A DNA stretch of 64,000 nt, from the sequence record MZ170040.1. One strand, 5' to 3'. Under the pieces are notes generated by a model that was given only the letters and a program-made list of their open reading frames with translations, ran no database searches and was not told where the DNA came from. How positions within the stretch are numbered: position 1 is the stretch's first letter; the number at the start of each line of letters is the position of its first letter. Origin of the DNA: Escherichia phage vB_EcoM_FJ1. A program made the translations under genes and the position numbers. Shown here in pieces: positions 1 to 64,000 of this stretch.

Positions 1-1016
1 AATTCTTCTGCGATGGCTTTAACAGTTGTGTAACTATTTTCTGAATAAACTCTAATGCGGCAAGATTTACAAATACCTAGATAGTCAACAATAATGATTG
101 TTGGAACAAAATTCTTCTTGAGCTTTAATTCATTTAAAAGCGACCGAAATGTATTAGCATCTGCTCCACCAGTAGGATACTGTTTAACGATTAAACGGCC
201 GAGAGTAGATTTCTCACGCCATTTTTCCATTTTTCCTTTATACTCAGCGTAAGAAATATGCCCATCATCAATGTCATCAAGAGAAACATCAAGCATGTTA
301 GCGTCAATACGCTTAGCACAGACTTCTTCTGCCATTTCCATGGAAATGTAAAGAACATTATGTCCGAGCTGCAAATAATCTGCTGCCAATGAACACAAAC
401 CTAATGACTTACCGACGTTAACACCAGCCATTAAAACGTTCAGTGTTCCAGTTTCAGCTCCGCCTTTCGTAATTTTGTTTAGAATTCTGAGTTTAAATGG
501 AACTTTACGAGCTTTATTCATATAAGATAGCCAGCGTGCTTCGTAGTCATCCATCCAATCATGACCAACGTAGCTATCAAATGAAATTGATAATGCTTGA
601 CGCATGATGTCAGGAATAGCACCTACATCTGGCATTTTCTTATTTCGTTTTTCCGGAGGAAGCTCAGCATTAGTTTGAATTTCGATTATTTTAGACGTAG
701 CATTAAACATCGCCCTTTGCTGAACATATTTTTCTGTTTCTTTTACTAACCAGCTGTGGTCTTCCGGAGAATCAGCTAGTTTTGAAATAAGTGTTTTTAC
801 ACCAGAATATTCTGTTTCAGTAAATGAACTATTTTCTAATGCAACATTTAACGCATTAATAGATGGAACGCTATGATACTCATTGACATGAGATTTAATT
901 AATTTGAATGTATTTTTAGCTGGACCACTTTCAAAATATTCTGAATCCATATATGGCCAAACTTTTGAAAAATAAGCTTGATCAAATATGAGATGAGAAA
1001 GAATAATTTCTACCAC
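1..1016 (-). CDS. 41: replicative DNA helicase gp41, N-terminal part only (gene runs off the window start)
   Basis: Minus-strand frame open to position 1; GTG start at 1016-1014 five nt after AAGGAG; translation MVEIILSHLIFDQAYF...GAETGTLNVLMAGVNVGKS with DnaB-like Walker A; sits upstream of 40/uvsX as in T4. Confidence 0.8.
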   Translation of the reverse strand, partial: MVEIILSHLIFDQAYFSKVWPYMDSEYFESGPAKNTFKLIKSHVNEYHSVPSINALNVALENSSFTETEYSGVKTLISKLADSPEDHSWLVKETEKYVQQRAMFNATSKIIEIQTNAELPPEKRNKKMPDVGAIPDIMRQALSISFDSYVGHDWMDDYEARWLSYMNKARKVPFKLRILNKITKGGAETGTLNVLMAGVNVGKSLGLCSLAADYLQLGHNVLYISMEMAEEVCAKRIDANMLDVSLDDIDDGHISYAEYKGKMEKWREKSTLGRLIVKQYPTGGADANTFRSLLNELKLKKNFVPTIIIVDYLGICKSCRIRVYSENSYTTVKAIAEE

Positions 1017-1025
1017 ACTTACTCC

Positions 1026-1388
1026 TTAAAAGAATTTAAATTTTTTCTTTGACCTTTTATTAAATGCATCTTGTAGTTGCATTGTAATACATTTTTCTAC
1101 ATGAGGAGCTAACTCAGCTTTTCTTTCTTGGTCAAGAACAGCAAAGTCCATTACGACTTTTCCATCAACCCAATCTAATTTTGTCACATACACAATGTGT
1201 GTAGAACCATCTTCTAGTTTAATGACAATCTCCTGGATAACATTTTCCATGGCAGATTTAATTATCTTAAGAGATTCATTAAAAAGACGTTCTTTTCTTT
1301 CTTCTTCCCCCTCCGAAGAGGGGGATTCGTCGATAATTTCTAGATCTAAGTCTAAATCATCTTTATTCATTAAATTCTTCCATATCAC
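1026..1388 (-). CDS. 40: gp40-like small protein (head vertex assembly chaperone in T4)
   Basis: 120-aa ORF between uvsX and 41, same size and position as T4 gene 40; acidic N-terminus. Confidence 0.55.
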   Translation of the reverse strand: MIWKNLMNKDDLDLDLEIIDESPSSEGEEERKERLFNESLKIIKSAMENVIQEIVIKLEDGSTHIVYVTKLDWVDGKVVMDFAVLDQERKAELAPHVEKCITMQLQDAFNKRSKKKFKFF

Positions 1389-2544
1389 TTAACTGCTCGA
1401 GGTCAGTTTCTAAATCAGCAGCTGATTTACTTTTACTTTCTGGAGATTTAAATTTTTCAACCTTTGAGTTAATCAATTCATCAACTTCAGCTTCAACAAT
1501 TTCATTACTATCAATAGCACCTAACTGATAAGCACGTTTAATAGCATCTCGGAATGGTTGATGCTTAAATAAAGGACCCCAGAATGTAGTGCAGTTGGTA
1601 TCTTTTGCACGCCAAGATTTTTCTTCGCGAATCATCTCGCCGGTTTCTTCATCAAGAAATTCACGAGCATACCAGCCATTTTTAGGTTTTACCACGAATC
1701 CTAATTCTAGAGCCATATCTAACAATCCAGAATAAGGATCGATACCACCGTCAAATTTAACATCAATAAAGAATTTACTTTTTTCTTTAACAGTACGAGA
1801 TTTTTCTACATTTAGAACAAATTGATACCCCTGAAGATCAGAACCATCTTTAATCTGACGTTTACCGATAATGAATACAGTATCAGCCGAATACATTACG
1901 CCTGTACCACCTGTCATCACGGTTTTACTAAACATTTCAATTGTTTCAATTGTATGGTTAACCGCAACACATGGAATATTTTTAATGCTAAAGTAAGGAG
2001 TAACAATACGGAATAATGACTTCAGTGATTTAGCACGAGTCATATCTGCCACAGATTTTTCATTCAAGGCATCTTCCGTTTCTTTCTTAGAAGCCATATT
2101 ACCGATTGAGTCGATGAATACAATAACTTTTTCACCGCGCTCAATAGCTTCAAGCTGATTCACCATATCAATTTTCAGCTGTTCAACTGACTGAATCGGC
2201 GTATGAATTACTCGTTCCGGGTCAACTCCCATGGATCGCAAATAAGCTGGAGTAATACCAAATTCGCTATCATAGAATAGACAAACCGCGTCAGGATATT
2301 TGTTCAAATACGCCGCAACCATAGTCAAAGACATATTTGATTTAAAGTGTTTAGAAGGCCCTGCGAAAATAGTTAAACCAGACTGCATACCACCATCAAT
2401 CGCACCAGAAATAGCAATATTAAGCATTGGAATTTTTGTACGAATTACATCCTTTTCATTAAAGAATTTAGATGTAGTCAGTTCAGCAGTCATTTTAGAA
2501 GTGGAAGCTTTAATCAAACGGGATTTTAAATCTGCAATAGACAT
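1363..2544 (-). CDS. uvsX: UvsX RecA-like recombinase
   Basis: 393-aa ORF; RecA-fold Walker A (GPSKHFKS), Walker B (VIVFIDSIG); near-identical to T4 UvsX as recalled. Confidence 0.95.
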   Translation of the reverse strand: MSIADLKSRLIKASTSKMTAELTTSKFFNEKDVIRTKIPMLNIAISGAIDGGMQSGLTIFAGPSKHFKSNMSLTMVAAYLNKYPDAVCLFYDSEFGITPAYLRSMGVDPERVIHTPIQSVEQLKIDMVNQLEAIERGEKVIVFIDSIGNMASKKETEDALNEKSVADMTRAKSLKSLFRIVTPYFSIKNIPCVAVNHTIETIEMFSKTVMTGGTGVMYSADTVFIIGKRQIKDGSDLQGYQFVLNVEKSRTVKEKSKFFIDVKFDGGIDPYSGLLDMALELGFVVKPKNGWYAREFLDEETGEMIREEKSWRAKDTNCTTFWGPLFKHQPFRDAIKRAYQLGAIDSNEIVEAEVDELINSKVEKFKSPESKSKSAADLETDLEQLSDMEEFNE

Positions 2545-2621
2545 TCATTTTTTCCATAGGCATCATTATATTTTCCTCACTGGTTAAAGATAGAGTAATT
2601 ATAACACAATAAATTTAGGCA

Positions 2622-3470
2622 TTAATCAACTGCTATTGGATGAATAGCATTAAACTTATGAAATGCTTCTGATTTTTCTTTACGAGAAACACACATGCGA
2701 AGAACCTTTAATGGCTCGTCTTCTTCACCCAACGATTTTCGTTTTTCAATATTAGAAGTTTTCCAACGAGCTTGCTCTGGAAACTCTCTATTGATTTGCT
2801 CAAGCGCTCTATTATGTTTAGAATTACTACGAATTGAACTGCACCCGCCGGGAGCGTGTGATTTTCCAGATACAACTAGATATTTGAACAAGGCCAAATG
2901 CGGATAACCTTGATTAATTAAATTGAGAAATGCGTACATATCTTCACATAAATCAATTTTTCCATACCCAATTTGTTCTGTCGTAAGTTTTCCGAGGTCA
3001 TACCATGTATTCGTGAATCCATATGAGTTTTCACGATAATTACCCCAAGATGAAGTAATTTTAAAAATTGGTAGACGAGCATGACCGTGATAATACCCGC
3101 AATCCATAGCATCCTCAACGTATTGAATTAATTCATAGAACTGTTCACGAGTTAATTGATTAATTTTATCTACGCGCCGTTTATCGTCTCTCTTTCGTAT
3201 TGAACTCATACGAATAGTAGTATCATCATCAATCATCCAGATTCGTTGACCTGCATACATATCAGTAATTGCTTTACGAGTACCGGCAATTCCATTAACA
3301 TCATCAGGAATAGTTACAATTTTAGCTCTAGACCCATAAGCATCATAATAAGCTTTTTCTTCGTGTTCACGCACTACAATATGTGGTTCATAATCAGTCG
3401 GAAACATATCAAGGGCAGAAACTGCCCCTACACGTTGATAGCTTGGAATTACGAATTGAATCATTTCCAC
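2622..3470 (-). CDS. glycosyltransferase (DxD, GT-A-like) at the beta-gt locus; not T4 beta-glucosyltransferase
   Basis: 282-aa ORF between uvsX and gene 42 where T4 has the 351-aa beta-gt; contains WMIDDD motif; no resemblance to the T4 beta-gt sequence I recall. Confidence 0.5.
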   Translation of the reverse strand: MEMIQFVIPSYQRVGAVSALDMFPTDYEPHIVVREHEEKAYYDAYGSRAKIVTIPDDVNGIAGTRKAITDMYAGQRIWMIDDDTTIRMSSIRKRDDKRRVDKINQLTREQFYELIQYVEDAMDCGYYHGHARLPIFKITSSWGNYRENSYGFTNTWYDLGKLTTEQIGYGKIDLCEDMYAFLNLINQGYPHLALFKYLVVSGKSHAPGGCSSIRSNSKHNRALEQINREFPEQARWKTSNIEKRKSLGEEDEPLKVLRMCVSRKEKSEAFHKFNAIHPIAVD

Positions 3471-4201
3471 TCACCGTTATAATCTTTTTTCACAATATGA
3501 GTTTCGCCAGTATTCCACCAATGATCAACCAAGTAAAAATGACGAGAATATACATGAAGACTTCCAACATTCCATATAATAGAACCTGCTTTATACTGAC
3601 GAGTTGAATCGCCTGCATTCAAATCAGATACTAATTTATCTAATACGTATTTTTGCCATGCATAATCATTACGGAATCCGAAGACCACGTCATTTGAGCG
3701 CATGCTTACTACTGCATTGACTTTCTTATCACGAATCAGGTACTGTACTGTATTAGTACACATGAAATCCGACATGCCATCTTTATTGTAGTCAAACTGC
3801 ATGGATGGACGAGTATAAATCATGATACCGCGTCGAGAATCAGGATTTTGACCAAGTTCAGCTAAACACATATCATACTGGGCATAGTTATCTTCTGACC
3901 AGATGGCCCAACCATAATTCGAGTTAATTTCGCCTTTAGAAGATGCTACCTGCTGCCAAATCTTCGGCGTTTCACCTGGAATATCTTTAACAAACAGACT
4001 TTGAGACTTATACCATTCAAGTTCACGCTGAATGTATTCATCATTAAGAGCGCCAAAAATAAACGGTTCATCTGCTACAAATGATGCGCCAATAATTTCA
4101 ATAGTTTTAACACCAGTTTTATCAATTACGAAATCTTTTTCCTTTAATGCAATTCCCAAATGAAGACGGATTTCTTCAACTGTCAAAGAGTCATTAATCA
4201 T
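3461..4201 (-). CDS. 42: dCMP hydroxymethylase
   Basis: 246-aa ORF, same length and position as T4 gp42; thymidylate-synthase-like fold motifs. Confidence 0.9.
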   Translation of the reverse strand: MINDSLTVEEIRLHLGIALKEKDFVIDKTGVKTIEIIGASFVADEPFIFGALNDEYIQRELEWYKSQSLFVKDIPGETPKIWQQVASSKGEINSNYGWAIWSEDNYAQYDMCLAELGQNPDSRRGIMIYTRPSMQFDYNKDGMSDFMCTNTVQYLIRDKKVNAVVSMRSNDVVFGFRNDYAWQKYVLDKLVSDLNAGDSTRQYKAGSIIWNVGSLHVYSRHFYLVDHWWNTGETHIVKKDYNGEWK

Positions 4202-4208
4202 TTAAACC

Positions 4209-4358
4209 TCAATTGATACATTCATATTTAACTTGTAACAGTAATAAACCCCAACCTAAAATAATAGTTGGAATCATAAGAGGAACCGTTACACTATAGT
4301 ATATACTTATTATAACCATCAAGATTAAAAGCAACACTGCTATAATTTTGCTTTTCAT
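4209..4358 (-). CDS. small hydrophobic membrane protein (49 aa)
   Basis: ATG at 4358-4356 overlaps the imm stop as ATGA; translation MKSKIIAVLLLILMVIISIYYSVTVPLMIPTIILGWGLLLLQV... is almost entirely hydrophobic. Below the 60-aa cutoff of the ORF track. Confidence 0.4.
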   Translation of the reverse strand: MKSKIIAVLLLILMVIISIYYSVTVPLMIPTIILGWGLLLLQVKYECIN

Positions 4359-4606
4359 TCCTTCTCTCTGATGATAATTACCTGATTTGGCTGCGCAGAC
4401 TTTTTAGTTTCACCTGCAATTGACCAAATAAATGTAATAAACCAACCAATAATTGACCAGTTAAACAGTAAAGATGTGAAAAAGATTCCTACTGTCGATT
4501 TTGACCCACGCATCAAGGCGATAAACCATGGAAGCATGTATATAATAATAGCCAACACGCCTGAAACTAAAACCATAAAAATTGAACCTGCTACTAAAGT
4601 TTCCAT
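4355..4606 (-). CDS. imm: Imm superinfection immunity membrane protein
   Basis: 83-aa two-TM protein between 42 and 43, same size and position as T4 Imm. Confidence 0.8.
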   Translation of the reverse strand: METLVAGSIFMVLVSGVLAIIIYMLPWFIALMRGSKSTVGIFFTSLLFNWSIIGWFITFIWSIAGETKKSAQPNQVIIIREKE

Positions 4607-4613
4607 GTTTTCC

Positions 4614-4994
4614 TCACTTAGTCAAATTTTTTACACATGAATTATAAGAATTCACTACATACTCCATAGGAGCGTTTTTACCTGTACGCCATTGGTAATT
4701 ATTAGCCCAATTTGCCCAAAGTTCTGCACAGTAGTTTTCAATTTTTTCTTCGCGTGTAATTACATCCGAATTACGATATGCTTGAGCAGATTCATCTGGA
4801 CGAATAGCTTCGTCAAAATTCGCCTGCATTTGTTCTACTGTTTGCTTTGGAGCTTCTTTATAACACTTGACATTAGGATTATAAAACTTGCTTGAACAGT
4901 TTACAATTTTTCCTACATCAGACTGATTTACTACCGGTCCTTGAGCTACACAACCAGTAAGACCTAATGCAATAACCAAAATAGCGATTTTCAT
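4614..4994 (-). CDS. predicted lipoprotein
   Basis: 126 aa; N-terminal MKIAILVIALGLTGC (signal peptide plus lipobox LTGC); several Cys and Trp in the mature part. Confidence 0.5.
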   Translation of the reverse strand: MKIAILVIALGLTGCVAQGPVVNQSDVGKIVNCSSKFYNPNVKCYKEAPKQTVEQMQANFDEAIRPDESAQAYRNSDVITREEKIENYCAELWANWANNYQWRTGKNAPMEYVVNSYNSCVKNLTK

Positions 4995-5004
4995 AATAAT
5001 TTCC

Positions 5005-5241
5005 TCAAATACAAGTAGTAATTACTCCAGTAGTGCTTACACAGATATTACCTAATTGAACACCCAGCGTTCCATTAGTATTCACATGAAGATTATCATC
5101 AATTTTAACTGATATTTTACCATTAGTGTGAATAACGGTGCTAGATTCAATCACAGGTTGAGTATCATTTTCAACACTAACAAATGGAACGGCTGCTAAT
5201 GCAACTAAACACACTGCTAAGCAACCATAAACAATTTTCAT
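5005..5241 (-). CDS. small secreted protein
   Basis: Track ORF 5005..5298 starts at a TTG inside the promoter; the likely start is ATG at 5241 (MKIVYGCLAVCLVALAAVPFVSVEN signal peptide) with GGAG 7 nt upstream. Confidence 0.45.
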   Translation of the reverse strand: MKIVYGCLAVCLVALAAVPFVSVENDTQPVIESSTVIHTNGKISVKIDDNLHVNTNGTLGVQLGNICVSTTGVITTCI

Positions 5242-5271
5242 TTCATTCTCCAAATCCGTATCAGTAGTTGA

Positions 5272-5325
5272 TAGTTGTATAGTACCATGGAAGGACAAGG
5301 ATGTAAACCGTTTTGTGAAAAAATT
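5272..5325 (-). promoter_or_regulatory. early promoter (conserved family: -35 GTTTAC, 18-nt spacer, -10 TACTAT, AT-rich upstream)
   Basis: Minus-strand GTTTAC at 5308-5303 and TACTAT at 5284-5279; the same ~55-bp block recurs at least eight times in the window. Confidence 0.65.
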
Positions 5326-5395
5326 TTAATGAATCCAAAGGGTCCAGAATCATCTCTTTTTCATAAGTATAGATTTATATTACTTGTATGAAAAA

Positions 5396-5411
5396 GGGAC
5401 CCGGAGGTCCC
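5396..5411 (-). terminator. stem-loop terminator after gene 43
   Basis: GGGACC-CGGA-GGTCCC hairpin directly after the gp43 stop, followed by a T-run on the minus strand. Confidence 0.55.
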
Positions 5412-5424
5412 TAGATTTATTCTA

Positions 5425-8121
5425 TCAGCCAAACAGGAAGTCTAACGAAGCTTTTTCTTCATAGTCCATACCAGCCGATTCACACATACCCGCAAGCGGT
5501 TTAACAAACGATTTTTGGAACAAAGTTGAGTAGTCAATCCAAGATAGTACATCAGAACGAATTTCTTTTGGAAGTTCTGTGCCCGACGGCCAAGCAATAC
5601 ACTTGTCACCAAATGGATTTCCCTCACGTAATGGAAGAACCATTACTTTATTTCCATCCAAAATTGGAGCTACACCCAGACCACTAACAGCTCGACGATA
5701 AGTTAGCACACCGCGAATATGGAACGGACATTTAAATCCTGGCCAACCTTTATCATCATATTTTGCTATATCGTTCGCAGTTTTTACTTCAGCAATAACT
5801 TTATAGTCAAGTTGACGATATTCTTTCTCGAAGTTCTTGTAGTATTCTTGGACAGACTCTTCACCTTCCTGAAGAATACGACGAATACTTTCTTCGAGAG
5901 CTTCTTGCACTGCTTTTGGTGTTGAACTCTGTTGAGTTTCCATACCCATGATTTTTAGATGCGGTTCAGCAAATCGTTTATCTTCCATATCATAAACGTT
6001 CAGAGCATAACGCTTTTTCGCTTTCCAAAATCCACCAACGCCCTTTGAACCAAGTGGAGGGCAAGAAATAGCTTCACGGTCCATATGCATCAGATGCTCG
6101 CGATTATTCATATAATCACATAACTCACGATATGCAACATCAATCATAGGTTCCATCTTTTTCTTACCAAACTGATTCATGAATTCAACTAAATCATTTT
6201 GTTCTTTAAAGCGGTCAAGACCTACTTTTTCAATTACTTTATCTACACAAACATATACCGAATCAGTATCACCCGCGGCAATGAAATCTTCACCATCAGT
6301 TCCACATACTTTATTTAGATATTCATTAATTTTACGAGCAATCCACTGAATACCGACTTGACCGAAAATTGTGATAGCAGTAGCATTTCGCAAATCATAG
6401 TAACGGAAATGAATATTACCAAGAGCACCATAAAGACTGTTAATAAGAATTTTACGGTTCAGCTGATTTGTGTTAGCAAGTGTAGCTGCTTTTTCACATT
6501 CCTCAATCAGACTATTGAGAACGGATTCGGTGTAATTCGATAGTTCATTTAAGAAATCATCACTGAACTTAACATATCGTTCAACTTCTGGTTTAGTTGA
6601 ACAAGACCCTGCGCCTTTCATAATAATCTTTTTAATAGCTTCGGCATTCATTTCTTCAGCGAACATTTTCTTTTTCCAGTCTTTACGCTGGAAAAATACT
6701 TTAGCGATTTCCTTTGGAATGATACCTTCTTGATGCTTATCATACATCCATCCATTCGGAGAACAAGAATATTCATCACTCGGTTTAGGAGCTGTTCCTG
6801 CAATATATTCATGAATTGGATGAACTTTAAACTGCCCACGAATAGTCTCAGGACTAATGTTAACCTGACGAATAATGCTAGGATACAGAGACGTCAAGTC
6901 AAAACTCATAATATATCGACGAGCAATTGGTTTAGGTTCAAACACAAATGCACCCGGAAAACTTTGTTTAACGTGCGAACCCTGTTGAGGAATAACCTTA
7001 TGTTCACCTTTCAATGAGTTAAAAATAATAGCATCCCAAGTTTTAATAGGACTCATTACACCAGAAAAAGGCATTTTAGCATAATAAGACATACTTAAAA
7101 CTAGATCGATAAACCCGCGAATTTTATCAATTGCTTGAACTGATTCTACGTCAATGATGTTATAACTAATGTATCGTTGATGATTAGTTTCACGAAGTTT
7201 ATTAATAGGACCATCGTACGGTAATTTACCTTTTTTGGTTTCATGTTGAGCAACTGATTCCAAAGAGAATGACGGCAAATTAGTAAATGCGAATTTCTTA
7301 TACAAATCTAAATAATCAAGAATAGATACGCCATCAATAGAATAAATTTCTTTGCTACCGTACACATTTTGAATTAGTTTAGATTTTACTCGACCGATTG
7401 GAGAGAAGCGTTTCATACTACGTTCACCGAGAACCATTTTAACGCGATTCATGATATACGGAACGTCAAATCCCTCAATATTCCAACCGGTAAAAATAGC
7501 AGGTCGTTTCTGTTCCCAAAGATTGATATATTCCATGAGCATATCACGCTCATTATCGAATGGCATATAAATTACTCGGTCAAGAATTTCTTGAGGAACT
7601 TCATCACCACCTTCACAGTCAAGCTTAGCAGCTAACTTTGCATCCCATTTTGATACTGAACCGTACATTGAATTCAAAAGGTCGAAAACATAAAAACGAT
7701 CATCAATTGAATCGTAATGAGTGATAGCATCAATTTCATATTCAGCTTTCATTGGGTCAGGAAATTTATCACCAGTAACCTCAATGTCACAGTTAGCTAC
7801 ACGAACAAATTTTCGGTCATAAACAATTTCTGAACCGTATGTATCACTGATATAAGCGAGTTTAAAATCGTTCATACCGAGAGCTTCGAGACCGATGTCT
7901 TCCATTCGTTTCATCCAATCTCGGGCATCTTTCATTGATGGAAATTTTTGAGGAGCGCAGTTTTTACCATAGATGTCTTTGTATTTTGACTCTTCCTTAC
8001 AATGCCTAAACATAGTTGGAAGATATTCGACTTCACGGGTACGTTCCTTTCCGTTTTCATCAATATAACGTTCAACAATGTTATTTCCGACTGTTTCAAT
8101 AGAGATATAAAATTCTTTCAT
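5425..8121 (-). CDS. 43: DNA polymerase gp43 (family B)
   Basis: 898-aa ORF, same length as T4 gp43; exonuclease and polymerase motifs (DIE, YGDTDS, KILINSLYG). Confidence 0.95.
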   Translation of the reverse strand: MKEFYISIETVGNNIVERYIDENGKERTREVEYLPTMFRHCKEESKYKDIYGKNCAPQKFPSMKDARDWMKRMEDIGLEALGMNDFKLAYISDTYGSEIVYDRKFVRVANCDIEVTGDKFPDPMKAEYEIDAITHYDSIDDRFYVFDLLNSMYGSVSKWDAKLAAKLDCEGGDEVPQEILDRVIYMPFDNERDMLMEYINLWEQKRPAIFTGWNIEGFDVPYIMNRVKMVLGERSMKRFSPIGRVKSKLIQNVYGSKEIYSIDGVSILDYLDLYKKFAFTNLPSFSLESVAQHETKKGKLPYDGPINKLRETNHQRYISYNIIDVESVQAIDKIRGFIDLVLSMSYYAKMPFSGVMSPIKTWDAIIFNSLKGEHKVIPQQGSHVKQSFPGAFVFEPKPIARRYIMSFDLTSLYPSIIRQVNISPETIRGQFKVHPIHEYIAGTAPKPSDEYSCSPNGWMYDKHQEGIIPKEIAKVFFQRKDWKKKMFAEEMNAEAIKKIIMKGAGSCSTKPEVERYVKFSDDFLNELSNYTESVLNSLIEECEKAATLANTNQLNRKILINSLYGALGNIHFRYYDLRNATAITIFGQVGIQWIARKINEYLNKVCGTDGEDFIAAGDTDSVYVCVDKVIEKVGLDRFKEQNDLVEFMNQFGKKKMEPMIDVAYRELCDYMNNREHLMHMDREAISCPPLGSKGVGGFWKAKKRYALNVYDMEDKRFAEPHLKIMGMETQQSSTPKAVQEALEESIRRILQEGEESVQEYYKNFEKEYRQLDYKVIAEVKTANDIAKYDDKGWPGFKCPFHIRGVLTYRRAVSGLGVAPILDGNKVMVLPLREGNPFGDKCIAWPSGTELPKEIRSDVLSWIDYSTLFQKSFVKPLAGMCESAGMDYEEKASLDFLFG

Positions 8122-8160
8122 AGATATTCCTTAGTTTATAGCCCGAGTTATTAGGCTCTT
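8122..8160 (-). promoter_or_regulatory. gene 43 translational operator (hairpin plus Shine-Dalgarno)
   Basis: Minus-strand AAGAGCCUAAUAACUCGGGCUAUAAACUAAGGAAUAUCUAUG immediately 5' of the gp43 ATG; matches the gp43 autoregulatory operator as recalled for T4. Confidence 0.6.
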
Positions 8161-8180
8161 GATATATTATACTCCAAATA

Positions 8181-8196
8181 AGGGGCCGAAGCCCCT
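8181..8196 (-). terminator. GC-stem UUCG-loop hairpin
   Basis: AGGGGC-CGAA-GCCCCT (minus strand GGGGCUUCGGCCCC), flanked by A/T runs. Confidence 0.55.
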
Positions 8197-8201
8197 TTGC
8201 T

Positions 8202-8438
8202 TTAAATTTCTATTGTGTGACGCGATATAACGGACTTGCCATCTTTATTTGTGGTTTTGATAATCGCATGAAATGCGCGTTGGTGCGGGTAAACTAATCG
8301 TTGGAATTCTTTTTGGAATTCTATTTGTTTATCTTCCGGGAGGTCAAAAACCAGTTGGGTAGAAGACAGACCATATGTTTGTTTTAGATTTTCGAATATT
8401 AGAAAAGCTTCGGTAAACTGAATCTCTGATTGTGTCAT
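8202..8438 (-). CDS. hypothetical protein between regA and 43
   Basis: Track ORF 8202..8489 overlaps the regA end; the first ATG at 8438 (MTQSEIQF...) gives 78 aa with no overlap. Confidence 0.4.
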   Translation of the reverse strand: MTQSEIQFTEAFLIFENLKQTYGLSSTQLVFDLPEDKQIEFQKEFQRLVYPHQRAFHAIIKTTNKDGKSVISRHTIEI

Positions 8439-8448
8439 ATAATTTGCC

Positions 8449-8817
8449 TTAATTACCAATCGTATATTTAGGAACGAGTTTCCATTCATGTTTTTGTTTA
8501 AAAGAAATAACTCGGAAGTTATTAGTTAAATCTTTCATAAAAGTTCTTTGACCAGGAACGATTTCAATCAGTCCCCAATCTTCTAACAACCATGCTATTG
8601 AATCACGACGAACTTCATCTTCTTCTGTCATTTCAACTTGGCGACCATCCATACGAAGCATTTCTTTAAAATGAACGATATAGTATAGTCCTTTTTTCTG
8701 AAGAATATGACAGGACTGATACAGAACTTTATCTTTATTATTAGCAATTCCCATACGAGTCAAAGTTTCTTTTACTTTCAGAAAATCTTCAGGTTTTTTA
8801 AGAGTAATTTCAATCAT
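8449..8817 (-). CDS. regA: RegA translational repressor
   Basis: 122-aa ORF, near-identical to T4 RegA as recalled (MIEITLKKPEDFLKVKETLTRMGIANNKDKVLYQSCHILQK...). Confidence 0.9.
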   Translation of the reverse strand: MIEITLKKPEDFLKVKETLTRMGIANNKDKVLYQSCHILQKKGLYYIVHFKEMLRMDGRQVEMTEEDEVRRDSIAWLLEDWGLIEIVPGQRTFMKDLTNNFRVISFKQKHEWKLVPKYTIGN

Positions 8818-8818
8818 T

Positions 8819-9382
8819 TTACCATTCCAATGCTAGTTTTTTGAGTTGTTTCTGTTCTTTTACGTTCTTAGTCACTTCTTTCAAAAAATCATCCGTGACT
8901 AAACCTTTTAGTTCTTTTAATACTAAAGGAAGTTTTCCATTTTTAGTAAGAATTGATTTATAGTTAATTGCATCATTTGTATTAACTTGATACCGCTTAG
9001 CAAGTAACTTAATAATCAATACTTCGGTGGAATCTTCAACCAATTTTGCCCATTTACCATATCTTTTACCACGAGGAACTGCAGCCATTAGATAATTAAA
9101 ATGAGATTCATCACTTAATCCAGAACCGATTAAATTCATTGCATATACAGCTGGCATGCACTCTGGAAATTGTGATAATGCATTTTCAACCATGAATTTT
9201 GAATAATCTTTTTGAGCAATAGAGCATTTAGTTTTATTATTAATAGCTCCAATTATTTCAAAAAATTCATTTTCAGCTTTTTCTTTAAAAGAATCAGCAG
9301 CGGATTGGACAGCTGTCCAATCTTTTGAATACCAAGCAACTTGATGCTCGTTTAATTGAATATCATCTTCAAATAAGCTCAT
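8819..9382 (-). CDS. 62: clamp loader small subunit gp62
   Basis: ATG at 9382 gives 187 aa, the T4 gp62 length; sits between 44 and regA. Confidence 0.85.
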
Positions 9383-9383
9383 A

Positions 9384-10343
9384 TCACTTCCACTGCATTT
9401 CACATGCTAACTGAATGAAAAGATAAGCTAGATGCAATTCAGTATTAGCTGCAATACCATGATACTGGTTATTTTCACCAACAATTTCATACATACGAAT
9501 AATACTTTGCGGAGTTACGCGTGTATAGATTTCTTCGGCAAGTTTACCCACGAACCACGAATAATCAGCTGCATATTTTGGTGCTAAAGCTCTGAGTTGT
9601 TTAACATCTTTATTTTTGAGAGACTCAAGAACATCATCAATAGCACCACGATCGTTAGTAACCAGTGATAAAATACCAGCATCCAAAACACCTTTAGATG
9701 AATAACTATCGAGCTCGCCAATAGTTTTACGAAAATCAGGAAAATTCTTTTTAACCAAAGCTGCTACAACTTTCATATCAGCTATAGCAATTCCTTCATG
9801 CTTACAGATTTCAGTCAATCGACGAATCATCTGCTTCATCATTTCAATTTTATCTTCATCGGTCGGTTGACCGAATGTAATAACTCGGCAGCGTGACTGA
9901 AGCGGTTTAATAATACCATCAATATTGTTAGCAGTAATAATAATACTACAGTTTGAACTATAAGCTTCCATAAATGAACGAAGATGTCGCTGAGACTCTG
10001 CTAGCCCTGAACGGTCAAATTCATCAATAACGATTACTTTTTGACGACCATCAAATGAAGCTGCACTGGCAAAATTAGTCAAAGGACCGCGAACGAAATC
10101 AATTTTACAGTCTGATCCATTTACAAACATCATATCAGCATTTACATCATGACACAATGCTTTTGCTACAGTTGTTTTACCTGTTCCTGGAGAAGGAGAA
10201 TGAAGAATAATATGTGGAATCTTACCTTTACTTGTAATAGATTTAAAGGTTTCTTTATCAAAGGCGGGAAGAATACATTCATCGATAGTAGATGGACGAT
10301 ATTTCTGTTCAAGAATGTGTTCTTTTTCATTTACGGTAATCAT
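9384..10343 (-). CDS. 44: clamp loader ATPase gp44 (AAA+)
   Basis: ATG at 10343 gives 319 aa; Walker A GTGKTT, Walker [12 protein letters not shown] motif. Confidence 0.9.
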
Positions 10344-10377
10344 AATTTCCTCATTCAAGTTTTAGTGTAAATTATAA

Positions 10378-10391
10378 AGGGCCGAAGCCCT
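10378..10391 (-). terminator. GC-stem UUCG-loop hairpin between 45 and 44
   Basis: AGGGC-CGAA-GCCCT. Confidence 0.5.
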
Positions 10392-10394
10392 CTA

Positions 10395-11081
10395 TTAAAA
10401 ATCGTGGGTAGAATCAGCTTCAAGAGCTACTACATAATTCGCGTGTTCACCTTCAAATTTAGCAGCGCCTTGTTTACCTTTTGCCCAGAGCAGAAGTTTA
10501 TAATTTCCTGGTTGCATTTTCATATTTGCCATATTGATAATGAAATTAAATGTATTTTCACCATCATAATCACCAAGAGTCAAAGAATATTTAACACGGG
10601 TCAGAGCAGAATCTTCTACTTTATTAAAACCGTTAATTACGATTTTACCTTCTTTTACCGTGATAGCAATTGTATCAATTTGCAGACCACGAGATACACG
10701 CAACAGTTGTTGAAGGTCTTCAGCTTTAATTTCAGTAACAACAGATGCTACCGGGAATGGAATTGGTTTATTAGGAGCAACTACTGTACTCGGATCGGCT
10801 GCTGGCCAAAAAATTGTTGAACGAGCATCAGCAATTTTAATATTTCCATCTTCTGACTGGGAAATTTCTGCATCATCATTAACTAGAGACAGAATACCGA
10901 GAAAACCGTTCAAATCGTAAATTGCTACATCAAAATCAATAACGTCAGAAATATTTGCTTCCGCATAAGTTGTACCATTAACTGCGCGAGTCATAATAAA
11001 TTGACCGGATTTAAGCATAATGCCAGAGTTAATAGTAGCGAAATTTTTCAAAATATTCAGTGTATCTTTAGACAGTTTCAT
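10395..11081 (-). CDS. 45: sliding clamp gp45
   Basis: 228-aa ORF, same length and position as T4 gp45. Confidence 0.9.
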   Translation of the reverse strand: MKLSKDTLNILKNFATINSGIMLKSGQFIMTRAVNGTTYAEANISDVIDFDVAIYDLNGFLGILSLVNDDAEISQSEDGNIKIADARSTIFWPAADPSTVVAPNKPIPFPVASVVTEIKAEDLQQLLRVSRGLQIDTIAITVKEGKIVINGFNKVEDSALTRVKYSLTLGDYDGENTFNFIINMANMKMQPGNYKLLLWAKGKQGAAKFEGEHANYVVALEADSTHDF

Positions 11082-11104
11082 GTAATTTCCTTCAATTCAA
11101 ATGA

Positions 11105-11140
11105 GATTTAATTTTATAACTAATTTAATAAAGCAATTAA
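11105..11140 (-). promoter_or_regulatory. middle promoter for gene 45 (MotA box plus -10)
   Basis: Minus-strand TTGCTTTA at 11136-11129, then about 10 nt, then TATAAAAT at 11118-11111, about 30 nt before the gp45 ATG. Confidence 0.6.
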
Positions 11141-11526
11141 CGATTAAAATCAGCCGCAATTGTTTCCGCAACAATTTGAGCAGCAACAATTAGACGTTCA
11201 TCTGCATTACCGCAATAATCATCTTCAAGACGTTCACCACATGAAGTCATAATAAATTTAGCACCGGCGTTTAGGGATTCTGTAGTATGTTTGCGCATTA
11301 GTTCAATCCATTTATTACTTACTTCACGATCGATAGCTTCATAATACGCATGACGAGCAGGTGCAGATTTAATTTTGTTCTGAATAACTTCCATTGCGTT
11401 ATCAGAAAGAGACAAAACCCATGCTCGACGAATTTTATTTTGGTTTTGTGGATTTGATTCAGAACGCACGTGTTTTGGCTGAATATCTTTTACATCAACA
11501 GTATAATTCACAGTAATTTTAGTCAT
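11137..11526 (-). CDS. rpbA: RpbA RNA-polymerase-binding protein
   Basis: 129-aa ORF directly upstream of gene 45, as T4 rpbA. Confidence 0.75.
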
Positions 11527-11535
11527 AATACACCT

Positions 11536-11724
11536 TTAGTCATAATAATCAGTAACAGTCCAAGCTTCATTTCTATTGGACATTATTTTTGTATATTCTG
11601 CTTTAAATGCATTCCTAAGCATAGATTCAGTAACTATATGCTCTTCATTAGAAAAATTATTTCTCAGAATATATCGTTTTATTTCAGGAATAGTTAATAG
11701 ATGCTGTCCAGTTGAATATTCCAT
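11536..11724 (-). CDS. hypothetical small protein (45.2-like position)
   Basis: 62-aa ORF between 46 and rpbA. Confidence 0.45.
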   Translation of the reverse strand: MEYSTGQHLLTIPEIKRYILRNNFSNEEHIVTESMLRNAFKAEYTKIMSNRNEAWTVTDYYD

Positions 11725-11779
11725 GTTTTTCCTCCATAGAGATTATACTCTAATAAATTAAAGCATAATCTCTTATAAA

Positions 11780-13462
11780 TTAAACCATTACAGTAAATCG
11801 ACCAACTTTCTTCATTTGAAGATGCTGACCATATTCTTGCGGGTCATGGTCTTTATGCGAAATTATAAAAACATTAGTGTTTTTCATTGAATTTATAATA
11901 TTAGCTACACCTTTAATACCTTCGGCATCAAATGACCCATCAAACACTTCATCGAGTATTAATGTACTAATACTAACACCAGATACAATAGAAGCAATAT
12001 CACGCCAAGTAAATAAAAGAGCAACATCAATTCTTGCTTTTTCACCTTCACTAAATGAAGCATAACTAAAATCTTCGCGACCACGGGATTTAATTGTCTC
12101 ATTAAATTCTTCATCTAATGTAAACACATAATCCGCTTCCATTATTTTAAGATAATGGTTAATCTGCTTATTAAATAATGGAATGTACTTTTTAATAATA
12201 GCACCTTTAATACCAGAATCTTTGAGCATATCAGTCAAAATTCCTCGGTGGTATTTTTCCATTACTAAATTAGTTTTTGTCTTAACAATTTTATCAAGTT
12301 CTTCTTGAAGCAGTGCTATTTCATCAGCATGGTCAATAAACTCAGAAGATGCTTTTTCTATAGCCGCTTTAACTTTTTTAGCTTTATCTACTGCTGCGAT
12401 CAGAGATTGCTTTTTATTGCGAATATCATTTGCCAACGACTGCTGAGTTTTAATATTATCTCGGTATTCATCAACAAGAACTTTTAAATTATCACGATGT
12501 GTTGAAAGCTGTTCAAACGAATGCGTGCATTCAGAAACTTTATCTTTAATTTTAGAAACAACTTTATCACCGGAACTCAATTGTGACAAACAGGTTGGAC
12601 ATAATCCACCTTCGTGATACATATTAATGACTTTATTATATGAGTCAATTTTTGATTTAATTAAAACTGCTTCTTGACCGATTTTATTAAATGCATCAGT
12701 CGGGTCTTCATCTAAAACAATATTAACTAATCTTTCATTAGCTTCTTCTATTTCCGATTTTAGCGTTCTAGCTTCTTTTGCCAAATCATCATACATATTT
12801 TGCAGACGAATAAGGTTTTCACCAGTTAATTTTTTCTGGCGTTCAACGTTATCATTATATATTTTAATTTGTTGGATAATACTATCTTTTTTAACATCAA
12901 GCACTTGGTTTTGTGAATTTAATTCGCGTATTAGTGCTTTATTAAGCTTATCCATTTCAGCTAATGTTCCTACCTCGAGCAGGTCTTCCACAAGCTTTCT
13001 TCGCGCAGGGGTCGACAAACCCATGAAAGGGGTATACCCTGCTGTACCAAGGACAACAATCTGCTTGAAACTGGCATATGACATTCCGATAAGCTGTTCA
13101 AATTCTGCTTGGAAATCTTTACTGCTGGCAGATTCATTAAGACGTGTACCGTTAACGGTGATTTCGAAAACGTTTGGTTTTTGTCCTCTTTTGATATAGT
13201 ACTTTTTCTCATCATATTCCATCCACAGTTCAACTAAAAGTTCTTTCTTATTTGTGCTGTTTATTAATTGACCTTTCTTTACATCACGAAATGGCTTGCC
13301 AAAAAGCCCAAATGTGATGGCTTCTAACATAGTAGACTTACCACCGCCATTTCGTCCAGTAATAAGAGTTTTTTGAACCTTATCTAATTGAATGTCAACT
13401 CCATTTTGACCAACTGACATTATATTTTTATATTTTACTCTATTAAGTTTAAATGATTTCAT
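11780..13462 (-). CDS. 46: recombination nuclease subunit gp46 (Rad50/SbcC-like ATPase)
   Basis: 560 aa; Walker A GRNGGGKST, zinc hook CPTC, signature and Walker B (LILDEVFDGSFD) motifs. Confidence 0.9.
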   Translation of the reverse strand: MKSFKLNRVKYKNIMSVGQNGVDIQLDKVQKTLITGRNGGGKSTMLEAITFGLFGKPFRDVKKGQLINSTNKKELLVELWMEYDEKKYYIKRGQKPNVFEITVNGTRLNESASSKDFQAEFEQLIGMSYASFKQIVVLGTAGYTPFMGLSTPARRKLVEDLLEVGTLAEMDKLNKALIRELNSQNQVLDVKKDSIIQQIKIYNDNVERQKKLTGENLIRLQNMYDDLAKEARTLKSEIEEANERLVNIVLDEDPTDAFNKIGQEAVLIKSKIDSYNKVINMYHEGGLCPTCLSQLSSGDKVVSKIKDKVSECTHSFEQLSTHRDNLKVLVDEYRDNIKTQQSLANDIRNKKQSLIAAVDKAKKVKAAIEKASSEFIDHADEIALLQEELDKIVKTKTNLVMEKYHRGILTDMLKDSGIKGAIIKKYIPLFNKQINHYLKIMEADYVFTLDEEFNETIKSRGREDFSYASFSEGEKARIDVALLFTWRDIASIVSGVSISTLILDEVFDGSFDAEGIKGVANIINSMKNTNVFIISHKDHDPQEYGQHLQMKKVGRFTVMV

Positions 13463-13477
13463 TTTGTATCCAATTGT

Positions 13478-14332
13478 TCACAATGAAGAAAATTCTTTAA
13501 CTAAAGCCTGTAATGAAGCCTCTATTGGATATCCGTTCTTAACTAACATTTTCCTAAACATCACATGTTTAGGACGATTATATGATATCCACAATTCATA
13601 CAATTTATCTTTATTATCCCAATGATAGCCTTTTCGTCGAGATGCTATATGAGCTTTTCTAATCTCCGGATTTTTCCAACTAGCAGCTACTGAATTTGAT
13701 ATAGCTATTTTATATTCAGGTTTTGATAAAGCAGCACGAACAGCCTTTTGGTGTTTAATTTTATTTTCTTCGTTATTAAACCATTCCCTTGAAGCCATTG
13801 AAATTTTTTGTTTTGTTTTAAAATTATTTAATCTTTCTTTGTTATCTTTCCTATTTTTTGCTACTGAAAAATATTTTAATGCCCTTTCTCTAGCAGCATT
13901 TCTATTTTGTGGATTTGAATAATACTGTTGAAGCCTTTTTGATATTGTGTCACTTACATCTTGTTTTATAAAACTATATTCAGCAGCTATTAAATCAACT
14001 TCGGCTAAAGATAAATTTTTATATGTTTTTCCTGACATCATTCTATTTAAAGCATTTAGCATTTTTCCATTTTTACCTTTTGCTAATAAGAAATGTGCTT
14101 TAAAATGATTAAAATGACTTAAATTAACTAAATTCCATGTAGATTTTAAATATTCAGGAAATATTGATTTAGGAAGCACGTGATGTGCTTCCGTTTTACC
14201 TGGAGTTTTAACAGTTGAATTCATAGAAATAAAATTAATGTAAGACTTGGCGTCTTCTTCACTCAACGCTAATTTTTCAACTAATTCCTTTATTAAAAAT
14301 TCATCATTAATGTCAAGTTTAAAATTCTTCAC
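13478..14332 (-). CDS. HNH-family homing endonuclease-like protein
   Basis: 284 aa, GTG start overlapping the upstream stop; HHVLPKS...N...HFNHFKAH HNH-like motif; lysine-rich, AT-rich; inserted between genes 47 and 46. Confidence 0.65.
   Translation of the reverse strand: MKNFKLDINDEFLIKELVEKLALSEEDAKSYINFISMNSTVKTPGKTEAHHVLPKSIFPEYLKSTWNLVNLSHFNHFKAHFLLAKGKNGKMLNALNRMMSGKTYKNLSLAEVDLIAAEYSFIKQDVSDTISKRLQQYYSNPQNRNAARERALKYFSVAKNRKDNKERLNNFKTKQKISMASREWFNNEENKIKHQKAVRAALSKPEYKIAISNSVAASWKNPEIRKAHIASRRKGYHWDNKDKLYELWISYNRPKHVMFRKMLVKNGYPIEASLQALVKEFSSL
14296..14332. repeat. direct repeat copy A (about 37 bp, core 18 bp exact)
   Basis: ATTCATCATTAATGTCAA at 14299-14316 recurs at 14502-14519 with similar flanks; encodes DINDEF in both the HNH N-terminus and the upstream ORF. 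Confidence 0.7.
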
Positions 14333-14592
14333 AAAAGATTCCTTTTAATGTATCTTTTAGACCATTCTATCATATCATCATAATCTAAAAAGTATTCATC
14401 AAATTCAGCCATGCAAACAACACCTTGTGCTGCTTTTGATGTGATATAAATTATTCCAACATATCTAGAATCTTCTTCGGTATAATCAATATTTGCTATG
14501 AATTCATCATTAATGTCAAATGTCGAAAACTTCACAATACGCATCCTTAATACAAGATACAGCCATATCTCGTAATGATTTAGGTGTGTCAT
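14329..14592 (-). CDS. hypothetical protein
   Basis: 87-aa ORF; overlaps the next ORF by 77 nt, so the true start may be internal. Confidence 0.35.
   Translation of the reverse strand: MTHLNHYEIWLYLVLRMRIVKFSTFDINDEFIANIDYTEEDSRYVGIIYITSKAAQGVVCMAEFDEYFLDYDDMIEWSKRYIKRNLL
14499..14535. repeat. direct repeat copy B
   Basis: See copy A; 18-bp exact core at 14502-14519. Confidence 0.7.
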
Positions 14593-14779
14593 TATCTAAA
14601 ATGTTGAAGTTAAAAGATACAGCCCAGTCAGTGCAGACTGTAACCTTTTTAATACAATTATCTTCAACCTCTAGCGGTTCAAACCAATATTCAATAATTT
14701 CTTTATGCCCAATATCATCTTTTACTTCGCATTCAAAATGCTGACTCATCATAACATTTTTAAATTCATCAAAAGTCAT
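14516..14779 (-). CDS. hypothetical protein
   Basis: 87-aa Cys-rich acidic ORF starting at the gp47 stop. Confidence 0.4.
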   Translation of the reverse strand: MTFDEFKNVMMSQHFECEVKDDIGHKEIIEYWFEPLEVEDNCIKKVTVCTDWAVSFNFNILDNDTPKSLRDMAVSCIKDAYCEVFDI

Positions 14780-15795
14780 TGTGTTGCCTCTACATATAGC
14801 TGATTTGCATATTGAATAAGTGCTTCACGATCAGAATCAGTGATGTCTGGAATTGCATTAATGTATTCTTCCATCAACGTCTGAAGAGATTGAACTTCAA
14901 CTTCTTCACTGTCATCTGACTCGACAGAGTTATCAATTTTTGACACAACTCGTAATGAATGCACAACTTTTTCTAGTTCAGATTCGAACTTCGTTAGATT
15001 TTTGTCTACTTCAGTTACTATAACACGTACTGATAGATTTGTAAAATCTTTATAGTCAATTTTTCCTTTAAATGGATAATGAATTCTACGATGCCAGGTA
15101 GTATTGTTTGGAATAAATTCCATTCGTTCTGTTTCTGTATCAAACATCCAGAACCCACGAGGGTCATTCTCGTCACCTGCTGTTAGTGTCCATGGTGTCC
15201 CAATATATCTGACGTTTGCAGCCTCAGAAATAGTATGGAAGTGACCAGACCACACTTCTTTATAAGTCTTAAGGAAATCAGGTTCAAGACCGTGAGATTT
15301 CATTCCTTTATAAAAATAAAATCCATTCAGTTCCCAGTGACCAACACAAAAAGAAGCAGATGAAGTTTTGATGTGCTCAAGAATTTCACCAGTATTTTCT
15401 TCGCACATCCAAGGAATTAAATCAATTAAACATCCGTCAAAATCGACTGTAGTAGGCTTATCATATACTTTAACATTAGGATATTTAGCCAAAAGCTCAG
15501 TAGAGGCATTTGGATGCATTACATTTTTGTAGTGGAGATCGTGATTTCCTACAATAGTATGTAATGTGATTCCAGCACCATCAAGCATTTGAACTATTTC
15601 ACGGGCAAACTCCATAGTTTTATGTGTGATTGCTTTTCGCACATCAAAAATATCACCGTATTGAATCCAGGTAGTAATTCCATTTTTCTTAGAATATTCT
15701 ATCGCTTGCTTAATTCCATCAATTTGAATACCGCGAATCCACTCATCATCAGCTTTAACGCCTAAATGCCAATCACCTAAATTTAAAATTTTCAT
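14776..15795 (-). CDS. 47: recombination nuclease subunit gp47 (Mre11/SbcD-like phosphoesterase)
   Basis: 339 aa; calcineurin-like motifs (LGDWHLG, GDIFD, GNHD, GHFH). Confidence 0.9.
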   Translation of the reverse strand: MKILNLGDWHLGVKADDEWIRGIQIDGIKQAIEYSKKNGITTWIQYGDIFDVRKAITHKTMEFAREIVQMLDGAGITLHTIVGNHDLHYKNVMHPNASTELLAKYPNVKVYDKPTTVDFDGCLIDLIPWMCEENTGEILEHIKTSSASFCVGHWELNGFYFYKGMKSHGLEPDFLKTYKEVWSGHFHTISEAANVRYIGTPWTLTAGDENDPRGFWMFDTETERMEFIPNNTTWHRRIHYPFKGKIDYKDFTNLSVRVIVTEVDKNLTKFESELEKVVHSLRVVSKIDNSVESDDSEEVEVQSLQTLMEEYINAIPDITDSDREALIQYANQLYVEATQ

Positions 15796-15957
15796 ATATC
15801 AAGAACCGTCATTGAAATGCAAAATAAAATTATTGAAATAAATCCATCTGGAGTGCTAAAGAACCCAATCCAACATGCTCTAGTGAATAGATAAAATGCA
15901 AGAAAAAGTATCACATATCCAAGAAATATCATTATATCAAACTCCGTATAAAGCTAA

Positions 15958-15971
15958 AGGGCCGAAGCCCT
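15958..15971 (-). terminator. GC-stem UUCG-loop hairpin after a-gt
   Basis: AGGGC-CGAA-GCCCT directly after the a-gt stop codon. Confidence 0.55.
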
Positions 15972-17174
15972 TTATTTTGTAATAATGTCAAACTGTTCTT
16001 TAAAACAGAAGCTTGAATCTTGATGCTGATACAAAAATTCATATGCTTTTTCTCGCTCACGGTCATAAAGAGCTCGGTCAGATGACAGTTCTTTAATACG
16101 CTCGAATGTTGATTCCATGTCATTTTCATCAAACCAAATGATACCGCTATCATGCGAGGTCAAAGGAGTATTATCAACACGGAATTTTAAATTTTCGCCA
16201 GTAGATTTCCAGAAAACAGGAATTGTACCGCAAGCACCTAATTCAAGATGAGTATATTCTAGTGAGCGTTGTAAGTATTTCTGGTTAAGTTTACTCAACT
16301 GATATCCAAAGCCAGATTTACTCATTCGTTCAAGCATTTCACTATTAATATAACAATCTAGGATTTGTGCCGGTTGATTCGGCGTGAGATTCATTTTATC
16401 GATCTCACGATTACCGTAATATTCATACGGAATACCTTTTTCCTTAATTGCAATAAAAGCAGGGGAACGTTCAAGACCTTCCATTACAGTGGATTTACCA
16501 GCAGGTTTTAAGAATTTTTCGTGAAAATCAAACATCTGGTAAAAACCTTTCCATGTAGTCGTACGACCAATCCAACGATTGATATTCATGTTAATTTCAG
16601 AAACATCTTTCCAGTAGGTTGATCGAACTTTCGCAATATCCATAGGAGGCTGAAAGTTATATACGGTCGGTGCTTCTTCAATATCATCAAACAGAGAAAC
16701 AGTTTCTGGATACCATTCTTTCATCAAAACTTTATTAAAATCGCCATTATCAGAATGACTAAAAATAACATCAGCTCGACGAACAGTTTCTTCTAATCCC
16801 AAATTTCGACGCAAAGAAAGAACAGAATGATCATGCTGATAAACTACAACACGAATAGAAGGTTTAATATTATCTAAAAGTTTTTTATAGTTATTAATCG
16901 TGGCTTCTTGAACGGAAGTAGCAGGAACAGAATTAATAATTAGAATATCACAATCATTTACCAGCTTAAGTGCTTTATCGTATTCTTTAGCTAAAATAAC
17001 TGGAATTGAAAATGATTTGTGGTCATGAGAACTTGTACGAGTAAATGATTTATCTTTAGCATAAACCAAAGTTACTTCATGACCATTCTTAATAAACCAA
17101 TCACGTTGCTCAAGAGAAAATTTAGTTACACCACAACCTTCAAGACCTCGAGCCATAAAAATACATACTTTCAT
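15972..17174 (-). CDS. a-gt: DNA alpha-glucosyltransferase
   Basis: 400-aa ORF, near-identical to T4 alpha-glucosyltransferase as recalled (MKVCIFMARGLEGCGVTKFSLEQRDWFIKNGHEVTLVYAK...). Confidence 0.9.
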   Translation of the reverse strand: MKVCIFMARGLEGCGVTKFSLEQRDWFIKNGHEVTLVYAKDKSFTRTSSHDHKSFSIPVILAKEYDKALKLVNDCDILIINSVPATSVQEATINNYKKLLDNIKPSIRVVVYQHDHSVLSLRRNLGLEETVRRADVIFSHSDNGDFNKVLMKEWYPETVSLFDDIEEAPTVYNFQPPMDIAKVRSTYWKDVSEINMNINRWIGRTTTWKGFYQMFDFHEKFLKPAGKSTVMEGLERSPAFIAIKEKGIPYEYYGNREIDKMNLTPNQPAQILDCYINSEMLERMSKSGFGYQLSKLNQKYLQRSLEYTHLELGACGTIPVFWKSTGENLKFRVDNTPLTSHDSGIIWFDENDMESTFERIKELSSDRALYDREREKAYEFLYQHQDSSFCFKEQFDIITK

Positions 17175-17189
17175 TTAATATCCTCTTTG

Positions 17190-17225
17190 TTTTGGTTTAT
17201 TTTATCAAAAATTTATAAAGCAATA
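17190..17225 (-). promoter_or_regulatory. probable middle promoter for a-gt
   Basis: Minus-strand TTGCTTTA at 17223-17216, followed about 12 nt later by GATAAAAT. Confidence 0.45.
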
Positions 17226-17243
17226 TAGGAGCCGAAGCTCCTA
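17226..17243 (-). terminator. GC-stem UUCG-loop hairpin
   Basis: TAGGAGC-CGAA-GCTCCTA. Confidence 0.5.
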
Positions 17244-17414
17244 TCCGCATAATACGCCATACAGAGGCTCATTAGAACTTTTAAATTTTATGCGCTTATA
17301 TGTTATAGTTCCTTCTGCTTTAGCTTTATCATGAGACTCTTTAAAGCGTCTCATCATTTCCTCTTTAGAGGAACGAATTTTATTATAATCTATTTCACAA
17401 GTCTGGGCGTTCAT
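17241..17414 (-). CDS. hypothetical small protein, in frame with the ORF upstream
   Basis: 57-codon ORF (MNAQTCEIDYNKIRSSKEEMMRRFKESHDKAKAEG...) in the same frame as 17418..17624, separated by one TGA and one codon. Confidence 0.3.
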   Translation of the reverse strand: MNAQTCEIDYNKIRSSKEEMMRRFKESHDKAKAEGTITYKRIKFKSSNEPLYGVLCG

Positions 17415-17417
17415 CTT

Positions 17418-17624
17418 TCACAGTTGCCACCATTTTTTGACTTGATAAGAATCAACCCACACTTTCATATTAGGGTCTGCTCTTACAATAGGAGGATTAA
17501 CTTCTTTAATTGAACTATCATGGTATTCTTTTTCAGAAATTTTCACGCAAAGATGACCATTCAAAGATTCAGTAAATCCTGCATTAATTTTAAGACGCTT
17601 GAATTTTACGTGTGTAAGCATCAA
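17418..17624 (-). CDS. hypothetical protein
   Basis: 68-aa ORF ending at TGA 17420-17418. Confidence 0.35.
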   Translation of the reverse strand: MMLTHVKFKRLKINAGFTESLNGHLCVKISEKEYHDSSIKEVNPPIVRADPNMKVWVDSYQVKKWWQL

Positions 17625-17907
17625 TCATATCCTCAATTTGCGATCTAGTAGTCTTCCAAAGAATACTGATGAGTTCATCGTTATATGGCTGTTTTAGAAT
17701 ATCCCGACTTTTCTTGATAGCATATTCGTATTGAGCAAAATTATTATTTTCAGCCGCAATCTGAGCATGCTTATAAAGACGATTCAGTTCGCGTTTGTTT
17801 TTAGACAATAACTTATTTGCTTTTCTTTCTGCTTCAAGACGGTTCTTTTCTTCAATAGAAGAAATAAGCTTTTCCACTTCATCATTAATTTCGGGTTTAT
17901 CAGTCAT
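17590..17907 (-). CDS. hypothetical coiled-coil protein
   Basis: 105-aa ORF, charged and helical. Confidence 0.45.
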   Translation of the reverse strand: MTDKPEINDEVEKLISSIEEKNRLEAERKANKLLSKNKRELNRLYKHAQIAAENNNFAQYEYAIKKSRDILKQPYNDELISILWKTTRSQIEDMIDAYTRKIQAS

Positions 17908-17908
17908 A

Positions 17909-18127
17909 TTATTTCTCTAATATAAAATAAAAATCATCATCTGTTAAATGATACCTGTAATTTAATTCTACACCATTAGATTTAAAAGCGGTATCATACG
18001 GATTTTCTGGATCAATATCAATGTCAAGAGCTAAAACTTCCCTGAGATACATTTTAAGTAAATAGGGAATAGCTTCAACTTCAGGTATTTCTTCCAAGAA
18101 TCCGGAGAGGTTAATCGTTAGCCTCAT
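17909..18127 (-). CDS. hypothetical protein
   Basis: 72-aa ORF immediately downstream of gene 55. Confidence 0.45.
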
Positions 18128-18668
18128 ATAAAAAATCCAAACTAGGAGAATCGTCTACAACACTTTTCTTTTCAGCCCCCGGTGTTCTATAGGTTGATTC
18201 TTCGTAATGCGTCATTTTATCGTAGATGTCTTGAATAAAAGTTTCATCTACTAACGCAACCATATCGTCGTCACGACTGTCATAGACATTGTGAACGAAG
18301 TAACTATATTTCTTTGCAACTTCCTTACGTTCTTTTTTAATACGTTGGACGAATGCATTAAAACAAGCTTGAGTTATATACGCATGTGGGTTTTTATATT
18401 TCGTTTCATCAAAATTGTGAAGCCCCTTAATAGAAGCTTCTATACCATCTGCAATCATTTCTTGTTTCCAAGACTGGGTGTATCCTGAAAAGTTGAAACG
18501 TTTAGATAAGCCTTCTGCAATAAGCATAATGGCTAATCCGATAGTATCATTCTGACGAACTACTTTATTTGGGTCTTTATTATTTGCTAATTCTGTTTTC
18601 CAATCAATAATAGCTTGTAAAAGCTCTTTATTGTTTACGTAATTATATTTAGGCTTAGTTTCTGACAT
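18111..18668 (-). CDS. 55: late-transcription sigma factor gp55
   Basis: ATG at 18668 gives 185 aa, the T4 gp55 length; sequence matches gp55 as recalled. Confidence 0.9.
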
Positions 18669-18746
18669 TTTCACCTCTTAGCTCAATTCATAGATCTATT
18701 ATATCATAATATTTGAAGATCTATCTTAAAGCACAGAGGATATCAG

Positions 18747-19016
18747 TTATCTAAGTAAGCAGTATGCTTGGAACACTTTCTCCATCATCTTTTTAAATTC
18801 ATGAATATCTATATAATGACTAGTTAAATCAGCATGATATAAAAAGTCTAAAAACTTTTTATGGGTATTAGAATATTTACTTCCAGTTAATTCAGAAACA
18901 TGGCTTTCCCAATATCCAACACCAGTTTTATTTGGGAAAAATGAAATTTTCATGTATTGGTCAACATAGAAAATACCAAAATTTTCAATAGCAATAGAAA
19001 TATTAATTAATTTCAT
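18747..19016 (-). CDS. hypothetical protein
   Basis: 89-aa ORF. Confidence 0.4.
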   Translation of the reverse strand: MKLINISIAIENFGIFYVDQYMKISFFPNKTGVGYWESHVSELTGSKYSNTHKKFLDFLYHADLTSHYIDIHEFKKMMEKVFQAYCLLR

Positions 19017-19228
19017 ACATTCATCAACTTAGCCGCTTCAAGAGCTGCATCTAGTGAATCAAATTGGTCAACATATTCAATCAATTCGCCGTAATTGGCA
19101 TATAACCACCATTGGCTAAATTCATACTCAAGGATGAATCCATTTCCTTCAATTTGAGTTAAACCAATGCCATTTGTATTTACTTCATATCCGGCAAGAC
19201 GCAAATCGTTAATAAGAGCTTCGTTCAT
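19013..19228 (-). CDS. hypothetical acidic protein
   Basis: 71-aa ORF, stop/start coupled to its neighbour. Confidence 0.45.
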   Translation of the reverse strand: MNEALINDLRLAGYEVNTNGIGLTQIEGNGFILEYEFSQWWLYANYGELIEYVDQFDSLDAALEAAKLMNV

Positions 19229-19230
19229 AA

Positions 19231-19557
19231 TTATACCTTAGTAATTTTCAGGTCTGCAAATTTTTTCTTGCGTTGATTTTTCATGCGACGAATAGTTTTA
19301 TCGGAAATTTCATGCTTTTGATAAGCTTTAGATTCTACACCAAAAGCTTTAACATCAAATTCTGACAAGATATATTGAACCAACAATTCACGGACAGTAT
19401 TGCGTCCAATCTTCTGATCATTCTGTTTCATCATCTGATGAAGCTCTTTTTCCCATTTATCCAAAATTTGAGGAGTTACAATATCGCCTTTTTCTAGCAA
19501 AGAAACTACTTTATCGTATGCGTAAGAATTAATGACGTTTTTAATTTGAATAGTCAT
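19231..19557 (-). CDS. hypothetical protein
   Basis: 108-aa ORF. Confidence 0.45.
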   Translation of the reverse strand: MTIQIKNVINSYAYDKVVSLLEKGDIVTPQILDKWEKELHQMMKQNDQKIGRNTVRELLVQYILSEFDVKAFGVESKAYQKHEISDKTIRRMKNQRKKKFADLKITKV

Positions 19558-19596
19558 ACATTATCCTCAATTACGTTAAAATTTTATTATCCAAAA

Positions 19597-19610
19597 AGGG
19601 CCGAAGCCCT
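19597..19610 (-). terminator. GC-stem UUCG-loop hairpin
   Basis: AGGGC-CGAA-GCCCT. Confidence 0.5.
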
Positions 19611-19810
19611 TAGCTAAACTTTTTGGCACCCTTCCAGCCTTCGTACATCATTGCGGCTGATATTAATATTGCTCCTGAGCAACTTGAATATTTGTGATTC
19701 CAAAACCAGTTCAGAAAAACTTCGTCATCAATACCTTGGGCTATCATATTTTCAAAGAACTGACGACGAGCTTCGGCAATTCGTTGTGATAATTTAGATT
19801 CAGGATTCAT
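19610..19810 (-). CDS. hypothetical protein
   Basis: 66-aa ORF. Confidence 0.4.
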   Translation of the reverse strand: MNPESKLSQRIAEARRQFFENMIAQGIDDEVFLNWFWNHKYSSCSGAILISAAMMYEGWKGAKKFS

Positions 19811-20026
19811 TTAAATTTTCCAGTTACCGTTTTCATCAATAAATTTAATCCAGTCATTTACTGACCACTTGGTCGTATCGCCTTTTGGAGCAATATTTAA
19901 AGTGTATAATCCTTGTTTAAAAAGCATGCGTTTGATATTCATATTTTCCTCAGCTGTAACGATAGCACTCGTTTGATTTACGCTTAGCAACTCGTTGAGA
20001 AGTATTGTAATCAAAATCATCGTCAA
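19811..20026 (-). CDS. hypothetical protein (start uncertain)
   Basis: 71-aa ORF overlapping its neighbour by 77 nt; an internal ATG at about 19942 would give 44 aa. Confidence 0.3.
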   Translation of the reverse strand: MTMILITILLNELLSVNQTSAIVTAEENMNIKRMLFKQGLYTLNIAPKGDTTKWSVNDWIKFIDENGNWKI

Positions 20027-20243
20027 TGTAAACTGATTTTTTCAACTTTCTTACTTCACCGCGTAATTGACGATTTAGCTCATCTTTAACTTCTGAATCA
20101 ATGCCTTTCATTCTACGCCATTTATCTGAGCGAAAAATGTTTTCAACCATATCTTTATGACTTACCCCATCAGGAGCTTTACGCTTTCCGAAATAGTCAT
20201 AATCACGCACTTTTAAGTCTTTACGACGATACGTTTTACCCAT
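19950..20243 (-). CDS. hypothetical basic protein
   Basis: ATG at 20243 (MGKTYRRKDLKVRDYDY...); Lys/Arg-rich. Confidence 0.4.
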   Translation of the reverse strand: MGKTYRRKDLKVRDYDYFGKRKAPDGVSHKDMVENIFRSDKWRRMKGIDSEVKDELNRQLRGEVRKLKKSVYIDDDFDYNTSQRVAKRKSNECYRYS

Positions 20244-20418
20244 GGAGTTTAATTTCCTTAGCAACTGAACTAAATACAGCACGATCACAAATCATGCGTT
20301 TATGTAACTTGAGTATAATATAGCAAACTTCAAAACTATTTACATGAGTAACACGAACAGCATTACCATTAATGAGATAATACTGTCCCTTTTTAATTTC
20401 TTTATCAACCATAACCAT
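20236..20418 (-). CDS. hypothetical protein
   Basis: 60-aa ORF downstream of the early promoter at 20.45 kb. Confidence 0.4.
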   Translation of the reverse strand: MVMVDKEIKKGQYYLINGNAVRVTHVNSFEVCYIILKLHKRMICDRAVFSSVAKEIKLHG

Positions 20419-20444
20419 AACAATTCCTCAAAGGCAATTCATAT

Positions 20445-20500
20445 GTTAATAATACCACAGTTTGAGCTCGTTGTAAACAACTTTGTGAAAATTATTTTAG
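20445..20500 (-). promoter_or_regulatory. early promoter (GTTTAC family)
   Basis: Minus-strand GTTTAC at 20478-20473, TATTAT about 18 nt downstream, AT-rich upstream block. Confidence 0.5.
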
Positions 20501-20559
20501 GGAATGATAAGAAAGGAACGATAGCTTAGAATGGTAATATACAGAATGCGAGAAAGAAA

Positions 20560-20572
20560 GGCCCAGAGGGCC
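20560..20572 (-). terminator. hairpin after nrdH
   Basis: GGCCC-AGA-GGGCC, then a T-run on the minus strand. Confidence 0.5.
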
Positions 20573-20576
20573 CGTC

Positions 20577-20885
20577 TTAGTCTTCTATGATATCTCTATC
20601 ATATCCAAGTGAAATGAGAGTTTCTTTGAAGTGTTTAATGTTCTTTTGTCTAGAATCATTAATGAAAATGACTGGATAACGAATGTTAAGAGATGTGAAT
20701 CCAGCGCGTTTAGCAAGAGATACAATCAGTGGACGATCATACTCAATCTTACCGTTATTTGTAAGAACTTTATAGAAAGTAAAAGGAGCATTGAGCTCCT
20801 TTAGAAGTTTTGTAACTGATTGACATCCAGGACAACGACCAACTTCATCTGGAATTCCATAGACTTCAATCTTATTTTGTTTCAC
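20577..20885 (-). CDS. nrdH: glutaredoxin/NrdH-like redoxin
   Basis: 102 aa with CPGC redox motif in a thioredoxin-fold context; adjacent to nrdG and nrdD. Confidence 0.65.
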   Translation of the reverse strand: MKQNKIEVYGIPDEVGRCPGCQSVTKLLKELNAPFTFYKVLTNNGKIEYDRPLIVSLAKRAGFTSLNIRYPVIFINDSRQKNIKHFKETLISLGYDRDIIED

Positions 20886-20887
20886 AA

Positions 20888-21124
20888 CTATTCCTTACTA
20901 AGAGCAGCATTCAGCTTGTTAGTAATTTTATCCAGACGCTCATTGAACTCACTAGAAGATAAGCCCTTTTCTGGAGAAATCAAACTAATCACGAAAAATA
21001 TAGCAATAAAAGGAATAAGGAAAATAGCTCCAACTGCCATAAACAGAAAGAATGTTACAGTTGTAAGAAAATCAGCTAAACCTTTACGAAATTTATACAT
21101 ATTTACCCTTAATTGATTAACCAA
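20888..21124 (-). CDS. small membrane protein
   Basis: 78 aa with a long hydrophobic segment (FLTTVTFFLFMAVGAIFLIPFIAIFFVISLI). Confidence 0.45.
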   Translation of the reverse strand: MVNQLRVNMYKFRKGLADFLTTVTFFLFMAVGAIFLIPFIAIFFVISLISPEKGLSSSEFNERLDKITNKLNAALSKE

Positions 21125-21214
21125 GCATTGATAAGCACTAAACTATATTGGGAATAAAATTCTGGACCAAAATGAAAAATCATATCATTTATAGTATCCA
21201 TAATGTAATTCAAT

Positions 21215-21685
21215 TTAATCATGTTTCCACACCCCATCGGTATTTGACCAAAGCCGCTGATTATCTGATCCTCGCCACAGCTTTTTAGTCGGAAGATTTT
21301 TCTCATACTTCCCATCAATAATAACATCAACATATTTAAGCATTTCTAGCTGTTTAATATCTTCAAATTTATATCCTGTCCACAACCAAATGCTTTTATT
21401 GGGATAAAGATTTTTTACTGTTTGAACAATGCAATGAATAACATCTCGGTTATCAGGATAGAGAGGGTCTCCTCCAGTTATAGTTAATCCTTCTATATAA
21501 TCATTATTCAAACATTCAATTAATTGCTCTAGTGTCTCTCCAGTGAATGGAATACCATTTCTAACATTCCATGTTGATTTATTATAACACCCTTCGCATT
21601 TATGCAAACAACCTGTAACGAAAAGAACGACCCTGCATCCAGGGCCATTCACAAAATCGCAAGGATAAAATCTATCATAATTCAT
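21215..21685 (-). CDS. nrdG: anaerobic ribonucleotide reductase activase (radical SAM)
   Basis: 156 aa; Cys cluster CLHKCEGCYN; overlaps the nrdD stop. Confidence 0.9.
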   Translation of the reverse strand: MNYDRFYPCDFVNGPGCRVVLFVTGCLHKCEGCYNKSTWNVRNGIPFTGETLEQLIECLNNDYIEGLTITGGDPLYPDNRDVIHCIVQTVKNLYPNKSIWLWTGYKFEDIKQLEMLKYVDVIIDGKYEKNLPTKKLWRGSDNQRLWSNTDGVWKHD

Positions 21686-23499
21686 TGGTGTTTAACCCTA
21701 TGCATGATTTCTTTATTTTTGCCGAGATTAAATCCGCGTTCGTTCGGGTTTCCAAGATAGCCGCATGTTCTTCTTATTGTGTTCATCTTTTTAGGATCAG
21801 TTTCTCCACAAATAGAACAAACAAATCCGTTTTCAGTAGGAGTCATTTCATGAGTGCTTCCACACGTAAAACATTTATCTACTGGCATGTTAACACCAAA
21901 ATAATCTAAATGTTGTGCAGCATAATCCCATACAGCCTCAAGACCTTTTAGGTTATTTTTCATATCAGGAAGTTCAACATAAGAAATGTGACCACCTGTC
22001 GCAATGAAATGATATGGTGCTTCACGAGAAATCTTTTCAAACGGAGTGATATTTTCTTCTACTGAAACATGGAAACTATTAGTGTACCAACCTTTATCAG
22101 TAACATCTTTTACGCTTCCATATTTTTCAGTATCAAGTTTACAGAAGCGATAGCAAAGGTTTTCAGCAGGAGTAGAATACAAGCTAAAAGCAAAACCGGT
22201 TCTTTCGGTCCACTGTTTAAGATGAGCATTCATCTTAGTTAAAATTTCTTGTCCAATATCACGACCGACAAGAATATTCAATTCGTGAATACCAATGTAT
22301 CCTAAGGACACTGAACTTCTACCGTTTTTAAATAACTCAATTATGTCGTCATCAGGTTTAAGACGAACCCCGAATGCACCTTCTTGGTAAAGAATAGGAG
22401 CAACAGTAGCTTTAACTCCTTTTAAGGAACTAATTCTACACATCAAAGCTTCAAAACACAAATCCATACGTTCATTAAATAGCTCAACAAATTTCTGTTC
22501 ATTGAACTGTGTTCCAATATAAGAATCTAACGCGATGCGAGGAAGATTCAGTGTTACAACACCAAGATTATTACGTCCATCAAGAATTTCATTACCAGTC
22601 GAATCTTTCCATACGCTCAAGAAACTACGGCATCCCATCGGAGAAACAGGAACAGATGAACCAGTGATAGCTTTATTGTTCTTGGCTGAAATAATATCAG
22701 GATACATCCTTTTGCTTGCGCACTCTAGAGCAAGCTGCTTAATATCATAGTTCGGATCGTCTTTGTAAAGATTAACACCTTCTTCAACGAACATAACAAG
22801 CTTAGGGAAAATAGGAGTTATCCCATCACGACCAAGACCTTTAATACGATTTTTCAGAATTGCTTTCTGAATCATTCGTTCAGTCCAGTCAGTTCCCGTA
22901 CCAAATGTAATTGTTACAAAAGGCGTTTGTCCGTTTGAACTAAAGAGAGTATTTACTTCATATTCATAAGCTTGGAATGCATCATATACATCTTTTTCTG
23001 TTTTAGATTGAGCATAATTTAACGCATCAGCGATTTGCCATTTTTCTGCATCCTCAATATGTTTTGCATAGGTGCGTTTAACATAAGGAGAAAGTACTTT
23101 ATCTACATTCGCAAAAGTCGTTCCGCCGTATTGATGGGAAGCAACCTGTGCAGTAATTTGTGCCATAATTGCAGTAGCAACACCGATTGATTTAGGAGTT
23201 TCAATCTGTGCATTACCAAGCTTAAATCCATTCTCAAGCATTCCTTTTAAATCTACTAAACAGCAATTAGTAAAAGGCAATGATATACTGTAATCTAAAT
23301 CATGAAAATGAATTAATCCAACATTATGGGCATTTACAATATGACTTGGAAGAATACGACAAGCGATATGTTTAGAAACAATACCGGCCATTAAATCTCT
23401 TTTTGTTGGAAAGACACGAGAATCTTTGTTGGCGTTTTCGGTATTTAATTCTTTATCTTTATTTGAAATAAAATTTAAAACATCTTTCTCTAAAGACAT
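21682..23499 (-). CDS. nrdD: anaerobic ribonucleotide reductase, class III (intronless)
   Basis: Uninterrupted 605-aa ORF; C-terminal zinc ribbon CFTCGSTHE...CSICG and glycyl-radical motif RRTCGYLG. Confidence 0.95.
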   Translation of the reverse strand: MSLEKDVLNFISNKDKELNTENANKDSRVFPTKRDLMAGIVSKHIACRILPSHIVNAHNVGLIHFHDLDYSISLPFTNCCLVDLKGMLENGFKLGNAQIETPKSIGVATAIMAQITAQVASHQYGGTTFANVDKVLSPYVKRTYAKHIEDAEKWQIADALNYAQSKTEKDVYDAFQAYEYEVNTLFSSNGQTPFVTITFGTGTDWTERMIQKAILKNRIKGLGRDGITPIFPKLVMFVEEGVNLYKDDPNYDIKQLALECASKRMYPDIISAKNNKAITGSSVPVSPMGCRSFLSVWKDSTGNEILDGRNNLGVVTLNLPRIALDSYIGTQFNEQKFVELFNERMDLCFEALMCRISSLKGVKATVAPILYQEGAFGVRLKPDDDIIELFKNGRSSVSLGYIGIHELNILVGRDIGQEILTKMNAHLKQWTERTGFAFSLYSTPAENLCYRFCKLDTEKYGSVKDVTDKGWYTNSFHVSVEENITPFEKISREAPYHFIATGGHISYVELPDMKNNLKGLEAVWDYAAQHLDYFGVNMPVDKCFTCGSTHEMTPTENGFVCSICGETDPKKMNTIRRTCGYLGNPNERGFNLGKNKEIMHRVKHQ

Positions 23500-24311
23500 A
23501 ATTCTAATTTATCCTTTTGAAATTCTTCGTCTAAATATGGGTTCCAACCCATTTTAAACCTTTTGATGAAATTATCAATTCTAAATTTCGGTAAGTTTAA
23601 ATCCGCAAAAATAGATGATTTACTTTTAAAATCTGGACCTAAATAATCATATAAAATTTCTGCGTATTTTAACCATAATATACAAGTACCAGATTTAATT
23701 GCGTTCGGAGTTTTCCAAGGTTTTACACCATACATCGGATTTCCACTTCCTTTATGCCTGATAGAAGATGAAATTCCAATTTTAATTTTAGCTTCCTTTG
23801 TATGCGAAAATCCACGATGCTGATTTTCTTTCCAGTATTTTTTAGAAGCTTCTGATATTTTCTTTCTGGCTAAATTAGTATGATGCTTTCCATAAAATCC
23901 ATGATTTTTGCCTTTATTACGATTTCTTTTAATCATGGTTATTGATTGCTTTTCTCTAGTTTCTTTAGAAGGAGAAATACCATATGTCGTAAATTTGCCA
24001 TCAGCATATGCTAAATTAAAATACTCTTTATTCCATACATCTTTTTCTATATTCTTTTGAAATTCAGCTTCAATGCTAGTTATTTGTTCATCTCCGACTA
24101 ATTGAAAATATAATATTTCAACTTTCGGCGTTTCTTTCAATAAGGCTTTTTGAAATTCGGAAGATGACGAAGACGAATAATAAAATTTACCATTTTTATC
24201 AATAATATTCGTTCCATCAAAAGTGCAATTGGTTTTACTTCCAATGTAATAATATGGTGGGGTTTTAGCATTAATTCTATTAATAAATGATAGTTTATAT
24301 ACTACATTCAT
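23490..24311 (-). CDS. GIY-YIG homing endonuclease-like protein (free-standing)
   Basis: 273 aa; N-terminal VVYKLSF...YYYIGSKTN (GIY...YIG spacing), NUMOD-like GKNHGFYGKHH and GSGNPMYG repeats; start overlaps the gp49 stop as ATGA. Confidence 0.7.
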   Translation of the reverse strand: MNVVYKLSFINRINAKTPPYYYIGSKTNCTFDGTNIIDKNGKFYYSSSSSSEFQKALLKETPKVEILYFQLVGDEQITSIEAEFQKNIEKDVWNKEYFNLAYADGKFTTYGISPSKETREKQSITMIKRNRNKGKNHGFYGKHHTNLARKKISEASKKYWKENQHRGFSHTKEAKIKIGISSSIRHKGSGNPMYGVKPWKTPNAIKSGTCILWLKYAEILYDYLGPDFKSKSSIFADLNLPKFRIDNFIKRFKMGWNPYLDEEFQKDKLELCL

Positions 24312-24781
24312 TTTAAACTCTTTCTAAGCTGCTTCTTAAATGAAGCTATTAATTGTGTTTTGGTGTCAGATTCATTATATTCAAATCCTCTTTGAAGCAT
24401 CTCGGCCATCATTTCCTCTTTTCCTAAACGAGAAAATTCCTTTGATTTATCTCCAACAAAGTTAGGGTGAATATTATTTTGGGTGTAATCGGATTTTAAA
24501 TAAGTAAGTAAATTTTCTAACCATTCAAGATAATCAACACCTTGTCCCTTTAAGCCAGAACGATTAAATTTGTGCTTCATTTGACCTTCTGCGGCATTGC
24601 ATAGATTACAAAGCAATCCACGTACCTTTCCTGCTTTTGGTCCATTTAATTCATGGTCATGATCGAGGTGATTAGCTTGAACATCAGGATTTAGTTCTCG
24701 TTGGCAAATTAAGCATTTACCGTTTTGCGCATCATAAAATTTCTGTTTTTCTTCTTTATATAATTTGCCAGTCAATAACAT
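24308..24781 (-). CDS. 49: endonuclease VII (Holliday junction resolvase)
   Basis: 157 aa; zinc-binding CLICQ...CNLCN; matches T4 gp49 as recalled. Confidence 0.9.
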   Translation of the reverse strand: MLLTGKLYKEEKQKFYDAQNGKCLICQRELNPDVQANHLDHDHELNGPKAGKVRGLLCNLCNAAEGQMKHKFNRSGLKGQGVDYLEWLENLLTYLKSDYTQNNIHPNFVGDKSKEFSRLGKEEMMAEMLQRGFEYNESDTKTQLIASFKKQLRKSLK

Positions 24782-24823
24782 AATAAACCCTTACCTTAAA
24801 TAGATAAGGGTATTTATTATTTT

Positions 24824-25309
24824 TCAAGTATTGTAAAACATTTGATGCAATCGCTTATATTGCCGAATCTTTTGGTCAGAAAAAGAAATTTGATTTTCAA
24901 GCCATTCAATGTATTCTGCGGCAGCTTGCATCAGGTTACCTTCATAGCCATCGTTATTTTCTTGTGCAGCTAATTTAGCTAATGCGTATGAAATACGTTC
25001 ACCTTGAAAATCGGCTTTAGGCTTCTGAACAACTTGATTAGTTCGCTCTACAACTTCTTCAATTTCGCCATTTTCTACTGATTCAGTATTCCACAAGCAC
25101 CAATACGTAATTGGCTTATCGTAGATGTTAATAATCTTTCCATCAGAAAGTTCAATTTCAATAATTCCAGTATCAGGCTCTATATCATCTTCACATTCTT
25201 TTGCAAGTTCACGAACTTTAAAGACATTACCTGCACTAAGTTCCGGCCAGTAATTACACAGCCCTGTATCAACACGATTAATTCTAAACCACTTATCTAC
25301 TGTAATCAT
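24824..25309 (-). CDS. hypothetical protein (position and size of T4 pin)
   Basis: ATG at 25309 gives 161 aa; assignment by position and size only. Confidence 0.4.
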   Translation of the reverse strand: MITVDKWFRINRVDTGLCNYWPELSAGNVFKVRELAKECEDDIEPDTGIIEIELSDGKIINIYDKPITYWCLWNTESVENGEIEEVVERTNQVVQKPKADFQGERISYALAKLAAQENNDGYEGNLMQAAAEYIEWLENQISFSDQKIRQYKRLHQMFYNT

Positions 25310-25432
25310 GTCCCATCTCCATATCAATTAAGTCATTTATCGTTGGTTCATTATATATTGTTTCTTCATCAGTGTAAACCGGTTCTTCCGGCTCTGGCTC
25401 TACAGTTTCCCATCTAGCCGCCCACCAAGGTT

Positions 25433-25753
25433 TTATAGCGTAATCCATTCTCGTACTGTCTGAGTTACTACACGTTCACGGGGCTCGACTAGTTCAACGG
25501 TAGGAACTGCATAATACCAGTCAGAATGATAAGAACCTGACCGAGATTCATTTACCGCTACATGTACATTATGTTCTGGACTAAAGTAAACACACTGACG
25601 ATATTGGCATTTACCATCTTGCACCCAGTCTTCTATTTCGACAGGTTTAAGATAATCGGAAAAATCGAAATCATAGTTTTCCGAAAATGCATCATGGTCT
25701 TCAATGATTTCGCTCAGAACTGCATCAACATCTAATTTATTTTCAATAGTCAT
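25433..25753 (-). CDS. hypothetical acidic protein
   Basis: 106-aa ORF. Confidence 0.45.
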   Translation of the reverse strand: MTIENKLDVDAVLSEIIEDHDAFSENYDFDFSDYLKPVEIEDWVQDGKCQYRQCVYFSPEHNVHVAVNESRSGSYHSDWYYAVPTVELVEPRERVVTQTVREWITL

Positions 25754-25763
25754 TTTTCACCAA

Positions 25764-25973
25764 TTAATTTCGCAATTTATTAAGTTCTTCATAATCAATC
25801 CAGGATTCTAATCCTGATGGCAAATCAGATTCAATTTCCCAAAGAAGTTCTTCAATTTTATGAAGACGATCTAATTCTTCAGCTGGAATAGTAACCATTG
25901 ACGGAGTTCTTGATACACTAATATCGTAAATCATATTTACCCCAGTTTGACCATGCAATCGCCGTATTTCCAC
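25764..25973 (-). CDS. hypothetical protein
   Basis: 69-aa ORF. Confidence 0.4.
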   Translation of the reverse strand: MEIRRLHGQTGVNMIYDISVSRTPSMVTIPAEELDRLHKIEELLWEIESDLPSGLESWIDYEELNKLRN

Positions 25974-26152
25974 TTAGAAATAGACTTTTCACCATTAGAA
26001 TAATAAACTTCGAGTTTAGCGCGGCCATTTTTAATTTGAATAACCTTTGCTGTCATCAAAGTTCCATACCCATAATAAACTGCAACCTCATCACCTACAT
26101 ATACCGCGCTTCCGCGGTAGTCATGGATATAATCAGTTCCTTCGAGCATCAT
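25937..26152 (-). CDS. hypothetical protein
   Basis: 71-aa ORF. Confidence 0.4.
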   Translation of the reverse strand: MMLEGTDYIHDYRGSAVYVGDEVAVYYGYGTLMTAKVIQIKNGRAKLEVYYSNGEKSISKWKYGDCMVKLG

Positions 26153-26412
26153 TTAAAGTATTCCCGCAATTGGTCAAATCCACCAATATGACTTCCATCA
26201 GGAGCAAATACTTGTGGCATTGTCAAACCAATTTGAGTATCACGACCTAGTTTAGTCAGAAGCTCAGCGATTTTCTCATCATCAAAAACACCTTTTTCCG
26301 GCATAATGTTGATAAATTCAAACGGTTGTTTCTTCACAGTCAAGAGACGTTTTGCATTATCGCAATACACACATTTATGGATGTTGCTATCATAACCATA
26401 TACTTTAAACAT
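26149..26412 (-). CDS. nrdC: thioredoxin (glutaredoxin-like)
   Basis: 87 aa with CVYC redox motif; matches T4 NrdC as recalled. Confidence 0.9.
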   Translation of the reverse strand: MFKVYGYDSNIHKCVYCDNAKRLLTVKKQPFEFINIMPEKGVFDDEKIAELLTKLGRDTQIGLTMPQVFAPDGSHIGGFDQLREYFK

Positions 26413-26413
26413 A

Positions 26414-26656
26414 TTATTCCTTAATTCCTAGTACTTGTTTAAAAGTCTCGTCGTAATCAAGACTTTGGCCCGTTTGTTCTTTATGTTTGTATATAATATC
26501 ACTTACTTCTGATAGCATATTTTTATATGAACGAGTTAAAGCAGATTTAAGCACGCTGTATCTATCAGGAAATTTACCGTGTTCATTATAATAAGCTATT
26601 GCTAATTCACGGACTGCCTTTTCAGCAGTCTCCATATATTCTTTACGCTTGGTCAT
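26414..26656 (-). CDS. hypothetical protein
   Basis: 80-aa ORF coupled to nrdC. Confidence 0.45.
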
Positions 26657-26658
26657 TT

Positions 26659-27048
26659 TTAATCCAAAATATTATTAGGCATTGGTTGAACACTCGCAAG
26701 TTCTTTAAAGAACTCAGTAGAGTCAGGCAATTTAACCATTTCCGGAGCATGCTTACTGAATTTATGTTTACATTGACGGCATTTATATTCAAGCTCTGGT
26801 TTACGCCAGTTAATCAACTGAACTTGTTCAGTACCGCATTCAGGGCAATTAGGAACGTTTTTAGAAGCTCTTTCACGTCGTTCAACCATAGCCATAATAG
26901 CATCCCATGCTGGAGGTTTAAAATCTAAATCGTCGCAGCCGTGAATCTTTCCACGCATTTCCATATCATCTTCCTCACCAGCCATAATAATTTTAATTAA
27001 ACTGGAATTACTTGAAGCTGCAATGTCTTCTAATAAACGCTTTTTCAT
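26659..27048 (-). CDS. zinc-ribbon protein
   Basis: 129 aa with CPECG...CRQC four-Cys zinc ribbon. Confidence 0.5.
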
Positions 27049-27974
27049 TTCAATACCTCAATAGCATTACGTAAACCATTTGCTTTTGCATTAAGAGCTT
27101 TTAACAATTTGGTGTGTTCTGCAATTTGGGCTTCAACTTCAATCAAACGGGCATTGAGATATTCACGTTCTTCACTCAGATTATCAATCTTTTCTACTTT
27201 AGGCTCTTTTACAACTGTCTTATATATATTAGGGTTCTTCAGTTTAATTAAAATGCGTGAACTGTATAACATTGAACCATTATCTTCGGTTTCGTCATAC
27301 ATTTCTACTACGTCCATGATTTTTAACATCATGCGGAGTTTATAAGATAACGAACGAATAGTTTTGTTGTGCTTATTAATTTCTCTAGAGTTCATGGTGC
27401 CGAGATTACGTGAGTAATAATAAGGAACCTGGATATTAATTAATACTGATGAACCACCTGGCTTGTGTGTTACTTCATCAGCAATAACCCAATCCTTAAC
27501 ATGAACTGTATTTGTACGGTCATCGCCCGCGGTAAATAGTTTGCGAGCATGCTTAAAAAGCATATTCACTTGGTCATTGAATTGACAAGCAAATTTATCA
27601 GCAAATTTAGTTTCAGGAATGGTAGATAACCAATCAGCCAAATGAGTCTTTTTAACATCGTTAACAATAGTAAATTCAACCAAATCAGTTATAGATGTCT
27701 CAGATTTAATAAAGCTCGGCTTCATAAAGTTTTTAATGTTATCGCGAGCTACAGTAGAAGATAACATACGAGAACGTTTAAACCATTGAAGCAAATTGCC
27801 CAACGAATGAGAATAAGCGTTTTGAGTATCTTTACAGATATGATTTTCCTGGCCAACATATTGAAGGAAATCACGAAGAATATTATTGATTACTGCCCTG
27901 TGTCCTATCTGATAATTACGATGTTTAGTAATAAGACTGTCAAAATAATCAATATAATGTTTACGAGTTTTCAT
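27045..27974 (-). CDS. hypothetical protein with C-terminal coiled coil (tandem family, member 1)
   Basis: 309 aa; C-terminal heptad-like segment [42 protein letters not shown]. Confidence 0.5.
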   Translation of the reverse strand: MKTRKHYIDYFDSLITKHRNYQIGHRAVINNILRDFLQYVGQENHICKDTQNAYSHSLGNLLQWFKRSRMLSSTVARDNIKNFMKPSFIKSETSITDLVEFTIVNDVKKTHLADWLSTIPETKFADKFACQFNDQVNMLFKHARKLFTAGDDRTNTVHVKDWVIADEVTHKPGGSSVLINIQVPYYYSRNLGTMNSREINKHNKTIRSLSYKLRMMLKIMDVVEMYDETEDNGSMLYSSRILIKLKNPNIYKTVVKEPKVEKIDNLSEEREYLNARLIEVEAQIAEHTKLLKALNAKANGLRNAIEVLK

Positions 27975-28026
27975 GTTCTTCTCACTTGGTTAATGATTTA
28001 TACTCCGAGCCATCCTTGGCTTTAAA

Positions 28027-29028
28027 TTACTTAATTAACTGTAAAGCTTGTTCCAGACGATCAAGACGATTAACAGATTCTTCCCAAATCCTTTTAGCCT
28101 GCTCATATTCTTTCTGCGCTTTATTAGAAATTTCTAGAACTTCTTTATAAGCTTTTTCTAGTGCAATAACTTCTGGACGAATTTCTACCGGTTCAGGTGA
28201 ATCGTCAAGACATTCCATTAGTTCCTCAAGGGTAGTTTCTTCTTTAGGAGTATTCACAATTTCATCACATTTTTGTTGGTAAATTTCTTTATCAGTAGGT
28301 GAATAAGCACATTTCACTTCACGAAGACTAATTACAATTTTATATCCTTCCCAACCGCATATATTCTTAAAAGGATAAGTATGAATATTTTCTACTGTTT
28401 CCATACAAAGTAATGCGGTCTCTAATTGACGAGTTATAGTACTAGCAATTGAGAAAAATTTATTAATATTCTTTTGGTTAGTTTCTGGTGTAAAAAATCC
28501 ATAATTCACAAAAATAGATACTTTATTTTTATCAAGTTCATATTCTTTTACGATAATCATATCAGAAGCCAAAGGATGAATTTGACGATAATCGCCATAA
28601 CATAATTTAGAAGCTGATTTTAGAATTTGTCCTTTGAAAAGTCTGAAATTACTAATCCAACGACGAGTAAAAATATTCTCAGGGTCTTCTTTATTATTAA
28701 GATGATAAGAATTAACATCACCGAACCAATTATATCCTACTACATCTTTAGTTCGTTTAATTTCTTTCCCAAAATTACCAAGAATATCCCGATTAACCAA
28801 ATATGAAAGAAGACGAGACTCTTTAAAGGTTTTCTTGATAAGATCTTTATCTACACGACTAGAAATTTTACGAATTTCATGAATAAATTTAGTAGAAGAA
28901 ACAATACTTGCATCAACACTATTGAGCCATTGATTGATAATAGAAAGAACGATATTTTGACCAAACATCGGTATAGCTTTATCATCAATAACGCTATTGA
29001 ATGATTTGATATATTCGTTACGAGTCAT
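28027..29028 (-). CDS. hypothetical protein with C-terminal coiled coil (member 2)
   Basis: ATG at 29028 preceded by GGAGG (the track start at 29079 lies inside a promoter); C-terminal ...YEQAKRIWEESVNRLDRLEQALQLIK. Confidence 0.5.
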   Translation of the reverse strand: MTRNEYIKSFNSVIDDKAIPMFGQNIVLSIINQWLNSVDASIVSSTKFIHEIRKISSRVDKDLIKKTFKESRLLSYLVNRDILGNFGKEIKRTKDVVGYNWFGDVNSYHLNNKEDPENIFTRRWISNFRLFKGQILKSASKLCYGDYRQIHPLASDMIIVKEYELDKNKVSIFVNYGFFTPETNQKNINKFFSIASTITRQLETALLCMETVENIHTYPFKNICGWEGYKIVISLREVKCAYSPTDKEIYQQKCDEIVNTPKEETTLEELMECLDDSPEPVEIRPEVIALEKAYKEVLEISNKAQKEYEQAKRIWEESVNRLDRLEQALQLIK

Positions 29029-29056
29029 ATTAATCTCCTCAGTAGAAAGTAAGAAC

Positions 29057-29086
29057 ATTATACCACATCCTTGTGGCAAAGTAAAC
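29057..29086 (-). promoter_or_regulatory. early promoter (GTTTAC, 18 nt, TATAAT)
   Basis: Minus-strand GTTTAC at 29086-29081 and TATAAT at 29062-29057. Confidence 0.6.
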
Positions 29087-30111
29087 TAGTTCAGTGCATT
29101 TAGTGCATTGTTCAGTTTAGAACGTTGCTTTGTCAGATTTTGAACCCTTGACTGAGCTTGTTTTAACACCTTTTCAGCTTCTAGCACTTCATTAGTTGCT
29201 TTAACGAGTTCATCATCTACTGCCTTAAGAGACTTCTCAATCGCATCCGCGTGCCATTTTTCAACAGGTTTAAGACTCGGATTTTCAACAGGAAGAAAAT
29301 TCACTTTATTGAATTTCCATGCATCTTTATTACCTGAACTATACATCCAAAATTTAGGATCGTTTGATAAGTAATTGGATAAATTTAAATTTAAGTTATC
29401 TTGTACTTCCTGCTTTTTCTCTTGCGGGACTTCGTCCTTTCTCAAAAATTCATATTTAAATGAAACGATCATATCAAGTTCATATGATGTTGTATCTAAC
29501 TTAAATCGTTCAAAACGAGGTAAAATCTTAGATTGAACAGCAGCAACAACATCCATATACTTAAATGCTTCTGTCAACTGTGATTTAAGGCATTCACAAA
29601 TTGAAAGAGAATTTTTTGTATTAGGTTTAAAGCTAATTCGTGCAGTTCTATTATTTTCTTTTAACGGTCTTACTTCCATCTGAAGAGTATAACCATCAAA
29701 TTTCAGGTTCTTTAAGTTAATATCAGAACCTTTTAATCGACTAGCAGTAGACAAAATTTGCTTTAATTGTTTACGGAATAGAGCAATAAATCTCCATTCA
29801 AGACGATAATGATTTGGATTGAAAAATCCAGATGATAAATTGACCTTACTTTGACCAACGCCTTGAACAAATAGAGGATTTTTATAATCAATAGTTTTAC
29901 AGAAATCGGTGAGCTGCTCACGAGCAGTCATTTGTGTAATATATCCCGCTTTACTAAAATGACGTAACCATTCACTGCTATTCATATACTTAAAGTGAAT
30001 ATCACGATTAACTTTATCAGGGTCTAAATTATTTTGGCACAAAAATGTCATAACATCACGAGTATAGCTGGCATTACGAACCATATCTTCAATTTGAGAA
30101 CGAGTTTTCAT
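29086..30111 (-). CDS. hypothetical protein with C-terminal coiled coil (member 3)
   Basis: 341 aa; C-terminal ...EAEKVLKQAQSRVQNLTKQRSKLNNALNALN. Confidence 0.5.
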   Translation of the reverse strand: MKTRSQIEDMVRNASYTRDVMTFLCQNNLDPDKVNRDIHFKYMNSSEWLRHFSKAGYITQMTAREQLTDFCKTIDYKNPLFVQGVGQSKVNLSSGFFNPNHYRLEWRFIALFRKQLKQILSTASRLKGSDINLKNLKFDGYTLQMEVRPLKENNRTARISFKPNTKNSLSICECLKSQLTEAFKYMDVVAAVQSKILPRFERFKLDTTSYELDMIVSFKYEFLRKDEVPQEKKQEVQDNLNLNLSNYLSNDPKFWMYSSGNKDAWKFNKVNFLPVENPSLKPVEKWHADAIEKSLKAVDDELVKATNEVLEAEKVLKQAQSRVQNLTKQRSKLNNALNALN

Positions 30112-30119
30112 AGTGTTCC

Positions 30120-31022
30120 TTAAGATTTAAGTAAATCAACAATTTTAATTAATTTTTCACGCTCAGATTTAGCTTTACTACTCAATCCAGATAGTCTGAA
30201 AATTTCATCGTCATACTGTTGAATAGAAATATTCAGCTCTTCAATTTGCTTATTAAAATAATCAATTTGTTCAGAATGTTTTTCGTTACTACGAACTGGT
30301 ACAGGTTTTGTAGGCAATTTAGTTGAACTGGATTCATCCGGGCAATAAATTAAAATACAATTTGAACCAATCGGACATTTAGCACCAGACACATATTCTA
30401 ATGTTCCGGCTTCTTTTAAAACTTCAAAAGCTAAACAGAGATGATGCCCCATATTAACATAATCTGTAGAGTGAGCTCTGATGTAATAATCATCTCCACG
30501 AATACTAAATTTAAAGCATTTAAGGTCTTCTGTATTATTGGTCTTAAAAATCATTTGTTTATCTAGACCTTTAGCTAATCGAGCGCCTAATGCTAATAAT
30601 CGTCGTTGATTTTCCCACAAATCCGCAATCATTTGGTCAAATGATAATTTCGGCATTAGTCGACCATAAAGGTCATATCCTTTATTATAATTGCGAAGGA
30701 TTTCACTCGCATTAATACGAGACAACGCTCCAATTTTATTAAGGGCTTTCATAATGCGATTAGATAAACTCATTCCAGATCCGTTTGTTCGCTGTAAATG
30801 TTTTTCTAATCCAAATCCAATATCAACTTTAAACTTATCTAAAATTTCTGCATGAACATCTTTATCAATAACATTCAAATCCAAAGTTGGGTTAAATCTA
30901 TGAAAAAATTTATCTGGCTCTCCACGACGAAGTACAGTCCATTCATTTAATTTTTTATTAACTAAAGATTTAATTACTGCATTGACATTATTAATTACTA
31001 CTGACATATTTTCCTCACTCAA
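30120..31022 (-). CDS. hypothetical protein with C-terminal coiled coil (member 4)
   Basis: 300 aa; C-terminal ...IQQYDDEIFRLSGLSSKAKSEREKLIKIVDLLKS. Confidence 0.5.
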   Translation of the reverse strand: MSEENMSVVINNVNAVIKSLVNKKLNEWTVLRRGEPDKFFHRFNPTLDLNVIDKDVHAEILDKFKVDIGFGLEKHLQRTNGSGMSLSNRIMKALNKIGALSRINASEILRNYNKGYDLYGRLMPKLSFDQMIADLWENQRRLLALGARLAKGLDKQMIFKTNNTEDLKCFKFSIRGDDYYIRAHSTDYVNMGHHLCLAFEVLKEAGTLEYVSGAKCPIGSNCILIYCPDESSSTKLPTKPVPVRSNEKHSEQIDYFNKQIEELNISIQQYDDEIFRLSGLSSKAKSEREKLIKIVDLLKS

Positions 31023-31429
31023 TTTTCAATTTTAATTTTACTAAATACGCAGAATATGATGGAAAAGACTATATAAGCACCACACACAGATTGAACTAAT
31101 ACCATTCCAAAGAACCAAACAATATTATCAAACAATGTCTGTTTTACGTCGAAAGGACGTAAACTTACAGTAATATTATCATCTTTTTCTATTGAAGAAT
31201 ACATCTCTGGGGAAATATATTCGCTAAATCTATAACCGTCTTTGAGTTCATATACGGCAATAAACGATAAACTAGACCCTTTTCCTTGTGTTCCTGTAAT
31301 GGTATTAACTACAGTAACATCATAATCTTTATAATGCATATAATCATTAATTGCGTAATAACCATATGCAACTACTACACATAAACAACATATCAATAAA
31401 TTCAATCTTTTAATTATCAACTGTTTCAT
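31019..31429 (-). CDS. membrane protein (two TM segments)
   Basis: 136 aa with hydrophobic N- and C-terminal segments; overlaps the next gene by 4 nt. Confidence 0.5.
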   Translation of the reverse strand: MKQLIIKRLNLLICCLCVVVAYGYYAINDYMHYKDYDVTVVNTITGTQGKGSSLSFIAVYELKDGYRFSEYISPEMYSSIEKDDNITVSLRPFDVKQTLFDNIVWFFGMVLVQSVCGAYIVFSIIFCVFSKIKIEN

Positions 31430-31458
31430 AATAATCTCAATTAAAAGGGCTTAGAACC

Positions 31459-31482
31459 ATTATACCATCCTTGGTATAAAGC
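31459..31482 (-). promoter_or_regulatory. middle-type promoter (MotA-box-like plus TATAAT)
   Basis: Minus-strand GCTTTA at 31482-31477, 12 nt, TATAAT at 31464-31459. Confidence 0.4.
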
Positions 31483-31484
31483 GG

Positions 31485-32012
31485 TTATGCGAGTACCGTC
31501 TTTAACCGTTCTTCAAACTTCCGAAGAGTATTTTGGCGTTCAGCTCTTTGCTTTTTGTAAGTTTCAATACGCTCTGAAATGAGAGTGTATCGTTCATTTA
31601 CTGATTCTTTCATAAAATCAGGAATTTCACGAGAAGCTTTAATCTCATCAAATTTATCAATAACAGCTTGCTCTTCAGCAATTAAGTTATCATACATCAA
31701 AATATCTTTCTTGATGAACTCAATATCTTCTTGAGTTACACGAGATAATTTAGATGCTTTATCCTTTTTGTACTGTTCGTTAGTATCACGAGACCAATGT
31801 AATGTACGATTTTTATTCGTATTCTTGTAAATTTCTACAATACCAATCTCATCGATAATAACGATCCAATTCCAACGAGATTTGTAAATTTGTCCTCCAT
31901 CAACAGTGATTTCACCTCCGATTGAGATGTCATTAAAGAACTTGCTTTGTGCTTCTGATTTAAATTTACCATCGTTGTAATTTACCAGGTTGAAAATATC
32001 TTTAGCGTTCAT
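31485..32012 (-). CDS. hypothetical protein
   Basis: ATG at 32012 (MNAKDIFNLV...) with GGAGG upstream; the track start at 32072 lies inside the promoter. Confidence 0.5.
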   Translation of the reverse strand: MNAKDIFNLVNYNDGKFKSEAQSKFFNDISIGGEITVDGGQIYKSRWNWIVIIDEIGIVEIYKNTNKNRTLHWSRDTNEQYKKDKASKLSRVTQEDIEFIKKDILMYDNLIAEEQAVIDKFDEIKASREIPDFMKESVNERYTLISERIETYKKQRAERQNTLRKFEERLKTVLA

Positions 32013-32040
32013 TTTGTGTTCCTCCGTAGTTGATAGTTGT

Positions 32041-32070
32041 ATAGTACCACAGAGGAACGGTCTTGTAAAC
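32041..32070 (-). promoter_or_regulatory. early promoter (GTTTAC family)
   Basis: GTTTAC at 32070-32065, TACTAT at 32046-32041. Confidence 0.6.
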
Positions 32071-32072
32071 AA

Positions 32073-32387
32073 CTAAAAGAAACTTCTTTCACAATTTTTT
32101 CCACTGAACCATGCGCTCACTGCTTTCTTAGTCTCAGGAGCAGTATTATCCATAAACCATTCAAAGGCAGCCTTTTTATGATTCTGGAGGGCTTCTCGGG
32201 CTTTAATCTGCTCACGGTCTATTAACACTAACATATGAGCCTTTCTTGTCACCAAGGGCTTCTTATGATTCTTGGAGTATTCCCAGTCATTTGTCCAACG
32301 CATTGTCGTTGCGAACTGATGAACCGCGTCTTTAATTTTAGTTTCGTAAATTTCACGAGCCTTTGAGTATAACATCACTACCTCCAT
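32073..32387 (-). CDS. hypothetical protein
   Basis: 104-aa ORF. Confidence 0.45.
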   Translation of the reverse strand: MEVVMLYSKAREIYETKIKDAVHQFATTMRWTNDWEYSKNHKKPLVTRKAHMLVLIDREQIKAREALQNHKKAAFEWFMDNTAPETKKAVSAWFSGKNCERSFF

Positions 32388-32477
32388 TTACCAGTTTAAT
32401 TCTAGTCATCTTTTTGATGGCAGTCCATATAATCTATTTCTGAACTGCCTTTTTGTCTTAGAAGGCCTCTTATGAAT

Positions 32478-33446
32478 TTATTTCAGAAGAGTAACCTCAG
32501 CGATTTCTTGCCAACCGTTTTTGTCGGTCATAATAAAGTCAGCAAGATAAAGTGCAGTACGCAGTGAAACATTGCGTAAACGGTTAACATTGACTTTCAT
32601 CCATGATAATGCTTTATAAGTTTCTTCATCAGAAAGACCGCGCTTTTGCATCATGTCGGTTGAAAGAATAACATCTTCAACCCTGACCATAATTTCTTCA
32701 TTAGTGTGAACACCCAAATCTAAATAAACTGAGCGGGACACTAATGCTTGTAAATGTGGAGCAAGTTTAGTACCACGGTCTAATTCGCGGTCAATGTCAA
32801 CGTTTGTGATAAAAACAATCGTTCCTTTAAATTCAAACTCACGCTCAATGCCTTTTTCTTCTAAGTAAGAAGATGCAGTGCTCCAGCAGACTTTACGGGT
32901 CTCTCCGGTGTCCAGAGCGGCTTTTAGAAGATTAAGAATGTCCATATCAGAGAAAACATCCACATCATCAATCAAAAGGACAGAATTCTCTTCACGATTA
33001 TTCCAAAGCTGTTCATAAAGACCGATACCAGAGATTTTACCGTTAATGCTTTTATATTCAATGTATCCAATATCATTTGCTTTATTTAAAGCTTTATCTA
33101 AAGAATACGTTTTACCAATACCCGCCGCACCAGAGATAATTAATGAACGAATATTTCCATTAATAATACCATTCGTCATCATTCCCATAACATTAAATCT
33201 TTTATTAATGCGGGTTTTCATATCTTCATACGATTCTTTAACTTCTTCAACTTTTACACCATCATATGAAATGTCTGATTTGTAAACCCAAACACCGCGA
33301 CGTTTACCGTCAATTTCAACAAAAACTTTACCATCTCCTTGTGCATCTACCGGAGCATTATCTGGGAACCATTCGCCTAAGAGCTCAAAAGTTCCAGAGA
33401 TTTCTTTACCGAAGTAGATACCCTTATTGATAGTTACAGTTTTCAT
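32478..33446 (-). CDS. P-loop NTPase (AAA-like)
   Basis: 322 aa; Walker A GAAGIGKTY, Walker B VLLIDDVD; ATG at 33446 with GGAG upstream. Confidence 0.6.
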   Translation of the reverse strand: MKTVTINKGIYFGKEISGTFELLGEWFPDNAPVDAQGDGKVFVEIDGKRRGVWVYKSDISYDGVKVEEVKESYEDMKTRINKRFNVMGMMTNGIINGNIRSLIISGAAGIGKTYSLDKALNKANDIGYIEYKSINGKISGIGLYEQLWNNREENSVLLIDDVDVFSDMDILNLLKAALDTGETRKVCWSTASSYLEEKGIEREFEFKGTIVFITNVDIDRELDRGTKLAPHLQALVSRSVYLDLGVHTNEEIMVRVEDVILSTDMMQKRGLSDEETYKALSWMKVNVNRLRNVSLRTALYLADFIMTDKNGWQEIAEVTLLK

Positions 33447-33464
33447 TTTATTCTCCTTTGATTT

Positions 33465-33492
33465 GATAGGACTACTATAACATAGTCCTATC
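33465..33492. repeat. perfect 10-bp inverted repeat (hairpin, 8-nt loop)
   Basis: GATAGGACTA-ctataaca-TAGTCCTATC, about 19 nt upstream of the NTPase ATG; no U-tract follows on the minus strand. Confidence 0.6.
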
Positions 33493-33503
33493 AGTTTGTA
33501 TAC

Positions 33504-33704
33504 TTATTTTGACATTTCTTCGATGTCACGACGATACCCGTCACGAACTTCACGAAGAGCTTCAAGGCCACACATAGGCTCGATACCAGTAATGTGAACT
33601 TGATTAATCTGATACTCTACATCTTCTAACTGAGCGAAAACATAACGACGTTCAGCTGCACAACCAGATTTAGCTTTACCGAAACGTTTATTCAAAGTAG
33701 TCAT
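33504..33704 (-). CDS. hypothetical protein
   Basis: 66-aa ORF. Confidence 0.4.
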   Translation of the reverse strand: MTTLNKRFGKAKSGCAAERRYVFAQLEDVEYQINQVHITGIEPMCGLEALREVRDGYRRDIEEMSK

Positions 33705-33742
33705 TTTGTATCTCCAATTTACTCATTTGTTTTGATAGGTCT

Positions 33743-33772
33743 ATAGTATCAACAACTACAGACCATGTAAAC
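33743..33772 (-). promoter_or_regulatory. early promoter (GTTTAC family)
   Basis: GTTTAC at 33772-33767, TACTAT at 33748-33743. Confidence 0.55.
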
Positions 33773-33775
33773 AAT

Positions 33776-34039
33776 TTATTTTAATTTTCGCCAAATTTTT
33801 ACTGCTTCTCGCCTCGATACTTCTACGGCGCCAAGTTCTATAGCTTTTTGACGACGACTTGCACGTAAGTCATAATGTTTAATGCGTTTATCTTGAAACC
33901 AAGAACGTTTCATTCCTATTGCTTCTGCCATTTCGTGAAGCTCTTCAATATCTCCATCAGTGAACATATGACAATTTTTAGTTGGATGACCGCGAAGTTT
34001 CCATCCATGATTCATTAAAACATCTACGTAAACTGTCAT
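33776..34039 (-). CDS. conserved phage protein (DUF4031-like)
   Basis: 87 aa, MTVYVDVLMNHGWKLRGHPTKNCHMFTD...RSWFQ...HYDL pattern typical of a small conserved phage family. Confidence 0.45.
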   Translation of the reverse strand: MTVYVDVLMNHGWKLRGHPTKNCHMFTDGDIEELHEMAEAIGMKRSWFQDKRIKHYDLRASRRQKAIELGAVEVSRREAVKIWRKLK

Positions 34040-34185
34040 TGATTCTTCTCCAAATAAGTTTCGATAATTTTCTGGGCGAGATAAACCGCGTTATCTTCAG
34101 TTGCGTCTTCTAAGAAACTTTCAAAACACTCTGAAATTTCTTCTGTATCAATCAACTTTTTTACTTCAATTGGTGTAATTTTCAT
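34036..34185 (-). CDS. small acidic protein (49 aa)
   Basis: ATG at 34185; stop overlaps the next start as ATGA; below the ORF-track cutoff. Confidence 0.3.
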   Translation of the reverse strand: MKITPIEVKKLIDTEEISECFESFLEDATEDNAVYLAQKIIETYLEKNQ

Positions 34186-34221
34186 TTTGTTTTCCGTTTA
34201 AGTGTTTGTTTTGATAGTTGT

Positions 34222-34251
34222 ATAGTACCATAAAGCTTTATGCTTGTAAAC
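34222..34251 (-). promoter_or_regulatory. early promoter (GTTTAC family)
   Basis: GTTTAC at 34251-34246, TACTAT at 34227-34222. Confidence 0.55.
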
Positions 34252-34281
34252 AGTTTTGTGAAAAATTTTTGAAATAAAAAA

Positions 34282-34299
34282 GGGAGCCCGAAGGCTCCC
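34282..34299 (-). terminator. GC-stem GNRA-loop hairpin
   Basis: GGGAGCC-CGAA-GGCTCCC directly after the 34302 ORF stop. Confidence 0.55.
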
Positions 34300-34301
34300 T
34301 A

Positions 34302-35315
34302 TCATTTATAATAGCTTCGGTGGTTTTCAAGATAAACCTTCTCAAGGAAGTCATCCCAGAAACCCATGTCTACTTTTTGCTGCATACCGTTCTTAGAAGC
34401 TTCAGTAGATGCTGCTTCTACTTGATCGACCACATCTTCCAAAAACTCTTGAACTGTTTTAAATGGATGTTTACCCAACTTCACGTCGAGAATAAATGGA
34501 GCATCTTGGAGTGGATAAACCAAGTCACCAGTTTTGTAAATTTCCAATAGTTGGAGTCCACCACGGCAGGCATGGCTCAGAGCTTTCCAGTCAATGCCTT
34601 CATTGGCTTCGGCCTTACGAGCGCGTTCACCGTATTCAGCATCTAATTTGTTCAGTGACTGCTTAAGCTCAATAAGAGAAAGCGTTGTCTGATATTTACG
34701 ACCCAACACAGTGTAGAACATTTGTGGGCCTGTTTTCTCATGATTATGGAACACCCATTCACAGAATTCGTTTTCTGGAAGACGATGCTTAATATCTTCA
34801 ACTTTAGTACGACGCTGCTTAATAGAACCATCTTCTTGGTAATCAATCCATTGCTCAGGGATTTGATTAACTACTTTCAATACATCACGTAATGCAGCCA
34901 AACGAGAACCCTTGACGCCATATTTAGAAGCTTGCTTACGGACATATCCTAAATAGGATTTCATGTTAGTCGTATAAAAACGAGAACGGTTGTCTTGAAT
35001 AAACTTCCACACATCAGGCAAATCAGATTTAACCACTAGTTCAGGTGGAGTGTGAAGCATATCCAATGCTACGGTTTCACCATCTGCTGCTAATTTAAAG
35101 AAATATTTAAGACTGTATAGTTCATGGTCAATATCATCTTTAGTGTTTTTAGATGATGTGTTGTTAGTGTTTTTACTCATATGCTCTTTAACATTTCCGA
35201 TAAGAATATCGCGAGCAGGAGGAACAAAGATTTCTTTAAAATCTACATCAGATTCTGGGGTAGAAGTTCCATAAAGATGACTACCAAAATAGCTTTTCAT
35301 TACTGTTTTCATCAT
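34302..35315 (-). CDS. nucleotidyltransferase-fold protein (Pol-beta-like GS...DxD)
   Basis: 337 aa; N-terminal FGSHLYGTSTPESDVDF fits the hG[GS]x9-13DxD minimal NTase signature; helical C-terminal domain. Confidence 0.55.
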   Translation of the reverse strand: MMKTVMKSYFGSHLYGTSTPESDVDFKEIFVPPARDILIGNVKEHMSKNTNNTSSKNTKDDIDHELYSLKYFFKLAADGETVALDMLHTPPELVVKSDLPDVWKFIQDNRSRFYTTNMKSYLGYVRKQASKYGVKGSRLAALRDVLKVVNQIPEQWIDYQEDGSIKQRRTKVEDIKHRLPENEFCEWVFHNHEKTGPQMFYTVLGRKYQTTLSLIELKQSLNKLDAEYGERARKAEANEGIDWKALSHACRGGLQLLEIYKTGDLVYPLQDAPFILDVKLGKHPFKTVQEFLEDVVDQVEAASTEASKNGMQQKVDMGFWDDFLEKVYLENHRSYYK

Positions 35316-35785
35316 TCAGCCTTATATTCAATAACAGGACATACTTTAGCTTTACGAGCTTTTAAAAATTCGACGATAATCGATTTCTTAGGTTGAATAG
35401 GAGGTAAACCTTTATACGCCCTATCAATATTTTCTACGTGTAAAGCATAATCCTTTTTCCATTTATAATCTTTATATTTTTCACGCAGTTGTGCAGGAAT
35501 AACAAATGAACCGATAATAAGTAAAACAAGCAAAATGGCAAGTATAAATGCTGATGGAATAAGAGTCCATAAACTACCAAAAATAAGCCATTTCTGCATG
35601 ATTTCTGCGCAGATAATAGTTAGACCTACGAGTATAGTACATCCGAAAAAAGAAACGAAAAATGTAGGAATAACAATAGACCAAAAATACGCGCACAGTG
35701 TCTTAGGTCGTTGCCATTCATCGTTAAACAATTTGAATAATTTATAGTGCCAAGAGTTTTCATTAATAATCATAATTATAATCAT
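35312..35785 (-). CDS. membrane protein (about four TM segments)
   Basis: 157 aa with multiple hydrophobic helices; stop overlaps the NTase-fold gene start by 4 nt. Confidence 0.5.
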   Translation of the reverse strand: MIIIMIINENSWHYKLFKLFNDEWQRPKTLCAYFWSIVIPTFFVSFFGCTILVGLTIICAEIMQKWLIFGSLWTLIPSAFILAILLVLLIIGSFVIPAQLREKYKDYKWKKDYALHVENIDRAYKGLPPIQPKKSIIVEFLKARKAKVCPVIEYKAE

Positions 35786-36303
35786 CCTTTCATTGAAGGC
35801 GTAACGGTTGTTAAATACTTAATCATAGCTTCAGCTTCTGATTTTGATAATGAAATTTCTCCATTGTTTTGACGAATAGAAATAAAATCCGGATGACGGT
35901 CACCACCGGCTTTTAAAACACACATATAAGTATCAGTTTCATCTTCAATATTTGAAATGATTGAAGCAGTTCCACACGAATGTGGTTTTTGATAAATCAA
36001 TACAGCTTTTCTTCCACCATTTGACTGTTCATAAACTTTTAATACATCAAACAAATCACTTCTTTTATCAATAGCTAAAATGTTGTTTTCATCTTCAATG
36101 TTAAATCCTTCGGATACTTCATAAAGTGTCACCCATAAATCACCTATATCGATAGTAGCATTTTCCTTTCCATGACTTTCAAGAGCATGACAAATTTTCT
36201 TGATTTCGTCATAACTCATTTTAATAATATCATCTCCTTGACTAAGAAAGATGTCATTTTTAAATTCAACACGAATTAAACCGCTTCCACTTGAAATAAA
36301 CAT
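35782..36303 (-). CDS. hypothetical protein (tandem paralog A)
   Basis: 173 aa; C-terminal ...KSEAEAMIKYLTTVTPSMKG resembles the C-terminus of the next ORF. Confidence 0.5.
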   Translation of the reverse strand: MFISSGSGLIRVEFKNDIFLSQGDDIIKMSYDEIKKICHALESHGKENATIDIGDLWVTLYEVSEGFNIEDENNILAIDKRSDLFDVLKVYEQSNGGRKAVLIYQKPHSCGTASIISNIEDETDTYMCVLKAGGDRHPDFISIRQNNGEISLSKSEAEAMIKYLTTVTPSMKG

Positions 36304-36309
36304 ATTTCC

Positions 36310-36852
36310 TCACTTTGAAATCATAGTTGGAATGACAGAATCAAGATAAGTCTTTAACGCAATAGCTTCGTCTTTGGTAAATGTGACAATATGCGCTCGA
36401 AAATCATCAATTTGACGAATAGTTAAGACATCTCCATCTTCATAACATTTTGATACATTTAAAACAGTTTCATCATTCTGATCGCACTGATCGCAAGCGT
36501 TAGTAATAATAGCATTGCAATTTTTAAGCCATTTTAAACTATGTTTTCTTTCATTAGAATAATAAAAATATTTAATGTAAGTTATAAAATTATCCCAATT
36601 ATTAATTGATAAGCATATTGACTCGCTTTCAATGTTAAATCCTGGGCATAAAGAATAGAAATGAATTTTATGCTCATCATTAATGCTTACAATTTTATCA
36701 GTGTAAGGTTTTTCAATTTGGGTTAAATGAATAATTTCGCTAGGCGTAAAATATAGCATATCGTCTTCTTGCGTCAAACGATACATATTATTTACTTTTT
36801 CTATAGCCAATTCACCAAAAAATGAACTAACTTCTAATACTAATCGTTTCAT
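36310..36852 (-). CDS. hypothetical protein (tandem paralog B)
   Basis: 180 aa; C-terminal ...KDEAIALKTYLDSVIPTMISK. Confidence 0.5.
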   Translation of the reverse strand: MKRLVLEVSSFFGELAIEKVNNMYRLTQEDDMLYFTPSEIIHLTQIEKPYTDKIVSINDEHKIHFYSLCPGFNIESESICLSINNWDNFITYIKYFYYSNERKHSLKWLKNCNAIITNACDQCDQNDETVLNVSKCYEDGDVLTIRQIDDFRAHIVTFTKDEAIALKTYLDSVIPTMISK

Positions 36853-36853
36853 A

Positions 36854-37132
36854 TTAATCCTTTTTATTTGCGCTGATTTGTTCTAAAATTTTAGAGTATT
36901 CCTTTGTATCAGATTTACGTACAATTGATACACTATAAGGCATACTATCGGTGTCTTTTATAAAGCGTTCCAAATGACACTCTAACAAAATTTCTGGATT
37001 ATAAATCGTGTACATCAAATTACCTGTTGCTCCACGATATTGGCAGATTTCTACTGATTGAACACCATTCCATAATTTTGTTAAAACTAAGTCACCTACT
37101 TCTAATTTAGGAAAACTCATATTATTCACCAA
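36854..37132 (-). CDS. hypothetical protein
   Basis: 92-aa ORF. Confidence 0.45.
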   Translation of the reverse strand: MVNNMSFPKLEVGDLVLTKLWNGVQSVEICQYRGATGNLMYTIYNPEILLECHLERFIKDTDSMPYSVSIVRKSDTKEYSKILEQISANKKD

Positions 37133-37307
37133 TTAAAGTTTCAATATAAGAATCAAGATTTACTTTAGCTTCTTCCATAAGAGTTTTGTATTTAATCTTG
37201 TTAGCATGTCCGGAGAAAGCTGATTCATCAATAATTGTTGATGTATGAACAGCTTTACTATACGTCTCAATTAATTCTCTTAATTTAAAAGCCTGCTCAC
37301 TTGTCAT
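37122..37307 (-). CDS. hypothetical protein
   Basis: 61-aa ORF. Confidence 0.4.
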   Translation of the reverse strand: MTSEQAFKLRELIETYSKAVHTSTIIDESAFSGHANKIKYKTLMEEAKVNLDSYIETLIGE

Positions 37308-37439
37308 TACATACTCCTTTGAATAATATCAATAATGTTGTTCACCAGATTATAAGTAAACATTGGGTAATTATATTGAATCATCACATACACAACAAAC
37401 AAAACTTTCATTCTCTTCTCCTTGGCAGTTGACAAGATT

Positions 37440-37469
37440 ACTATACCATAACCTTGCCAACTTGTAAAC
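37440..37469 (-). promoter_or_regulatory. early promoter (GTTTAC, 18 nt, TATAGT)
   Basis: GTTTAC at 37469-37464, TATAGT at 37445-37440. Confidence 0.55.
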
Positions 37470-37634
37470 CATTAAATGACGTTTTCAATAAAATTCTGAA
37501 GCTTTGTGTGAGCATCAACCATGATTTTCATTTCTTCTTTGGCGAAAGCTGTACCTCTTTCCCGAGCAGAATACTCATAGTCAGAAACTGCGTTAGCATA
37601 TTCTTCAATTAGTTTCATTAAAAACATCTGCTTT

Positions 37635-37829
37635 TCAGTTTTCATTATTCCACCTAATCATTTCAAGATATTGAACTAACTTAGCTTTAGATTTATCCAA
37701 ATCCTTTTTAGCTGCTGCTATACCTTCGTATGAATATCCTTCACAGTGCTCAACTGCTAATTGATATGAATCTATTTCAATATCACGTGCTAATTTAATG
37801 ATTTTTTCAAACTGTTCGCGTGTTAGCAT
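37635..37829 (-). CDS. hypothetical protein
   Basis: 64-aa ORF. Confidence 0.4.
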   Translation of the reverse strand: MLTREQFEKIIKLARDIEIDSYQLAVEHCEGYSYEGIAAAKKDLDKSKAKLVQYLEMIRWNNEN

Positions 37830-37831
37830 AC

Positions 37832-38071
37832 TTAAACTCTCGTATTATGATCGATAATTTCATCAAGAAACATATCTAACGCTTCTACAGCATTATTAAC
37901 TTTATCTTCAAGTTCTTCAATACTTTTATTTGCAATTCCTGACGAAAACCAAGCAAAGTCACTAAGTTCCTCATCTGCTTTACGAATTAAAGCTACCAAT
38001 TCCTTAATTTTATCCGCTTGTTCGATACTAATCATTATTCTACCACATATGAAAGAGAGAATATTGCACAC
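37832..38071 (-). CDS. hypothetical acidic protein
   Basis: 79-aa ORF. Confidence 0.4.
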
Positions 38072-38223
38072 GCCATGTGAGTTGCAACTTCATCACACAT
38101 ATTATAACGTTTCTTAAGAAGTTCTACAAGTTCTTCACTAGTAACTTCATCCATGTCGACGAAAAAATCACCATTAATGATGACGTAGATATTTCCTTCT
38201 TGATTAAGTGCTTCAATTTTCAT
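38035..38223 (-). CDS. hypothetical protein
   Basis: ATG at 38223 with AGAGGAG upstream; the track start lies inside the promoter. Confidence 0.4.
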
Positions 38224-38251
38224 GATGTTCTCCTCTTTATCTGATAGTTGT

Positions 38252-38281
38252 ATAGTATCACAGCTCAAATGGAAAGTAAAC
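38252..38281 (-). promoter_or_regulatory. early promoter (GTTTAC family)
   Basis: GTTTAC at 38281-38276, TACTAT at 38257-38252. Confidence 0.55.
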
Positions 38282-38296
38282 CGGTAAAATGAAAAA

Positions 38297-38314
38297 AGTC
38301 TCCCGAAGGAGACT
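38297..38314 (-). terminator. GC-stem hairpin
   Basis: AGTCTCC-CGAA-GGAGACT. Confidence 0.5.
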
Positions 38315-38318
38315 AACG

Positions 38319-38705
38319 TTATTCGAGGGAAAGAAGATACTTACTCTGGTAAAACATTCCAGTAATATCATCTATCGTGCTTTGGATGGCTGGAGGCATT
38401 TCTTTATAAATGCTGTTAGATTGGTCTAGTATGCGATCAATCATTTTAATTGTGTCGGTAGGAAGTTTACTAGCATCTGGAATTGAAGGTGTGTATTTTC
38501 TACCAGAATACCCCAAATATTGCTCACCAAATTTATCAATCAAATCTGGCAACTCGGAGAAAATAAAATCGTATGCTTTGTGTCTAGCATAACTTTTAGT
38601 TTCAAAATGTGCAGAATGAAAATAAGCTTGTGCAGCCATTAATAAACCTAAGTATTCATCTGCCTTTGAAGGTTTTCCACTTTGTGAAAAGTCGCTGAAT
38701 TTCAT
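38319..38705 (-). CDS. hypothetical protein adjacent to rI
   Basis: 128-aa ORF overlapping the rI start by 4 nt. Confidence 0.45.
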
Positions 38706-38995
38706 TCAGTCTCCAATTTAATGTTCATAATTCTAGCGTATGATTGTGCCATCTCCGCGCCTCGTTCTATACATTCAAAATCAGAAGAGCACGGGTCATT
38801 TTTATAGGTCGTTCTCATAAAACTATAGAATTGTTCAGACGATTCTACGCTTTTATTTTCAAAAAGCATATAAACGTGCCTAATACCAGATTCCATAAAT
38901 TTATCAAAATGAGGATCGACATTCGCTTCAATCGGTGGAGATAAAGCAAACGCTAATCCTAGCATGGCAAATAGTGCCGTTGCTTTTAAGGCCAT
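38702..38995 (-). CDS. rI: RI lysis-inhibition regulator (antiholin)
   Basis: 97 aa with N-terminal signal-anchor MALKATALFAMLGLAFALSP; near-identical to T4 RI as recalled. Confidence 0.85.
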   Translation of the reverse strand: MALKATALFAMLGLAFALSPPIEANVDPHFDKFMESGIRHVYMLFENKSVESSEQFYSFMRTTYKNDPCSSDFECIERGAEMAQSYARIMNIKLETE

Positions 38996-39007
38996 AAAGG
39001 CCTCCTA

Positions 39008-39220
39008 TCATTTTTGTCCTGTATTTACTTTATGCCGATGCACGGCCTTAACTTTATCAAGGTATTTTTCAAAATTTCGCAATCTAGTATAGTCTGCCGG
39101 AGATTGGTTGAGTGATACTTCTCGACGCAAAGCTGAAATGATATTTCCAACTTCCCTACGAATTTCATCTAATTGAAGAACAGTAAGATTGCGAAGTTGC
39201 TTTTCAGTTAATTGTAGCAT
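39008..39220 (-). CDS. hypothetical protein
   Basis: 70-aa ORF between tk and rI. Confidence 0.4.
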
Positions 39221-39262
39221 ATATACCCCTTTAGTTAGATAAACCTATTTATAACTTTTGCA

Positions 39263-39844
39263 CTAACCGAGTTTTTTAGTTAATTCATTCCAATGTTTTC
39301 TACACAAAGAAACATAAATTTCATCACCAATACAGATTTGATTACCTTCTTTAACTGGTGTTCCATCTTCCATTAATCGAGCTGTCATAATCGCTTTTTT
39401 ACCACAATGACAAACTGCCTTTAGTTCAATAAGTTTATCTGCAATCGCTAAAAGTTCTTTAGAACCTTCAAACAATTTTCCAGCGAAATCAGTCCTTAAT
39501 CCATAAGCCATAACAGGAACATTATATGTATCAACAATTCGGCTCAATTGATGCACCTGTTCAGTTTTTAAAAACTGAGCTTCATCTACAAATACGCAAT
39601 GAATATCTTTTTGTGCTTCAGCCCATTTATAGAACTCGAAAATATCCATATCATCTGTAATAATATTCGCTTCCTGCTTAATTCCAATGCGAGAAACGAC
39701 TTCACAGACAGAATCGCGAGTATCAATAGCAGGCTTAAGAACTAATACACTCATTCCACGTTCTTTATAATTATGTGCAGCAGTCAAAAGAGAAGCAGAT
39801 TTTCCAGCATTCATTGCTGCATAAGTAAAAATTAAACTCGCCAT
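39263..39844 (-). CDS. tk: thymidine kinase
   Basis: 193 aa; P-loop AAMNAGKS and C-terminal zinc motif CHCGK...CRKH; matches T4 Tk as recalled. Confidence 0.9.
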   Translation of the reverse strand: MASLIFTYAAMNAGKSASLLTAAHNYKERGMSVLVLKPAIDTRDSVCEVVSRIGIKQEANIITDDMDIFEFYKWAEAQKDIHCVFVDEAQFLKTEQVHQLSRIVDTYNVPVMAYGLRTDFAGKLFEGSKELLAIADKLIELKAVCHCGKKAIMTARLMEDGTPVKEGNQICIGDEIYVSLCRKHWNELTKKLG

Positions 39845-39853
39845 ATCACCTTC

Positions 39854-40045
39854 TTAAAGCGTATTCACATAAGCTATTAATTCATTTTCTTTCTTATCAA
39901 ACCGATCAGCAAATTCTTCCTGCTGTTCGGGAGATAGCGGGCCGTATTCATCATAAAAGGTGTTTGCTTCTGTATGCTCATCTAGAAGTTCATGGATAAG
40001 CTCAAACAATTTATCTTTTTGTTCTTTACTCAGACTCATAACCAT
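39854..40045 (-). CDS. hypothetical acidic protein
   Basis: 63-aa ORF. Confidence 0.4.
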   Translation of the reverse strand: MVMSLSKEQKDKLFELIHELLDEHTEANTFYDEYGPLSPEQQEEFADRFDKKENELIAYVNTL

Positions 40046-40263
40046 GTCACCTTTAAGCAGTATTCTTCTACATGCTGTTTACGACCTTTCTTATCAATAA
40101 AGGTATATTCAACGAATGTTCCAATGTAGTCTTTATCTACATCATGTGGACTATTAATTGGACATTTAGTACGGCAAATGCGTTCCCATTGACGAATAAT
40201 TACTGCCTTATTCTTTGGGTCATACGGATGTGGATAATGTATATTCATAATAACGGTTCCCAA
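40036..40263 (-). CDS. hypothetical protein
   Basis: 75-aa ORF. Confidence 0.4.
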   Translation of the reverse strand: MGTVIMNIHYPHPYDPKNKAVIIRQWERICRTKCPINSPHDVDKDYIGTFVEYTFIDKKGRKQHVEEYCLKVTWL

Positions 40264-40712
40264 TCAACAATCACAATTTCTAATTTAGAGGAATATGTAT
40301 CTAAAATCCCCTCAATAATATCCCAGTTCCCTTTACCTATGCCTGCTCCAATCCTAGGCATATAGATTGTAGGTTTAATCAGTTTATTTTCACCAAACTC
40401 ATTTAATTCTAACATACAATTCATTAAAGCGGAATACTCAAAATTTGGCCCTGGTTGAAATTGAGTATAAAGATTAAAGCAGTAAGCTTTATGAGTCCTA
40501 AAGTATTTTTCATAGACTGAGTAAGAACCGAGTTTAGTTACATCGCCCCATTCTGTCTGTAATTTATCAGCTTCCAAAATTTTAGGGAAAGCTTTGGTTA
40601 ATTGACCCGCTACGCCTGAACCCATAGTATGAAAACAATTGCATCCATGCGCAATATTTTTACCTTCAGCGAAAAGGGCGACAATATCGCCCTTGATATA
40701 TTTTACAATCAT
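40245..40712 (-). CDS. macro-domain protein (ADP-ribose binding/processing)
   Basis: 155 aa; macro-like motifs ...IAHGCNCFHTMGSGVAGQL... and ...RIGAGIGKGNWD... Confidence 0.55.
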   Translation of the reverse strand: MIVKYIKGDIVALFAEGKNIAHGCNCFHTMGSGVAGQLTKAFPKILEADKLQTEWGDVTKLGSYSVYEKYFRTHKAYCFNLYTQFQPGPNFEYSALMNCMLELNEFGENKLIKPTIYMPRIGAGIGKGNWDIIEGILDTYSSKLEIVIVDWEPLL

Positions 40713-41056
40713 CTAGTACTCAATCCTCGATTATAAGAATCTACCAAACGGTCAACCATTGAATGACAAGCGGCTTTATCTTTCTCCTCCGCAACTGAAC
40801 ATTCTAAGGTATTCCACTTTTTAGCATATCGTTTTAATAATGTATCGTTTTTGTATCTACTTGATTTATCTCTTTCTCCGTCTTTATATGCATATATTAA
40901 TTTCTGTGCAAATTCAGCTTGACATGCTTTATTTTTCCCACAATAATCTGCCGCAGTGCGGTTTACATATTCTCTAATTTCAGTATATGATGTATCTGCT
41001 AACGCAGAAGCAGAAAATGAAATTAATCCTATACATAAAACCAAAATTTTAGTCAT
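40709..41056 (-). CDS. secreted protein (position of T4 vs)
   Basis: 115 aa with signal peptide MTKILVLCIGLISFSASALA and four Cys. Confidence 0.45.
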   Translation of the reverse strand: MTKILVLCIGLISFSASALADTSYTEIREYVNRTAADYCGKNKACQAEFAQKLIYAYKDGERDKSSRYKNDTLLKRYAKKWNTLECSVAEEKDKAACHSMVDRLVDSYNRGLSTR

Positions 41057-41594
41057 TTACTATTTCCAAAAGTTTATTATTTTTAAGGTAATTAGCCTTT
41101 TCTAGGACTTCAGAAGCATATTTAGAACCAGCTTTAACATTCCATCCCGAATTATAAGAGGATATTGCCTTTCTTATATCACCCTTATGTATATTTAACC
41201 AATAAGAAAGTTCAATGTACGCCCAGGAAGCTGAATTGGACCGTTTATTCAACATTCTTTTTATTTCAGCATCGGTCATATTATAACCAAGTTCCTTAAC
41301 TCTCGCTCGCATAGTAGGCAAATAATTTTGGAACATTCCGTAGGCGTGATGCTTTGGTTTAGATTTTAAATTAACTCCGCCAGAGCTTTCTTGCCATAAA
41401 ATGGCTGCCATTATATGACCTAATCCGCTCTTGTGGATATTTTTGTGTGTTTTATATTTTCCATCCTTAGAAAATTGTTCCCCGAATTGATACGCGTAAC
41501 GCATGTTATCGAGTTGGACATTACTGAAAGTATGCTCGGAGCTATGTGCCATCATTGAAATGGCCAATAGACCAGCGAGTAGTGCTTTTCTCAT
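41049..41594 (-). CDS. secreted lytic-transglycosylase-like protein
   Basis: 181 aa; signal peptide MRKALLAGLLAISMMAHS; AILWQESSGG motif resembling the SLT catalytic E-S motif. Confidence 0.45.
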   Translation of the reverse strand: MRKALLAGLLAISMMAHSSEHTFSNVQLDNMRYAYQFGEQFSKDGKYKTHKNIHKSGLGHIMAAILWQESSGGVNLKSKPKHHAYGMFQNYLPTMRARVKELGYNMTDAEIKRMLNKRSNSASWAYIELSYWLNIHKGDIRKAISSYNSGWNVKAGSKYASEVLEKANYLKNNKLLEIVND

Positions 41595-41601
41595 GCTTAC
41601 C

Positions 41602-42063
41602 TCATTGAGTTTTAATTACTGCTTTAGAAGCCTTTCCTGGTAAACGACGACTGTTGATAATTGCCATCCTGCATTGAAGTGACGGGTTTTTGAACTTCTC
41701 ATTAGGCTTACAAACCGTAAATCCAAGCCAAAGATTTCCATCTGTAATTTCCAAACGCCCAGGACGATATTCAACCCCATCAATAAAATCCTCGTCAATG
41801 TCAGGACGCGGAGGCATACTCAGGAATTCATTAACTTCTAAAACATGGTCTTTTATTTTATGGAATAATTCAAAAACGTATGTCTCATCAATCTCCCGTT
41901 GAATTGCGCGATCAAGAAGATGCTGAGAATATTTTAGATGAAACGATGAGACTCCTGCTGCTTTTGATGCCTCACGAATCTCATTGTTAATTTGACGAAA
42001 CTCCGACTCAAAGTGACGACGAAGCTTATTTCGACGGATAAAAACTTCTGTATTGATAGTCAT
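41602..42063 (-). CDS. regB: RegB site-specific endoribonuclease
   Basis: 153 aa, same size as T4 RegB; directly downstream of an early promoter. Confidence 0.8.
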   Translation of the reverse strand: MTINTEVFIRRNKLRRHFESEFRQINNEIREASKAAGVSSFHLKYSQHLLDRAIQREIDETYVFELFHKIKDHVLEVNEFLSMPPRPDIDEDFIDGVEYRPGRLEITDGNLWLGFTVCKPNEKFKNPSLQCRMAIINSRRLPGKASKAVIKTQ

Positions 42064-42090
42064 GTTATTCTCCTCTTAACTGATAGAAAA

Positions 42091-42120
42091 ATTATACCAC
42101 AGTCAAGAGGAAAAGTAAAC
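42091..42120 (-). promoter_or_regulatory. early promoter (GTTTAC, 18 nt, TATAAT)
   Basis: GTTTAC at 42120-42115, TATAAT at 42096-42091. Confidence 0.6.
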
Positions 42121-42122
42121 AG

Positions 42123-42443
42123 TTATTCTTTAAATCTAATCAATTTATTCATAGACTTTGAAACTTCTGCACGAACCTCATGTAGATTTTTGAGCTGTTC
42201 AAGACGCTGCTCATAGTAAGCAATTTCATCTTCTTCGAGACAGTCCTGTGAATCTTCTTTAAGATAACGTGCATAGTCCTGGAAAGCTTTACGGACTACT
42301 TCCTGGAAGTCATCAAGACTTTGAATTTTCTTAGGAGCAACAGATACACGACGAGGGGCAGTATAATACTCATAACCAAACCCTGCGCTTAATTGAGCCA
42401 TTAGTATTTTTCCTCTGGTTGGAACACAGCACGGCAAGCCCAC
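42123..42443 (-). CDS. hypothetical protein
   Basis: 106-aa ORF. Confidence 0.4.
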
Positions 42444-42667
42444 ATACTGGCTTCTTTGAGTTTCGTTTTAGCAATAGTTAACTGATCGAGGCTTTCGGCG
42501 TAATTCTTCGCGAGTTCATCATCTTCACAGCTATCAAATGCTTCCCAGAATTCATCATATAAAGCATCAAAGATAAGCCCTAAACGAACTTCAGCATCTT
42601 TGATAGCATTCACTTTACTGATTTTATCGTCAGTATGTGGTTTATAACCTTTAATGTCTTCAATCAT
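42401..42667 (-). CDS. hypothetical helical protein (T4 vs.4/Acb2 position)
   Basis: 88-aa ORF in the block after regB; identity by position only. Confidence 0.35.
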
Positions 42668-42881
42668 ATTTTACTTCCTCACCTGTTCCCAAATCATATT
42701 CAACTAAACGAATAGGTTCATGAATGCCATATCCTTGAACAGAAATTTCTGTCGTAGGATAAATTCCATTAATATCACCCATGTTCCATGCTTCGTTAAA
42801 TTGCTGTTCGCCTGAATTACTAAACCACTCGGCGAAAGCATTTAGCACATCTTCAGAACCTTCAATAATTATCTTTGCCAT
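42660..42881 (-). CDS. hypothetical acidic protein
   Basis: 73-aa ORF. Confidence 0.4.
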   Translation of the reverse strand: MAKIIIEGSEDVLNAFAEWFSNSGEQQFNEAWNMGDINGIYPTTEISVQGYGIHEPIRLVEYDLGTGEEVKYD

Positions 42882-43243
42882 TACAAACTCTCGGTGAAGG
42901 TACGAGCGATAACGTCGCGCTGCTGTTCCGGAGTCAGAGAGTTAAAGCGAACTGCATAACCGGATACACGGATGGTCAGCTGCGGATATTTTTCCGGATG
43001 CTTAACTGCATCTTCCAGAGTTTCACGACGCAGAACGTTAACGTTCAGGTGTTGACCACCTTCAATTTTAACTGTAGGCTGTTGCTCAATTTCAATTTCA
43101 CGGGCATGCAAACCGTAGAAAATTTCTGGGTCTACAAAAGAGTCCTCTTTAAAGGTTTTAGAGACAATAATTCGTGCTTGAATACCATCTTCAAAATAAA
43201 TAGTACCTTTATGTGTGCCTTCAAGAATTTGATATGCTTTCAT
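42881..43243 (-). CDS. autonomous glycyl-radical cofactor (GrcA/YfiD-like)
   Basis: 120 aa; C-terminal [25 protein letters not shown] glycyl-radical signature. Confidence 0.7.
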
Positions 43244-43250
43244 ATAAACC

Positions 43251-43580
43251 TCAATTAGAAAATAAATTTATCCAAGATTGTTCTTTGATTAAAAATGGCT
43301 CAGAATCATATGCCATTAAACTCTGTGTGATTAGTCCTTTAAAAGGCCCATCAATAAATTCCATGGTAAAATATGGAATTTTATTCATTAGCCGTGCATT
43401 AGGAGCAGTACACAAAACTCTGCATCCTTTGAATACGCCTTTTTGTAATTTGTATTGCTTAGGATAAAATTCGCTCAAGACGTTGTTATTTGCCAAAATT
43501 TCAAAATGATTCACCAATTTATTTTTAATAGTTTTTGGCGAAAAATAAAGATATTCGAAAAGCTGAGTGTCTGTCATCAT
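43251..43580 (-). CDS. hypothetical protein
   Basis: 109-aa ORF. Confidence 0.4.
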
Positions 43581-44164
43581 TGCATTCCGATTACGAAAAA
43601 CTGTGGACGAGTAATACCATCAATGCAACATTTAATATTACAGCAGCAGTGTACAGTGTCAATATGGACACTATAAATCTTATCCATATCAGGAGATTTG
43701 ACAGGCTCATCAATTATATACAAAATTCGCGAAAGCGATAAACCTCTGAACTTGCTTCCTTTATTACCAATAAAACTGCGCACAGAATCAGTAAATAAAC
43801 GAAAACGTATATCATCATTAGAATAACGCGAAAATTCCTTTTTAATGTTATTTGCAGAAATTTTAGCGTAAGCTGAAGTATTAGAAAGAACAATAACTGT
43901 TCCGCCATCATACAACCAATTAGCAGCAAAGTTAGTCACAGCAATTGATTTACCAGATTGACGTCCACCATCTAGTCGAAGTGTGCAATACTGTTTGAGT
44001 AAGTCTTCAAATGGTGGGATATAATCGTTTTTACAAATTTCTTCTACTCTAGCATCAGAATGGTGTGTAAAAGCATTCATCAGGGATAGATAAGGACCAG
44101 TTAAAAATGTTCTCATTTTGTTATCTCTAAATTTGGGCCATTCCGTGGCGCGTGAATTGTCCAT
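43577..44164 (-). CDS. small P-loop protein
   Basis: 195 aa; Walker A GGRQSGKS and Walker-B-like ILYIIDEP. Confidence 0.45.
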   Translation of the reverse strand: MDNSRATEWPKFRDNKMRTFLTGPYLSLMNAFTHHSDARVEEICKNDYIPPFEDLLKQYCTLRLDGGRQSGKSIAVTNFAANWLYDGGTVIVLSNTSAYAKISANNIKKEFSRYSNDDIRFRLFTDSVRSFIGNKGSKFRGLSLSRILYIIDEPVKSPDMDKIYSVHIDTVHCCCNIKCCIDGITRPQFFVIGMQ

Positions 44165-44269
44165 TTCTGTATTTACCCATTACCGCGCTTGGGCTCGACC
44201 TTATTACAGGTTGGCGGGAATCCCTCACAGAATCATGAGGTCCAGCTTGTTCCCATATTTCTTATTTGC

Positions 44270-44743
44270 TTATTTGAATGATTTAACGTACTGAATAGAA
44301 CCCTTACTATTCACAAAGGCAATTTTACCATTTTTATTATACATGGTAGCAGTACGCTGATAACCATAGGTTTGTTTACCAGATTGATAACCAACTAATG
44401 CAAAATTATCTTCACCCATTTTATTCTGTTTAGCGCGAATGCGTTCATGACCATGTGCCATAAGAACCTTAGCATCACCAGTTGCAATGGATCGACGAGT
44501 TTTTTCATCTTCAACTGCATTAACAAAGTCGTCAAATGAATCAAATTTAGCATGAGATTTATTATACAATTTTCCATCTACTGCATAATTATATCCCTGT
44601 ACATCCATCTCAACTTCTGTACCATCATCCAATACAGCAGTAATTTTTTGACCTTTTTTAAATTTCAAAAGATCAGTAAAAGATTCAGCAATAATTTGAG
44701 AATTAATAGCTGCTTCAGTGATAAATTCTTGATATGTTTTCAT
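44270..44743 (-). CDS. internal-protein-like capsid protein with N-terminal capsid targeting sequence
   Basis: 157 aa beginning MKTYQEFITEA, matching the T4 CTS consensus MKTYQEFIAE; sits next to denV where T4 has ipII/ipIII. Confidence 0.6.
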   Translation of the reverse strand: MKTYQEFITEAAINSQIIAESFTDLLKFKKGQKITAVLDDGTEVEMDVQGYNYAVDGKLYNKSHAKFDSFDDFVNAVEDEKTRRSIATGDAKVLMAHGHERIRAKQNKMGEDNFALVGYQSGKQTYGYQRTATMYNKNGKIAFVNSKGSIQYVKSFK

Positions 44744-44752
44744 GGGTTTCCT

Positions 44753-45169
44753 TTAAATGTAAATATTTTTGCCGTAATACTTGTACCAGTGTGGCTTCAT
44801 TAAAATTTTTTCATCAAGTCGTTGTTGACTCAATTTAATAGCTGATTTGCATGGATTATAATCATTTTTCCATTCTATTGGAATATCGCTGATGTCAGGA
44901 ACTTCAGTATCTTTTATACTGAACCCGCGTTTTAAGCATTCCGTTATAATGTCTAATTGACGCTTTCGCAAAAATTCTAACTTATCGTAAAAGAACGTAA
45001 CATGGCCAGAACCTAAAATAAACTCGGAAGATATTTTAAAATCTTTAACGCGCTTACCGTTTGCCACATGCTTACGAACTATACCAAAAACACGCGGCAA
45101 TTCACGGTATTCTGCGATTAAATGTTGATCAGCAAGTTCAGATACTAAAGTCAAATTAATACGAGTCAT
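44753..45169 (-). CDS. denV: endonuclease V (pyrimidine-dimer DNA glycosylase)
   Basis: 138 aa; [17 protein letters not shown]...WYKYYG matches T4 DenV as recalled. Confidence 0.9.
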
Positions 45170-45194
45170 TTTATCCCTCCAAGTAACTGTGAAT

Positions 45195-45224
45195 ATACTA
45201 TCACAATTCTAGGAGAAAGTAAAC
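45195..45224 (-). promoter_or_regulatory. early promoter upstream of denV
   Basis: GTTTAC at 45224-45219, TAGTAT 18 nt downstream. Confidence 0.45.
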
Positions 45225-45228
45225 AACT

Positions 45229-46197
<969 letters not shown>

Positions 46198-46216
<19 letters not shown>

Positions 46217-46686
46217 TCGGTGATAAAATTATTTAAATTTTGAGTATATTTCTTTTCATCAAAAATCTTTTGCTGCCTACGTAAACGCCATGGCATTTCA
46301 ATGAACGTGTACCATATCCCAGATAATATTGCTGCTGTAAAAATATTAACAAGTATGGTTAAAATAATCCAATCTCCCGTTCTGTCTACTGGACTTTCTC
46401 CAAAGAAGCAAAATACAAATGATGTCACAGGAAAACTAATAATATACCACAGAATCATAATCTTATCTGTGAACCAATCAGTGTTCGTTAATTTAGCGCG
46501 ACCATTATGAATACACACGAATTTATCATCTGTTGCAGTAGATGGCTTAACTGGTTGATATCCCATTCTAAACTCCCTAATCAGCAAATTTTTCATATCT
46601 TCGGAACAGCCATTCCAGTCAACTCTATCAACTGAAATGCCATCATCCCCATCATCTAAATCATACCAGCGAGTTTTTAAAATCAT
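46198..46686 (-). CDS. membrane protein (paralog family, member 1)
   Basis: 162 aa with TM segments; C-terminal ...NNFITECRKLK. Confidence 0.45.
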
Positions 46687-47045
46687 TTGATTTTCCTACA
46701 ATCATTCACGAATTCTTTCATTGATTCATTTTCAATATAAGACATGTAGTTATTATATTCTTTTAATTGTATTTTGTAATCCTTTTTTCTTTGCCAATTT
46801 ATTTTAAAATTATCATAATGAAAATATAAAATAATACCAAAGAATGAAAATAATGAAATTGCTATAGTATAATGAAGTTCACTCCAAACTTCTGTTATAT
46901 TTACTGTGCCGTCGATGTTTAAAATAAGACAGTCAATTAACAATCCAAAAAGACTACCCGCAAGAGCTGCAGCCAACGCCACAGCAAAAATTAAAAATGA
47001 CTCAGAAAACGAATATTTGACTTTATTTAGTTTTGGCTTTTGCAT
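46683..47045 (-). CDS. membrane protein (member 2)
   Basis: 120 aa with TM segments; C-terminal ...KEFVNDCRKIK. Confidence 0.45.
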   Translation of the reverse strand: MQKPKLNKVKYSFSESFLIFAVALAAALAGSLFGLLIDCLILNIDGTVNITEVWSELHYTIAISLFSFFGIILYFHYDNFKINWQRKKDYKIQLKEYNNYMSYIENESMKEFVNDCRKIK

Positions 47046-47440
47046 CGTGATTCCTTAACAAATTTCATAATTTCATCAAATTCATACGCGGCAAGTTTAA
47101 GCTGATGTTCCTTTTTAATCTTTTTACACTGTGCTTTCCAATCACGTACACGTTTACGATAATGTCTTCCTTGATACCAATATCCTATCCAATTTACAGG
47201 TACTAATAAAAGTGGAACTATTAATGGAAGAATTAGCATTAACACAAGTATTTCGCCAGAATCAATATCAGTCATAACATCTAAAACACCTCCAATAATC
47301 AATAGAATTACAAATGATATGAGTATAACAGGACCTATTAACACATCAGTAGAAATTATCTGACGCTTTAATTCATACTTTAAGGGTTTACTTGGAAGAT
47401 ACATTGATGGCTTTGACATATTCTCTACATTCCTTAACAA
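47027..47440 (-). CDS. membrane protein (member 3)
   Basis: 137 aa with TM segments; C-terminal ...MKFVKESRCKSQN. Confidence 0.45.
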   Translation of the reverse strand: MLRNVENMSKPSMYLPSKPLKYELKRQIISTDVLIGPVILISFVILLIIGGVLDVMTDIDSGEILVLMLILPLIVPLLLVPVNWIGYWYQGRHYRKRVRDWKAQCKKIKKEHQLKLAAYEFDEIMKFVKESRCKSQN

Positions 47441-47996
47441 ATTTTTCTAATAATAAATCGCTTTCAAAATTGGGATTTTCTACGAATTTATCAAAAAGAT
47501 CATCAACAATATTCAAGATATTTCTTTTACTAAGAATACGTTTATTTTCATGTTTCGTTTCAGAATCAACTATAAGAGTAAAGAAATATTTCTTTCCCTG
47601 AAATTTTACCGTAGTATCAATATAGAATAAATTTGACTTTTGTAAATTACGTTTAAACCATGCGTCACTTAAACTATAAACACCGAGATAATCAAAATCG
47701 TCGTTTAAATAACATACTGTCCATTCAGGAGAAATGAAATCAGTAAATTCAACATCAAAATCACACGTCAATGAATGAATTGATTCAATACTGTTAATAA
47801 GTATTCCAGGACGTATTAAAGACTTTTTACCTCTGGAAAATCTTCCAGAAAGACTTTCATCAGTTTCATATGAAGAACCCCAATAATAATTACGTCCTTC
47901 TGCCATACGTTTAAGAGCATTTAGTAATTGGTCTGGAACATCAACTTGTCGTTGGAATTCTTCAAACATTGAATTGAAATCACTTTGCATTTTCAT
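47388..47996 (-). CDS. hypothetical protein (member 4, soluble)
   Basis: 202 aa; C-terminal ...EKFVKECREYVKAINVSSK. Confidence 0.45.
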   Translation of the reverse strand: MKMQSDFNSMFEEFQRQVDVPDQLLNALKRMAEGRNYYWGSSYETDESLSGRFSRGKKSLIRPGILINSIESIHSLTCDFDVEFTDFISPEWTVCYLNDDFDYLGVYSLSDAWFKRNLQKSNLFYIDTTVKFQGKKYFFTLIVDSETKHENKRILSKRNILNIVDDLFDKFVENPNFESDLLLEKFVKECREYVKAINVSSK

Positions 47997-48016
47997 TCCT
48001 ATTTACTCCAAGTAAT

Positions 48017-48032
48017 AGGGGCCGAAGCCCCT
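48017..48032 (-). terminator. GC-stem UUCG-loop hairpin
   Basis: AGGGGC-CGAA-GCCCCT. Confidence 0.55.
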
Positions 48033-48037
48033 TATCA

Positions 48038-48631
48038 TTATTTCAGAGAATTAATGTATTCCTGAACATCGGCAGAGGTAGTTTCAACCCCAGAAATATT
48101 ACCATTAAAGGTTTCAACTCGAGCAAGAGTATCTTCAATATCAACCTTAGTCAGTGCTGCAATTTCAACTACATCATCAGCAGTACTAATTCCAAGGGCA
48201 TTTGCTGCACGAGTTTCACGGATATATTCCAATTTAACCGCAAGTTCTTGGCGTGCATCATCTAACTCAACTACTTTCTTGGCGATTTCAATTCGCATTT
48301 CAGCATAACCATCAGCTTTAGTAGTCAACTGCTCAGCTGTTCGACGATATAGCAAGCCGAGTTTAGCATGCATTGTTACATCTTGACCTTCGGAAAGAAG
48401 CTTGCGAATTTCACGCTCTTTTGATTCGGCCTGCTTATTCTTTTCGACAATAAGTTCACGAATACGCTTTTCTTCATTAATAGATTTAACAGAAGCAGTT
48501 TTTAGGTCTTTAATTTTATCAAGCAGTTTTGCTGCTGCGGCAGTATACTGTTCTTCAACAGATAGATTTTTAGCCATAGCAGAACCAAGTTTAGTGCGAA
48601 TAAACTCAACAATTTTCTTCAGTGTGTTCAT
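48038..48631 (-). CDS. hypothetical coiled-coil protein
   Basis: 197 aa, strongly helical and charged. Confidence 0.5.
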
Positions 48632-48706
48632 AGTAGTTCCTTAGGTTGATTAAGATTTAAAATCCATGAGAGTATTATACCCTGTTATTTGAGGGATGTA
48701 AACATT

Positions 48707-49105
48707 TTATTTCATTTTTGCGAGGCAGATTTCATTGGCTTCCCATTGAGCTTGCTTAATAATAGCTTTGGATACAGGAACCTTTTGACCATAAGTTTTT
48801 GACGTTGAGAGAACAATATATTTGTTTGCCTCATTATGCCAACCCCATGATTTTTCGCCATGAGTACCTTTAATTACGGCCGACACTTCAACAGAGCATC
48901 CATCAGAACTAATCTTGGTGTCTACAATCCATTCATTTCTCTCGACAGCTTCATTTTCCGATCTCATTTTTTCTTCATACACGGCGGCCCAATCAGTTTT
49001 TGTCAAGCTTAAACTAAGAGCTTTCTCTAATTCTTTGGCAGCCTTTTGTTGTTCGGGTGTTAATGAATTATATAACTCTCGCATTTCTTTATCTTCAATA
49101 TTCAT
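48707..49105 (-). CDS. hypothetical protein
   Basis: 132-aa ORF. Confidence 0.45.
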   Translation of the reverse strand: MNIEDKEMRELYNSLTPEQQKAAKELEKALSLSLTKTDWAAVYEEKMRSENEAVERNEWIVDTKISSDGCSVEVSAVIKGTHGEKSWGWHNEANKYIVLSTSKTYGQKVPVSKAIIKQAQWEANEICLAKMK

Positions 49106-49162
49106 TATGTTCTCCTCAAGTTATAGGCTCATAATATCTCAATCATGAGCCTGTGTACACAA

Positions 49163-49438
49163 TTATTTCATATTATTGAAATATTCTTCTGCGATTTCGT
49201 CGTTATCATGGTAAACTTTAGAAGACAGTTTAACATAACTTTCAGCAGTGAACATGTTAATCACAACCTTTACAGTATACCACTGACCATCTTCATTACC
49301 CATTACTGCGTAAGTTTCAAACATCGGATGGTCAGGACCGATAACTTTAATATCATTCACTGTACGACCAAAATCTTCTGAAACACATTTCATAAAGAAG
49401 TTGAACAGTTCACCGTAATTATCCATTTCATTCTCCAA
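49163..49438 (-). CDS. hypothetical acidic protein
   Basis: 91-aa ORF directly downstream of an early promoter. Confidence 0.45.
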   Translation of the reverse strand: MENEMDNYGELFNFFMKCVSEDFGRTVNDIKVIGPDHPMFETYAVMGNEDGQWYTVKVVINMFTAESYVKLSSKVYHDNDEIAEEYFNNMK

Positions 49439-49469
49439 GTTGTTTTCTGTATCAGTAGTTGATAGTTGT

Positions 49470-49499
49470 ATAGTACCATGGAAGAACAGAGATGTAAAC
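49470..49499 (-). promoter_or_regulatory. early promoter (GTTTAC family)
   Basis: GTTTAC at 49499-49494, TACTAT at 49475-49470. Confidence 0.6.
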
Positions 49500-49637
49500 A
49501 GTTTTGTGAAAAAATTTTTAAAAAGTTTTAGGGAATTCTAGGGCAGGGAGGGGAAATCAAAGGATAGGATAATATATTATAAAGGGTATAAACTAAATGA
49601 TGCCTAGAGAGGCCCGGAAAGGCCTAGATACCAAAAA

Positions 49638-49659
49638 GCCCCAACCTTTTGGTCGGGGC
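49638..49659 (-). terminator. hairpin terminator (copy 1 of a duplicated 31-bp element)
   Basis: GCCCCAACC-TTTT-GGTCGGGGC preceded by AAAAA; near-identical copy at 50194-50215. Confidence 0.55.
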
Positions 49660-49667
49660 TAAGAATG

Positions 49668-49937
49668 TTATTTGATTTGTTTAGCAGACCAAATGCGATC
49701 TTTAATAATTTTTTGGATGTCTTCAACATACTCTAGGTCATGAGCATGTGGATTATCTTTGAAACTATGAGCTCGCGCAAGTTTCTGGCCTTCGGTCTTA
49801 ATTATCAAAAGTTCTTTAAGAATTGCTTCATACCTAGAGATAATTCCTTTAGCAATATTTTTTTTCTTGTGCTGCTTTAGGGTCAGCCTTAGGAGCAGGT
49901 TTACCTGAAGCCTTTGCAAAAGCAGCTCCAGTAGCAA
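49668..49937 (-). CDS. hypothetical protein (uncertain)
   Basis: 89-aa ORF overlapping the upstream gene by 89 nt. Confidence 0.3.
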   Translation of the reverse strand: MLLELLLQRLQVNLLLRLTLKQHKKKNIAKGIISRYEAILKELLIIKTEGQKLARAHSFKDNPHAHDLEYVEDIQKIIKDRIWSAKQIK

Positions 49938-50142
49938 CTAAACTTTTCCAGGCCATACTAACTGCATTTCCCGTAAATCCTTCCGCTTTCATGTCGCGTG
50001 CGAACTGGAATCGCGATTCATCGGAAGCATCTTTATAGGAATATTTACCCGCGGCAATGGCTGCTTTTGCGACAGCTTGAATTTCGGTGCTAGATGCTTC
50101 ATTTAACACCGCTTCATTTAAAAATTGAGCATATGATTTCAT
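49849..50142 (-). CDS. internal-protein-like protein with CTS-like N-terminus
   Basis: 97 aa beginning MKSYAQFLNEA (CTS-like M-K-[ST]-[YF]-x-[EQ]-F-[IL]-x-E-A), Ala/Lys-rich; late promoter TATAAATA 37 nt upstream. Confidence 0.55.
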   Translation of the reverse strand: MKSYAQFLNEAVLNEASSTEIQAVAKAAIAAGKYSYKDASDESRFQFARDMKAEGFTGNAVSMAWKSLVATGAAFAKASGKPAPKADPKAAQEKKYC

Positions 50143-50178
50143 CTTATTTCCTGTTTTAATTCGTGGTTTTAATATACT

Positions 50179-50186
50179 TATTTATA
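50179..50186 (-). promoter_or_regulatory. late promoter (TATAAATA)
   Basis: Minus-strand TATAAATA at 50186-50179. Confidence 0.5.
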
Positions 50187-50193
50187 CTAAAAA

Positions 50194-50215
50194 GCCCCAA
50201 CCTTTCGGTCGGGGC
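50194..50215 (-). terminator. hairpin terminator (copy 2)
   Basis: GCCCCAACC-TTTC-GGTCGGGGC; ends the stable-RNA/tRNA-Arg transcript region. Confidence 0.55.
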
Positions 50216-50530
50216 TAAGCCTTGCGGCAACCTTGTCGGGGTTCCACCTGCTAAGGCAAGTGTTTGTACGAAACGCCGGGACTTGAACCCGGTTATTAAG
50301 TAGTTGACGCTACTCAATATTTTTAAAAGGCCATATCTCGACCATATCCGAACGTTCCGTCAAAAACGCTACTCGGCTTACGGCAAAGATATTTCCTCGA
50401 ATCGATAATTCGGTGCGCCGTTTCTGCTGTGATGTAAGAGGGCATCAATAAACGCAAAGATTATTAACGCAATTCCTTACTCAGGGAGCATCAGTCCGAC
50501 GACTTACCGGTAGCGACCCGGTTTCTTGTC
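50216..50530 (-). ncRNA. stable small RNA region downstream of tRNA-Arg (T4 rnaC/rnaD-like), including a tRNA-like element
   Basis: About 315 nt with no ORF between tRNA-Arg and a terminator; minus strand 50359-50266 has a 7-bp acceptor-like stem (CGGAACG/CGTTTCG) and T-arm CCGGG-TTCAAGT-CCCGG but no canonical anticodon arm. Confidence 0.4.
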
Positions 50531-50607
<77 letters not shown>

Positions 50608-50610
50608 TAG

Positions 50611-51276
50611 TTAAAATTTCATTTTTCGACCTTTAAACCATCCTTCTGGAATTGGGTCAGTTTTCTTAATACGTTTAGAAACTTTTTCATCTAATGAATG
50701 AATCCACATCATACCAAATTGGGAATTCTTTTCACCTTTTTGGTGATTATTTTTAGCATGAATTTCTTTCATTTTATTAATAGTTTCAAGAGTATGATGC
50801 TTATTTAAAAATCGGCTATTATTTAAAAATTTTTCTTTGTATTCAGGAGTTGACCACAAACGGTTAAATACATTTGAACCATTTTTACGATATTTTTCTT
50901 GAAGTAAAATATCATTTTTAAAACGTGACTTAAACGATTTAGCTCCTTTTAAACTAGCGTCTTTCTTCTGATTTAGCATCTCAGGAATATTTATATGATC
51001 CCATCCACCTTCACCGCCAAGTTTTAAATTATACACATCAGGTCTATTTAAAAACTCTTCTGTGACAATATTTTTCTCGGCTTCAAGCATAGATTCTTTA
51101 TCATCAAAATACTCTAATATTTCTTTAGAAAAATTTTCTATGCCATACTTATCTTGGGCTCTTTTTAATAATTTACCAGAACCCATATATCCATCATCTA
51201 AATTTTCGGTAGAATGCACACCAATATAAATTTTATTATTAATTTTATTTGTTATTTTATAAAGATAAAAATGCAT
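50611..51276 (-). CDS. segB: GIY-YIG homing endonuclease SegB-like
   Basis: ATG at 51276 gives 222 aa beginning MHFYLYKITNKINNKIYIGV (GIY...YIG); lies inside the tRNA cluster as T4 segB does; the longer track ORF would overlap tRNA-Tyr. Confidence 0.7.
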   Translation of the reverse strand: MHFYLYKITNKINNKIYIGVHSTENLDDGYMGSGKLLKRAQDKYGIENFSKEILEYFDDKESMLEAEKNIVTEEFLNRPDVYNLKLGGEGGWDHINIPEMLNQKKDASLKGAKSFKSRFKNDILLQEKYRKNGSNVFNRLWSTPEYKEKFLNNSRFLNKHHTLETINKMKEIHAKNNHQKGEKNSQFGMMWIHSLDEKVSKRIKKTDPIPEGWFKGRKMKF

Positions 51277-51322
51277 ATCAGTCCCTAATAAAGAACTGAG
51301 CGTCTCACGACGAGTCATAAAT

Positions 51323-51409
51323 TGGTGGGGAGTGGTGGAGTCGAACCACCCGAGTCGCAATGACAATGGATTTACAGTCCACACCGCTACCTCTACGGGA
51401 TAACTCCCC
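51323..51409 (-). tRNA. type-II tRNA, anticodon GUA (tRNA-Tyr)
   Basis: Manual fold: acceptor GGGGAGT/ACTCCCC, anticodon loop CTGTAAA, long variable arm, T-arm GGTGG-TTCGACT-CCACC, CCA encoded; resembles E. coli tRNA-Tyr (GACUGUAAAUC, GUCAU). Confidence 0.65.
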
Positions 51410-51418
51410 TAATTAATT

Positions 51419-51495
51419 TGGTGACCCAGACCAGATTTGAACTGGTAACCTTTCCCTTATGAGGGGACTGCTGCTAACCATTGAGCTACAGGGCC
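51419..51495 (-). tRNA. tRNA with CAU anticodon (Ile lysidine-type, or Met)
   Basis: Acceptor GGCCCTG/CTGGGTC with one U-U mismatch, anticodon loop CTCATAA, T-loop TTCAAAT, CCA encoded; same position as T4 tRNA-Ile. Confidence 0.6.
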
Positions 51496-51496
51496 T

Positions 51497-51572
51497 TGGT
51501 GCTGATTGACGGAATCGAACCGCCGACCTTCTCATTACAAGTGAGTTGCTCTACCTACTGAGCTAAATCAGC
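51497..51572 (-). tRNA. tRNA-Thr (UGU)
   Basis: GCTGATTTAGCTCAGTAGGTAGAGC...CTTGTAAT...GGTTCGATTCC...AATCAGCACCA; canonical cloverleaf. Confidence 0.85.
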
Positions 51573-51574
51573 AA

Positions 51575-51661
51575 CGGAGGCGATAGGATTTGAACCTATG
51601 AGTCGCCGGAGCGACTGCCGGTTTTCAAGACCGGTGCATTAAACCACTCTGCCACGCCTCC
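51575..51661 (-). tRNA. tRNA-Ser (UGA), type II
   Basis: GGAGGCGTGGCAGAGTGGTTTAATGCACCGGTCTTGAAAACCGG... with long variable arm; matches T4 tRNA-Ser as recalled. Confidence 0.9.
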
Positions 51662-51663
51662 AG

Positions 51664-51737
51664 TCTCCGTGGCAGGATTTGAACCTACGACATTCTGCTC
51701 CCAAAGCAGACGCTCTACCAAACTGAGCTACACGGAG
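51664..51737 (-). tRNA. tRNA-Pro (UGG)
   Basis: Acceptor CTCCGTG/CACGGAG, anticodon loop TTTGGGA, T-loop TTCAAAT. Confidence 0.85.
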
Positions 51738-51747
51738 TAAATTAAAT

Positions 51748-51821
<74 letters not shown>

Positions 51822-51826
51822 AAATT

Positions 51827-51913
51827 TGGTGCGAGAAGTGGGACTCGAACCCACATGGAAATCATTCCGCAGCATTTTAAGTGCTGTGCCTTTACCAATT
51901 TGACCATTCTCGC
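51827..51913 (-). tRNA. tRNA-Leu (UAA), type II
   Basis: GCGAGAATGGTCAAATTGGTAAAGGCACAGCACTTAAAATGCTGC... with long variable arm; matches T4 tRNA-Leu as recalled. Confidence 0.9.
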
Positions 51914-51914
51914 G

Positions 51915-51987
51915 CTGGGAATAAAGGACTCGAACCTTTGCATCCTGGAATCAAAATCCAGTGCCTTACCAACTTGGCTAATTCCCA
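51915..51987 (-). tRNA. tRNA-Gln (UUG)
   Basis: Acceptor TGGGAAT/ATTCCCA, anticodon loop TTTGATT, T-loop TTCGAGT; abuts tRNA-Leu. Confidence 0.85.
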
Positions 51988-52084
51988 ATTATTAACAAAG
52001 GCTCTCTAACAAGAACCCTTGATGATAGAGGGTATTAATCAGTGCGGTATGAGTTAATAATAACAAATAATTCTTAAAGCATAT

Positions 52085-52378
52085 TTACCATTTATGATGA
52101 TACATACTTACGATGCATTCAAGACCCAAAGGATTCTTGAAAATATCATATTCAAGAGGACCTTTTTCCGTTTCAATAAAGAAATCAAAATTTACTGTAT
52201 TAAATTTACGGTCTTCCTTCACTAATTTAACCTGAGAAGATGAACGGTCAATGTAAACCTTTTCAACTTCAAAACATGTTAAAATGCCATAATCATCAAT
52301 CAAGGCTTTAGCCGCGTCTTGATCATATTTATATCCATTTTCAATGGACGATACTTTCGCATAAAGAATCATTATCAA
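52085..52378 (-). CDS. hypothetical protein
   Basis: 97-aa ORF. Confidence 0.45.
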   Translation of the reverse strand: MIMILYAKVSSIENGYKYDQDAAKALIDDYGILTCFEVEKVYIDRSSSQVKLVKEDRKFNTVNFDFFIETEKGPLEYDIFKNPLGLECIVSMYHHKW

Positions 52379-52755
52379 CCTTCATCAACAATAGTATGAG
52401 TGTGGGCATTTACAATTTGCCACCAATCAAAGCGATTAGAACCATACATTGGTTTGTTCTCATTTTCTTTGATAATGTCACGGAGTTCATCTTCGGTAGC
52501 GGCTTTCGCGATTAAATCAGCATATCCACCGCGAGGATAATAATTATCACCTGCAAAAAGTAAAAAGTTCGGTTTAATATTATTGAACTCTTCAAGAGTA
52601 ATAACTTTTCCTGTCGGTTGAACAATCTCTACATATTTATATCCTAATTTTTGAGCAGCATCTACTGCTTCAAGCAAAGTATCATGAGCCCATCCAATTT
52701 GACAACCTGGCTTTTCAGATGGATTAGCCTGATAATCCGCGTACACTTTATACAT
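52375..52755 (-). CDS. hypothetical protein
   Basis: ATG at 52755 (MYKVYADYQANP...), 126 aa. Confidence 0.45.
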   Translation of the reverse strand: MYKVYADYQANPSEKPGCQIGWAHDTLLEAVDAAQKLGYKYVEIVQPTGKVITLEEFNNIKPNFLLFAGDNYYPRGGYADLIAKAATEDELRDIIKENENKPMYGSNRFDWWQIVNAHTHTIVDEG

Positions 52756-52756
52756 T

Positions 52757-52942
52757 CTATTCACCTTTAGAAATTTTATCCATAACGATAGCAATTAAAC
52801 CAATTAAAAATGCTACTACAAGTGAAAACACATTTTCTGCTGTAGTCAATAATCCGCATATAAATCCAACAAACATTGAAAAACTAAAAGCAGAAGCAGA
52901 AATTGCAATAGCAACATTTCGAATTAATTCACAACGTTTCAT
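52757..52942 (-). CDS. small membrane protein
   Basis: 61 aa, two hydrophobic segments; directly downstream of an early promoter. Confidence 0.45.
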   Translation of the reverse strand: MKRCELIRNVAIAISASAFSFSMFVGFICGLLTTAENVFSLVVAFLIGLIAIVMDKISKGE

Positions 52943-52970
52943 TTTATTCTCCTCGGTAGTTGATAGGGTA

Positions 52971-53000
52971 ATAGTATCACAACTAAAACCCTATGTAAAC
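52971..53000 (-). promoter_or_regulatory. early promoter (GTTTAC family)
   Basis: GTTTAC at 53000-52995, TACTAT at 52976-52971. Confidence 0.55.
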
Positions 53001-53018
53001 AACTTTGTGAAATATTTA

Positions 53019-53306
53019 TTACAAAAGATTTTTAGCAATAATCTTGAGATGTGCCGCAGAAATGTGTTTAGCTTTAAACAACGCAGTTTCTTCAGCAGGA
53101 GAGATAACGATTGTAGCACCATCCTTTTTAGCAGACCACCCATCACCTAGGTAAACAGTACCTTTGATTTCTTCGCCATCAACCAGACTAATCATTGGTT
53201 TACCTTCTCGTCCTTTATTTGCTTTAATAACTTCAGAAGTAAGAGTAGCCTCGGTAATGGTAGAAACCGGGGTAGTTGTAGAAGTAAATTCTTTAAATGT
53301 TTTCAT
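53019..53306 (-). CDS. internal protein I-like (CTS-bearing) at the ipI locus
   Basis: 95 aa beginning MKTFKEF (CTS-like), Lys/Ala-rich; sits between the tRNA region and 57B where T4 has ipI; same length as T4 IPI. Confidence 0.6.
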   Translation of the reverse strand: MKTFKEFTSTTTPVSTITEATLTSEVIKANKGREGKPMISLVDGEEIKGTVYLGDGWSAKKDGATIVISPAEETALFKAKHISAAHLKIIAKNLL

Positions 53307-53336
53307 TTTATTTTCCTAATTAATTTTGATGAGGTA

Positions 53337-53366
53337 ATAGTATCACTACCTCATCAACGTGTAAAC
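53337..53366 (-). promoter_or_regulatory. early promoter (GTTTAC family)
   Basis: GTTTAC at 53366-53361, TACTAT at 53342-53337. Confidence 0.55.
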
Positions 53367-53378
53367 AACTTTGTGAAA

Positions 53379-54075
<697 letters not shown>

Positions 54076-54076
<1 letters not shown>

Positions 54077-54789
54077 TATAGTACCTTTAGTGTATTTTTA
54101 ATTTTAGAAAAAAGTTCTTCAAGAGAACCATCGTTTGTAATTACTAAATCGCCATCACGAATTGGCAATCCAGCTTCTGTAATATGAGTATCATTGGATT
54201 TTTGACCAGGACGAACTACATGAATTACTGTAGCACCCATCGCCCTAGCCGCATCCATTTCATGATCTTGACGAGTATCAGGAACGATATAATAATCATA
54301 ACCTGAGTTAAATTTATCAAGATAATCTAAAGCAAATAATTTTACCCAATACATGCGGTCGAAGTTATTAACAATCAAATCCGTACCTAGGGCTTGCATC
54401 AGACGACGGACTGACCATTGATCTTCAATATTATTTATAACGTCAGCAATCTTGTTAAATGCTACGAAATTAACTGCGTCATCAAAAACAAACACACCCT
54501 TAATTGGGCTTTTACCGTTAAGATAGCAAAATGCTTGTTCCATAATCGTGATTACTTCTGATTTAGTCAGATTTAAATTAGTCTCACGATCATAGTCAAT
54601 TCCTTCAAACTCTTTACGAGTTAAGCAAGGATAGTCAGTGTTTTCTGCAAATACGCCCCATGCATAAGCCAATGCATCCTTAATAGGACCAGCAAGTTGG
54701 TATTTAACTGCAGAATAATTGCTCATGATAAAATCAGCAGTAGTATCTTTTCCACTACGCTTTACACCGCTTAAAAAGATTAGTTTCAT
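54076..54789 (-). CDS. 1: deoxynucleoside monophosphate kinase
   Basis: ATG at 54789 (MKLIFLSGVKRSGKDTTADF, P-loop) with AGGAGA upstream; 237 aa. Confidence 0.85.
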
Positions 54790-54838
54790 GTGTTTCTCCT
54801 CAAATTTAATTAAAATTATAACACACAAAACTGAAGCA

Positions 54839-55369
54839 TTAAACTTCTGCTATAATTTTTCCATCTTTTTCTACTTGAAAATAGGTGTAAGGAATCGTTG
54901 CAGTGCATACTAAAGCCGGGTCTGAATCTTCTGTGTAGCTAAATTCTACTTCAGATAGGTCAGAAACCCAAGGCTTATAAAAATTTATTGACATCACGAT
55001 TTCAGTTTTGCTATTATCTAAGATGTAAAGCGTAATGTACTCAGGACCTGTTTTTTGGGCAGTATTTTCACCTGTAAGATAGTTGCTCGTTCCTAGCATC
55101 CATTCATACATTCCTATCCACGACTTAAGTTCTTCATCAACTATAAATCTCACAATGAGTGGATCATACTCAAATGTAACGCCTGGACGTTGTGCTCGGC
55201 CTAGTCCAAACGGCCCAGTCACGGTATCAGTAACAGGTATTCTAATTCCTGGAATAGGAACTGACTGAGCATTTAAAGTAAAAGCAGATGTAGTATTACT
55301 ATGTGGTATTGATACTACAAAGTTAGTTGTATTTGCTTGGTTAAAAATTTGTTGTAGAGCTTGCGACAT
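54839..55369 (-). CDS. 3: tail completion/sheath stabiliser gp3
   Basis: ATG at 55369 gives 176 aa, the T4 gp3 length; position between gene 2 and gene 1. Confidence 0.75.
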   Translation of the reverse strand: MSQALQQIFNQANTTNFVVSIPHSNTTSAFTLNAQSVPIPGIRIPVTDTVTGPFGLGRAQRPGVTFEYDPLIVRFIVDEELKSWIGMYEWMLGTSNYLTGENTAQKTGPEYITLYILDNSKTEIVMSINFYKPWVSDLSEVEFSYTEDSDPALVCTATIPYTYFQVEKDGKIIAEV

Positions 55370-55475
55370 ATATTCCTCATAATGCTTTATAACTGTTGGT
55401 GGTATAATGGGTCTAAATCCCTTCCATTCAATTCCATTTAGAACAAACAACAGAAAAGAATGGAAGATAATAGAA

Positions 55476-56300
55476 TTAGATATTTGACCAGACTTTGTTT
55501 GCAGAGAAACGTTTTCCTTTTGAAACGAACTGCTGAAGTGGCATCAACACAACGTTCGCCCAGTCTTTCGGGGCGATTTCAACAAGGCTACCCATAATAT
55601 TACCAGGTATATATGCCTTAATCATTTGGTCTGCACCCCTAAATCCTTTCACTTGACTCCAATCAATTTTTAATTTCGTTTTATTAGTAATAGTAGGTGT
55701 ATTTGCATATTGCTTTAAAAGCTCTTCTAGAAACTGTTGACGAGCTTTAGGTGGAATATAGTGCAAGTTCAATCCGTACATTAAATTATGCTTACCTAAA
55801 CCAAGGTAAATTATCAAAGGAAATTTATCCCAGTAAGGAAGAGTTTCCTTGTGTTTAGCATCATAAGCAAAAGCATATATTCGTCCCGGCTGCGGGCGAA
55901 CAACTTTATGTCCTTTTACTTGCTTAATAGTTTCAGCAAACCACTTTCTGGTTTTATTATTAATTGCTGCGCCTTCATTACGAATTTTATCACGCAATGT
56001 TTGCCTGAATGAATTTATCATAAGCAGTTGTCTTTCTTGCTTATTGAGTTTATTCATTGGTTTTGATTCAAGCTTTTGAATCTTTTCAGCTGTTTTAATT
56101 CCTGAAGCATATTTTGACATTGCCGAAGTAAACGTAGAGTATTTGATTCCTCTTTCTTCAGCAAATTGCTTTCCTGTCATTCCTTTTGCTTTGGCCTTTT
56201 TGTATTCAAGACCTATCTGAATCCATTTCTTTTCGTTTAATGATTGCTTAACCTTTGGAACTTGGGGAGTGCTTTCATTAATTATTTGAAAAATAGCCAT
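55476..56300 (-). CDS. 2: DNA end protector gp2
   Basis: 274-aa ORF, same size and position as T4 gp2. Confidence 0.8.
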
Positions 56301-56752
56301 TATGCCCCCTTAAAGCCAAGAGCTCGTAATCCATCTTCTGTTAGAATTCTAAATTTTATTCCACGCTTTTCAGCTAAAGCTTGCGCTGCTTTCCATTTGT
56401 CGGTATTAACGGAATATGTATAAATTTCATTCATAAATCTTTTCTTCGCTGCAGTTGTTAGATGTGCTGGTTTAACTGGTGGTTGTGTTTCTTTTTTAGG
56501 TTTTATTTCAATAAAAAATTCTTGTCCAGAAGAATCTTTCATCCAAATATCCATGAAGTATCTACGTTTTTTCCCTTCTGCATTACAAAAATAAGGAATT
56601 ACTGCTGTTTCACTACCCCATGCAATAATTTCTGGATTTTTATCTAACCATTCAAAAAAGAATTTTTCCCAATTTGATCTATACGTAATTTTTTTAGGGT
56701 CACCTCTATATTTTGATATATTTTTAGGAACCCATTTTCCAGAATATGCCAT
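56300..56752 (-). CDS. 4: head completion protein gp4
   Basis: 150-aa ORF, same size and position as T4 gp4; start overlaps the gp2 region. Confidence 0.8.
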
Positions 56753-56763
56753 TGGATTCTCCT

Positions 56764-56771
56764 TATAAATA
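56764..56771 (+). promoter_or_regulatory. late promoter (TATAAATA) for gene 53
   Basis: Plus-strand TATAAATA 29 nt upstream of the gp53 ATG. Confidence 0.6.
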
Positions 56772-56778
56772 GATAATA

Positions 56779-56786
56779 TATTTATA
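56779..56786 (-). promoter_or_regulatory. late promoter (TATAAATA) for the 4-2-3-1-57 unit
   Basis: Minus-strand TATAAATA 27 nt upstream of the gp4 ATG, divergent from the gene 53 promoter. Confidence 0.55.
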
Positions 56787-56799
56787 AACAGGAGGGCCC

Positions 56800-57390
56800 A
56801 TGCTCTTTACATTTTTTGATCCGATTGAATATGCGGCCAAAACGGTGAATAAAAACGCGCCGACTATTCCTATGACAGATATTTTTAGAAACTATAAAGA
56901 CTATTTCAAACGTGCTCTTGCGGGATACCGCTTACGTACTTATTATATTAAAGGTTCACCACGCCCGGAAGAATTAGCAAATGCTATATATGGAAATCCG
57001 CAGTTGTATTGGGTTTTATTGATGTGTAATGATAATTATGATCCGTATTATGGATGGATTACTTCGCAAGAAGCTGCTTATCAAGCATCTATACAAAAAT
57101 ACAAAAACGTAGGTGGAGACCAAATAGTATATCATGTGAATGAGAACGGTGAAAAATTTTATAATTTAATATCATACGATGATAATCCATATGTTTGGTA
57201 TGATAAAGGCGATAAAGCTAGAAAATATCCTCAATATGAAGGAGCGCTTGCTGCGGTCGATACGTATGAAGCGGCTGTTCTTGAAAATGAAAAACTTCGT
57301 CAAATAAAAATAATAGCAAAATCAGACATCAATTCATTTATGAACGACCTTATACGTATAATGGAGAAATCTTATGGAAATGATAAGTAA
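56800..57390 (+). CDS. 53: baseplate wedge protein gp53
   Basis: 196-aa ORF, the T4 gp53 length; first plus-strand gene, followed by gene 5. Confidence 0.85.
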   Translation: MLFTFFDPIEYAAKTVNKNAPTIPMTDIFRNYKDYFKRALAGYRLRTYYIKGSPRPEELANAIYGNPQLYWVLLMCNDNYDPYYGWITSQEAAYQASIQKYKNVGGDQIVYHVNENGEKFYNLISYDDNPYVWYDKGDKARKYPQYEGALAAVDTYEAAVLENEKLRQIKIIAKSDINSFMNDLIRIMEKSYGNDK

Positions 57391-59101
57391 TAACCTTAAT
57401 TGGTTTGTTGGTGTTGTTGAAGATAGAATGGACCCATTAAAATTAGGTCGTGTTCGTGTTCGTGTGGTTGGTTTGCATCCACCTCAAAGAGCACAAGGTG
57501 ATGTAATGGGTATTCCAACTGAAAAATTACCATGGATGTCAGTTATTCAACCTATAACTTCGGCAGCTATGTCTGGAATTGGAGGTTCCGTTACTGGACC
57601 AGTAGAAGGAACTAGAGTTTATGGTCATTTTTTAGACAAATGGAAAACTAACGGAATTGTCCTTGGCACGTATGGTGGAATAGTTCGCGAAAAACCGAAT
57701 AGACTTGAAGGATTTTCTGACCCAACTGGACAGTATCCTAGACGTTTAGGAAATGATACGAACGTATTAAACCAAGGCGGAGAAGTAGGATATGATTCGT
57801 CTTCTAACATTATCCAAGATAGTAACTTAGACACCGCAATAAATCCCGATGATAGACCACTATCAGAGATTCCAACCGATGATAATCCAAATATGTCAAT
57901 GGCTGACATGCTTCGCCGTGATGAAGGATTAAGACTAAAAGTTTATTGGGATACCGAAGGATATCCTACAATTGGTATTGGTCATCTTATCATGAAGCAG
58001 CCAGTTCGTGATATGGCTCAAATTAATAAAGTTTTATCGAAACAAGTTGGTCGTGAAATTACTGGAAACCCAGGTTCTATTACAATGGAAGAAGCGACGA
58101 CTTTATTTGAACGTGATTTAGCTGATATGCAACGCGACATTAAATCGCATTCTAAAGTTGGCCCAGTTTGGCAGGCAGTTAATCGTTCTCGTCAAATGGC
58201 ATTAGAAAATATGGCATTTCAGATGGGTGTTGGCGGTGTAGCTAAATTTAACACAATGTTAACTGCTATGTTAGCCGGAGATTGGGAAAAAGCATATAAA
58301 GCTGGTCGTGATTCATTGTGGTATCAACAAACAAAAGGCCGTGCATCCCGTGTTACCATGATTATTCTTACGGGGAATTTGGAATCATATGGTGTTGAAG
58401 TGAAAACTCCAGCTAGGTCTTTATCGGCAATGGCTGTGACTGTAGCTAAATCTTCTGACCCTGCTGACCCTCCTATTCCAAATGACTCGAGAATTTTATT
58501 CAAAGAACCAGTTTCTTCATATAAAGGCGAATATCCGTATGTTCATACAATGGAAACTGAAAGCGGACATATTCAGGAATTTGATGATACCCCTGGGCAA
58601 GAACGATATAGATTAGTTCATCCAACTGGAACTTATGAAGAAGTATCACCATCAGGAAGAAGAACAAGAAAAACTGTTGATAATTTGTATGATATAACCA
58701 ACGCTGATGGTAATTTTTTGGTAGCCGGCGATAAAAAGACTAACGTCGGTGGATCAGAAATTTATTACAACATGGATAATCGTCTTCACCAAATAGATGG
58801 AAGCAATACAATATTTGTACGTGGCGATGAAACTAAGACGGTTGAAGGTAATGGAACTATCCTAGTTAAAGGTAATGTTACTATTGTAGTTGAAGGCAAT
58901 GCTGACATTACAGTTAAAGGAGATGCTACCACTTTAGTTGAAGGAAATCAAACTAACACAGTAAATGGAAACCTTTCTTGGAAAGTTGCCGGGACAGTTG
59001 ATTGGGACGTTGGTGGTGATTGGACAGAAAAAATGGCATCTATGAGTTCTATTTCATCTGGTCAATACACAATTGATGGATCGAGGATTGACATTGGCTA
59101 A
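57374..59101 (+). CDS. 5: baseplate hub/cell-puncturing protein gp5 with lysozyme domain
   Basis: 575 aa; OB-fold N-terminus, internal lysozyme domain (DMLRRDEGLRLKVYWDTEGYPTIGIGHLI, paralogous to gene e), C-terminal beta-helix VxGxxxxx repeats. Confidence 0.95.
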   Translation: MEMISNNLNWFVGVVEDRMDPLKLGRVRVRVVGLHPPQRAQGDVMGIPTEKLPWMSVIQPITSAAMSGIGGSVTGPVEGTRVYGHFLDKWKTNGIVLGTYGGIVREKPNRLEGFSDPTGQYPRRLGNDTNVLNQGGEVGYDSSSNIIQDSNLDTAINPDDRPLSEIPTDDNPNMSMADMLRRDEGLRLKVYWDTEGYPTIGIGHLIMKQPVRDMAQINKVLSKQVGREITGNPGSITMEEATTLFERDLADMQRDIKSHSKVGPVWQAVNRSRQMALENMAFQMGVGGVAKFNTMLTAMLAGDWEKAYKAGRDSLWYQQTKGRASRVTMIILTGNLESYGVEVKTPARSLSAMAVTVAKSSDPADPPIPNDSRILFKEPVSSYKGEYPYVHTMETESGHIQEFDDTPGQERYRLVHPTGTYEEVSPSGRRTRKTVDNLYDITNADGNFLVAGDKKTNVGGSEIYYNMDNRLHQIDGSNTIFVRGDETKTVEGNGTILVKGNVTIVVEGNADITVKGDATTLVEGNQTNTVNGNLSWKVAGTVDWDVGGDWTEKMASMSSISSGQYTIDGSRIDIG

Positions 59102-59630
59102 TATACTTCCAATGAGCGCTGATTTAGGAGAATCCATGGAAGGTTCTTCTATCGACGTCACCTTTACCGCTCAATTAGAAACAGGTGAAACGTTAGTATC
59201 TATAAATATAACTAGTTACGAAGAAACTCCTGGGGTTTTAGTAGAAGAAAATCGCTTATATGGAACATATGAATCTGTATTTGGTTTCGGAAATGACGCG
59301 TTGAAATATCGTTTAGGCGATGAATTTAAAACTGCTGCTTCATGGGAAGAACTTCCTACTGATTCTAATACTCAGTTGTATTTGTGGAAAGCTCCCCAAA
59401 ATCTCCAGAAGACATTCACTTACGAAGTAACATTAATATATGACTACCAAGAACAAAGTGAATCTGGAGGTTCTGGCAGTAATTCTAGGTCATCTTCTGA
59501 TACTACTGAACCGGCAGATCCTCCTGCTCCAGTAAGAAAAACTCTCGTTAAAAATTATACTAAAACTATAGTTGGAAATTGGAGTCGTTGGGCTAATAAA
59601 CTGAGAAGCTATGTGTATGAGAGGCCATAA
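59073..59630 (+). CDS. 5.1: gp5.1-like baseplate-associated protein
   Basis: 185-aa ORF overlapping the gp5 end; position as T4 5.1. Confidence 0.6.
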
Positions 59631-59924
59631 ATGTCAGGATTAAGTTATGATAAGTGTGTTACTGCTGGCCATGAAGCGTGGCCTCCAACAGTTGTGAATG
59701 CTACACAAAGTAAAGTATTCACTGGAGGAATTGCTGTTCTCGTAGCAGGCGATCCAATTACAGAACACACAGAAATTAAAAAGCCATATGAAACACATGG
59801 CGGAGTGACACAACCCAGAACTTCTAAAGTATATGTCACTGGAAAGAAAGCTGTTCAAATGGCTGATCCAATATCATGCGGTGATACTGTGGCTCAGGCA
59901 TCATCTAAAGTATTCATTAAATAG
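59631..59924 (+). CDS. 5.4: PAAR-repeat spike-tip protein gp5.4
   Basis: 97 aa, the T4 gp5.4 length; Gly/Val-rich PAAR-like repeats; between gp5 and gp6. Confidence 0.8.
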
Positions 59925-59932
59925 GATTTAAA

Positions 59933-61915
59933 ATGGCAAATACCCCTGTAAATTATCAATTAACAAGAACAGCAAATGCTATTCCCGAGATATTCGTCGG
60001 GGGTACGTTTGCTGAAATAAAACAAAACCTCATTGAATGGCTTAATGGTCAAAATGAATTTTTGGATTATGATTTTGAAGGCTCAAGATTAAACGTTCTG
60101 TGTGACCTTTTGGCTTATAATACGCTGTACATTCAACAGTTTGGTAATGCTGCTGTGTATGAAAGCTTTATGCGTACTGCTAACTTACGAAGTTCAGTTG
60201 TTCAAGCTGCACAAGATAACGGATATTTACCTACTTCAAAATCCGCTGCGCAGACCGAAATTATGTTAACATGCACAGATGCATTGAATAGAAATTACAT
60301 TACTATTCCTCGCGGTACTCGCTTTTTAGCATATGCAAAGGATACTTCTGTTAATCCTTATAACTTTGTATCTACCGAAGATGTTATTGCTATTCGTGAT
60401 AAAAATAACCAATATTTTCCGCGTTTAAAATTAGCCCAGGGGCGTATAGTAAGAACTGAAATCATTTATGATAAGTTAACACCTATTATCATTTATGATA
60501 AAAATATTGATAGAAACCAGGTTAAATTATATGTTGATGGAGCGGAATGGATTAACTGGACGAGAAAGTCAATGGTTCATGCTGGTTCAACATCAACGAT
60601 TTACTATATGCGTGAAACTATTGATGGAAACACTGAATTCTATTTTGGCGAAGGTGAAATTTCTGTTAATGCTTCTGAAGGAGCTTTGACCGCTAATTAT
60701 ATCGGAGGTCTTAAACCTACCCAGAACTCTACGATTGTTATTGAGTACATCAGTACTAACGGTGCAGATGCGAATGGCGCAGTCGGATTTTCATATGCAG
60801 ATACATTAACAAATATAACTGTCATCAATATTAATGAAAATCCAAACGACGACCCAGATTTTGTCGGAGCAGATGGCGGCGGTGATCCAGAAGATATTGA
60901 GCGTATTCGCGAATTGGGTACTATTAAACGCGAAACTCAGCAACGATGCGTAACTGCGACTGACTACGATACATTCGTTTCAGAGAGATTTGGTTCTATT
61001 ATTCAAGCTGTTCAAACTTTCACTGATTCTACTAAACCTGGGTATGCATTTATTGCTGCTAAACCTAAATCAGGACTGTATTTAACTACTGTACAACGTG
61101 AAGATATTAAAAATTATCTCAAAGACTATAATTTAGCTCCTATTACACCATCAATTATTTCTCCTAATTATCTTTTTATTAAGACTAATTTAAAAGTCAC
61201 ATATGCTTTAAATAAGCTGCAAGAATCCGAACAGTGGCTCGAAGGTCAAATAATTGATAAAATTGATCGTTATTATACCGAAGATGTAGAAATTTTTAAC
61301 TCGTCTTTCGCTAAATCTAAGATGTTGACATATGTAGATGATGCAGATCATTCTGTCATTGGTTCATCAGCGACTATTCAAATGGTTCGTGAAGTACAAA
61401 ACTTCTATAAAACGCCTGAAGCGGGTATTAAATACAATAATCAAATAAAAGATCGTTCTATGGAATCTAATACGTTTTCATTTAATTCTGGACGAAAGGT
61501 TGTAAATCCTGATACTGGTTTAGAAGAAGATGTATTATATGACGTTCGTATAGTATCAACAGACCGAGATTCTAAAGGAATTGGTAAAGTTATTATTGGT
61601 CCATTTGCTTCTGGCGATGTTACAGAAAATGAAAACATTCAGCCGTATACAGGCAATGATTTTAATAAATTAGCAAATTCTGATGGACGTGACAAATATT
61701 ATGTTATCGGTGAAATAAATTATCCGGCTGACATGATTTATTGGAATATCGCTAAAATTAATTTAACATCTGAAAAATTTGAAGTTCAGACCATTGAATT
61801 ATATTCTGACCCAACCGATGATGTTATCTTTACTCGCGATGGTTCACTGATTGTATTTGAAAATGACTTACGTCCACAATACTTAACTATCGATTTGGAG
61901 CCTATATCACAATGA
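59933..61915 (+). CDS. 6: baseplate wedge protein gp6
   Basis: 660-aa ORF, the T4 gp6 length; stop overlaps the gp7 start as ATGA. Confidence 0.9.
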   Translation: MANTPVNYQLTRTANAIPEIFVGGTFAEIKQNLIEWLNGQNEFLDYDFEGSRLNVLCDLLAYNTLYIQQFGNAAVYESFMRTANLRSSVVQAAQDNGYLPTSKSAAQTEIMLTCTDALNRNYITIPRGTRFLAYAKDTSVNPYNFVSTEDVIAIRDKNNQYFPRLKLAQGRIVRTEIIYDKLTPIIIYDKNIDRNQVKLYVDGAEWINWTRKSMVHAGSTSTIYYMRETIDGNTEFYFGEGEISVNASEGALTANYIGGLKPTQNSTIVIEYISTNGADANGAVGFSYADTLTNITVININENPNDDPDFVGADGGGDPEDIERIRELGTIKRETQQRCVTATDYDTFVSERFGSIIQAVQTFTDSTKPGYAFIAAKPKSGLYLTTVQREDIKNYLKDYNLAPITPSIISPNYLFIKTNLKVTYALNKLQESEQWLEGQIIDKIDRYYTEDVEIFNSSFAKSKMLTYVDDADHSVIGSSATIQMVREVQNFYKTPEAGIKYNNQIKDRSMESNTFSFNSGRKVVNPDTGLEEDVLYDVRIVSTDRDSKGIGKVIIGPFASGDVTENENIQPYTGNDFNKLANSDGRDKYYVIGEINYPADMIYWNIAKINLTSEKFEVQTIELYSDPTDDVIFTRDGSLIVFENDLRPQYLTIDLEPISQ

Positions 61916-64000
61916 CAGTAAAAGCACCTTCAGTCACTAGTCTCAGAATTTCCAAGTTATCCGCAAATCAGGTGCAAGTACGCTGGGATGACGTTGGTGC
62001 TAATTTCTACTATTTTGTAGAAATCGCTGAGACAAAAACAAACTCGGGGGAAAATCTCCCGAGTAATCAATACAGATGGATTAACTTAGGATATACTGCA
62101 AATAACAGCTTCTTTTTTGATGATGCTGATCCATTAACAACATACATTATTAGAGTAGCTACGGCGGCGCAAGATTTTGAGCAGTCTGATTGGATTTATA
62201 CCGAAGAGTTTGAAACTTTTGCTACAAATGCTTATACATTTCAAAACATGATTGAAATGCAATTAGCCAATAAATTCATTCAGGAAAAATTTACTCTTAA
62301 TAATTCTGATTATGTTAATTTTAATAATGATACTATAATGGCTGCATTGATGAATGAATCATTTCAATTCAGCCCATCATATGTTGATGTTTCATCAATA
62401 AGTAATTTTATTATTGGTGAAAATGAATATCATGAAATACAAGGTTCTATTCAACAAGTATGTAAGGATATTAACCGTGTTTATTTGATGGAATCAGAAG
62501 GGATTCTATATCTTTTTGAGCGCTATCAACCCGTAGTTAAAGTATCCAATGATAAAGGACAAACCTGGAAAGCTGTAAAGCTCTTCAATGACCGTGTAGG
62601 ATATCCTTTATCTAAGACAGTATATTACCAATCTGCGAACACAACATACGTTCTAGGATACGACAAGATTTTCTATGGCCGCAAATCTACTGATGTTAGA
62701 TGGTCAGCTGATGATGTCAGATTTAGTTCACAGGATATAACATTTGCTAAACTTGGCGACCAATTACATCTAGGATTTGATGTAGAAATTTTTGCCACTT
62801 ACGCGACTTTGCCAGCGAATGTATACCGCATTGCAGAAGCTATTACTTGCACCGATGATTACATTTACGTTGTCGCCAGAGACAAAGTTAGATACATAAA
62901 AACGAGTAATGCACCTATAGATTCTGATCCATTATCTCCAACATATTCGGAAAGACTTTTTGAACCTGATACAATGACTATAACTGGAAATCCTAAAGCA
63001 GTATGCTATAAAATGGATTCTATCGGTGATAAAGTTTTTGCTCTTATTATTGGTGAAGTTGAAACATTAAATGCCAATCCGAGAACATCAAAAATAATTG
63101 ATTCTGCTGATAAAGGAATATATGTTTTAAATCATGATGAAAAAACATGGAAAAGAGTTTTCGGTAATACCGAAGAAGAAAGAAGACGTATTCAACCCGG
63201 ATATGCGAATATGTCAACTGACGGTAAATTAGTTTCTCTGTCTTCGAGTAATTTTAAATTTTTAAGTGATAACGTTGTTAATGACCCTGAAACTGCTGTA
63301 AAATACCAGTTAATCGGTGCTGTTAAATATGAATTTCCTCGCGAATGGTTAGCTGATAAACATTATCATATGATGGCGTTTATAGCGGATGAAAAATCTG
63401 ATTGGGAGACTTTTACTCCTCAACCGATGAAATACTACGCAGAACCGTTCTTTAACTGGTCTAAAAAATCTAACACTCGTTGTTGGATAAACAACTCTGA
63501 TAGAGCTGTAGTAGTTTATGCGGATTTAAAATACACCAAAGTTATAGAAAATATTCCGGAAACATCACCAGATAGATTAGTTCATGAATACTGGGATGAT
63601 GGTGATTGCACTATAGTAATGCCAAATGTTAAATTTACTGGATTTAAAAAATATGCATCTGGGATGCTTTTCTATAAAGCCTCTGGTGAAATAATTTCTT
63701 ACTATGATTTTAACTATCGCGTGAGAGATACAGTAGAAATTATTTGGAAGCCAACTGAAGTATTTTTAAAAGCATTTTTACAAAACCAAGAGCATGAAAC
63801 TCCTTGGTCGCCTGAAGAAGAGCGTGGATTGGCTGACCCTGATTTAAGACCATTGATTGGCACAATGATGCCTGATTCTTATTTGTTACAGGATTCGAAT
63901 TTTGAGGCATTTTGCGAAGCATATATTCAGTATCTTTCTGATGGATATGGAACTCAGTATAACAATTTACGAAATTTAATTCGTAACAAATATCCACGAG
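61912..64000 (+). CDS. 7: baseplate wedge protein gp7, N-terminal part only (runs off the window end)
   Basis: ATG at 61912; open frame to position 64000 (about 696 codons of roughly 1030 expected); position after gp6. Confidence 0.8.
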   Translation, partial: MTVKAPSVTSLRISKLSANQVQVRWDDVGANFYYFVEIAETKTNSGENLPSNQYRWINLGYTANNSFFFDDADPLTTYIIRVATAAQDFEQSDWIYTEEFETFATNAYTFQNMIEMQLANKFIQEKFTLNNSDYVNFNNDTIMAALMNESFQFSPSYVDVSSISNFIIGENEYHEIQGSIQQVCKDINRVYLMESEGILYLFERYQPVVKVSNDKGQTWKAVKLFNDRVGYPLSKTVYYQSANTTYVLGYDKIFYGRKSTDVRWSADDVRFSSQDITFAKLGDQLHLGFDVEIFATYATLPANVYRIAEAITCTDDYIYVVARDKVRYIKTSNAPIDSDPLSPTYSERLFEPDTMTITGNPKAVCYKMDSIGDKVFALIIGEVETLNANPRTSKIIDSADKGIYVLNHDEKTWKRVFGNTEEERRRIQPGYANMSTDGKLVSLSSSNFKFLSDNVVNDPETAVKYQLIGAVKYEFPREWLADKHYHMMAFIADEKSDWETFTPQPMKYYAEPFFNWSKKSNTRCWINNSDRAVVVYADLKYTKVIENIPETSPDRLVHEYWDDGDCTIVMPNVKFTGFKKYASGMLFYKASGEIISYYDFNYRVRDTVEIIWKPTEVFLKAFLQNQEHETPWSPEEERGLADPDLRPLIGTMMPDSYLLQDSNFEAFCEAYIQYLSDGYGTQYNNLRNLIRNKYPR

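Follow-up and report, generated by a model that had tools for sequence, protein, structure and literature searches.

Covariation supports a tRNA-like four-way junction with paired hairpin loops in phage rnaC, and rnaD forms a wider, separate family

The two stable RNAs encoded at the end of the tRNA cluster of Escherichia phage vB_EcoM_FJ1 (MZ170040.1) correspond to rnaC and rnaD of phage T4, and base-pair covariation among their homologues argues that rnaC is a tRNA-like, cloverleaf-type four-way junction and that the shorter fold drawn in a preliminary description of this DNA is wrong. Two hairpin loops of rnaC appear to pair with one another, and we hold the secondary structure and this loop-loop (kissing) contact, taken jointly, to be very probable. 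The other RNA, rnaD, belongs to a family of its own that is not tRNA-like and extends into a second phage subfamily. The window is the whole stretch of 64,000 nucleotides analysed; coordinates are counted from its first letter, and both RNAs are encoded on its minus strand.

The interval 50216-50530 (315 nt) is non-coding and is flanked by a tRNA-Arg gene and an intrinsic terminator. It had been described beforehand as a non-coding stretch that probably held the T4 species 1 and species 2 RNAs. Both points were borne out, the first by the tRNA calls, the terminator and an ORF scan, and the second by the GenBank records of T4 (NC_000866) and RB33, in which tRNA-Arg, rnaD ("species 2 RNA") and rnaC ("species 1 RNA") are annotated at the aligned positions. 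The rnaD and rnaC coordinates given here are those of T4 carried over through the alignment, in which identity to T4 was 97.8% for rnaC (136 of 139 positions) and 96.6% for rnaD (115 of 119 aligned positions). Given these identities and the two annotations, the identification of the genes is correct, and we consider it virtually certain that the interval holds the orthologues of T4 rnaD and rnaC and forms the tail of the Tequatrovirus tRNA transcription unit. The rnaC and rnaD genes are already known, and the interval reveals no new element.

The gene order is that of T4, with rnaC as the last RNA gene of the unit. The encoded CCA of tRNA-Arg (UCU; 50531-50607, called by ARAGORN and scoring 71.1 bits with the Rfam tRNA model) is followed by rnaD (118 nt, 50412-50529, placed by the T4/RB33 annotation and by our model R1). 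A 6-nt spacer, GAAUUA (50406-50411), separates rnaD from rnaC (139 nt by the T4 annotation, 50267-50405, placed by T4 homology and model R2). Then come a 48-nt 3' trailer delimited by conservation (50217-50264) and the terminator of the tRNA/stable-RNA unit (50193-50216), whose 10-bp stem contains 7 G-C pairs and runs into UUUUU; all of these lie on the minus strand. Genes, synteny and lengths (139 nt for rnaC, 118-119 nt for rnaD) are thus shared with T4. As to differences, rnaC departs from T4 at three positions, two of which fall in the T-loop (window UUCAAGU, T4 UUCGAAU), the tail after rnaD reads CACCG where T4 has CACCA, and the window has an extra tRNA-Tyr upstream. This tRNA-Tyr (GUA; 51323-51409, minus strand), absent from T4, sits beside a CAU tRNA and scores 30.3 bits versus 54-73 for its neighbours. 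ARAGORN and Rfam gave nine minus-strand tRNA genes (50531-51987) versus eight in T4, and a segB-type homing-endonuclease ORF (listed as 50611-51384) parts the two tRNA subclusters. Rfam also returned sub-threshold matches to Plastid-ycf2 and Plastid-psbl-rps4 antisense to tRNA genes (50533-50607, plus strand; also 12396-12470, plus strand, of the collected locus L052). Such matches are artefacts, caused by antisense tRNA sequence included in the two models.

Searched alone, the interval matched 794 phage records, with 100% identity across 312 nt in the case of phage vB_Eco_BGP, and a megablast search with 50150-50620 returned 774 phage records, nearly all from Tequatrovirus and its relatives, with a top identity of 98.7%. 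No Rfam 15 family matched rnaC or rnaD, either in the window or in the divergent homologues of L052, and BLAST found no host homologue of either RNA among 5,426 E. coli genomes. The preliminary description had looked to covariance models and to conservation in related phages for support; the Rfam tRNA model gave none in the interval, even at E<=10, and the second expectation held, homologues being conserved across related phages. In T4 infection, RNA-seq identified both RNAC and RNAD among the late RNAs, and a northern blot confirmed RNAC (PMC9697503); papers of 2010, 2022 (PMC9697503) and 2025 state their function as unknown.

The rnaC fold was judged on an alignment of 28 sequences. Homologues were gathered from the phage collection, IMG/VR and one metagenome scan, and came from Tequatro-, Mosig-, Gapriver-, Kanagawa-, Teguna-, Karam-, Moon-, Gelderland- and Jiaodavirus and from Slopekvirus-like Klebsiella phages. 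Wider sampling (IMG/VR plus the one metagenome, filtered with the rnaC model) added just one sequence, of a lineage already represented, and most of 73 metagenome pattern matches were not rnaC. Model R2 scored 165.7 bits in the window across all 140 positions. The minimum free energy structure of the window rnaC (-50.2 kcal/mol, z = -4.6) agreed with the RNAalifold consensus. Over the 52 pairs of this structure 95.5% of alignment cells were paired, versus 38-44% when the partners were slid, and 37 of the 52 showed compensatory change, a level reached in 0 of 500 shuffles.

In tRNA-style numbering, C1 to A76 of rnaC correspond to 50404 to 50265. The acceptor-like helix P1 has 7 bp and pairs the 5' strand CGAUUCG (50398-50404) with 50275-50269, as supported by RNAalifold and covariation. 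P1 contains a tandem U.U (4:69 and 5:68) in 25 of 28 sequences, replaced by U-A/C-G in Tegunavirus and by U-A/A-U in Jiaodavirus, and its pair 3:70 is A-U in 13 sequences and G-C in 15. A long 5' arm of 70 nt (50328-50397) takes the position of the D-arm and is made up of P2 (50397-50395 with 50330-50328), which follows P1 without a spacer, P3 (50392-50373 with 50351-50333) and P4 (50369-50364 with 50357-50352), all drawn from covariation; its 24 pairs are 98-100% paired, with compensatory changes in 21. An A-rich linker leads to P5, a 10-bp hairpin in the anticodon-arm position (50294-50319) with compensatory changes in nine of its ten stem pairs. One nucleotide intervenes between P5 and the T-arm (50276-50292), which has a 5-bp stem and the 7-nt loop UUCAAGU, is 100% paired with two covarying pairs (G-C to U-A in 11 sequences) and adjoins the acceptor 3' strand without a spacer, in the fashion of tRNA. 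The preliminary description was right about this T-arm (CCGGG-UUCAAGU-CCCGG, 50292-50276), which covariation supports. It is also the site of the sole nearby Rfam match, to the 17-nt T-arm of mascRNA-menRNA (15.3 bits, E=3.1, against a gathering score of 42.5).

Measured against tRNA, rnaC has the 7-bp acceptor stem and the T-arm of 5 bp with a 7-nt loop, apart from the tandem U.U, which is unusual for tRNA and counts against the tRNA-like reading. It lacks both a D-arm and an anticodon arm of the tRNA type (5-bp stem, free 7-nt loop). The non-canonical T-loop of one Kanagawavirus group, UGCAUGC, also speaks against the tRNA-like reading. A GG beside the 3' strand of P2 (50331-50332) is kept in nine of ten lineages and is CG in the exception, a Kanagawavirus group (L003, L007 and L018) that is also the only one with the odd T-loop (50281-50287 region), a change of the G.U to C-G type. 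This co-change could reflect a tertiary contact like that of the D-loop and T-loop. Docking of the T-loop on the GG next to P2 was not adopted, because the co-change happened only once in evolution and tandem G.A pairing is an equally possible role for the GG.

The hexaloop of P4, UUGACG (50358-50363), would provide the 5' half of the kissing helix and the hexaloop of P5, CGUCAA (50304-50309), its 3' half. The two loops were exact complements in 28 of 28 sequences (168 of 168 cells paired). As the hexaloops had been unpaired positions in the alignment model, this test was independent of the model. The loops changed together. UUGACG/CGUCAA is the version of most lineages, UUGAUG/CAUCAA that of Tegunavirus, UUGGCG/CGCCAA that of the Slopekvirus-like Klebsiella phages (including the metagenome sequence L174) and UUGCAG/CUGCAA that of Jiaodavirus. 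Double changes occurred in six cells, none of 500 shuffles equalled the observed pairing and slid controls gave 17-51%. Predicted energies of the kissing duplexes ranged from -4.1 to -7.6 kcal/mol. In five genera fetched later both hexaloops were unchanged and the sequence of the P4 stem was different. The P4/P5 covariation fits an intramolecular kiss and dimerisation alike. We found no earlier description of the contact in the literature searched, the structural papers of the 1970s and 1980s lying outside the scope of that search.

With the hexaloops paired, no anticodon-like loop is left free in rnaC. The earlier statement that the RNA has no anticodon arm was half right: the hairpin 50319-50294 does occupy the position, but its stem is 10 bp long and the six nucleotides of its loop are engaged in pairing with another part of the RNA. 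The GUC in the CGUCAA loop of P5 was considered as an anticodon mimic and rejected, as the loop covaries with that of P4. Hairpin loops of 6-7 nt that are fully paired, as would be the case in rnaC, occur in the HIV TAR-TAR* and ColE1 RNA I-RNA II complexes; unlike those complexes, the rnaC loops would lie in one molecule and tie together two arms of a four-way junction.

Several known RNAs combine an acceptor/T-arm module with a body that is not tRNA. In common with the tRNA-like domain of tmRNA, rnaC has paired 5' and 3' ends that form an acceptor stem stacked on a T-arm, a large insert between the 5' acceptor strand and the T-arm, and no anticodon. Unlike tmRNA, it has no G3:U70 pair, tag reading frame or pseudoknot ring, its length is 140 nt versus 260-400 nt, its CCA is usually not encoded, and ARAGORN made no tmRNA call on it. 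YrlA (Y RNA-like), mascRNA and the 3' tRNA-like structures of plant viruses likewise present an acceptor/T-arm module that is recognised by tRNA enzymes, the remainder being non-tRNA. The ends of rnaC are free whereas those of YrlA are not, and the putative kissing-loop lock of rnaC is absent from YrlA, mascRNA and the plant-virus structures. Searches with the YrlA, mascRNA and other tRNA-like models of Rfam gave nothing in the window beyond the T-arm fragment and nothing in the L052 homologues.

The acceptor 3' strand CGUUUCG (50275-50269) is followed by a discriminator-like U (50268) and the tail ACA (50267-50265), so the earlier remark that CCA is not encoded was accurate, the tail in the window being UACA. 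Both G72 and U73 are invariant in every rnaC lineage. The bases after U73 are ACA in the window and most lineages, UCA in Tegunavirus and AUA in ZX14, and CCA is encoded in Jiaodavirus and the Slopekvirus-like Klebsiella-phage group. Hence two lineages encode a tRNA-type U73-CCA, with UCCA present in four sequences (L027, L052, L049 and L174). Against a tRNA-like end stands the encoding of UACA, not UCCA, in the window and most lineages. The invariance of U73 and the CCA of some lineages nonetheless argue that the acceptor end of rnaC is under tRNA-like constraint.

In Karamvirus, Moonvirus, Tegunavirus and Jiaodavirus the gap between rnaC and its flanking tRNAs is 5-8 nt, and in Karamvirus rnaC sits between tRNA-Trp and tRNA-Gly. 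Given this tRNA-like spacing within tRNA arrays, the tRNA machinery probably excises rnaC. An A/U-rich spacer of 5-8 nt precedes rnaC in all lineages, and 15 of 19 sequences have U at position -1. The 5' end given in GenBank, 1 nt upstream of where RNase P would be expected to cut, counts against such processing. By its published consensus (R-AUU-W), the RNase E preference would be satisfied by the spacer GAAUUA, which is A/U-rich and single-stranded. Maturation of tRNAs by RNase P, RNase E and 3' trimming is well established, and the features of rnaC fit it. RNase P would cut on the 5' side and RNase E together with 3' exonucleases or RNase BN on the 3' side. Since some lineages encode U73-CCA, rnaC may in addition be a substrate of the CCA-adding enzyme. 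We regard tRNA-type processing of rnaC as moderately probable.

The preliminary description had proposed a tRNA mimic for the whole interval. This idea survives for rnaC, with a fold other than the one drawn, and fails for rnaD, which makes up 38% of the interval and is not tRNA-like. A model built from 24 rnaD sequences (R1) scored 108.1 bits in the window and gave 44 matches, 40 of them distinct, among the loci fetched. The matches came from Dhaka-, Mosig-, Kanagawa-, Karam-, Moon- and Jiaodavirus, from Vequintavirinae and from several contigs of 140-153 kb, and every one lay inside or beside a tRNA cluster. The Vequintavirinae copies scored 85-105 bits and lay within tRNA clusters (L029 2498-2599, phage UPEC06; L030 2319-2419, phage CR9), which suggests horizontal spread along with tRNA genes. 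Over the 40 distinct homologues 85% of cells were paired versus 33-46% when slid. The predicted rnaD fold, supported by this pairing, comprises a 5' hairpin, H1 (50522-50506), and a long bent hairpin. The long hairpin has a covarying closing helix (GUCGUCG/CGGCG-C-AC, 50503-50497 with 50420-50413), a UCCCUG bulge that is invariant (50487-50482) and an inner hairpin that is lineage-specific (50470-50442); all these elements lie on the minus strand. As the innermost pair of the closing helix 29 sequences have G-C and 11 have C-G, and the inner helices contain many compensatory changes.

The rnaD RNA starts 1-3 nt past the CCA of the preceding tRNA (2 nt past that of tRNA-Arg in the window) and would be set free from the 3' trailer of that tRNA. 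In this it resembles E. coli 3'ETS-leuZ, an sRNA derived from a tRNA transcript that also begins near a tRNA CCA and is released by precursor processing; unlike 3'ETS-leuZ, rnaD is conserved, highly structured, 100-120 nt long and without a known base-pairing partner. The two RNAs can occur apart, rnaC without rnaD in Tegunavirus and rnaD without rnaC in Dhakavirus. When a T4-like phage was adapted to strain ECOR34, a single convergent SNP, located in rnaD, arose in all three lines (PMC12685909); this BW1 SNP lies at genome position 164264. On the scale used in that study, virulence increased from 0.17 to 0.98 (PMC12685909).

The trailer (50217-50264, minus strand; AACACUUGCCUUAGCAGGUGGAACCCCGACAAGGUU...), noted also at L005 1415-1505 and in L041, was near-invariant in 17 distinct sequences. 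A hairpin, CACUUGC-CUUA-GCAGGUG, is predicted within it, and the trailer offers no variation against which to test the pairing. In Dhakavirus, where rnaC is absent, the trailer directly follows rnaD. Together with the terminator, it could be a processing signal or a third small RNA that ends in the terminator. The terminator hairpin AGCCCCGACCGAAAGGUUGGGGCU (50193-50216, minus strand) has a 94% identical copy at 49628-49663, minus strand, about 550 nt downstream and after the next gene, and most related phages likewise have paired terminator copies. Seven nucleotides past the terminator stem, upstream of the next minus-strand gene (ATG at 50142), lies TATAAATA (50179-50186, minus strand), which we take to be the T4 late-promoter consensus.

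The explanation we favour, with moderate confidence in the whole, combines the identity of the two RNAs with the fold, tRNA-type excision and action in trans of rnaC. As its anticodon-like loop would be buried, mature rnaC would display only the acceptor/T-arm branch on a rigid body, and in trans it would occupy a protein that recognises this branch. The likeliest partner would be a host enzyme or a defence toxin that acts on tRNA acceptor ends, a synthetase or EF-Tu being less likely. On laboratory hosts T4 is viable even when its entire tRNA region is deleted, and thus any function of rnaC or rnaD would be conditional. Acceptor-branch mimicry aimed at a host acceptor-end factor fits this host-conditional dispensability and the host-specific SNP in rnaD. 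As the mode of action of rnaC it is a tentative proposal, possible but not probable, and our literature search found no experimental demonstration of an rnaC partner, of its CCA end or of its charging. Examples of decoy targets would be toxSAS/CapRel-type pyrophosphokinases, MenT/AbiEii nucleotidyltransferases and CCA-directed nucleases. We are doubtful of the full conjunction, in which rnaC would be a kissing-locked acceptor-mimic decoy or tight inhibitor, rnaD, a separate RNA family common to Straboviridae and Vequintavirinae, would tune infectivity on particular hosts and both would be RNA-based counter-defence or host-range factors.

The rival that survives best, itself unlikely, assigns the RNAs a role in cis, in which they would secure proper maturation or stability of tRNA-Arg and the adjoining tRNAs by serving as processing handles or by protecting 3' ends, with no function as free RNAs. 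It accounts for the constant location of both RNAs in or beside tRNA clusters, for the start of rnaD 1-3 nt past a tRNA CCA and for the dispensability of the region on laboratory hosts known from the T4 literature. The neighbouring tRNA, however, varies by lineage (Arg, Asn, Trp, Pro or Gly), and each RNA can occur alone, rnaC in Tegunavirus and rnaD in Dhakavirus. Moreover, loops and bulge are invariant across genera while the stems covary, which argues for a specific tertiary fold or a ligand rather than a spacer, and in T4 both accumulate as discrete stable RNAs (PMC9697503).

A little less likely still is that the two are base-pairing sRNAs, the rnaD UCCCUG bulge and the AAAAAU of the rnaC linker pairing with host or phage mRNAs, for example at purine-rich Shine-Dalgarno regions. 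One 2022 paper does term rnaC and rnaD small regulatory RNAs (PMC9697503), and the invariant C-rich bulge of rnaD complements sequences of the AGGGA type. However, no target is known, E. coli genomes contain no BLAST-level match, the most conserved rnaC loops would be consumed by the internal kiss, and neither mature RNA has the Hfq-type end of a terminator hairpin and U-tail.

It is quite improbable that rnaC receives CCA and is aminoacylated, to serve as an amino-acid donor or in a tmRNA-like role. The acceptor/T-arm minihelix, the invariant U73 and the UCCA of two lineages would suit such an RNA, and the T4 tRNAs for Pro, Ser and Ile also lack an encoded CCA and have it added after transcription. 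Most lineages carry ACA instead, there is neither a tag reading frame nor an ARAGORN tmRNA call, and to our knowledge C1-G72 with U73 matches no known E. coli identity set. The supported stem also lacks G3:U70. An AlaRS-type G3:U70 was considered and rejected, as it appears in the discarded stem discussed below alone, the supported stem having A-U or G-C at 3:70.

Highly improbable is the fold first proposed, a degenerate tRNA of about 94 nt (50359-50266) closed by an internal stem of CGGAACG with CGUUUCG and having a very long variable region or an intron. The complementarity exists in the window, 50359-50353 with 50275-50269 over 7 bp including one G.U, and others have been drawn to the same segment. 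In GenBank its exact equivalent is annotated as "tRNA-Lys(ttt)" and as "tRNA-???" in two genomes (G2133 and G9062), and in phage UFV01 ARAGORN reports it as "tRNA-Met(cat)". However, these anticodons are mutually inconsistent, and neither ARAGORN nor the Rfam tRNA model (RF00005) made a call in 50216-50530, the latter even at E<=10. A partner of equal 7-bp quality arises by chance in 18% of shuffles of the upstream 113 nt. Across 21 homologues no pair of the stem showed a compensatory change, the third pair was broken (A.C or U.C) in seven sequences and two further pairs were broken in Tegunavirus. The stem is also incompatible with the covarying P4 helix and the loop-loop helix, and the annotated 5' end of rnaC lies 46 nt upstream of its start. 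On covariation and chance expectation we rejected it: of the acceptor-like closing stem claimed earlier, the 3' strand (50275-50269) stands and the 5' partner (50359-50353), with no compensatory change, falls. A tRNA-Lys anticodon-loop mimic, suggested by CUUUUAA in the linker and by the "tRNA-Lys(ttt)" call in G2133, was also rejected, the UUUU varying to CUCUU, UUCU, UUUG and UUCA.

These GenBank and ARAGORN calls on the 3' two-thirds of rnaC lie at L024 1188-1281 (Lys ttt), L025 1188-1283 (undetermined) and L022 1204-1298 (Met cat), and many other records have "hypothetical protein" CDSs across rnaC and rnaD. The region is systematically mis-annotated as pseudo-tRNAs and hypothetical proteins. 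That the interval encodes small proteins, as those many CDS calls would have it, has practically no chance of being right, given that the sole ORFs are of 34-53 aa with TTG or GTG starts, substitutions track base-pair covariation and not codon periodicity, and indels of 1-2 nt are tolerated.

The reading we prefer, of two structured RNAs with rnaC acting in trans, bears on genes which, though recognised since the early 1970s in a virus that is among the best studied, still have no assigned function. To these the present analysis adds a covariation-backed rnaC fold with a testable 6-bp loop-loop contact, evidence for constraint on the acceptor end and the placement of rnaD in a wider family. 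Together with the published rnaD SNP, the fold, the acceptor-end constraint and the spread of rnaD make a host-specific, possibly anti-defence role directly testable. If that role is true, counter-defence or host-range RNAs would have been present in the T4 genome for 50 years.

Follow-up and report, generated by a model that had tools for sequence, protein, structure and literature searches.

The closest described relatives of the gene examined here are found in T-even and T5-like phages. A tRNA-Tyr gene is listed in the tRNA region of phage T2L, and a cut by the homing endonuclease SegB, which co-converts flanking tRNA genes, was mapped within it (Brok-Volchanskaya et al. 2008, NAR; PMC2330249). 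Azam et al. (2024) reported that host tRNA-Tyr is depleted by the PtuAB effector of retron-Eco7 and that the tRNA-Tyr of a T5-like phage restores infection against this system, a rescue that is abolished when the anticodon is changed (PMC11555353). A structural paper from 2025 located the retron-Eco7 cut between U47 and C48 in the variable arm of tRNA-Tyr, and found that SP15 tRNA-Tyr escapes cleavage and that its own variable arm is required for inhibition of the system (PMC12673091). For Septu EcB88, Chihara et al. (2026, Nat Commun; PMC13096335) described cuts in E. coli tRNA-Tyr at C48/A49 and in T6 tRNA-Tyr at C48. In that study T6 was rescued by overexpressed T6 tRNA-Tyr, overexpression of the phage tRNA-Tyr partially protected the host tRNA-Tyr, and deletion of a tRNA-rich region sensitised T6; T4, which does not have tRNA-Tyr, was unable to escape, and T2 resisted Septu EcB88 while T6 did so only partly. 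T6 escapers carried SegB-dependent tandem repeats of a 718-bp unit containing tRNA-Tyr and a SegB that is 28 aa shorter, and the authors, who found T6 tRNA-Tyr to be relatively unstable, left undecided whether it serves as "decoy or supplement". One structural study could not reproduce the cleavage of tRNA-Tyr by retron-Ec78 PtuAB in vitro (PMC12819146).

We analysed a 64,000-nt stretch of Escherichia phage vB_EcoM_FJ1 (sequence record MZ170040.1; hereafter the window, to which all coordinates refer unless another locus is named) that carries a tRNA-Tyr gene of this kind. A first-pass annotation had proposed a class II tRNA with a GUA anticodon and Tyr identity within the phage tRNA cluster. 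This gene is already known: Escherichia phage UPWr_E4 (Tequatrovirus) matches the window segment at 100% identity and has the gene annotated as tRNA-Tyr, BP32 is identical at this locus too, the gene is also annotated in T2, T6, and hundreds of relatives, and the function of the T6 orthologue has been published. We focus on its fold, its lineage, its genomic setting, and the function that these suggest.

Identity and fold of the tRNA-Tyr gene

ARAGORN called nine tRNAs in the window (Gln, Leu, Gly, Pro, Ser, Thr, Met/Ile(CAU), Tyr, and Arg), every one of them encoded on the minus strand, and placed tRNA-Tyr (gta) at exactly 51323-51409, as an 87-nt gene with an encoded CCA; the class, anticodon, and identity proposed in the first-pass annotation thus stand. 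The sequence, written by structural element, is GGGGAGU-UAUC-CCGU-AGAGGUA-GCGG-U-GUGGA-CUGUAAA-UCCAU-UGUCAUUGCGACUCG-GGUGG-UUCGACU-CCACC-ACUCCCC-A-CCA. From the sequence and from covariation among homologues, we assign on the minus strand a 7-bp acceptor stem (51409-51403 / 51333-51327), a 4-nt connector UAUC (51402-51399), a D stem CCGU/GCGG (51398-51395 / 51387-51384), the anticodon GTA (51375-51373, also called by ARAGORN), a 15-nt variable arm (51365-51351, with C48 at 51362), a T arm (51350-51334), the discriminator A (51326), and CCA (51325-51323). The gene has the general features of a cloverleaf, including a 7-bp acceptor stem, D, anticodon, and T stems, a 7-nt anticodon loop, and a T loop that fits GTTCRANYC, and its variable arm is long, with a 3-bp GUC/GAC stem and a 5-nt loop. 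A resemblance to E. coli tRNA-Tyr had been noted on first inspection, and the anticodon loop CUGUAAA is identical to that of tyrT; each of the 5426 complete E. coli genomes contains the tyrT sequence used for this comparison, at 100% identity and with a tRNA-Tyr annotation. TyrRS recognises its tRNA through the identity elements G1-C72 and discriminator A73. Both are present here, and the G1-C pair and the discriminator A are invariant in 14/14 aligned homologues.

Thermodynamic folding of the bare 87-mer did not give a cloverleaf as the minimum-energy structure (z = -1.5), and because this approach was uninformative we used covariation instead. The alignment comprised 14 sequences, namely the window, T6, T2, and eleven other phages (rV5-like, Karamvirus, Moonvirus, Phapecoctavirus, two T5-like, two FelixO1-like, Jiaodavirus, a Hafnia phage, and an Enterococcus phage). 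Across it the cloverleaf was paired in 99.1% of cells, a value that dropped to 44-60% when the partners were slid against each other. Both-sided, compensatory changes were found in 15 of the 24 pairs, and none of 500 shuffles reached the observed values. All five helices covary, including the variable-arm stem, in which each of the three pairs does so, and the D stem CCGU/GCGG is 100% paired, with a C-G pair replaced by U-A in the T5-like phages. Given that compensatory changes accompany the conservation of this tRNA-Tyr lineage in at least seven phage groups, its fold is under selection. Two other structural assignments were considered and rejected. In an E. coli-like D-arm register (U8 A9, stem UCCC/GCGG), pairing is limited to 66% of cells, and every one of the 14 sequences has a C x C mismatch at the middle pair. 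The Rfam model RF00005 gives 30.3 bits against a gathering score of 29, with an alignment that is mis-registered by 2 nt at the 5' end, and we did not adopt the structure that it implies, in which the long connector is accommodated through a 2-nt displacement of the acceptor stem. Together, these results identify 51323-51409 as a real class II tRNA-Tyr(GUA) gene.

A long connector in a phage-borne lineage

In canonical tRNAs the acceptor and D stems are joined by a connector of two nucleotides, positions 8 and 9. The connector of the window tRNA-Tyr has four (UAUC), and it measures 4-5 nt in all of the homologues, that is, in the 14 of the alignment and in another 44 distinct variants, drawn from viral contigs of IMG/VR, that share the same layout while carrying seven different, fully complementary acceptor stems. 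In this lineage UA is invariant and is followed by 2-3 variable nucleotides, such that the connector reaches five nucleotides in some relatives; phage SP15 tRNA-Tyr has the same layout. The weak Rfam score reflects this long conserved connector and not gene decay, and we attribute to the same oddity that ARAGORN missed five of the 88-nt relatives, that a related gene in one genome is annotated as "tRNA-Pseudo-GTA", and that SP15 tRNA-Tyr is annotated as a truncated gene of 75 nt. The unusual connector thus leads tRNA finders to under-score these genes, to miss them, or to call them "pseudo". We found no discussion of it in the tRNA-Tyr literature cited here, and it may merit attention from researchers working on tRNA structure and on tRNA-targeting defence. 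One could suppose that the altered geometry of the elbow and core is itself an adaptation, one that would change recognition by tRNA-targeting defence nucleases or modification enzymes and would keep charging by TyrRS, but we regard this as rather unlikely.

To place the gene in a broader context, we surveyed phage, plasmid, and cellular sequences. Homologues occur in 1341 phage records, 509 of them at >=95% identity, and the enterobacterial members of the lineage include T4-like, rV5-like, T5-like, FelixO1-like, and Phapecoctavirus phages as well as phage-plasmids. A strict family pattern matched 110 viral contigs in IMG/VR and had no match among 185,579 bacterial and archaeal species, each represented by one genome. 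A looser version of the pattern gave a single match in the same 185,579 representative genomes, at 799-839 of a 10-kb Odoribacter splanchnicus MAG contig (CAVFMG010000103) that may be phage-derived. A blastn search likewise returned no chromosomal E. coli match, and with this result and the absence of strict-pattern matches in the representative genomes we reject a host origin for the gene. All 273 E. coli matches (88-93% identical) lie on plasmids of 70-120 kb. In the one plasmid that we inspected, NZ_CP024264, the phage-type tRNA-Tyr (16133-16219) sits in an Asn-Tyr-Thr-Ser tRNA cluster near genes for DNA ligase, PhoH, and an integrase, and this plasmid looks like a phage-plasmid. The homologue in Enterococcus phage EA1 (positions 301-382 of its locus), which infects a Gram-positive host, is 77.6% identical and has the same connector and D arm, together with a variable loop that is shorter, TGCAA in the T loop, and no CCA in the gene; such closeness is unexpected given that the hosts belong to different bacterial phyla.

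The tRNA cluster, segB, and the T4 locus

The tRNA-Tyr gene lies where it had first been placed, between tRNA-Ile(CAU) (51419-51495, minus strand; labelled Met by the software) and segB (51276-50611, minus strand). Upstream, the seven T4-type tRNAs Gln, Leu, Gly, Pro, Ser, Thr, and Ile(CAU) occupy 51419-51987 on the minus strand (ARAGORN and Rfam), and the region 52100-51422 is 95.8% identical to T4. Between tRNA-Ile(CAU) and tRNA-Tyr there is a spacer of 9 nt, AAUUAAUUA (51410-51418, minus strand). No promoter-like site that would separate tRNA-Tyr from the upstream tRNAs was found in this spacer or nearby, and we therefore rejected a promoter of its own; given also that the spacer is too short for a separate promoter, tRNA-Tyr appears to be read as the last gene of the transcript that begins with tRNA-Gln, which would make it the eighth gene of a Gln-Leu-Gly-Pro-Ser-Thr-Ile transcript.

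The segB gene starts 46 nt downstream of tRNA-Tyr and encodes a GIY-YIG homing endonuclease of 221 aa (Pfam GIY-YIG, 26.8 bits) in which the catalytic Y17 and G19 are present (...NNKIYIGVHS...); it is identical to T6 SegB at 218/221 residues and to T4 SegB at 210/221. Directly after it, as in T4 and T6, follows tRNA-Arg(UCU) (50531-50607, minus strand; ARAGORN and Rfam). Two copies of the motif ATTAG bound the tRNA-Tyr/segB unit on the minus strand, one across the 5' edge of tRNA-Tyr (51409-51413) and one in the 3' part of segB (50691-50695), some 26-28 codons before the stop, a position that agrees with the truncation of SegB in the T6 amplicon. The two copies are exactly 718 bp apart both in the window and in T6 (T6 locus positions 1497/2215), and the window holds a single copy of the unit. 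A microhomology of at least 6 nt, TCACCAAA, occurs at a spacing of 678 bp and was rejected, as it is not the T6 junction and the 718 bp are matched by the 5-nt ATTAG.

Several further features of this region were recorded. A 9-bp hairpin is predicted over the AGGGA Shine-Dalgarno sequence of segB (51278-51299, minus strand), and the T4 counterpart (T4 locus 1692-1732; -19.4 kcal/mol, z = -6.7) is much stronger and also covers the segB start codon. The sequence upstream of segB is unrelated between the window and T4, yet both have a Shine-Dalgarno hairpin, which suggests that translation of segB may be masked in a conserved manner in read-through tRNA transcripts. The published SegB cleavage-preference motif RAWTSGAAC has five matches in the 64-kb window, all on the plus strand, including the T arms of tRNA-Thr (51512-51520) and tRNA-Gly (51763-51771), and the T arm of tRNA-Tyr, GTTCGACTC, is one mismatch away from it. 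Downstream of tRNA-Arg, the stretch at 50200-50530 (minus strand) is GC-rich and evidently structured, with a tRNA-like T arm GGGTTCAAGTCCCGGCG, and matched no Rfam family at the gathering threshold; it presumably corresponds to the T4 small stable RNAs rnaC/rnaD ("species 1/2").

Comparison with the homologous T4 locus bears out the reading of tRNA-Tyr as a ninth tRNA beside eight T4-type ones: T4 has eight tRNAs there and no tRNA-Tyr, and the window cluster consists of T4's eight plus Tyr. Homology with T4 breaks off where tRNA-Ile ends and picks up again within the first part of segB, and the two homologous stretches are separated by 55 unrelated bases in T4 versus 159 in the window. We looked for a remnant of tRNA-Tyr in these 55 nt and found no meaningful alignment. 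The T4-type junction, in which tRNA-Ile is directly followed by segB, was found in 22 records, mostly T4 isolates, and the junction of the window and T6 in 23; in most of the other T4 relatives, tRNA-Tyr stands in contexts like that of T2. Because most T4 relatives possess the gene, T4 is the exception in lacking it, and the textbook reference is in this respect the outlier. The T-even tRNA cluster is mosaic more generally: in T6, ARAGORN finds neither Pro nor Ser and misses the annotated Thr, and the T2 cluster is without Thr and segB and has Asn and an extra ORF between Ser and Met.

Proposed function and comparison with known systems

We consider it probable that the gene is a functional orthologue of the T6 and T2 tRNA-Tyr that forms the eighth gene of a T4-type cluster upstream of segB, that it supplements tRNA-Tyr when PtuAB-type nucleases attack, and that its dosage is raised by SegB. 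Expression, charging, and an anti-defence effect in the window phage are proposed by analogy with T6 and T5. Under this model, tRNA-Tyr would be transcribed with the Gln-to-Ile tRNAs and excised by host RNase P and 3' processing, with CCA already encoded, and host TyrRS would probably charge it, given that it carries the bacterial Tyr identity set of G1-C72, A73, G34/U35, and a long variable arm. Selection would favour it mainly for providing more tRNA-Tyr when a nuclease of the PtuAB type (Septu EcB88 or retron-Eco7) cuts the variable arm after infection. The first-pass annotation had suggested that extra phage tRNAs may replace host tRNAs cleaved by anticodon nucleases; replacement agrees with the T6 and T5 experiments (PMC13096335, PMC11555353, PMC12673091), but PtuAB cuts the variable arm and not the anticodon. 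Around the published cleavage sites (between U47 and C48, and C48/A49), the variable-arm stem GUC/GAC and the GUCAU sequence are the same as in E. coli tyrT. We rejected the reading of the gene as a nuclease-resistant variant, since its anticodon loop and cleavage-site sequence equal those of the host; anticodon loop, variable-arm stem, and GUCAU are all host-like. With GUC followed by A at the cleavage site, as in the host, the tRNA would be expected to work by dosage, through supply and perhaps partly as a decoy, and not through resistance to cleavage, because its variable arm is host-like and is not the GACUC-GGAA-GGGUC of SP15. The window keeps every sequence element of the T6 tRNA-Tyr/SegB module, namely the variable arm with its GUC-A site, an intact SegB, and the ATTAG pair at 718 bp, and SegB could raise dosage through tandem amplification of the 718-bp tRNA-Tyr/segB unit between the two ATTAG microhomologies. 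The tRNA-Tyr gene alone does not decide the outcome, because T2 and T6 differ in resistance although their tRNA-Tyr genes are nearly identical.

Other explanations of the gene's role differ in how well they account for these observations. Compensation for codon bias, the other role raised in the first-pass annotation, could be the main function in an AT-rich phage that uses far more Tyr codons than its host, with defence evasion being incidental. Across the 16,077 codons of 75 window ORFs, Tyr codons make up 4.49% (TAT 35.4 and TAC 9.5 per 1000). In E. coli K-12 they account for approximately 2.8% (TAT ~16 and TAC ~12 per 1000). That tRNA-Tyr of this lineage is common among T4 relatives, as the 509 records at >=95% identity attest, also fits this explanation, and a high load of tyrosine codons may well make the gene beneficial in a secondary way. 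However, T4, whose codon usage is the same, grows well in the absence of tRNA-Tyr, and because TAT and TAC are both read by one GUA tRNA, it corrects no rare-codon mismatch, unlike tRNA-Ile(AUA) and tRNA-Arg(AGA); the phenotype demonstrated for T6 and T5 is, moreover, specific to defence (PMC13096335, PMC11555353). We judge codon supply as the main function to be possible but doubtful.

Less probable still is that the tRNA serves chiefly to divert the nuclease, as a decoy or sponge, and takes little part in translation. The cleavage of T6 tRNA-Tyr by Septu EcB88 at C48, like that of the host tRNA, the partial shielding of host tRNA-Tyr on overexpression, and the wording of the T6 authors all leave room for such a role (PMC13096335), and the non-canonical connector of 4-5 nt could impair normal tRNA function, but the loss of rescue when the anticodon of the T5-like homologue is changed points to decoding (PMC11555353), and the lineage conserves Tyr identity elements, an encoded CCA, and a host-type anticodon loop, none of which a pure decoy needs. 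Finally, the gene adjoins that of a homing endonuclease by which flanking tRNA genes are co-converted (PMC2330249), as would be expected if it were a passenger or a decaying pseudogene carried by SegB homing without a function of its own, and the marginal Rfam score of 30.3 bits, the "tRNA-Pseudo-GTA" label of one relative, and the several 88-nt relatives missed by ARAGORN could be taken as signs of decay. This is highly improbable: the five helices keep their pairing through compensatory changes across phage families, which effectively excludes a pseudogene, the low scores are due to the conserved connector and not to broken stems, most copies in T4 relatives sit in contexts without segB such as that of T2, and the T6 orthologue is expressed and active (PMC13096335). 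Supplementation of tRNA-Tyr against PtuAB-type nucleases therefore remains our preferred explanation. The gene matters little for the annotation of this genome, and its relevance lies in predicting which E. coli strains that carry PtuAB-type defences fall within the host range of therapeutic T4-like phages.

Compared with the tRNA-Tyr of the host (tyrT/tyrU/tyrV), the window gene shares class II architecture, the CUGUAAA loop, G1-C72, A73, the GUCAU of the variable arm, and an equal length 5' of the anticodon, and yet it is identical to E. coli tyrT at only 59/89 aligned positions. The E. coli tRNA has a 2-nt connector, a 3-bp D stem, and a 9-nt loop, whereas the window tRNA has a 4-nt connector, a D stem (CCGU/GCGG) displaced by 2 nt from its place in E. 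coli, and a 7-nt D loop, and its variable loop is 5 nt long versus 3 in E. coli. The T5-like genes of SP15 and T5 belong to the same lineage, with the same anticodon loop, T arm, and D arm with a 4-5-nt connector (PMC11555353, PMC12673091), and they follow the same logic of replacing a depleted tRNA-Tyr. SP15 differs in having a longer variable arm, GACUC-GGAA-GGGUC, that is not cleaved by retron-Eco7, and a strong promoter of its own, whereas the window tRNA-Tyr has a host-like GUC/GAC arm and no promoter of its own and would, by analogy with T6, depend on dosage.

The T-even genes are the nearest of all, and the comparison called for at the outset shows near-identical genes in T6 and T2 and none at the T4 locus, with the identity remaining Tyr. 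In T2 and T2L, tRNA-Tyr (85/87 nt identical) likewise follows the tRNA with a CAU anticodon in the same cluster and contains the mapped SegB cleavage site (PMC2330249); it has one further change in the T stem, and it is followed by tRNA-Asn and tRNA-Arg without segB, whereas the window tRNA-Tyr is followed by segB. In T6, the gene is identical at 86/87 nt (98.9%) and stands in the same order of tRNA-Ile(CAU), tRNA-Tyr, segB, and tRNA-Arg (PMC13096335), with the same variable arm, including C48, and the same ATTAG pair at 718 bp. The only base that differs in both T6 and T2 is at position 41 (51369, minus strand), which is C here and U there, such that pair 31-41 is G-C in the window and G.U in the other two, outside the variable-arm cleavage site; the window phage also keeps tRNA-Pro and tRNA-Ser, which are absent from T6. 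In light of these comparisons, the window phage is a "T6-type" T-even phage that carries the tRNA-Tyr/SegB module shown, in T6, to overcome Septu immunity.

Follow-up and report, generated by a model that had tools for sequence, protein, structure and literature searches.

The ipI gene of Escherichia phage vB_EcoM_FJ1 and its product, identical in sequence to phage T4 internal protein I

The ipI Gene and Its Neighbours

The DNA analyzed here, referred to as the window, is a 64,000-nt stretch of Escherichia phage vB_EcoM_FJ1 (sequence record MZ170040.1), and all coordinates are those of this stretch. The ipI gene, which encodes the precursor of internal protein I (IPI), lies on the minus strand at 53019..53306 and consists of 95 codons, the first of them ATG, and a TAA stop. 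Its translation in the list of open reading frames (ORFs), MKTFKEFTSTTTPVSTITEATLTSEVIKANKGREGKPMISLVDGEEIKGTVYLGDGWSAKKDGATIVISPAEETALFKAKHISAAHLKIIAKNLL, begins with MKTFKEF; the first-pass annotation of this DNA had recorded a 95-aa ORF with this beginning at the same place, leaving its strand unstated. A Shine-Dalgarno sequence, AGGA (53314..53317, minus strand), was read off the sequence 7 nt 5' of the ATG. Lys (12), Thr (12), Ala (10), and Ile (9) are frequent among the 95 residues of the product; the earlier description of the protein as Lys/Ala-rich holds roughly, but Thr is as abundant as Lys, and the product is moderately Lys/Ala-rich and Thr-rich to an equal degree. On the basis of its Pfam and PHROG matches (see below), we regard the ORF as a genuine gene, a chance ORF being excluded.

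On the 5' side of ipI, the same strand carries 57B (53379..53834), 57A (53834..54076), and gene 1 (54076..54828), while three small ORFs (52757..52942, 52375..52794, and 52085..52378), corresponding to trna.4, trna.3, and trna.2, follow on the 3' side, also on the same strand. A tRNA gene block (51323..51987) is located beyond trna.2, with segB and a tRNA-Arg gene farther on. The order trna.2-trna.3-trna.4-ipI-57B-57A-1 of T4 is matched in the window, in agreement with the earlier placement of the ORF between the tRNA block and 57B, the T4 ipI position. The 57B/trna.4 interval occupied here by ipI is one of the two Ip loci of T-even phages, and the proteins encoded on its two sides are 99.3% (57B) and 100% (trna.4) identical to those of T4.

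The 57B product, encoded directly 5' of ipI, matched the Pfam family PF23474 "Anti-CBASS protein Acb1" (E=2.6e-60), while it is called "RNA ligase" in RefSeq and PHROGs, a public label that is misleading; we suggest that the annotation read Acb1 (anti-CBASS) instead. Because 57B matches Acb1, two anti-defence genes, 57B and ipI, would adjoin here. In the tRNA region, an additional tRNA-Tyr gene (anticodon gta; 51323..51409, minus strand), missing from the T4 annotation, was found between segB and the next tRNA gene, and the tRNA-Met(cat) gene called by ARAGORN at 51419..51495 sits where T4 has tRNA-Ile.

Copies of a 54-nt direct repeat lie on both sides of ipI, at 52960..53013 and 53326..53379; they are 80% identical, and both contain a promoter-like site, TTTACA-17-TACTAT, with TG ahead of the -10 hexamer and a hairpin between the hexamers. 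The upstream copy (53326..53379, minus strand) was assigned as a PeSL-type early promoter (TTTACA-17-TACTAT at 53365..53337) with an embedded stem-loop (53326..53357; -18.1 kcal/mol, z=-4.95), and no shuffled sequence folded as well as this hairpin. The downstream copy (52960..53013, minus strand) comprises a putative ipI terminator hairpin (-16.9 kcal/mol, z=-4.34; again, no shuffle folded as well) together with a trna.4 early promoter, which was located by a scan at 52999..52971. The upstream equivalent is annotated as early promoter PE2 plus "pot. stem-loop" in the T4 record X03016, and the downstream equivalent as PE1 plus "pot. IpI terminator." A simple terminator scan found no T-run intrinsic terminator after ipI: the stable hairpin is present there, but no T-run comes after it. 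The consensus of the promoter-early stem-loop (PeSL) modules described for the PST/T4 phage pair is TTTACW-N17-TAYWAT (PMC4122927); the modules flanking ipI fit this consensus and would be expected to function likewise.

Identity of the Gene Product with T4 IPI

The product of ipI was aligned by BLASTP with the translated T4 reference gene (NC_000866.4, 73591..73878; NP_049749.1), and the two proteins are identical at 95 of 95 residues with no gaps. An exact look-up returned the same sequence as UniProt IPI1_BPT4 and GenBank AAD42585.1, present on 395 contigs. Residues 20–95 matched the Pfam family PF11634 IPI_T4 ("nuclease inhibitor from bacteriophage T4") over profile positions 1–76 of 76 with 180.1 bits (E=7.3e-54), against a curated cut-off of 25 bits, and the protein also matched phrog_4363 "internal virion protein" (E=1.8e-48). 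The PDB sequence search gave a single match, 2JUB chain A ("Internal protein I"), to which the same residues are identical. When a 451-nt locus query (52950..53400) was compared by megablast with 50,697 phage records, T4 was 98.5% identical over the full length, and the phages vB_EcoM_NBG2, ESh30, and vB_Eco_Geo were 100% identical; the feature matched is annotated "ipI: internal head protein." That an internal-protein gene lies at the ipI locus, as had been noted from the letters of the DNA, is thus borne out by the Pfam and PHROG families and by the identity with T4 IPI.

The coding sequence differs from that of T4 by a single synonymous base, GAG vs. GAA at Glu19. The remaining differences are non-coding: in the upstream module, three adjacent bases lying between hairpin and -35 hexamer are changed, the A-run between the Shine-Dalgarno sequence and the ATG is 1 nt shorter than in T4, and 2 bases differ in the downstream module. 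The first two of these non-coding differences could change the expression level of ipI.

The first 19 codons (53250..53306, minus strand) encode the propeptide, or capsid-targeting sequence, MKTFKEFTSTTTPVSTITE, which ends in I-T-E; both 2JUB and the Pfam domain start at residue 20. Codons 20–95 (53022..53249, minus strand) encode the 76-aa mature protein IPI* (76/76 identity with 2JUB chain A), for which a mass of ~8.0 kDa and a pI of ~9.0 were calculated. The motif I17-T18-E19 directly precedes Ala20, at which the solved mature protein begins (residue 1), and the ipI product has the leader pattern MKT(F/Y)xEF followed by the (L/I)-x-E protease site of T-even internal proteins. The internal proteins have propeptides of 10–19 residues, which gp21 removes (PMC9026906). 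Prohead targeting by the leader was demonstrated for IPIII and extended to IPI by similarity, the IPI propeptide being similar to that of IPIII without being identical (PMC9026906); by analogy with the IPIII experiments, the leader of the ipI product would have the same targeting role. IPI* has a compact fold of two beta sheets with N- and C-terminal helices at the flanks (PMC3012670), a fold that the protein of the window is expected to have, judging from its sequence identity with 2JUB.

On the basis of the profile score, the identity with the type member and with the solved structure, the leader and cleavage motif, and the locus, we assign the ipI product to T4 IPI. The sequence identity, the position of the processing site, the gene order, and the flanking regulatory modules were all observed in the DNA itself, and we have hardly any doubt that this gene is the ipI of a T4-like phage (Tequatrovirus) whose protein is identical to T4 internal protein I and acts as in T4; no feature of the sequence speaks against this. 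The product is already known, being an ordinary, well-studied T4 protein whose structure has been solved and whose target is known. We propose that the gene be labeled ipI (internal protein I, GmrSD inhibitor precursor).

Variability of the ipI Locus

A total of 553 phage records matched the 451-nt locus query, and at least 80% of the query was covered in 190 of them. In a tblastn search, IPI homologues were found in 291 phage records, at identities of at least 99% (74 records), 95–99% (49), 90–95% (14), 80–90% (142), and below 60% (12), the last including rare relatives at ~52% such as that of Bp7. The copy in the window is the commonest T4-type allele. The earlier statement that the locus is variable among T-even phages is supported by these counts, and PeSL modules, by which accessory genes are proposed to be shuffled in modular fashion (PMC4122927), agree with such variability.

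The first-pass annotation went further and read the gene as a divergent internal protein at a hypervariable ipI locus, with a different leader and body; on this reading, the protein might be aimed at another host defence. The variability of the locus and the existence of an 80–90% allele group and of far more distant homologues would leave room for such an allele, but all 95 residues of the protein encoded here are those of T4 IPI (100% identity), its mature part equally matches the solved IPI* at 100%, and its supposedly divergent leader is the normal leader of T4 IPI, as found in the translated T4 reference (MKTFKEFTSTTTPVSTITE in both), while the alternative beginning, MKTYQEFIAE, belongs to T4 IPII and IPIII. 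The claim that the N-terminus and body are unlike those of T4 IPI is therefore false, and the proposed alignment with T4 IPI gave the essential identity that had itself been named as the refuting result. A divergent ipI allele was rejected by the megablast, Pfam/PHROG, PDB, and BLASTP searches as well as by the exact look-up, identity being the outcome in all of them, and we give this interpretation practically no credence. A confusion of T4 IPII or IPIII with IPI may lie behind the reported divergence. The useful outcome is a negative one, in that the divergence finding on ipI can be closed.

The identity of the gene with T4 ipI does not extend evenly over the genome. The 24-kb region 40000..64000 is ~96–97% identical to its best-matching records, Tequatrovirus genomes including IME339, PhiZZ6, and slur03, and the genome of the window is that of a T4 relative distinct from T4 itself. 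Amino-acid identity to T4 is 100% for ipI and trna.4, 99.3% for 57B, 98.8% for 57A, and 95.8% for trna.2, and falls to 78% for denV and 56% for trna.3, a gene-by-gene variation that we take to be the usual T-even mosaic pattern. A sharp mosaic boundary was seen at ~52757, where the trna.3 homologue (52375..52794, minus strand), with its 56% identity, borders on trna.4 and ipI, both identical to T4. Elsewhere in the window, the homologue of T4 vs.8 (43580..44228, minus strand) aligns in two frames, residues 1–32 at 44228..44133 and residues 26–219 at 44164..43580, the longest ORF there being one of 195 aa with its ATG at 44164; this two-frame alignment hints at a frameshift, or at the use of an alternative start, compared with T4.

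Predicted Function of the IPI Protein

IPI* of T4 is an injected inhibitor of GmrSD with a mature form of 76 residues (PMC3012670), and the inhibition of the GmrSD enzyme of E. coli CT596 by T4 Ip1 is credited there to Bair et al. 2007 (PMC3012670). In a 2025 study, Ip1, Ip2, and Ip3 each blocked one distinct GmrSD variant with no cross-protection, and T4 Ip1, which was re-tested, was specific for GmrSD-CT596 (PMC12373910). The steps of packaging, cleavage, injection, and GmrSD inhibition are drawn here from the literature. In the proposed mechanism, the leader of the 95-aa precursor would direct IPI into the prohead's scaffolding core during assembly, and the prohead protease gp21 would cut after Glu19 of the I-T-E motif to yield the basic 76-residue IPI*. 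Some 360 copies (~360 per head; PMC9026906) would remain in the DNA-filled head and be ejected into the host along with the DNA. In the host, IPI* would inhibit GmrSD of E. coli CT596, a modification-dependent type IV restriction enzyme, and so keep it from cutting the glucosyl-hydroxymethylcytosine DNA of the phage. Packaging, gp21 cleavage, and injection have been established for the identical T4 protein and are presumed to apply to the IPI of the window; likewise, its inhibition of GmrSD-CT596 is carried over from T4 Ip1 through 100% sequence identity and is to be expected on that ground.

The same IPI might also serve other ends in the natural hosts of this phage, so that GmrSD-CT596 would not be its only or main target there; other enzymes of the GmrSD family, enzymes of other kinds, or the packing of DNA in the head would come into question. 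Only a few variants of the very diverse GmrSD family were tried against Ip1–3 (PMC12373910), and a basic protein that is so abundant in the head (PMC9026906) might take part in packing. We nevertheless consider a broader role unlikely, since in the reported tests each of the three proteins inhibited its cognate GmrSD only (PMC12373910); the sequence of the window holds nothing that bears on the targets of IPI*. Read as an injected inhibitor of GmrSD-CT596, the ipI product is a textbook anti-restriction protein with little discovery value.

Comparison with Other Internal Proteins

Inhibition of the GmrSD family is common to IPI, IPII, and IPIII (PMC12373910). T4 IPII and IPIII, both of which begin with MKTYQEFIAE in the translated T4 reference loci, share with IPI a short leader of the form MKT(F/Y)xEF ending in Glu and followed by an unrelated injected body. 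They differ from IPI in the length of the leader (10 vs. 19 residues), and the bodies are dissimilar. No homologue of T4 ipII or ipIII was found anywhere in the 64,000-nt window. In addition, denV (44753..45169, minus strand) is directly followed by the lysozyme gene e (45229..45723, minus strand), whereas ipII and ipIII lie between the two in T4. With ipII and ipIII missing, the phage would lack inhibitors of the ECOR21-type and ECOR17-type GmrSD enzymes, as judged from the published specificities (PMC12373910).

A search of all six frames of the window for the leader pattern MK[TS][FY].EF returned ipI and one other ORF only, which is located next to denV (44270..44743, minus strand) and encodes an IpIV-type internal protein of 157 aa with the leader MKTYQEFITE. 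Its exact sequence is that of the "internal virion protein" of RB51 and RB68 according to the exact look-up, and its 90% cluster includes the T2 "IpIV internal head protein"/DUF7412. The IpIV-type protein of T2, RB51, and RB68 thus resembles IPI in its CTS-like leader and its annotation as an internal virion or head protein, but it is 157 aa long, has an unrelated body, and is encoded at a different locus. Ip4/IpIV is unmentioned in the study that tested Ip1–3 (PMC12373910). We regard this ORF as a more interesting anti-defence candidate than ipI.

In the window, an IPI identical to that of T4 occurs together with an IpIV-type protein, in place of the IPI, IPII, and IPIII set of T4, and the changes in the promoter region and in the spacer between the Shine-Dalgarno sequence and the ATG may alter the dosage of IPI. 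It is conceivable, though we hold it to be very improbable, that the anti-GmrSD repertoire and host range of this phage differ from those of T4 for these reasons; if true, cassettes would have been shuffled between PeSL repeats here, a modest natural case of that process, with no new kind of protein. The ipI gene itself has in common with its T4 counterpart all 95 residues of the product, the 19-residue propeptide, the I-T-E motif, the 76-aa mature chain, the neighbouring genes, and the promoter/stem-loop modules on both sides.
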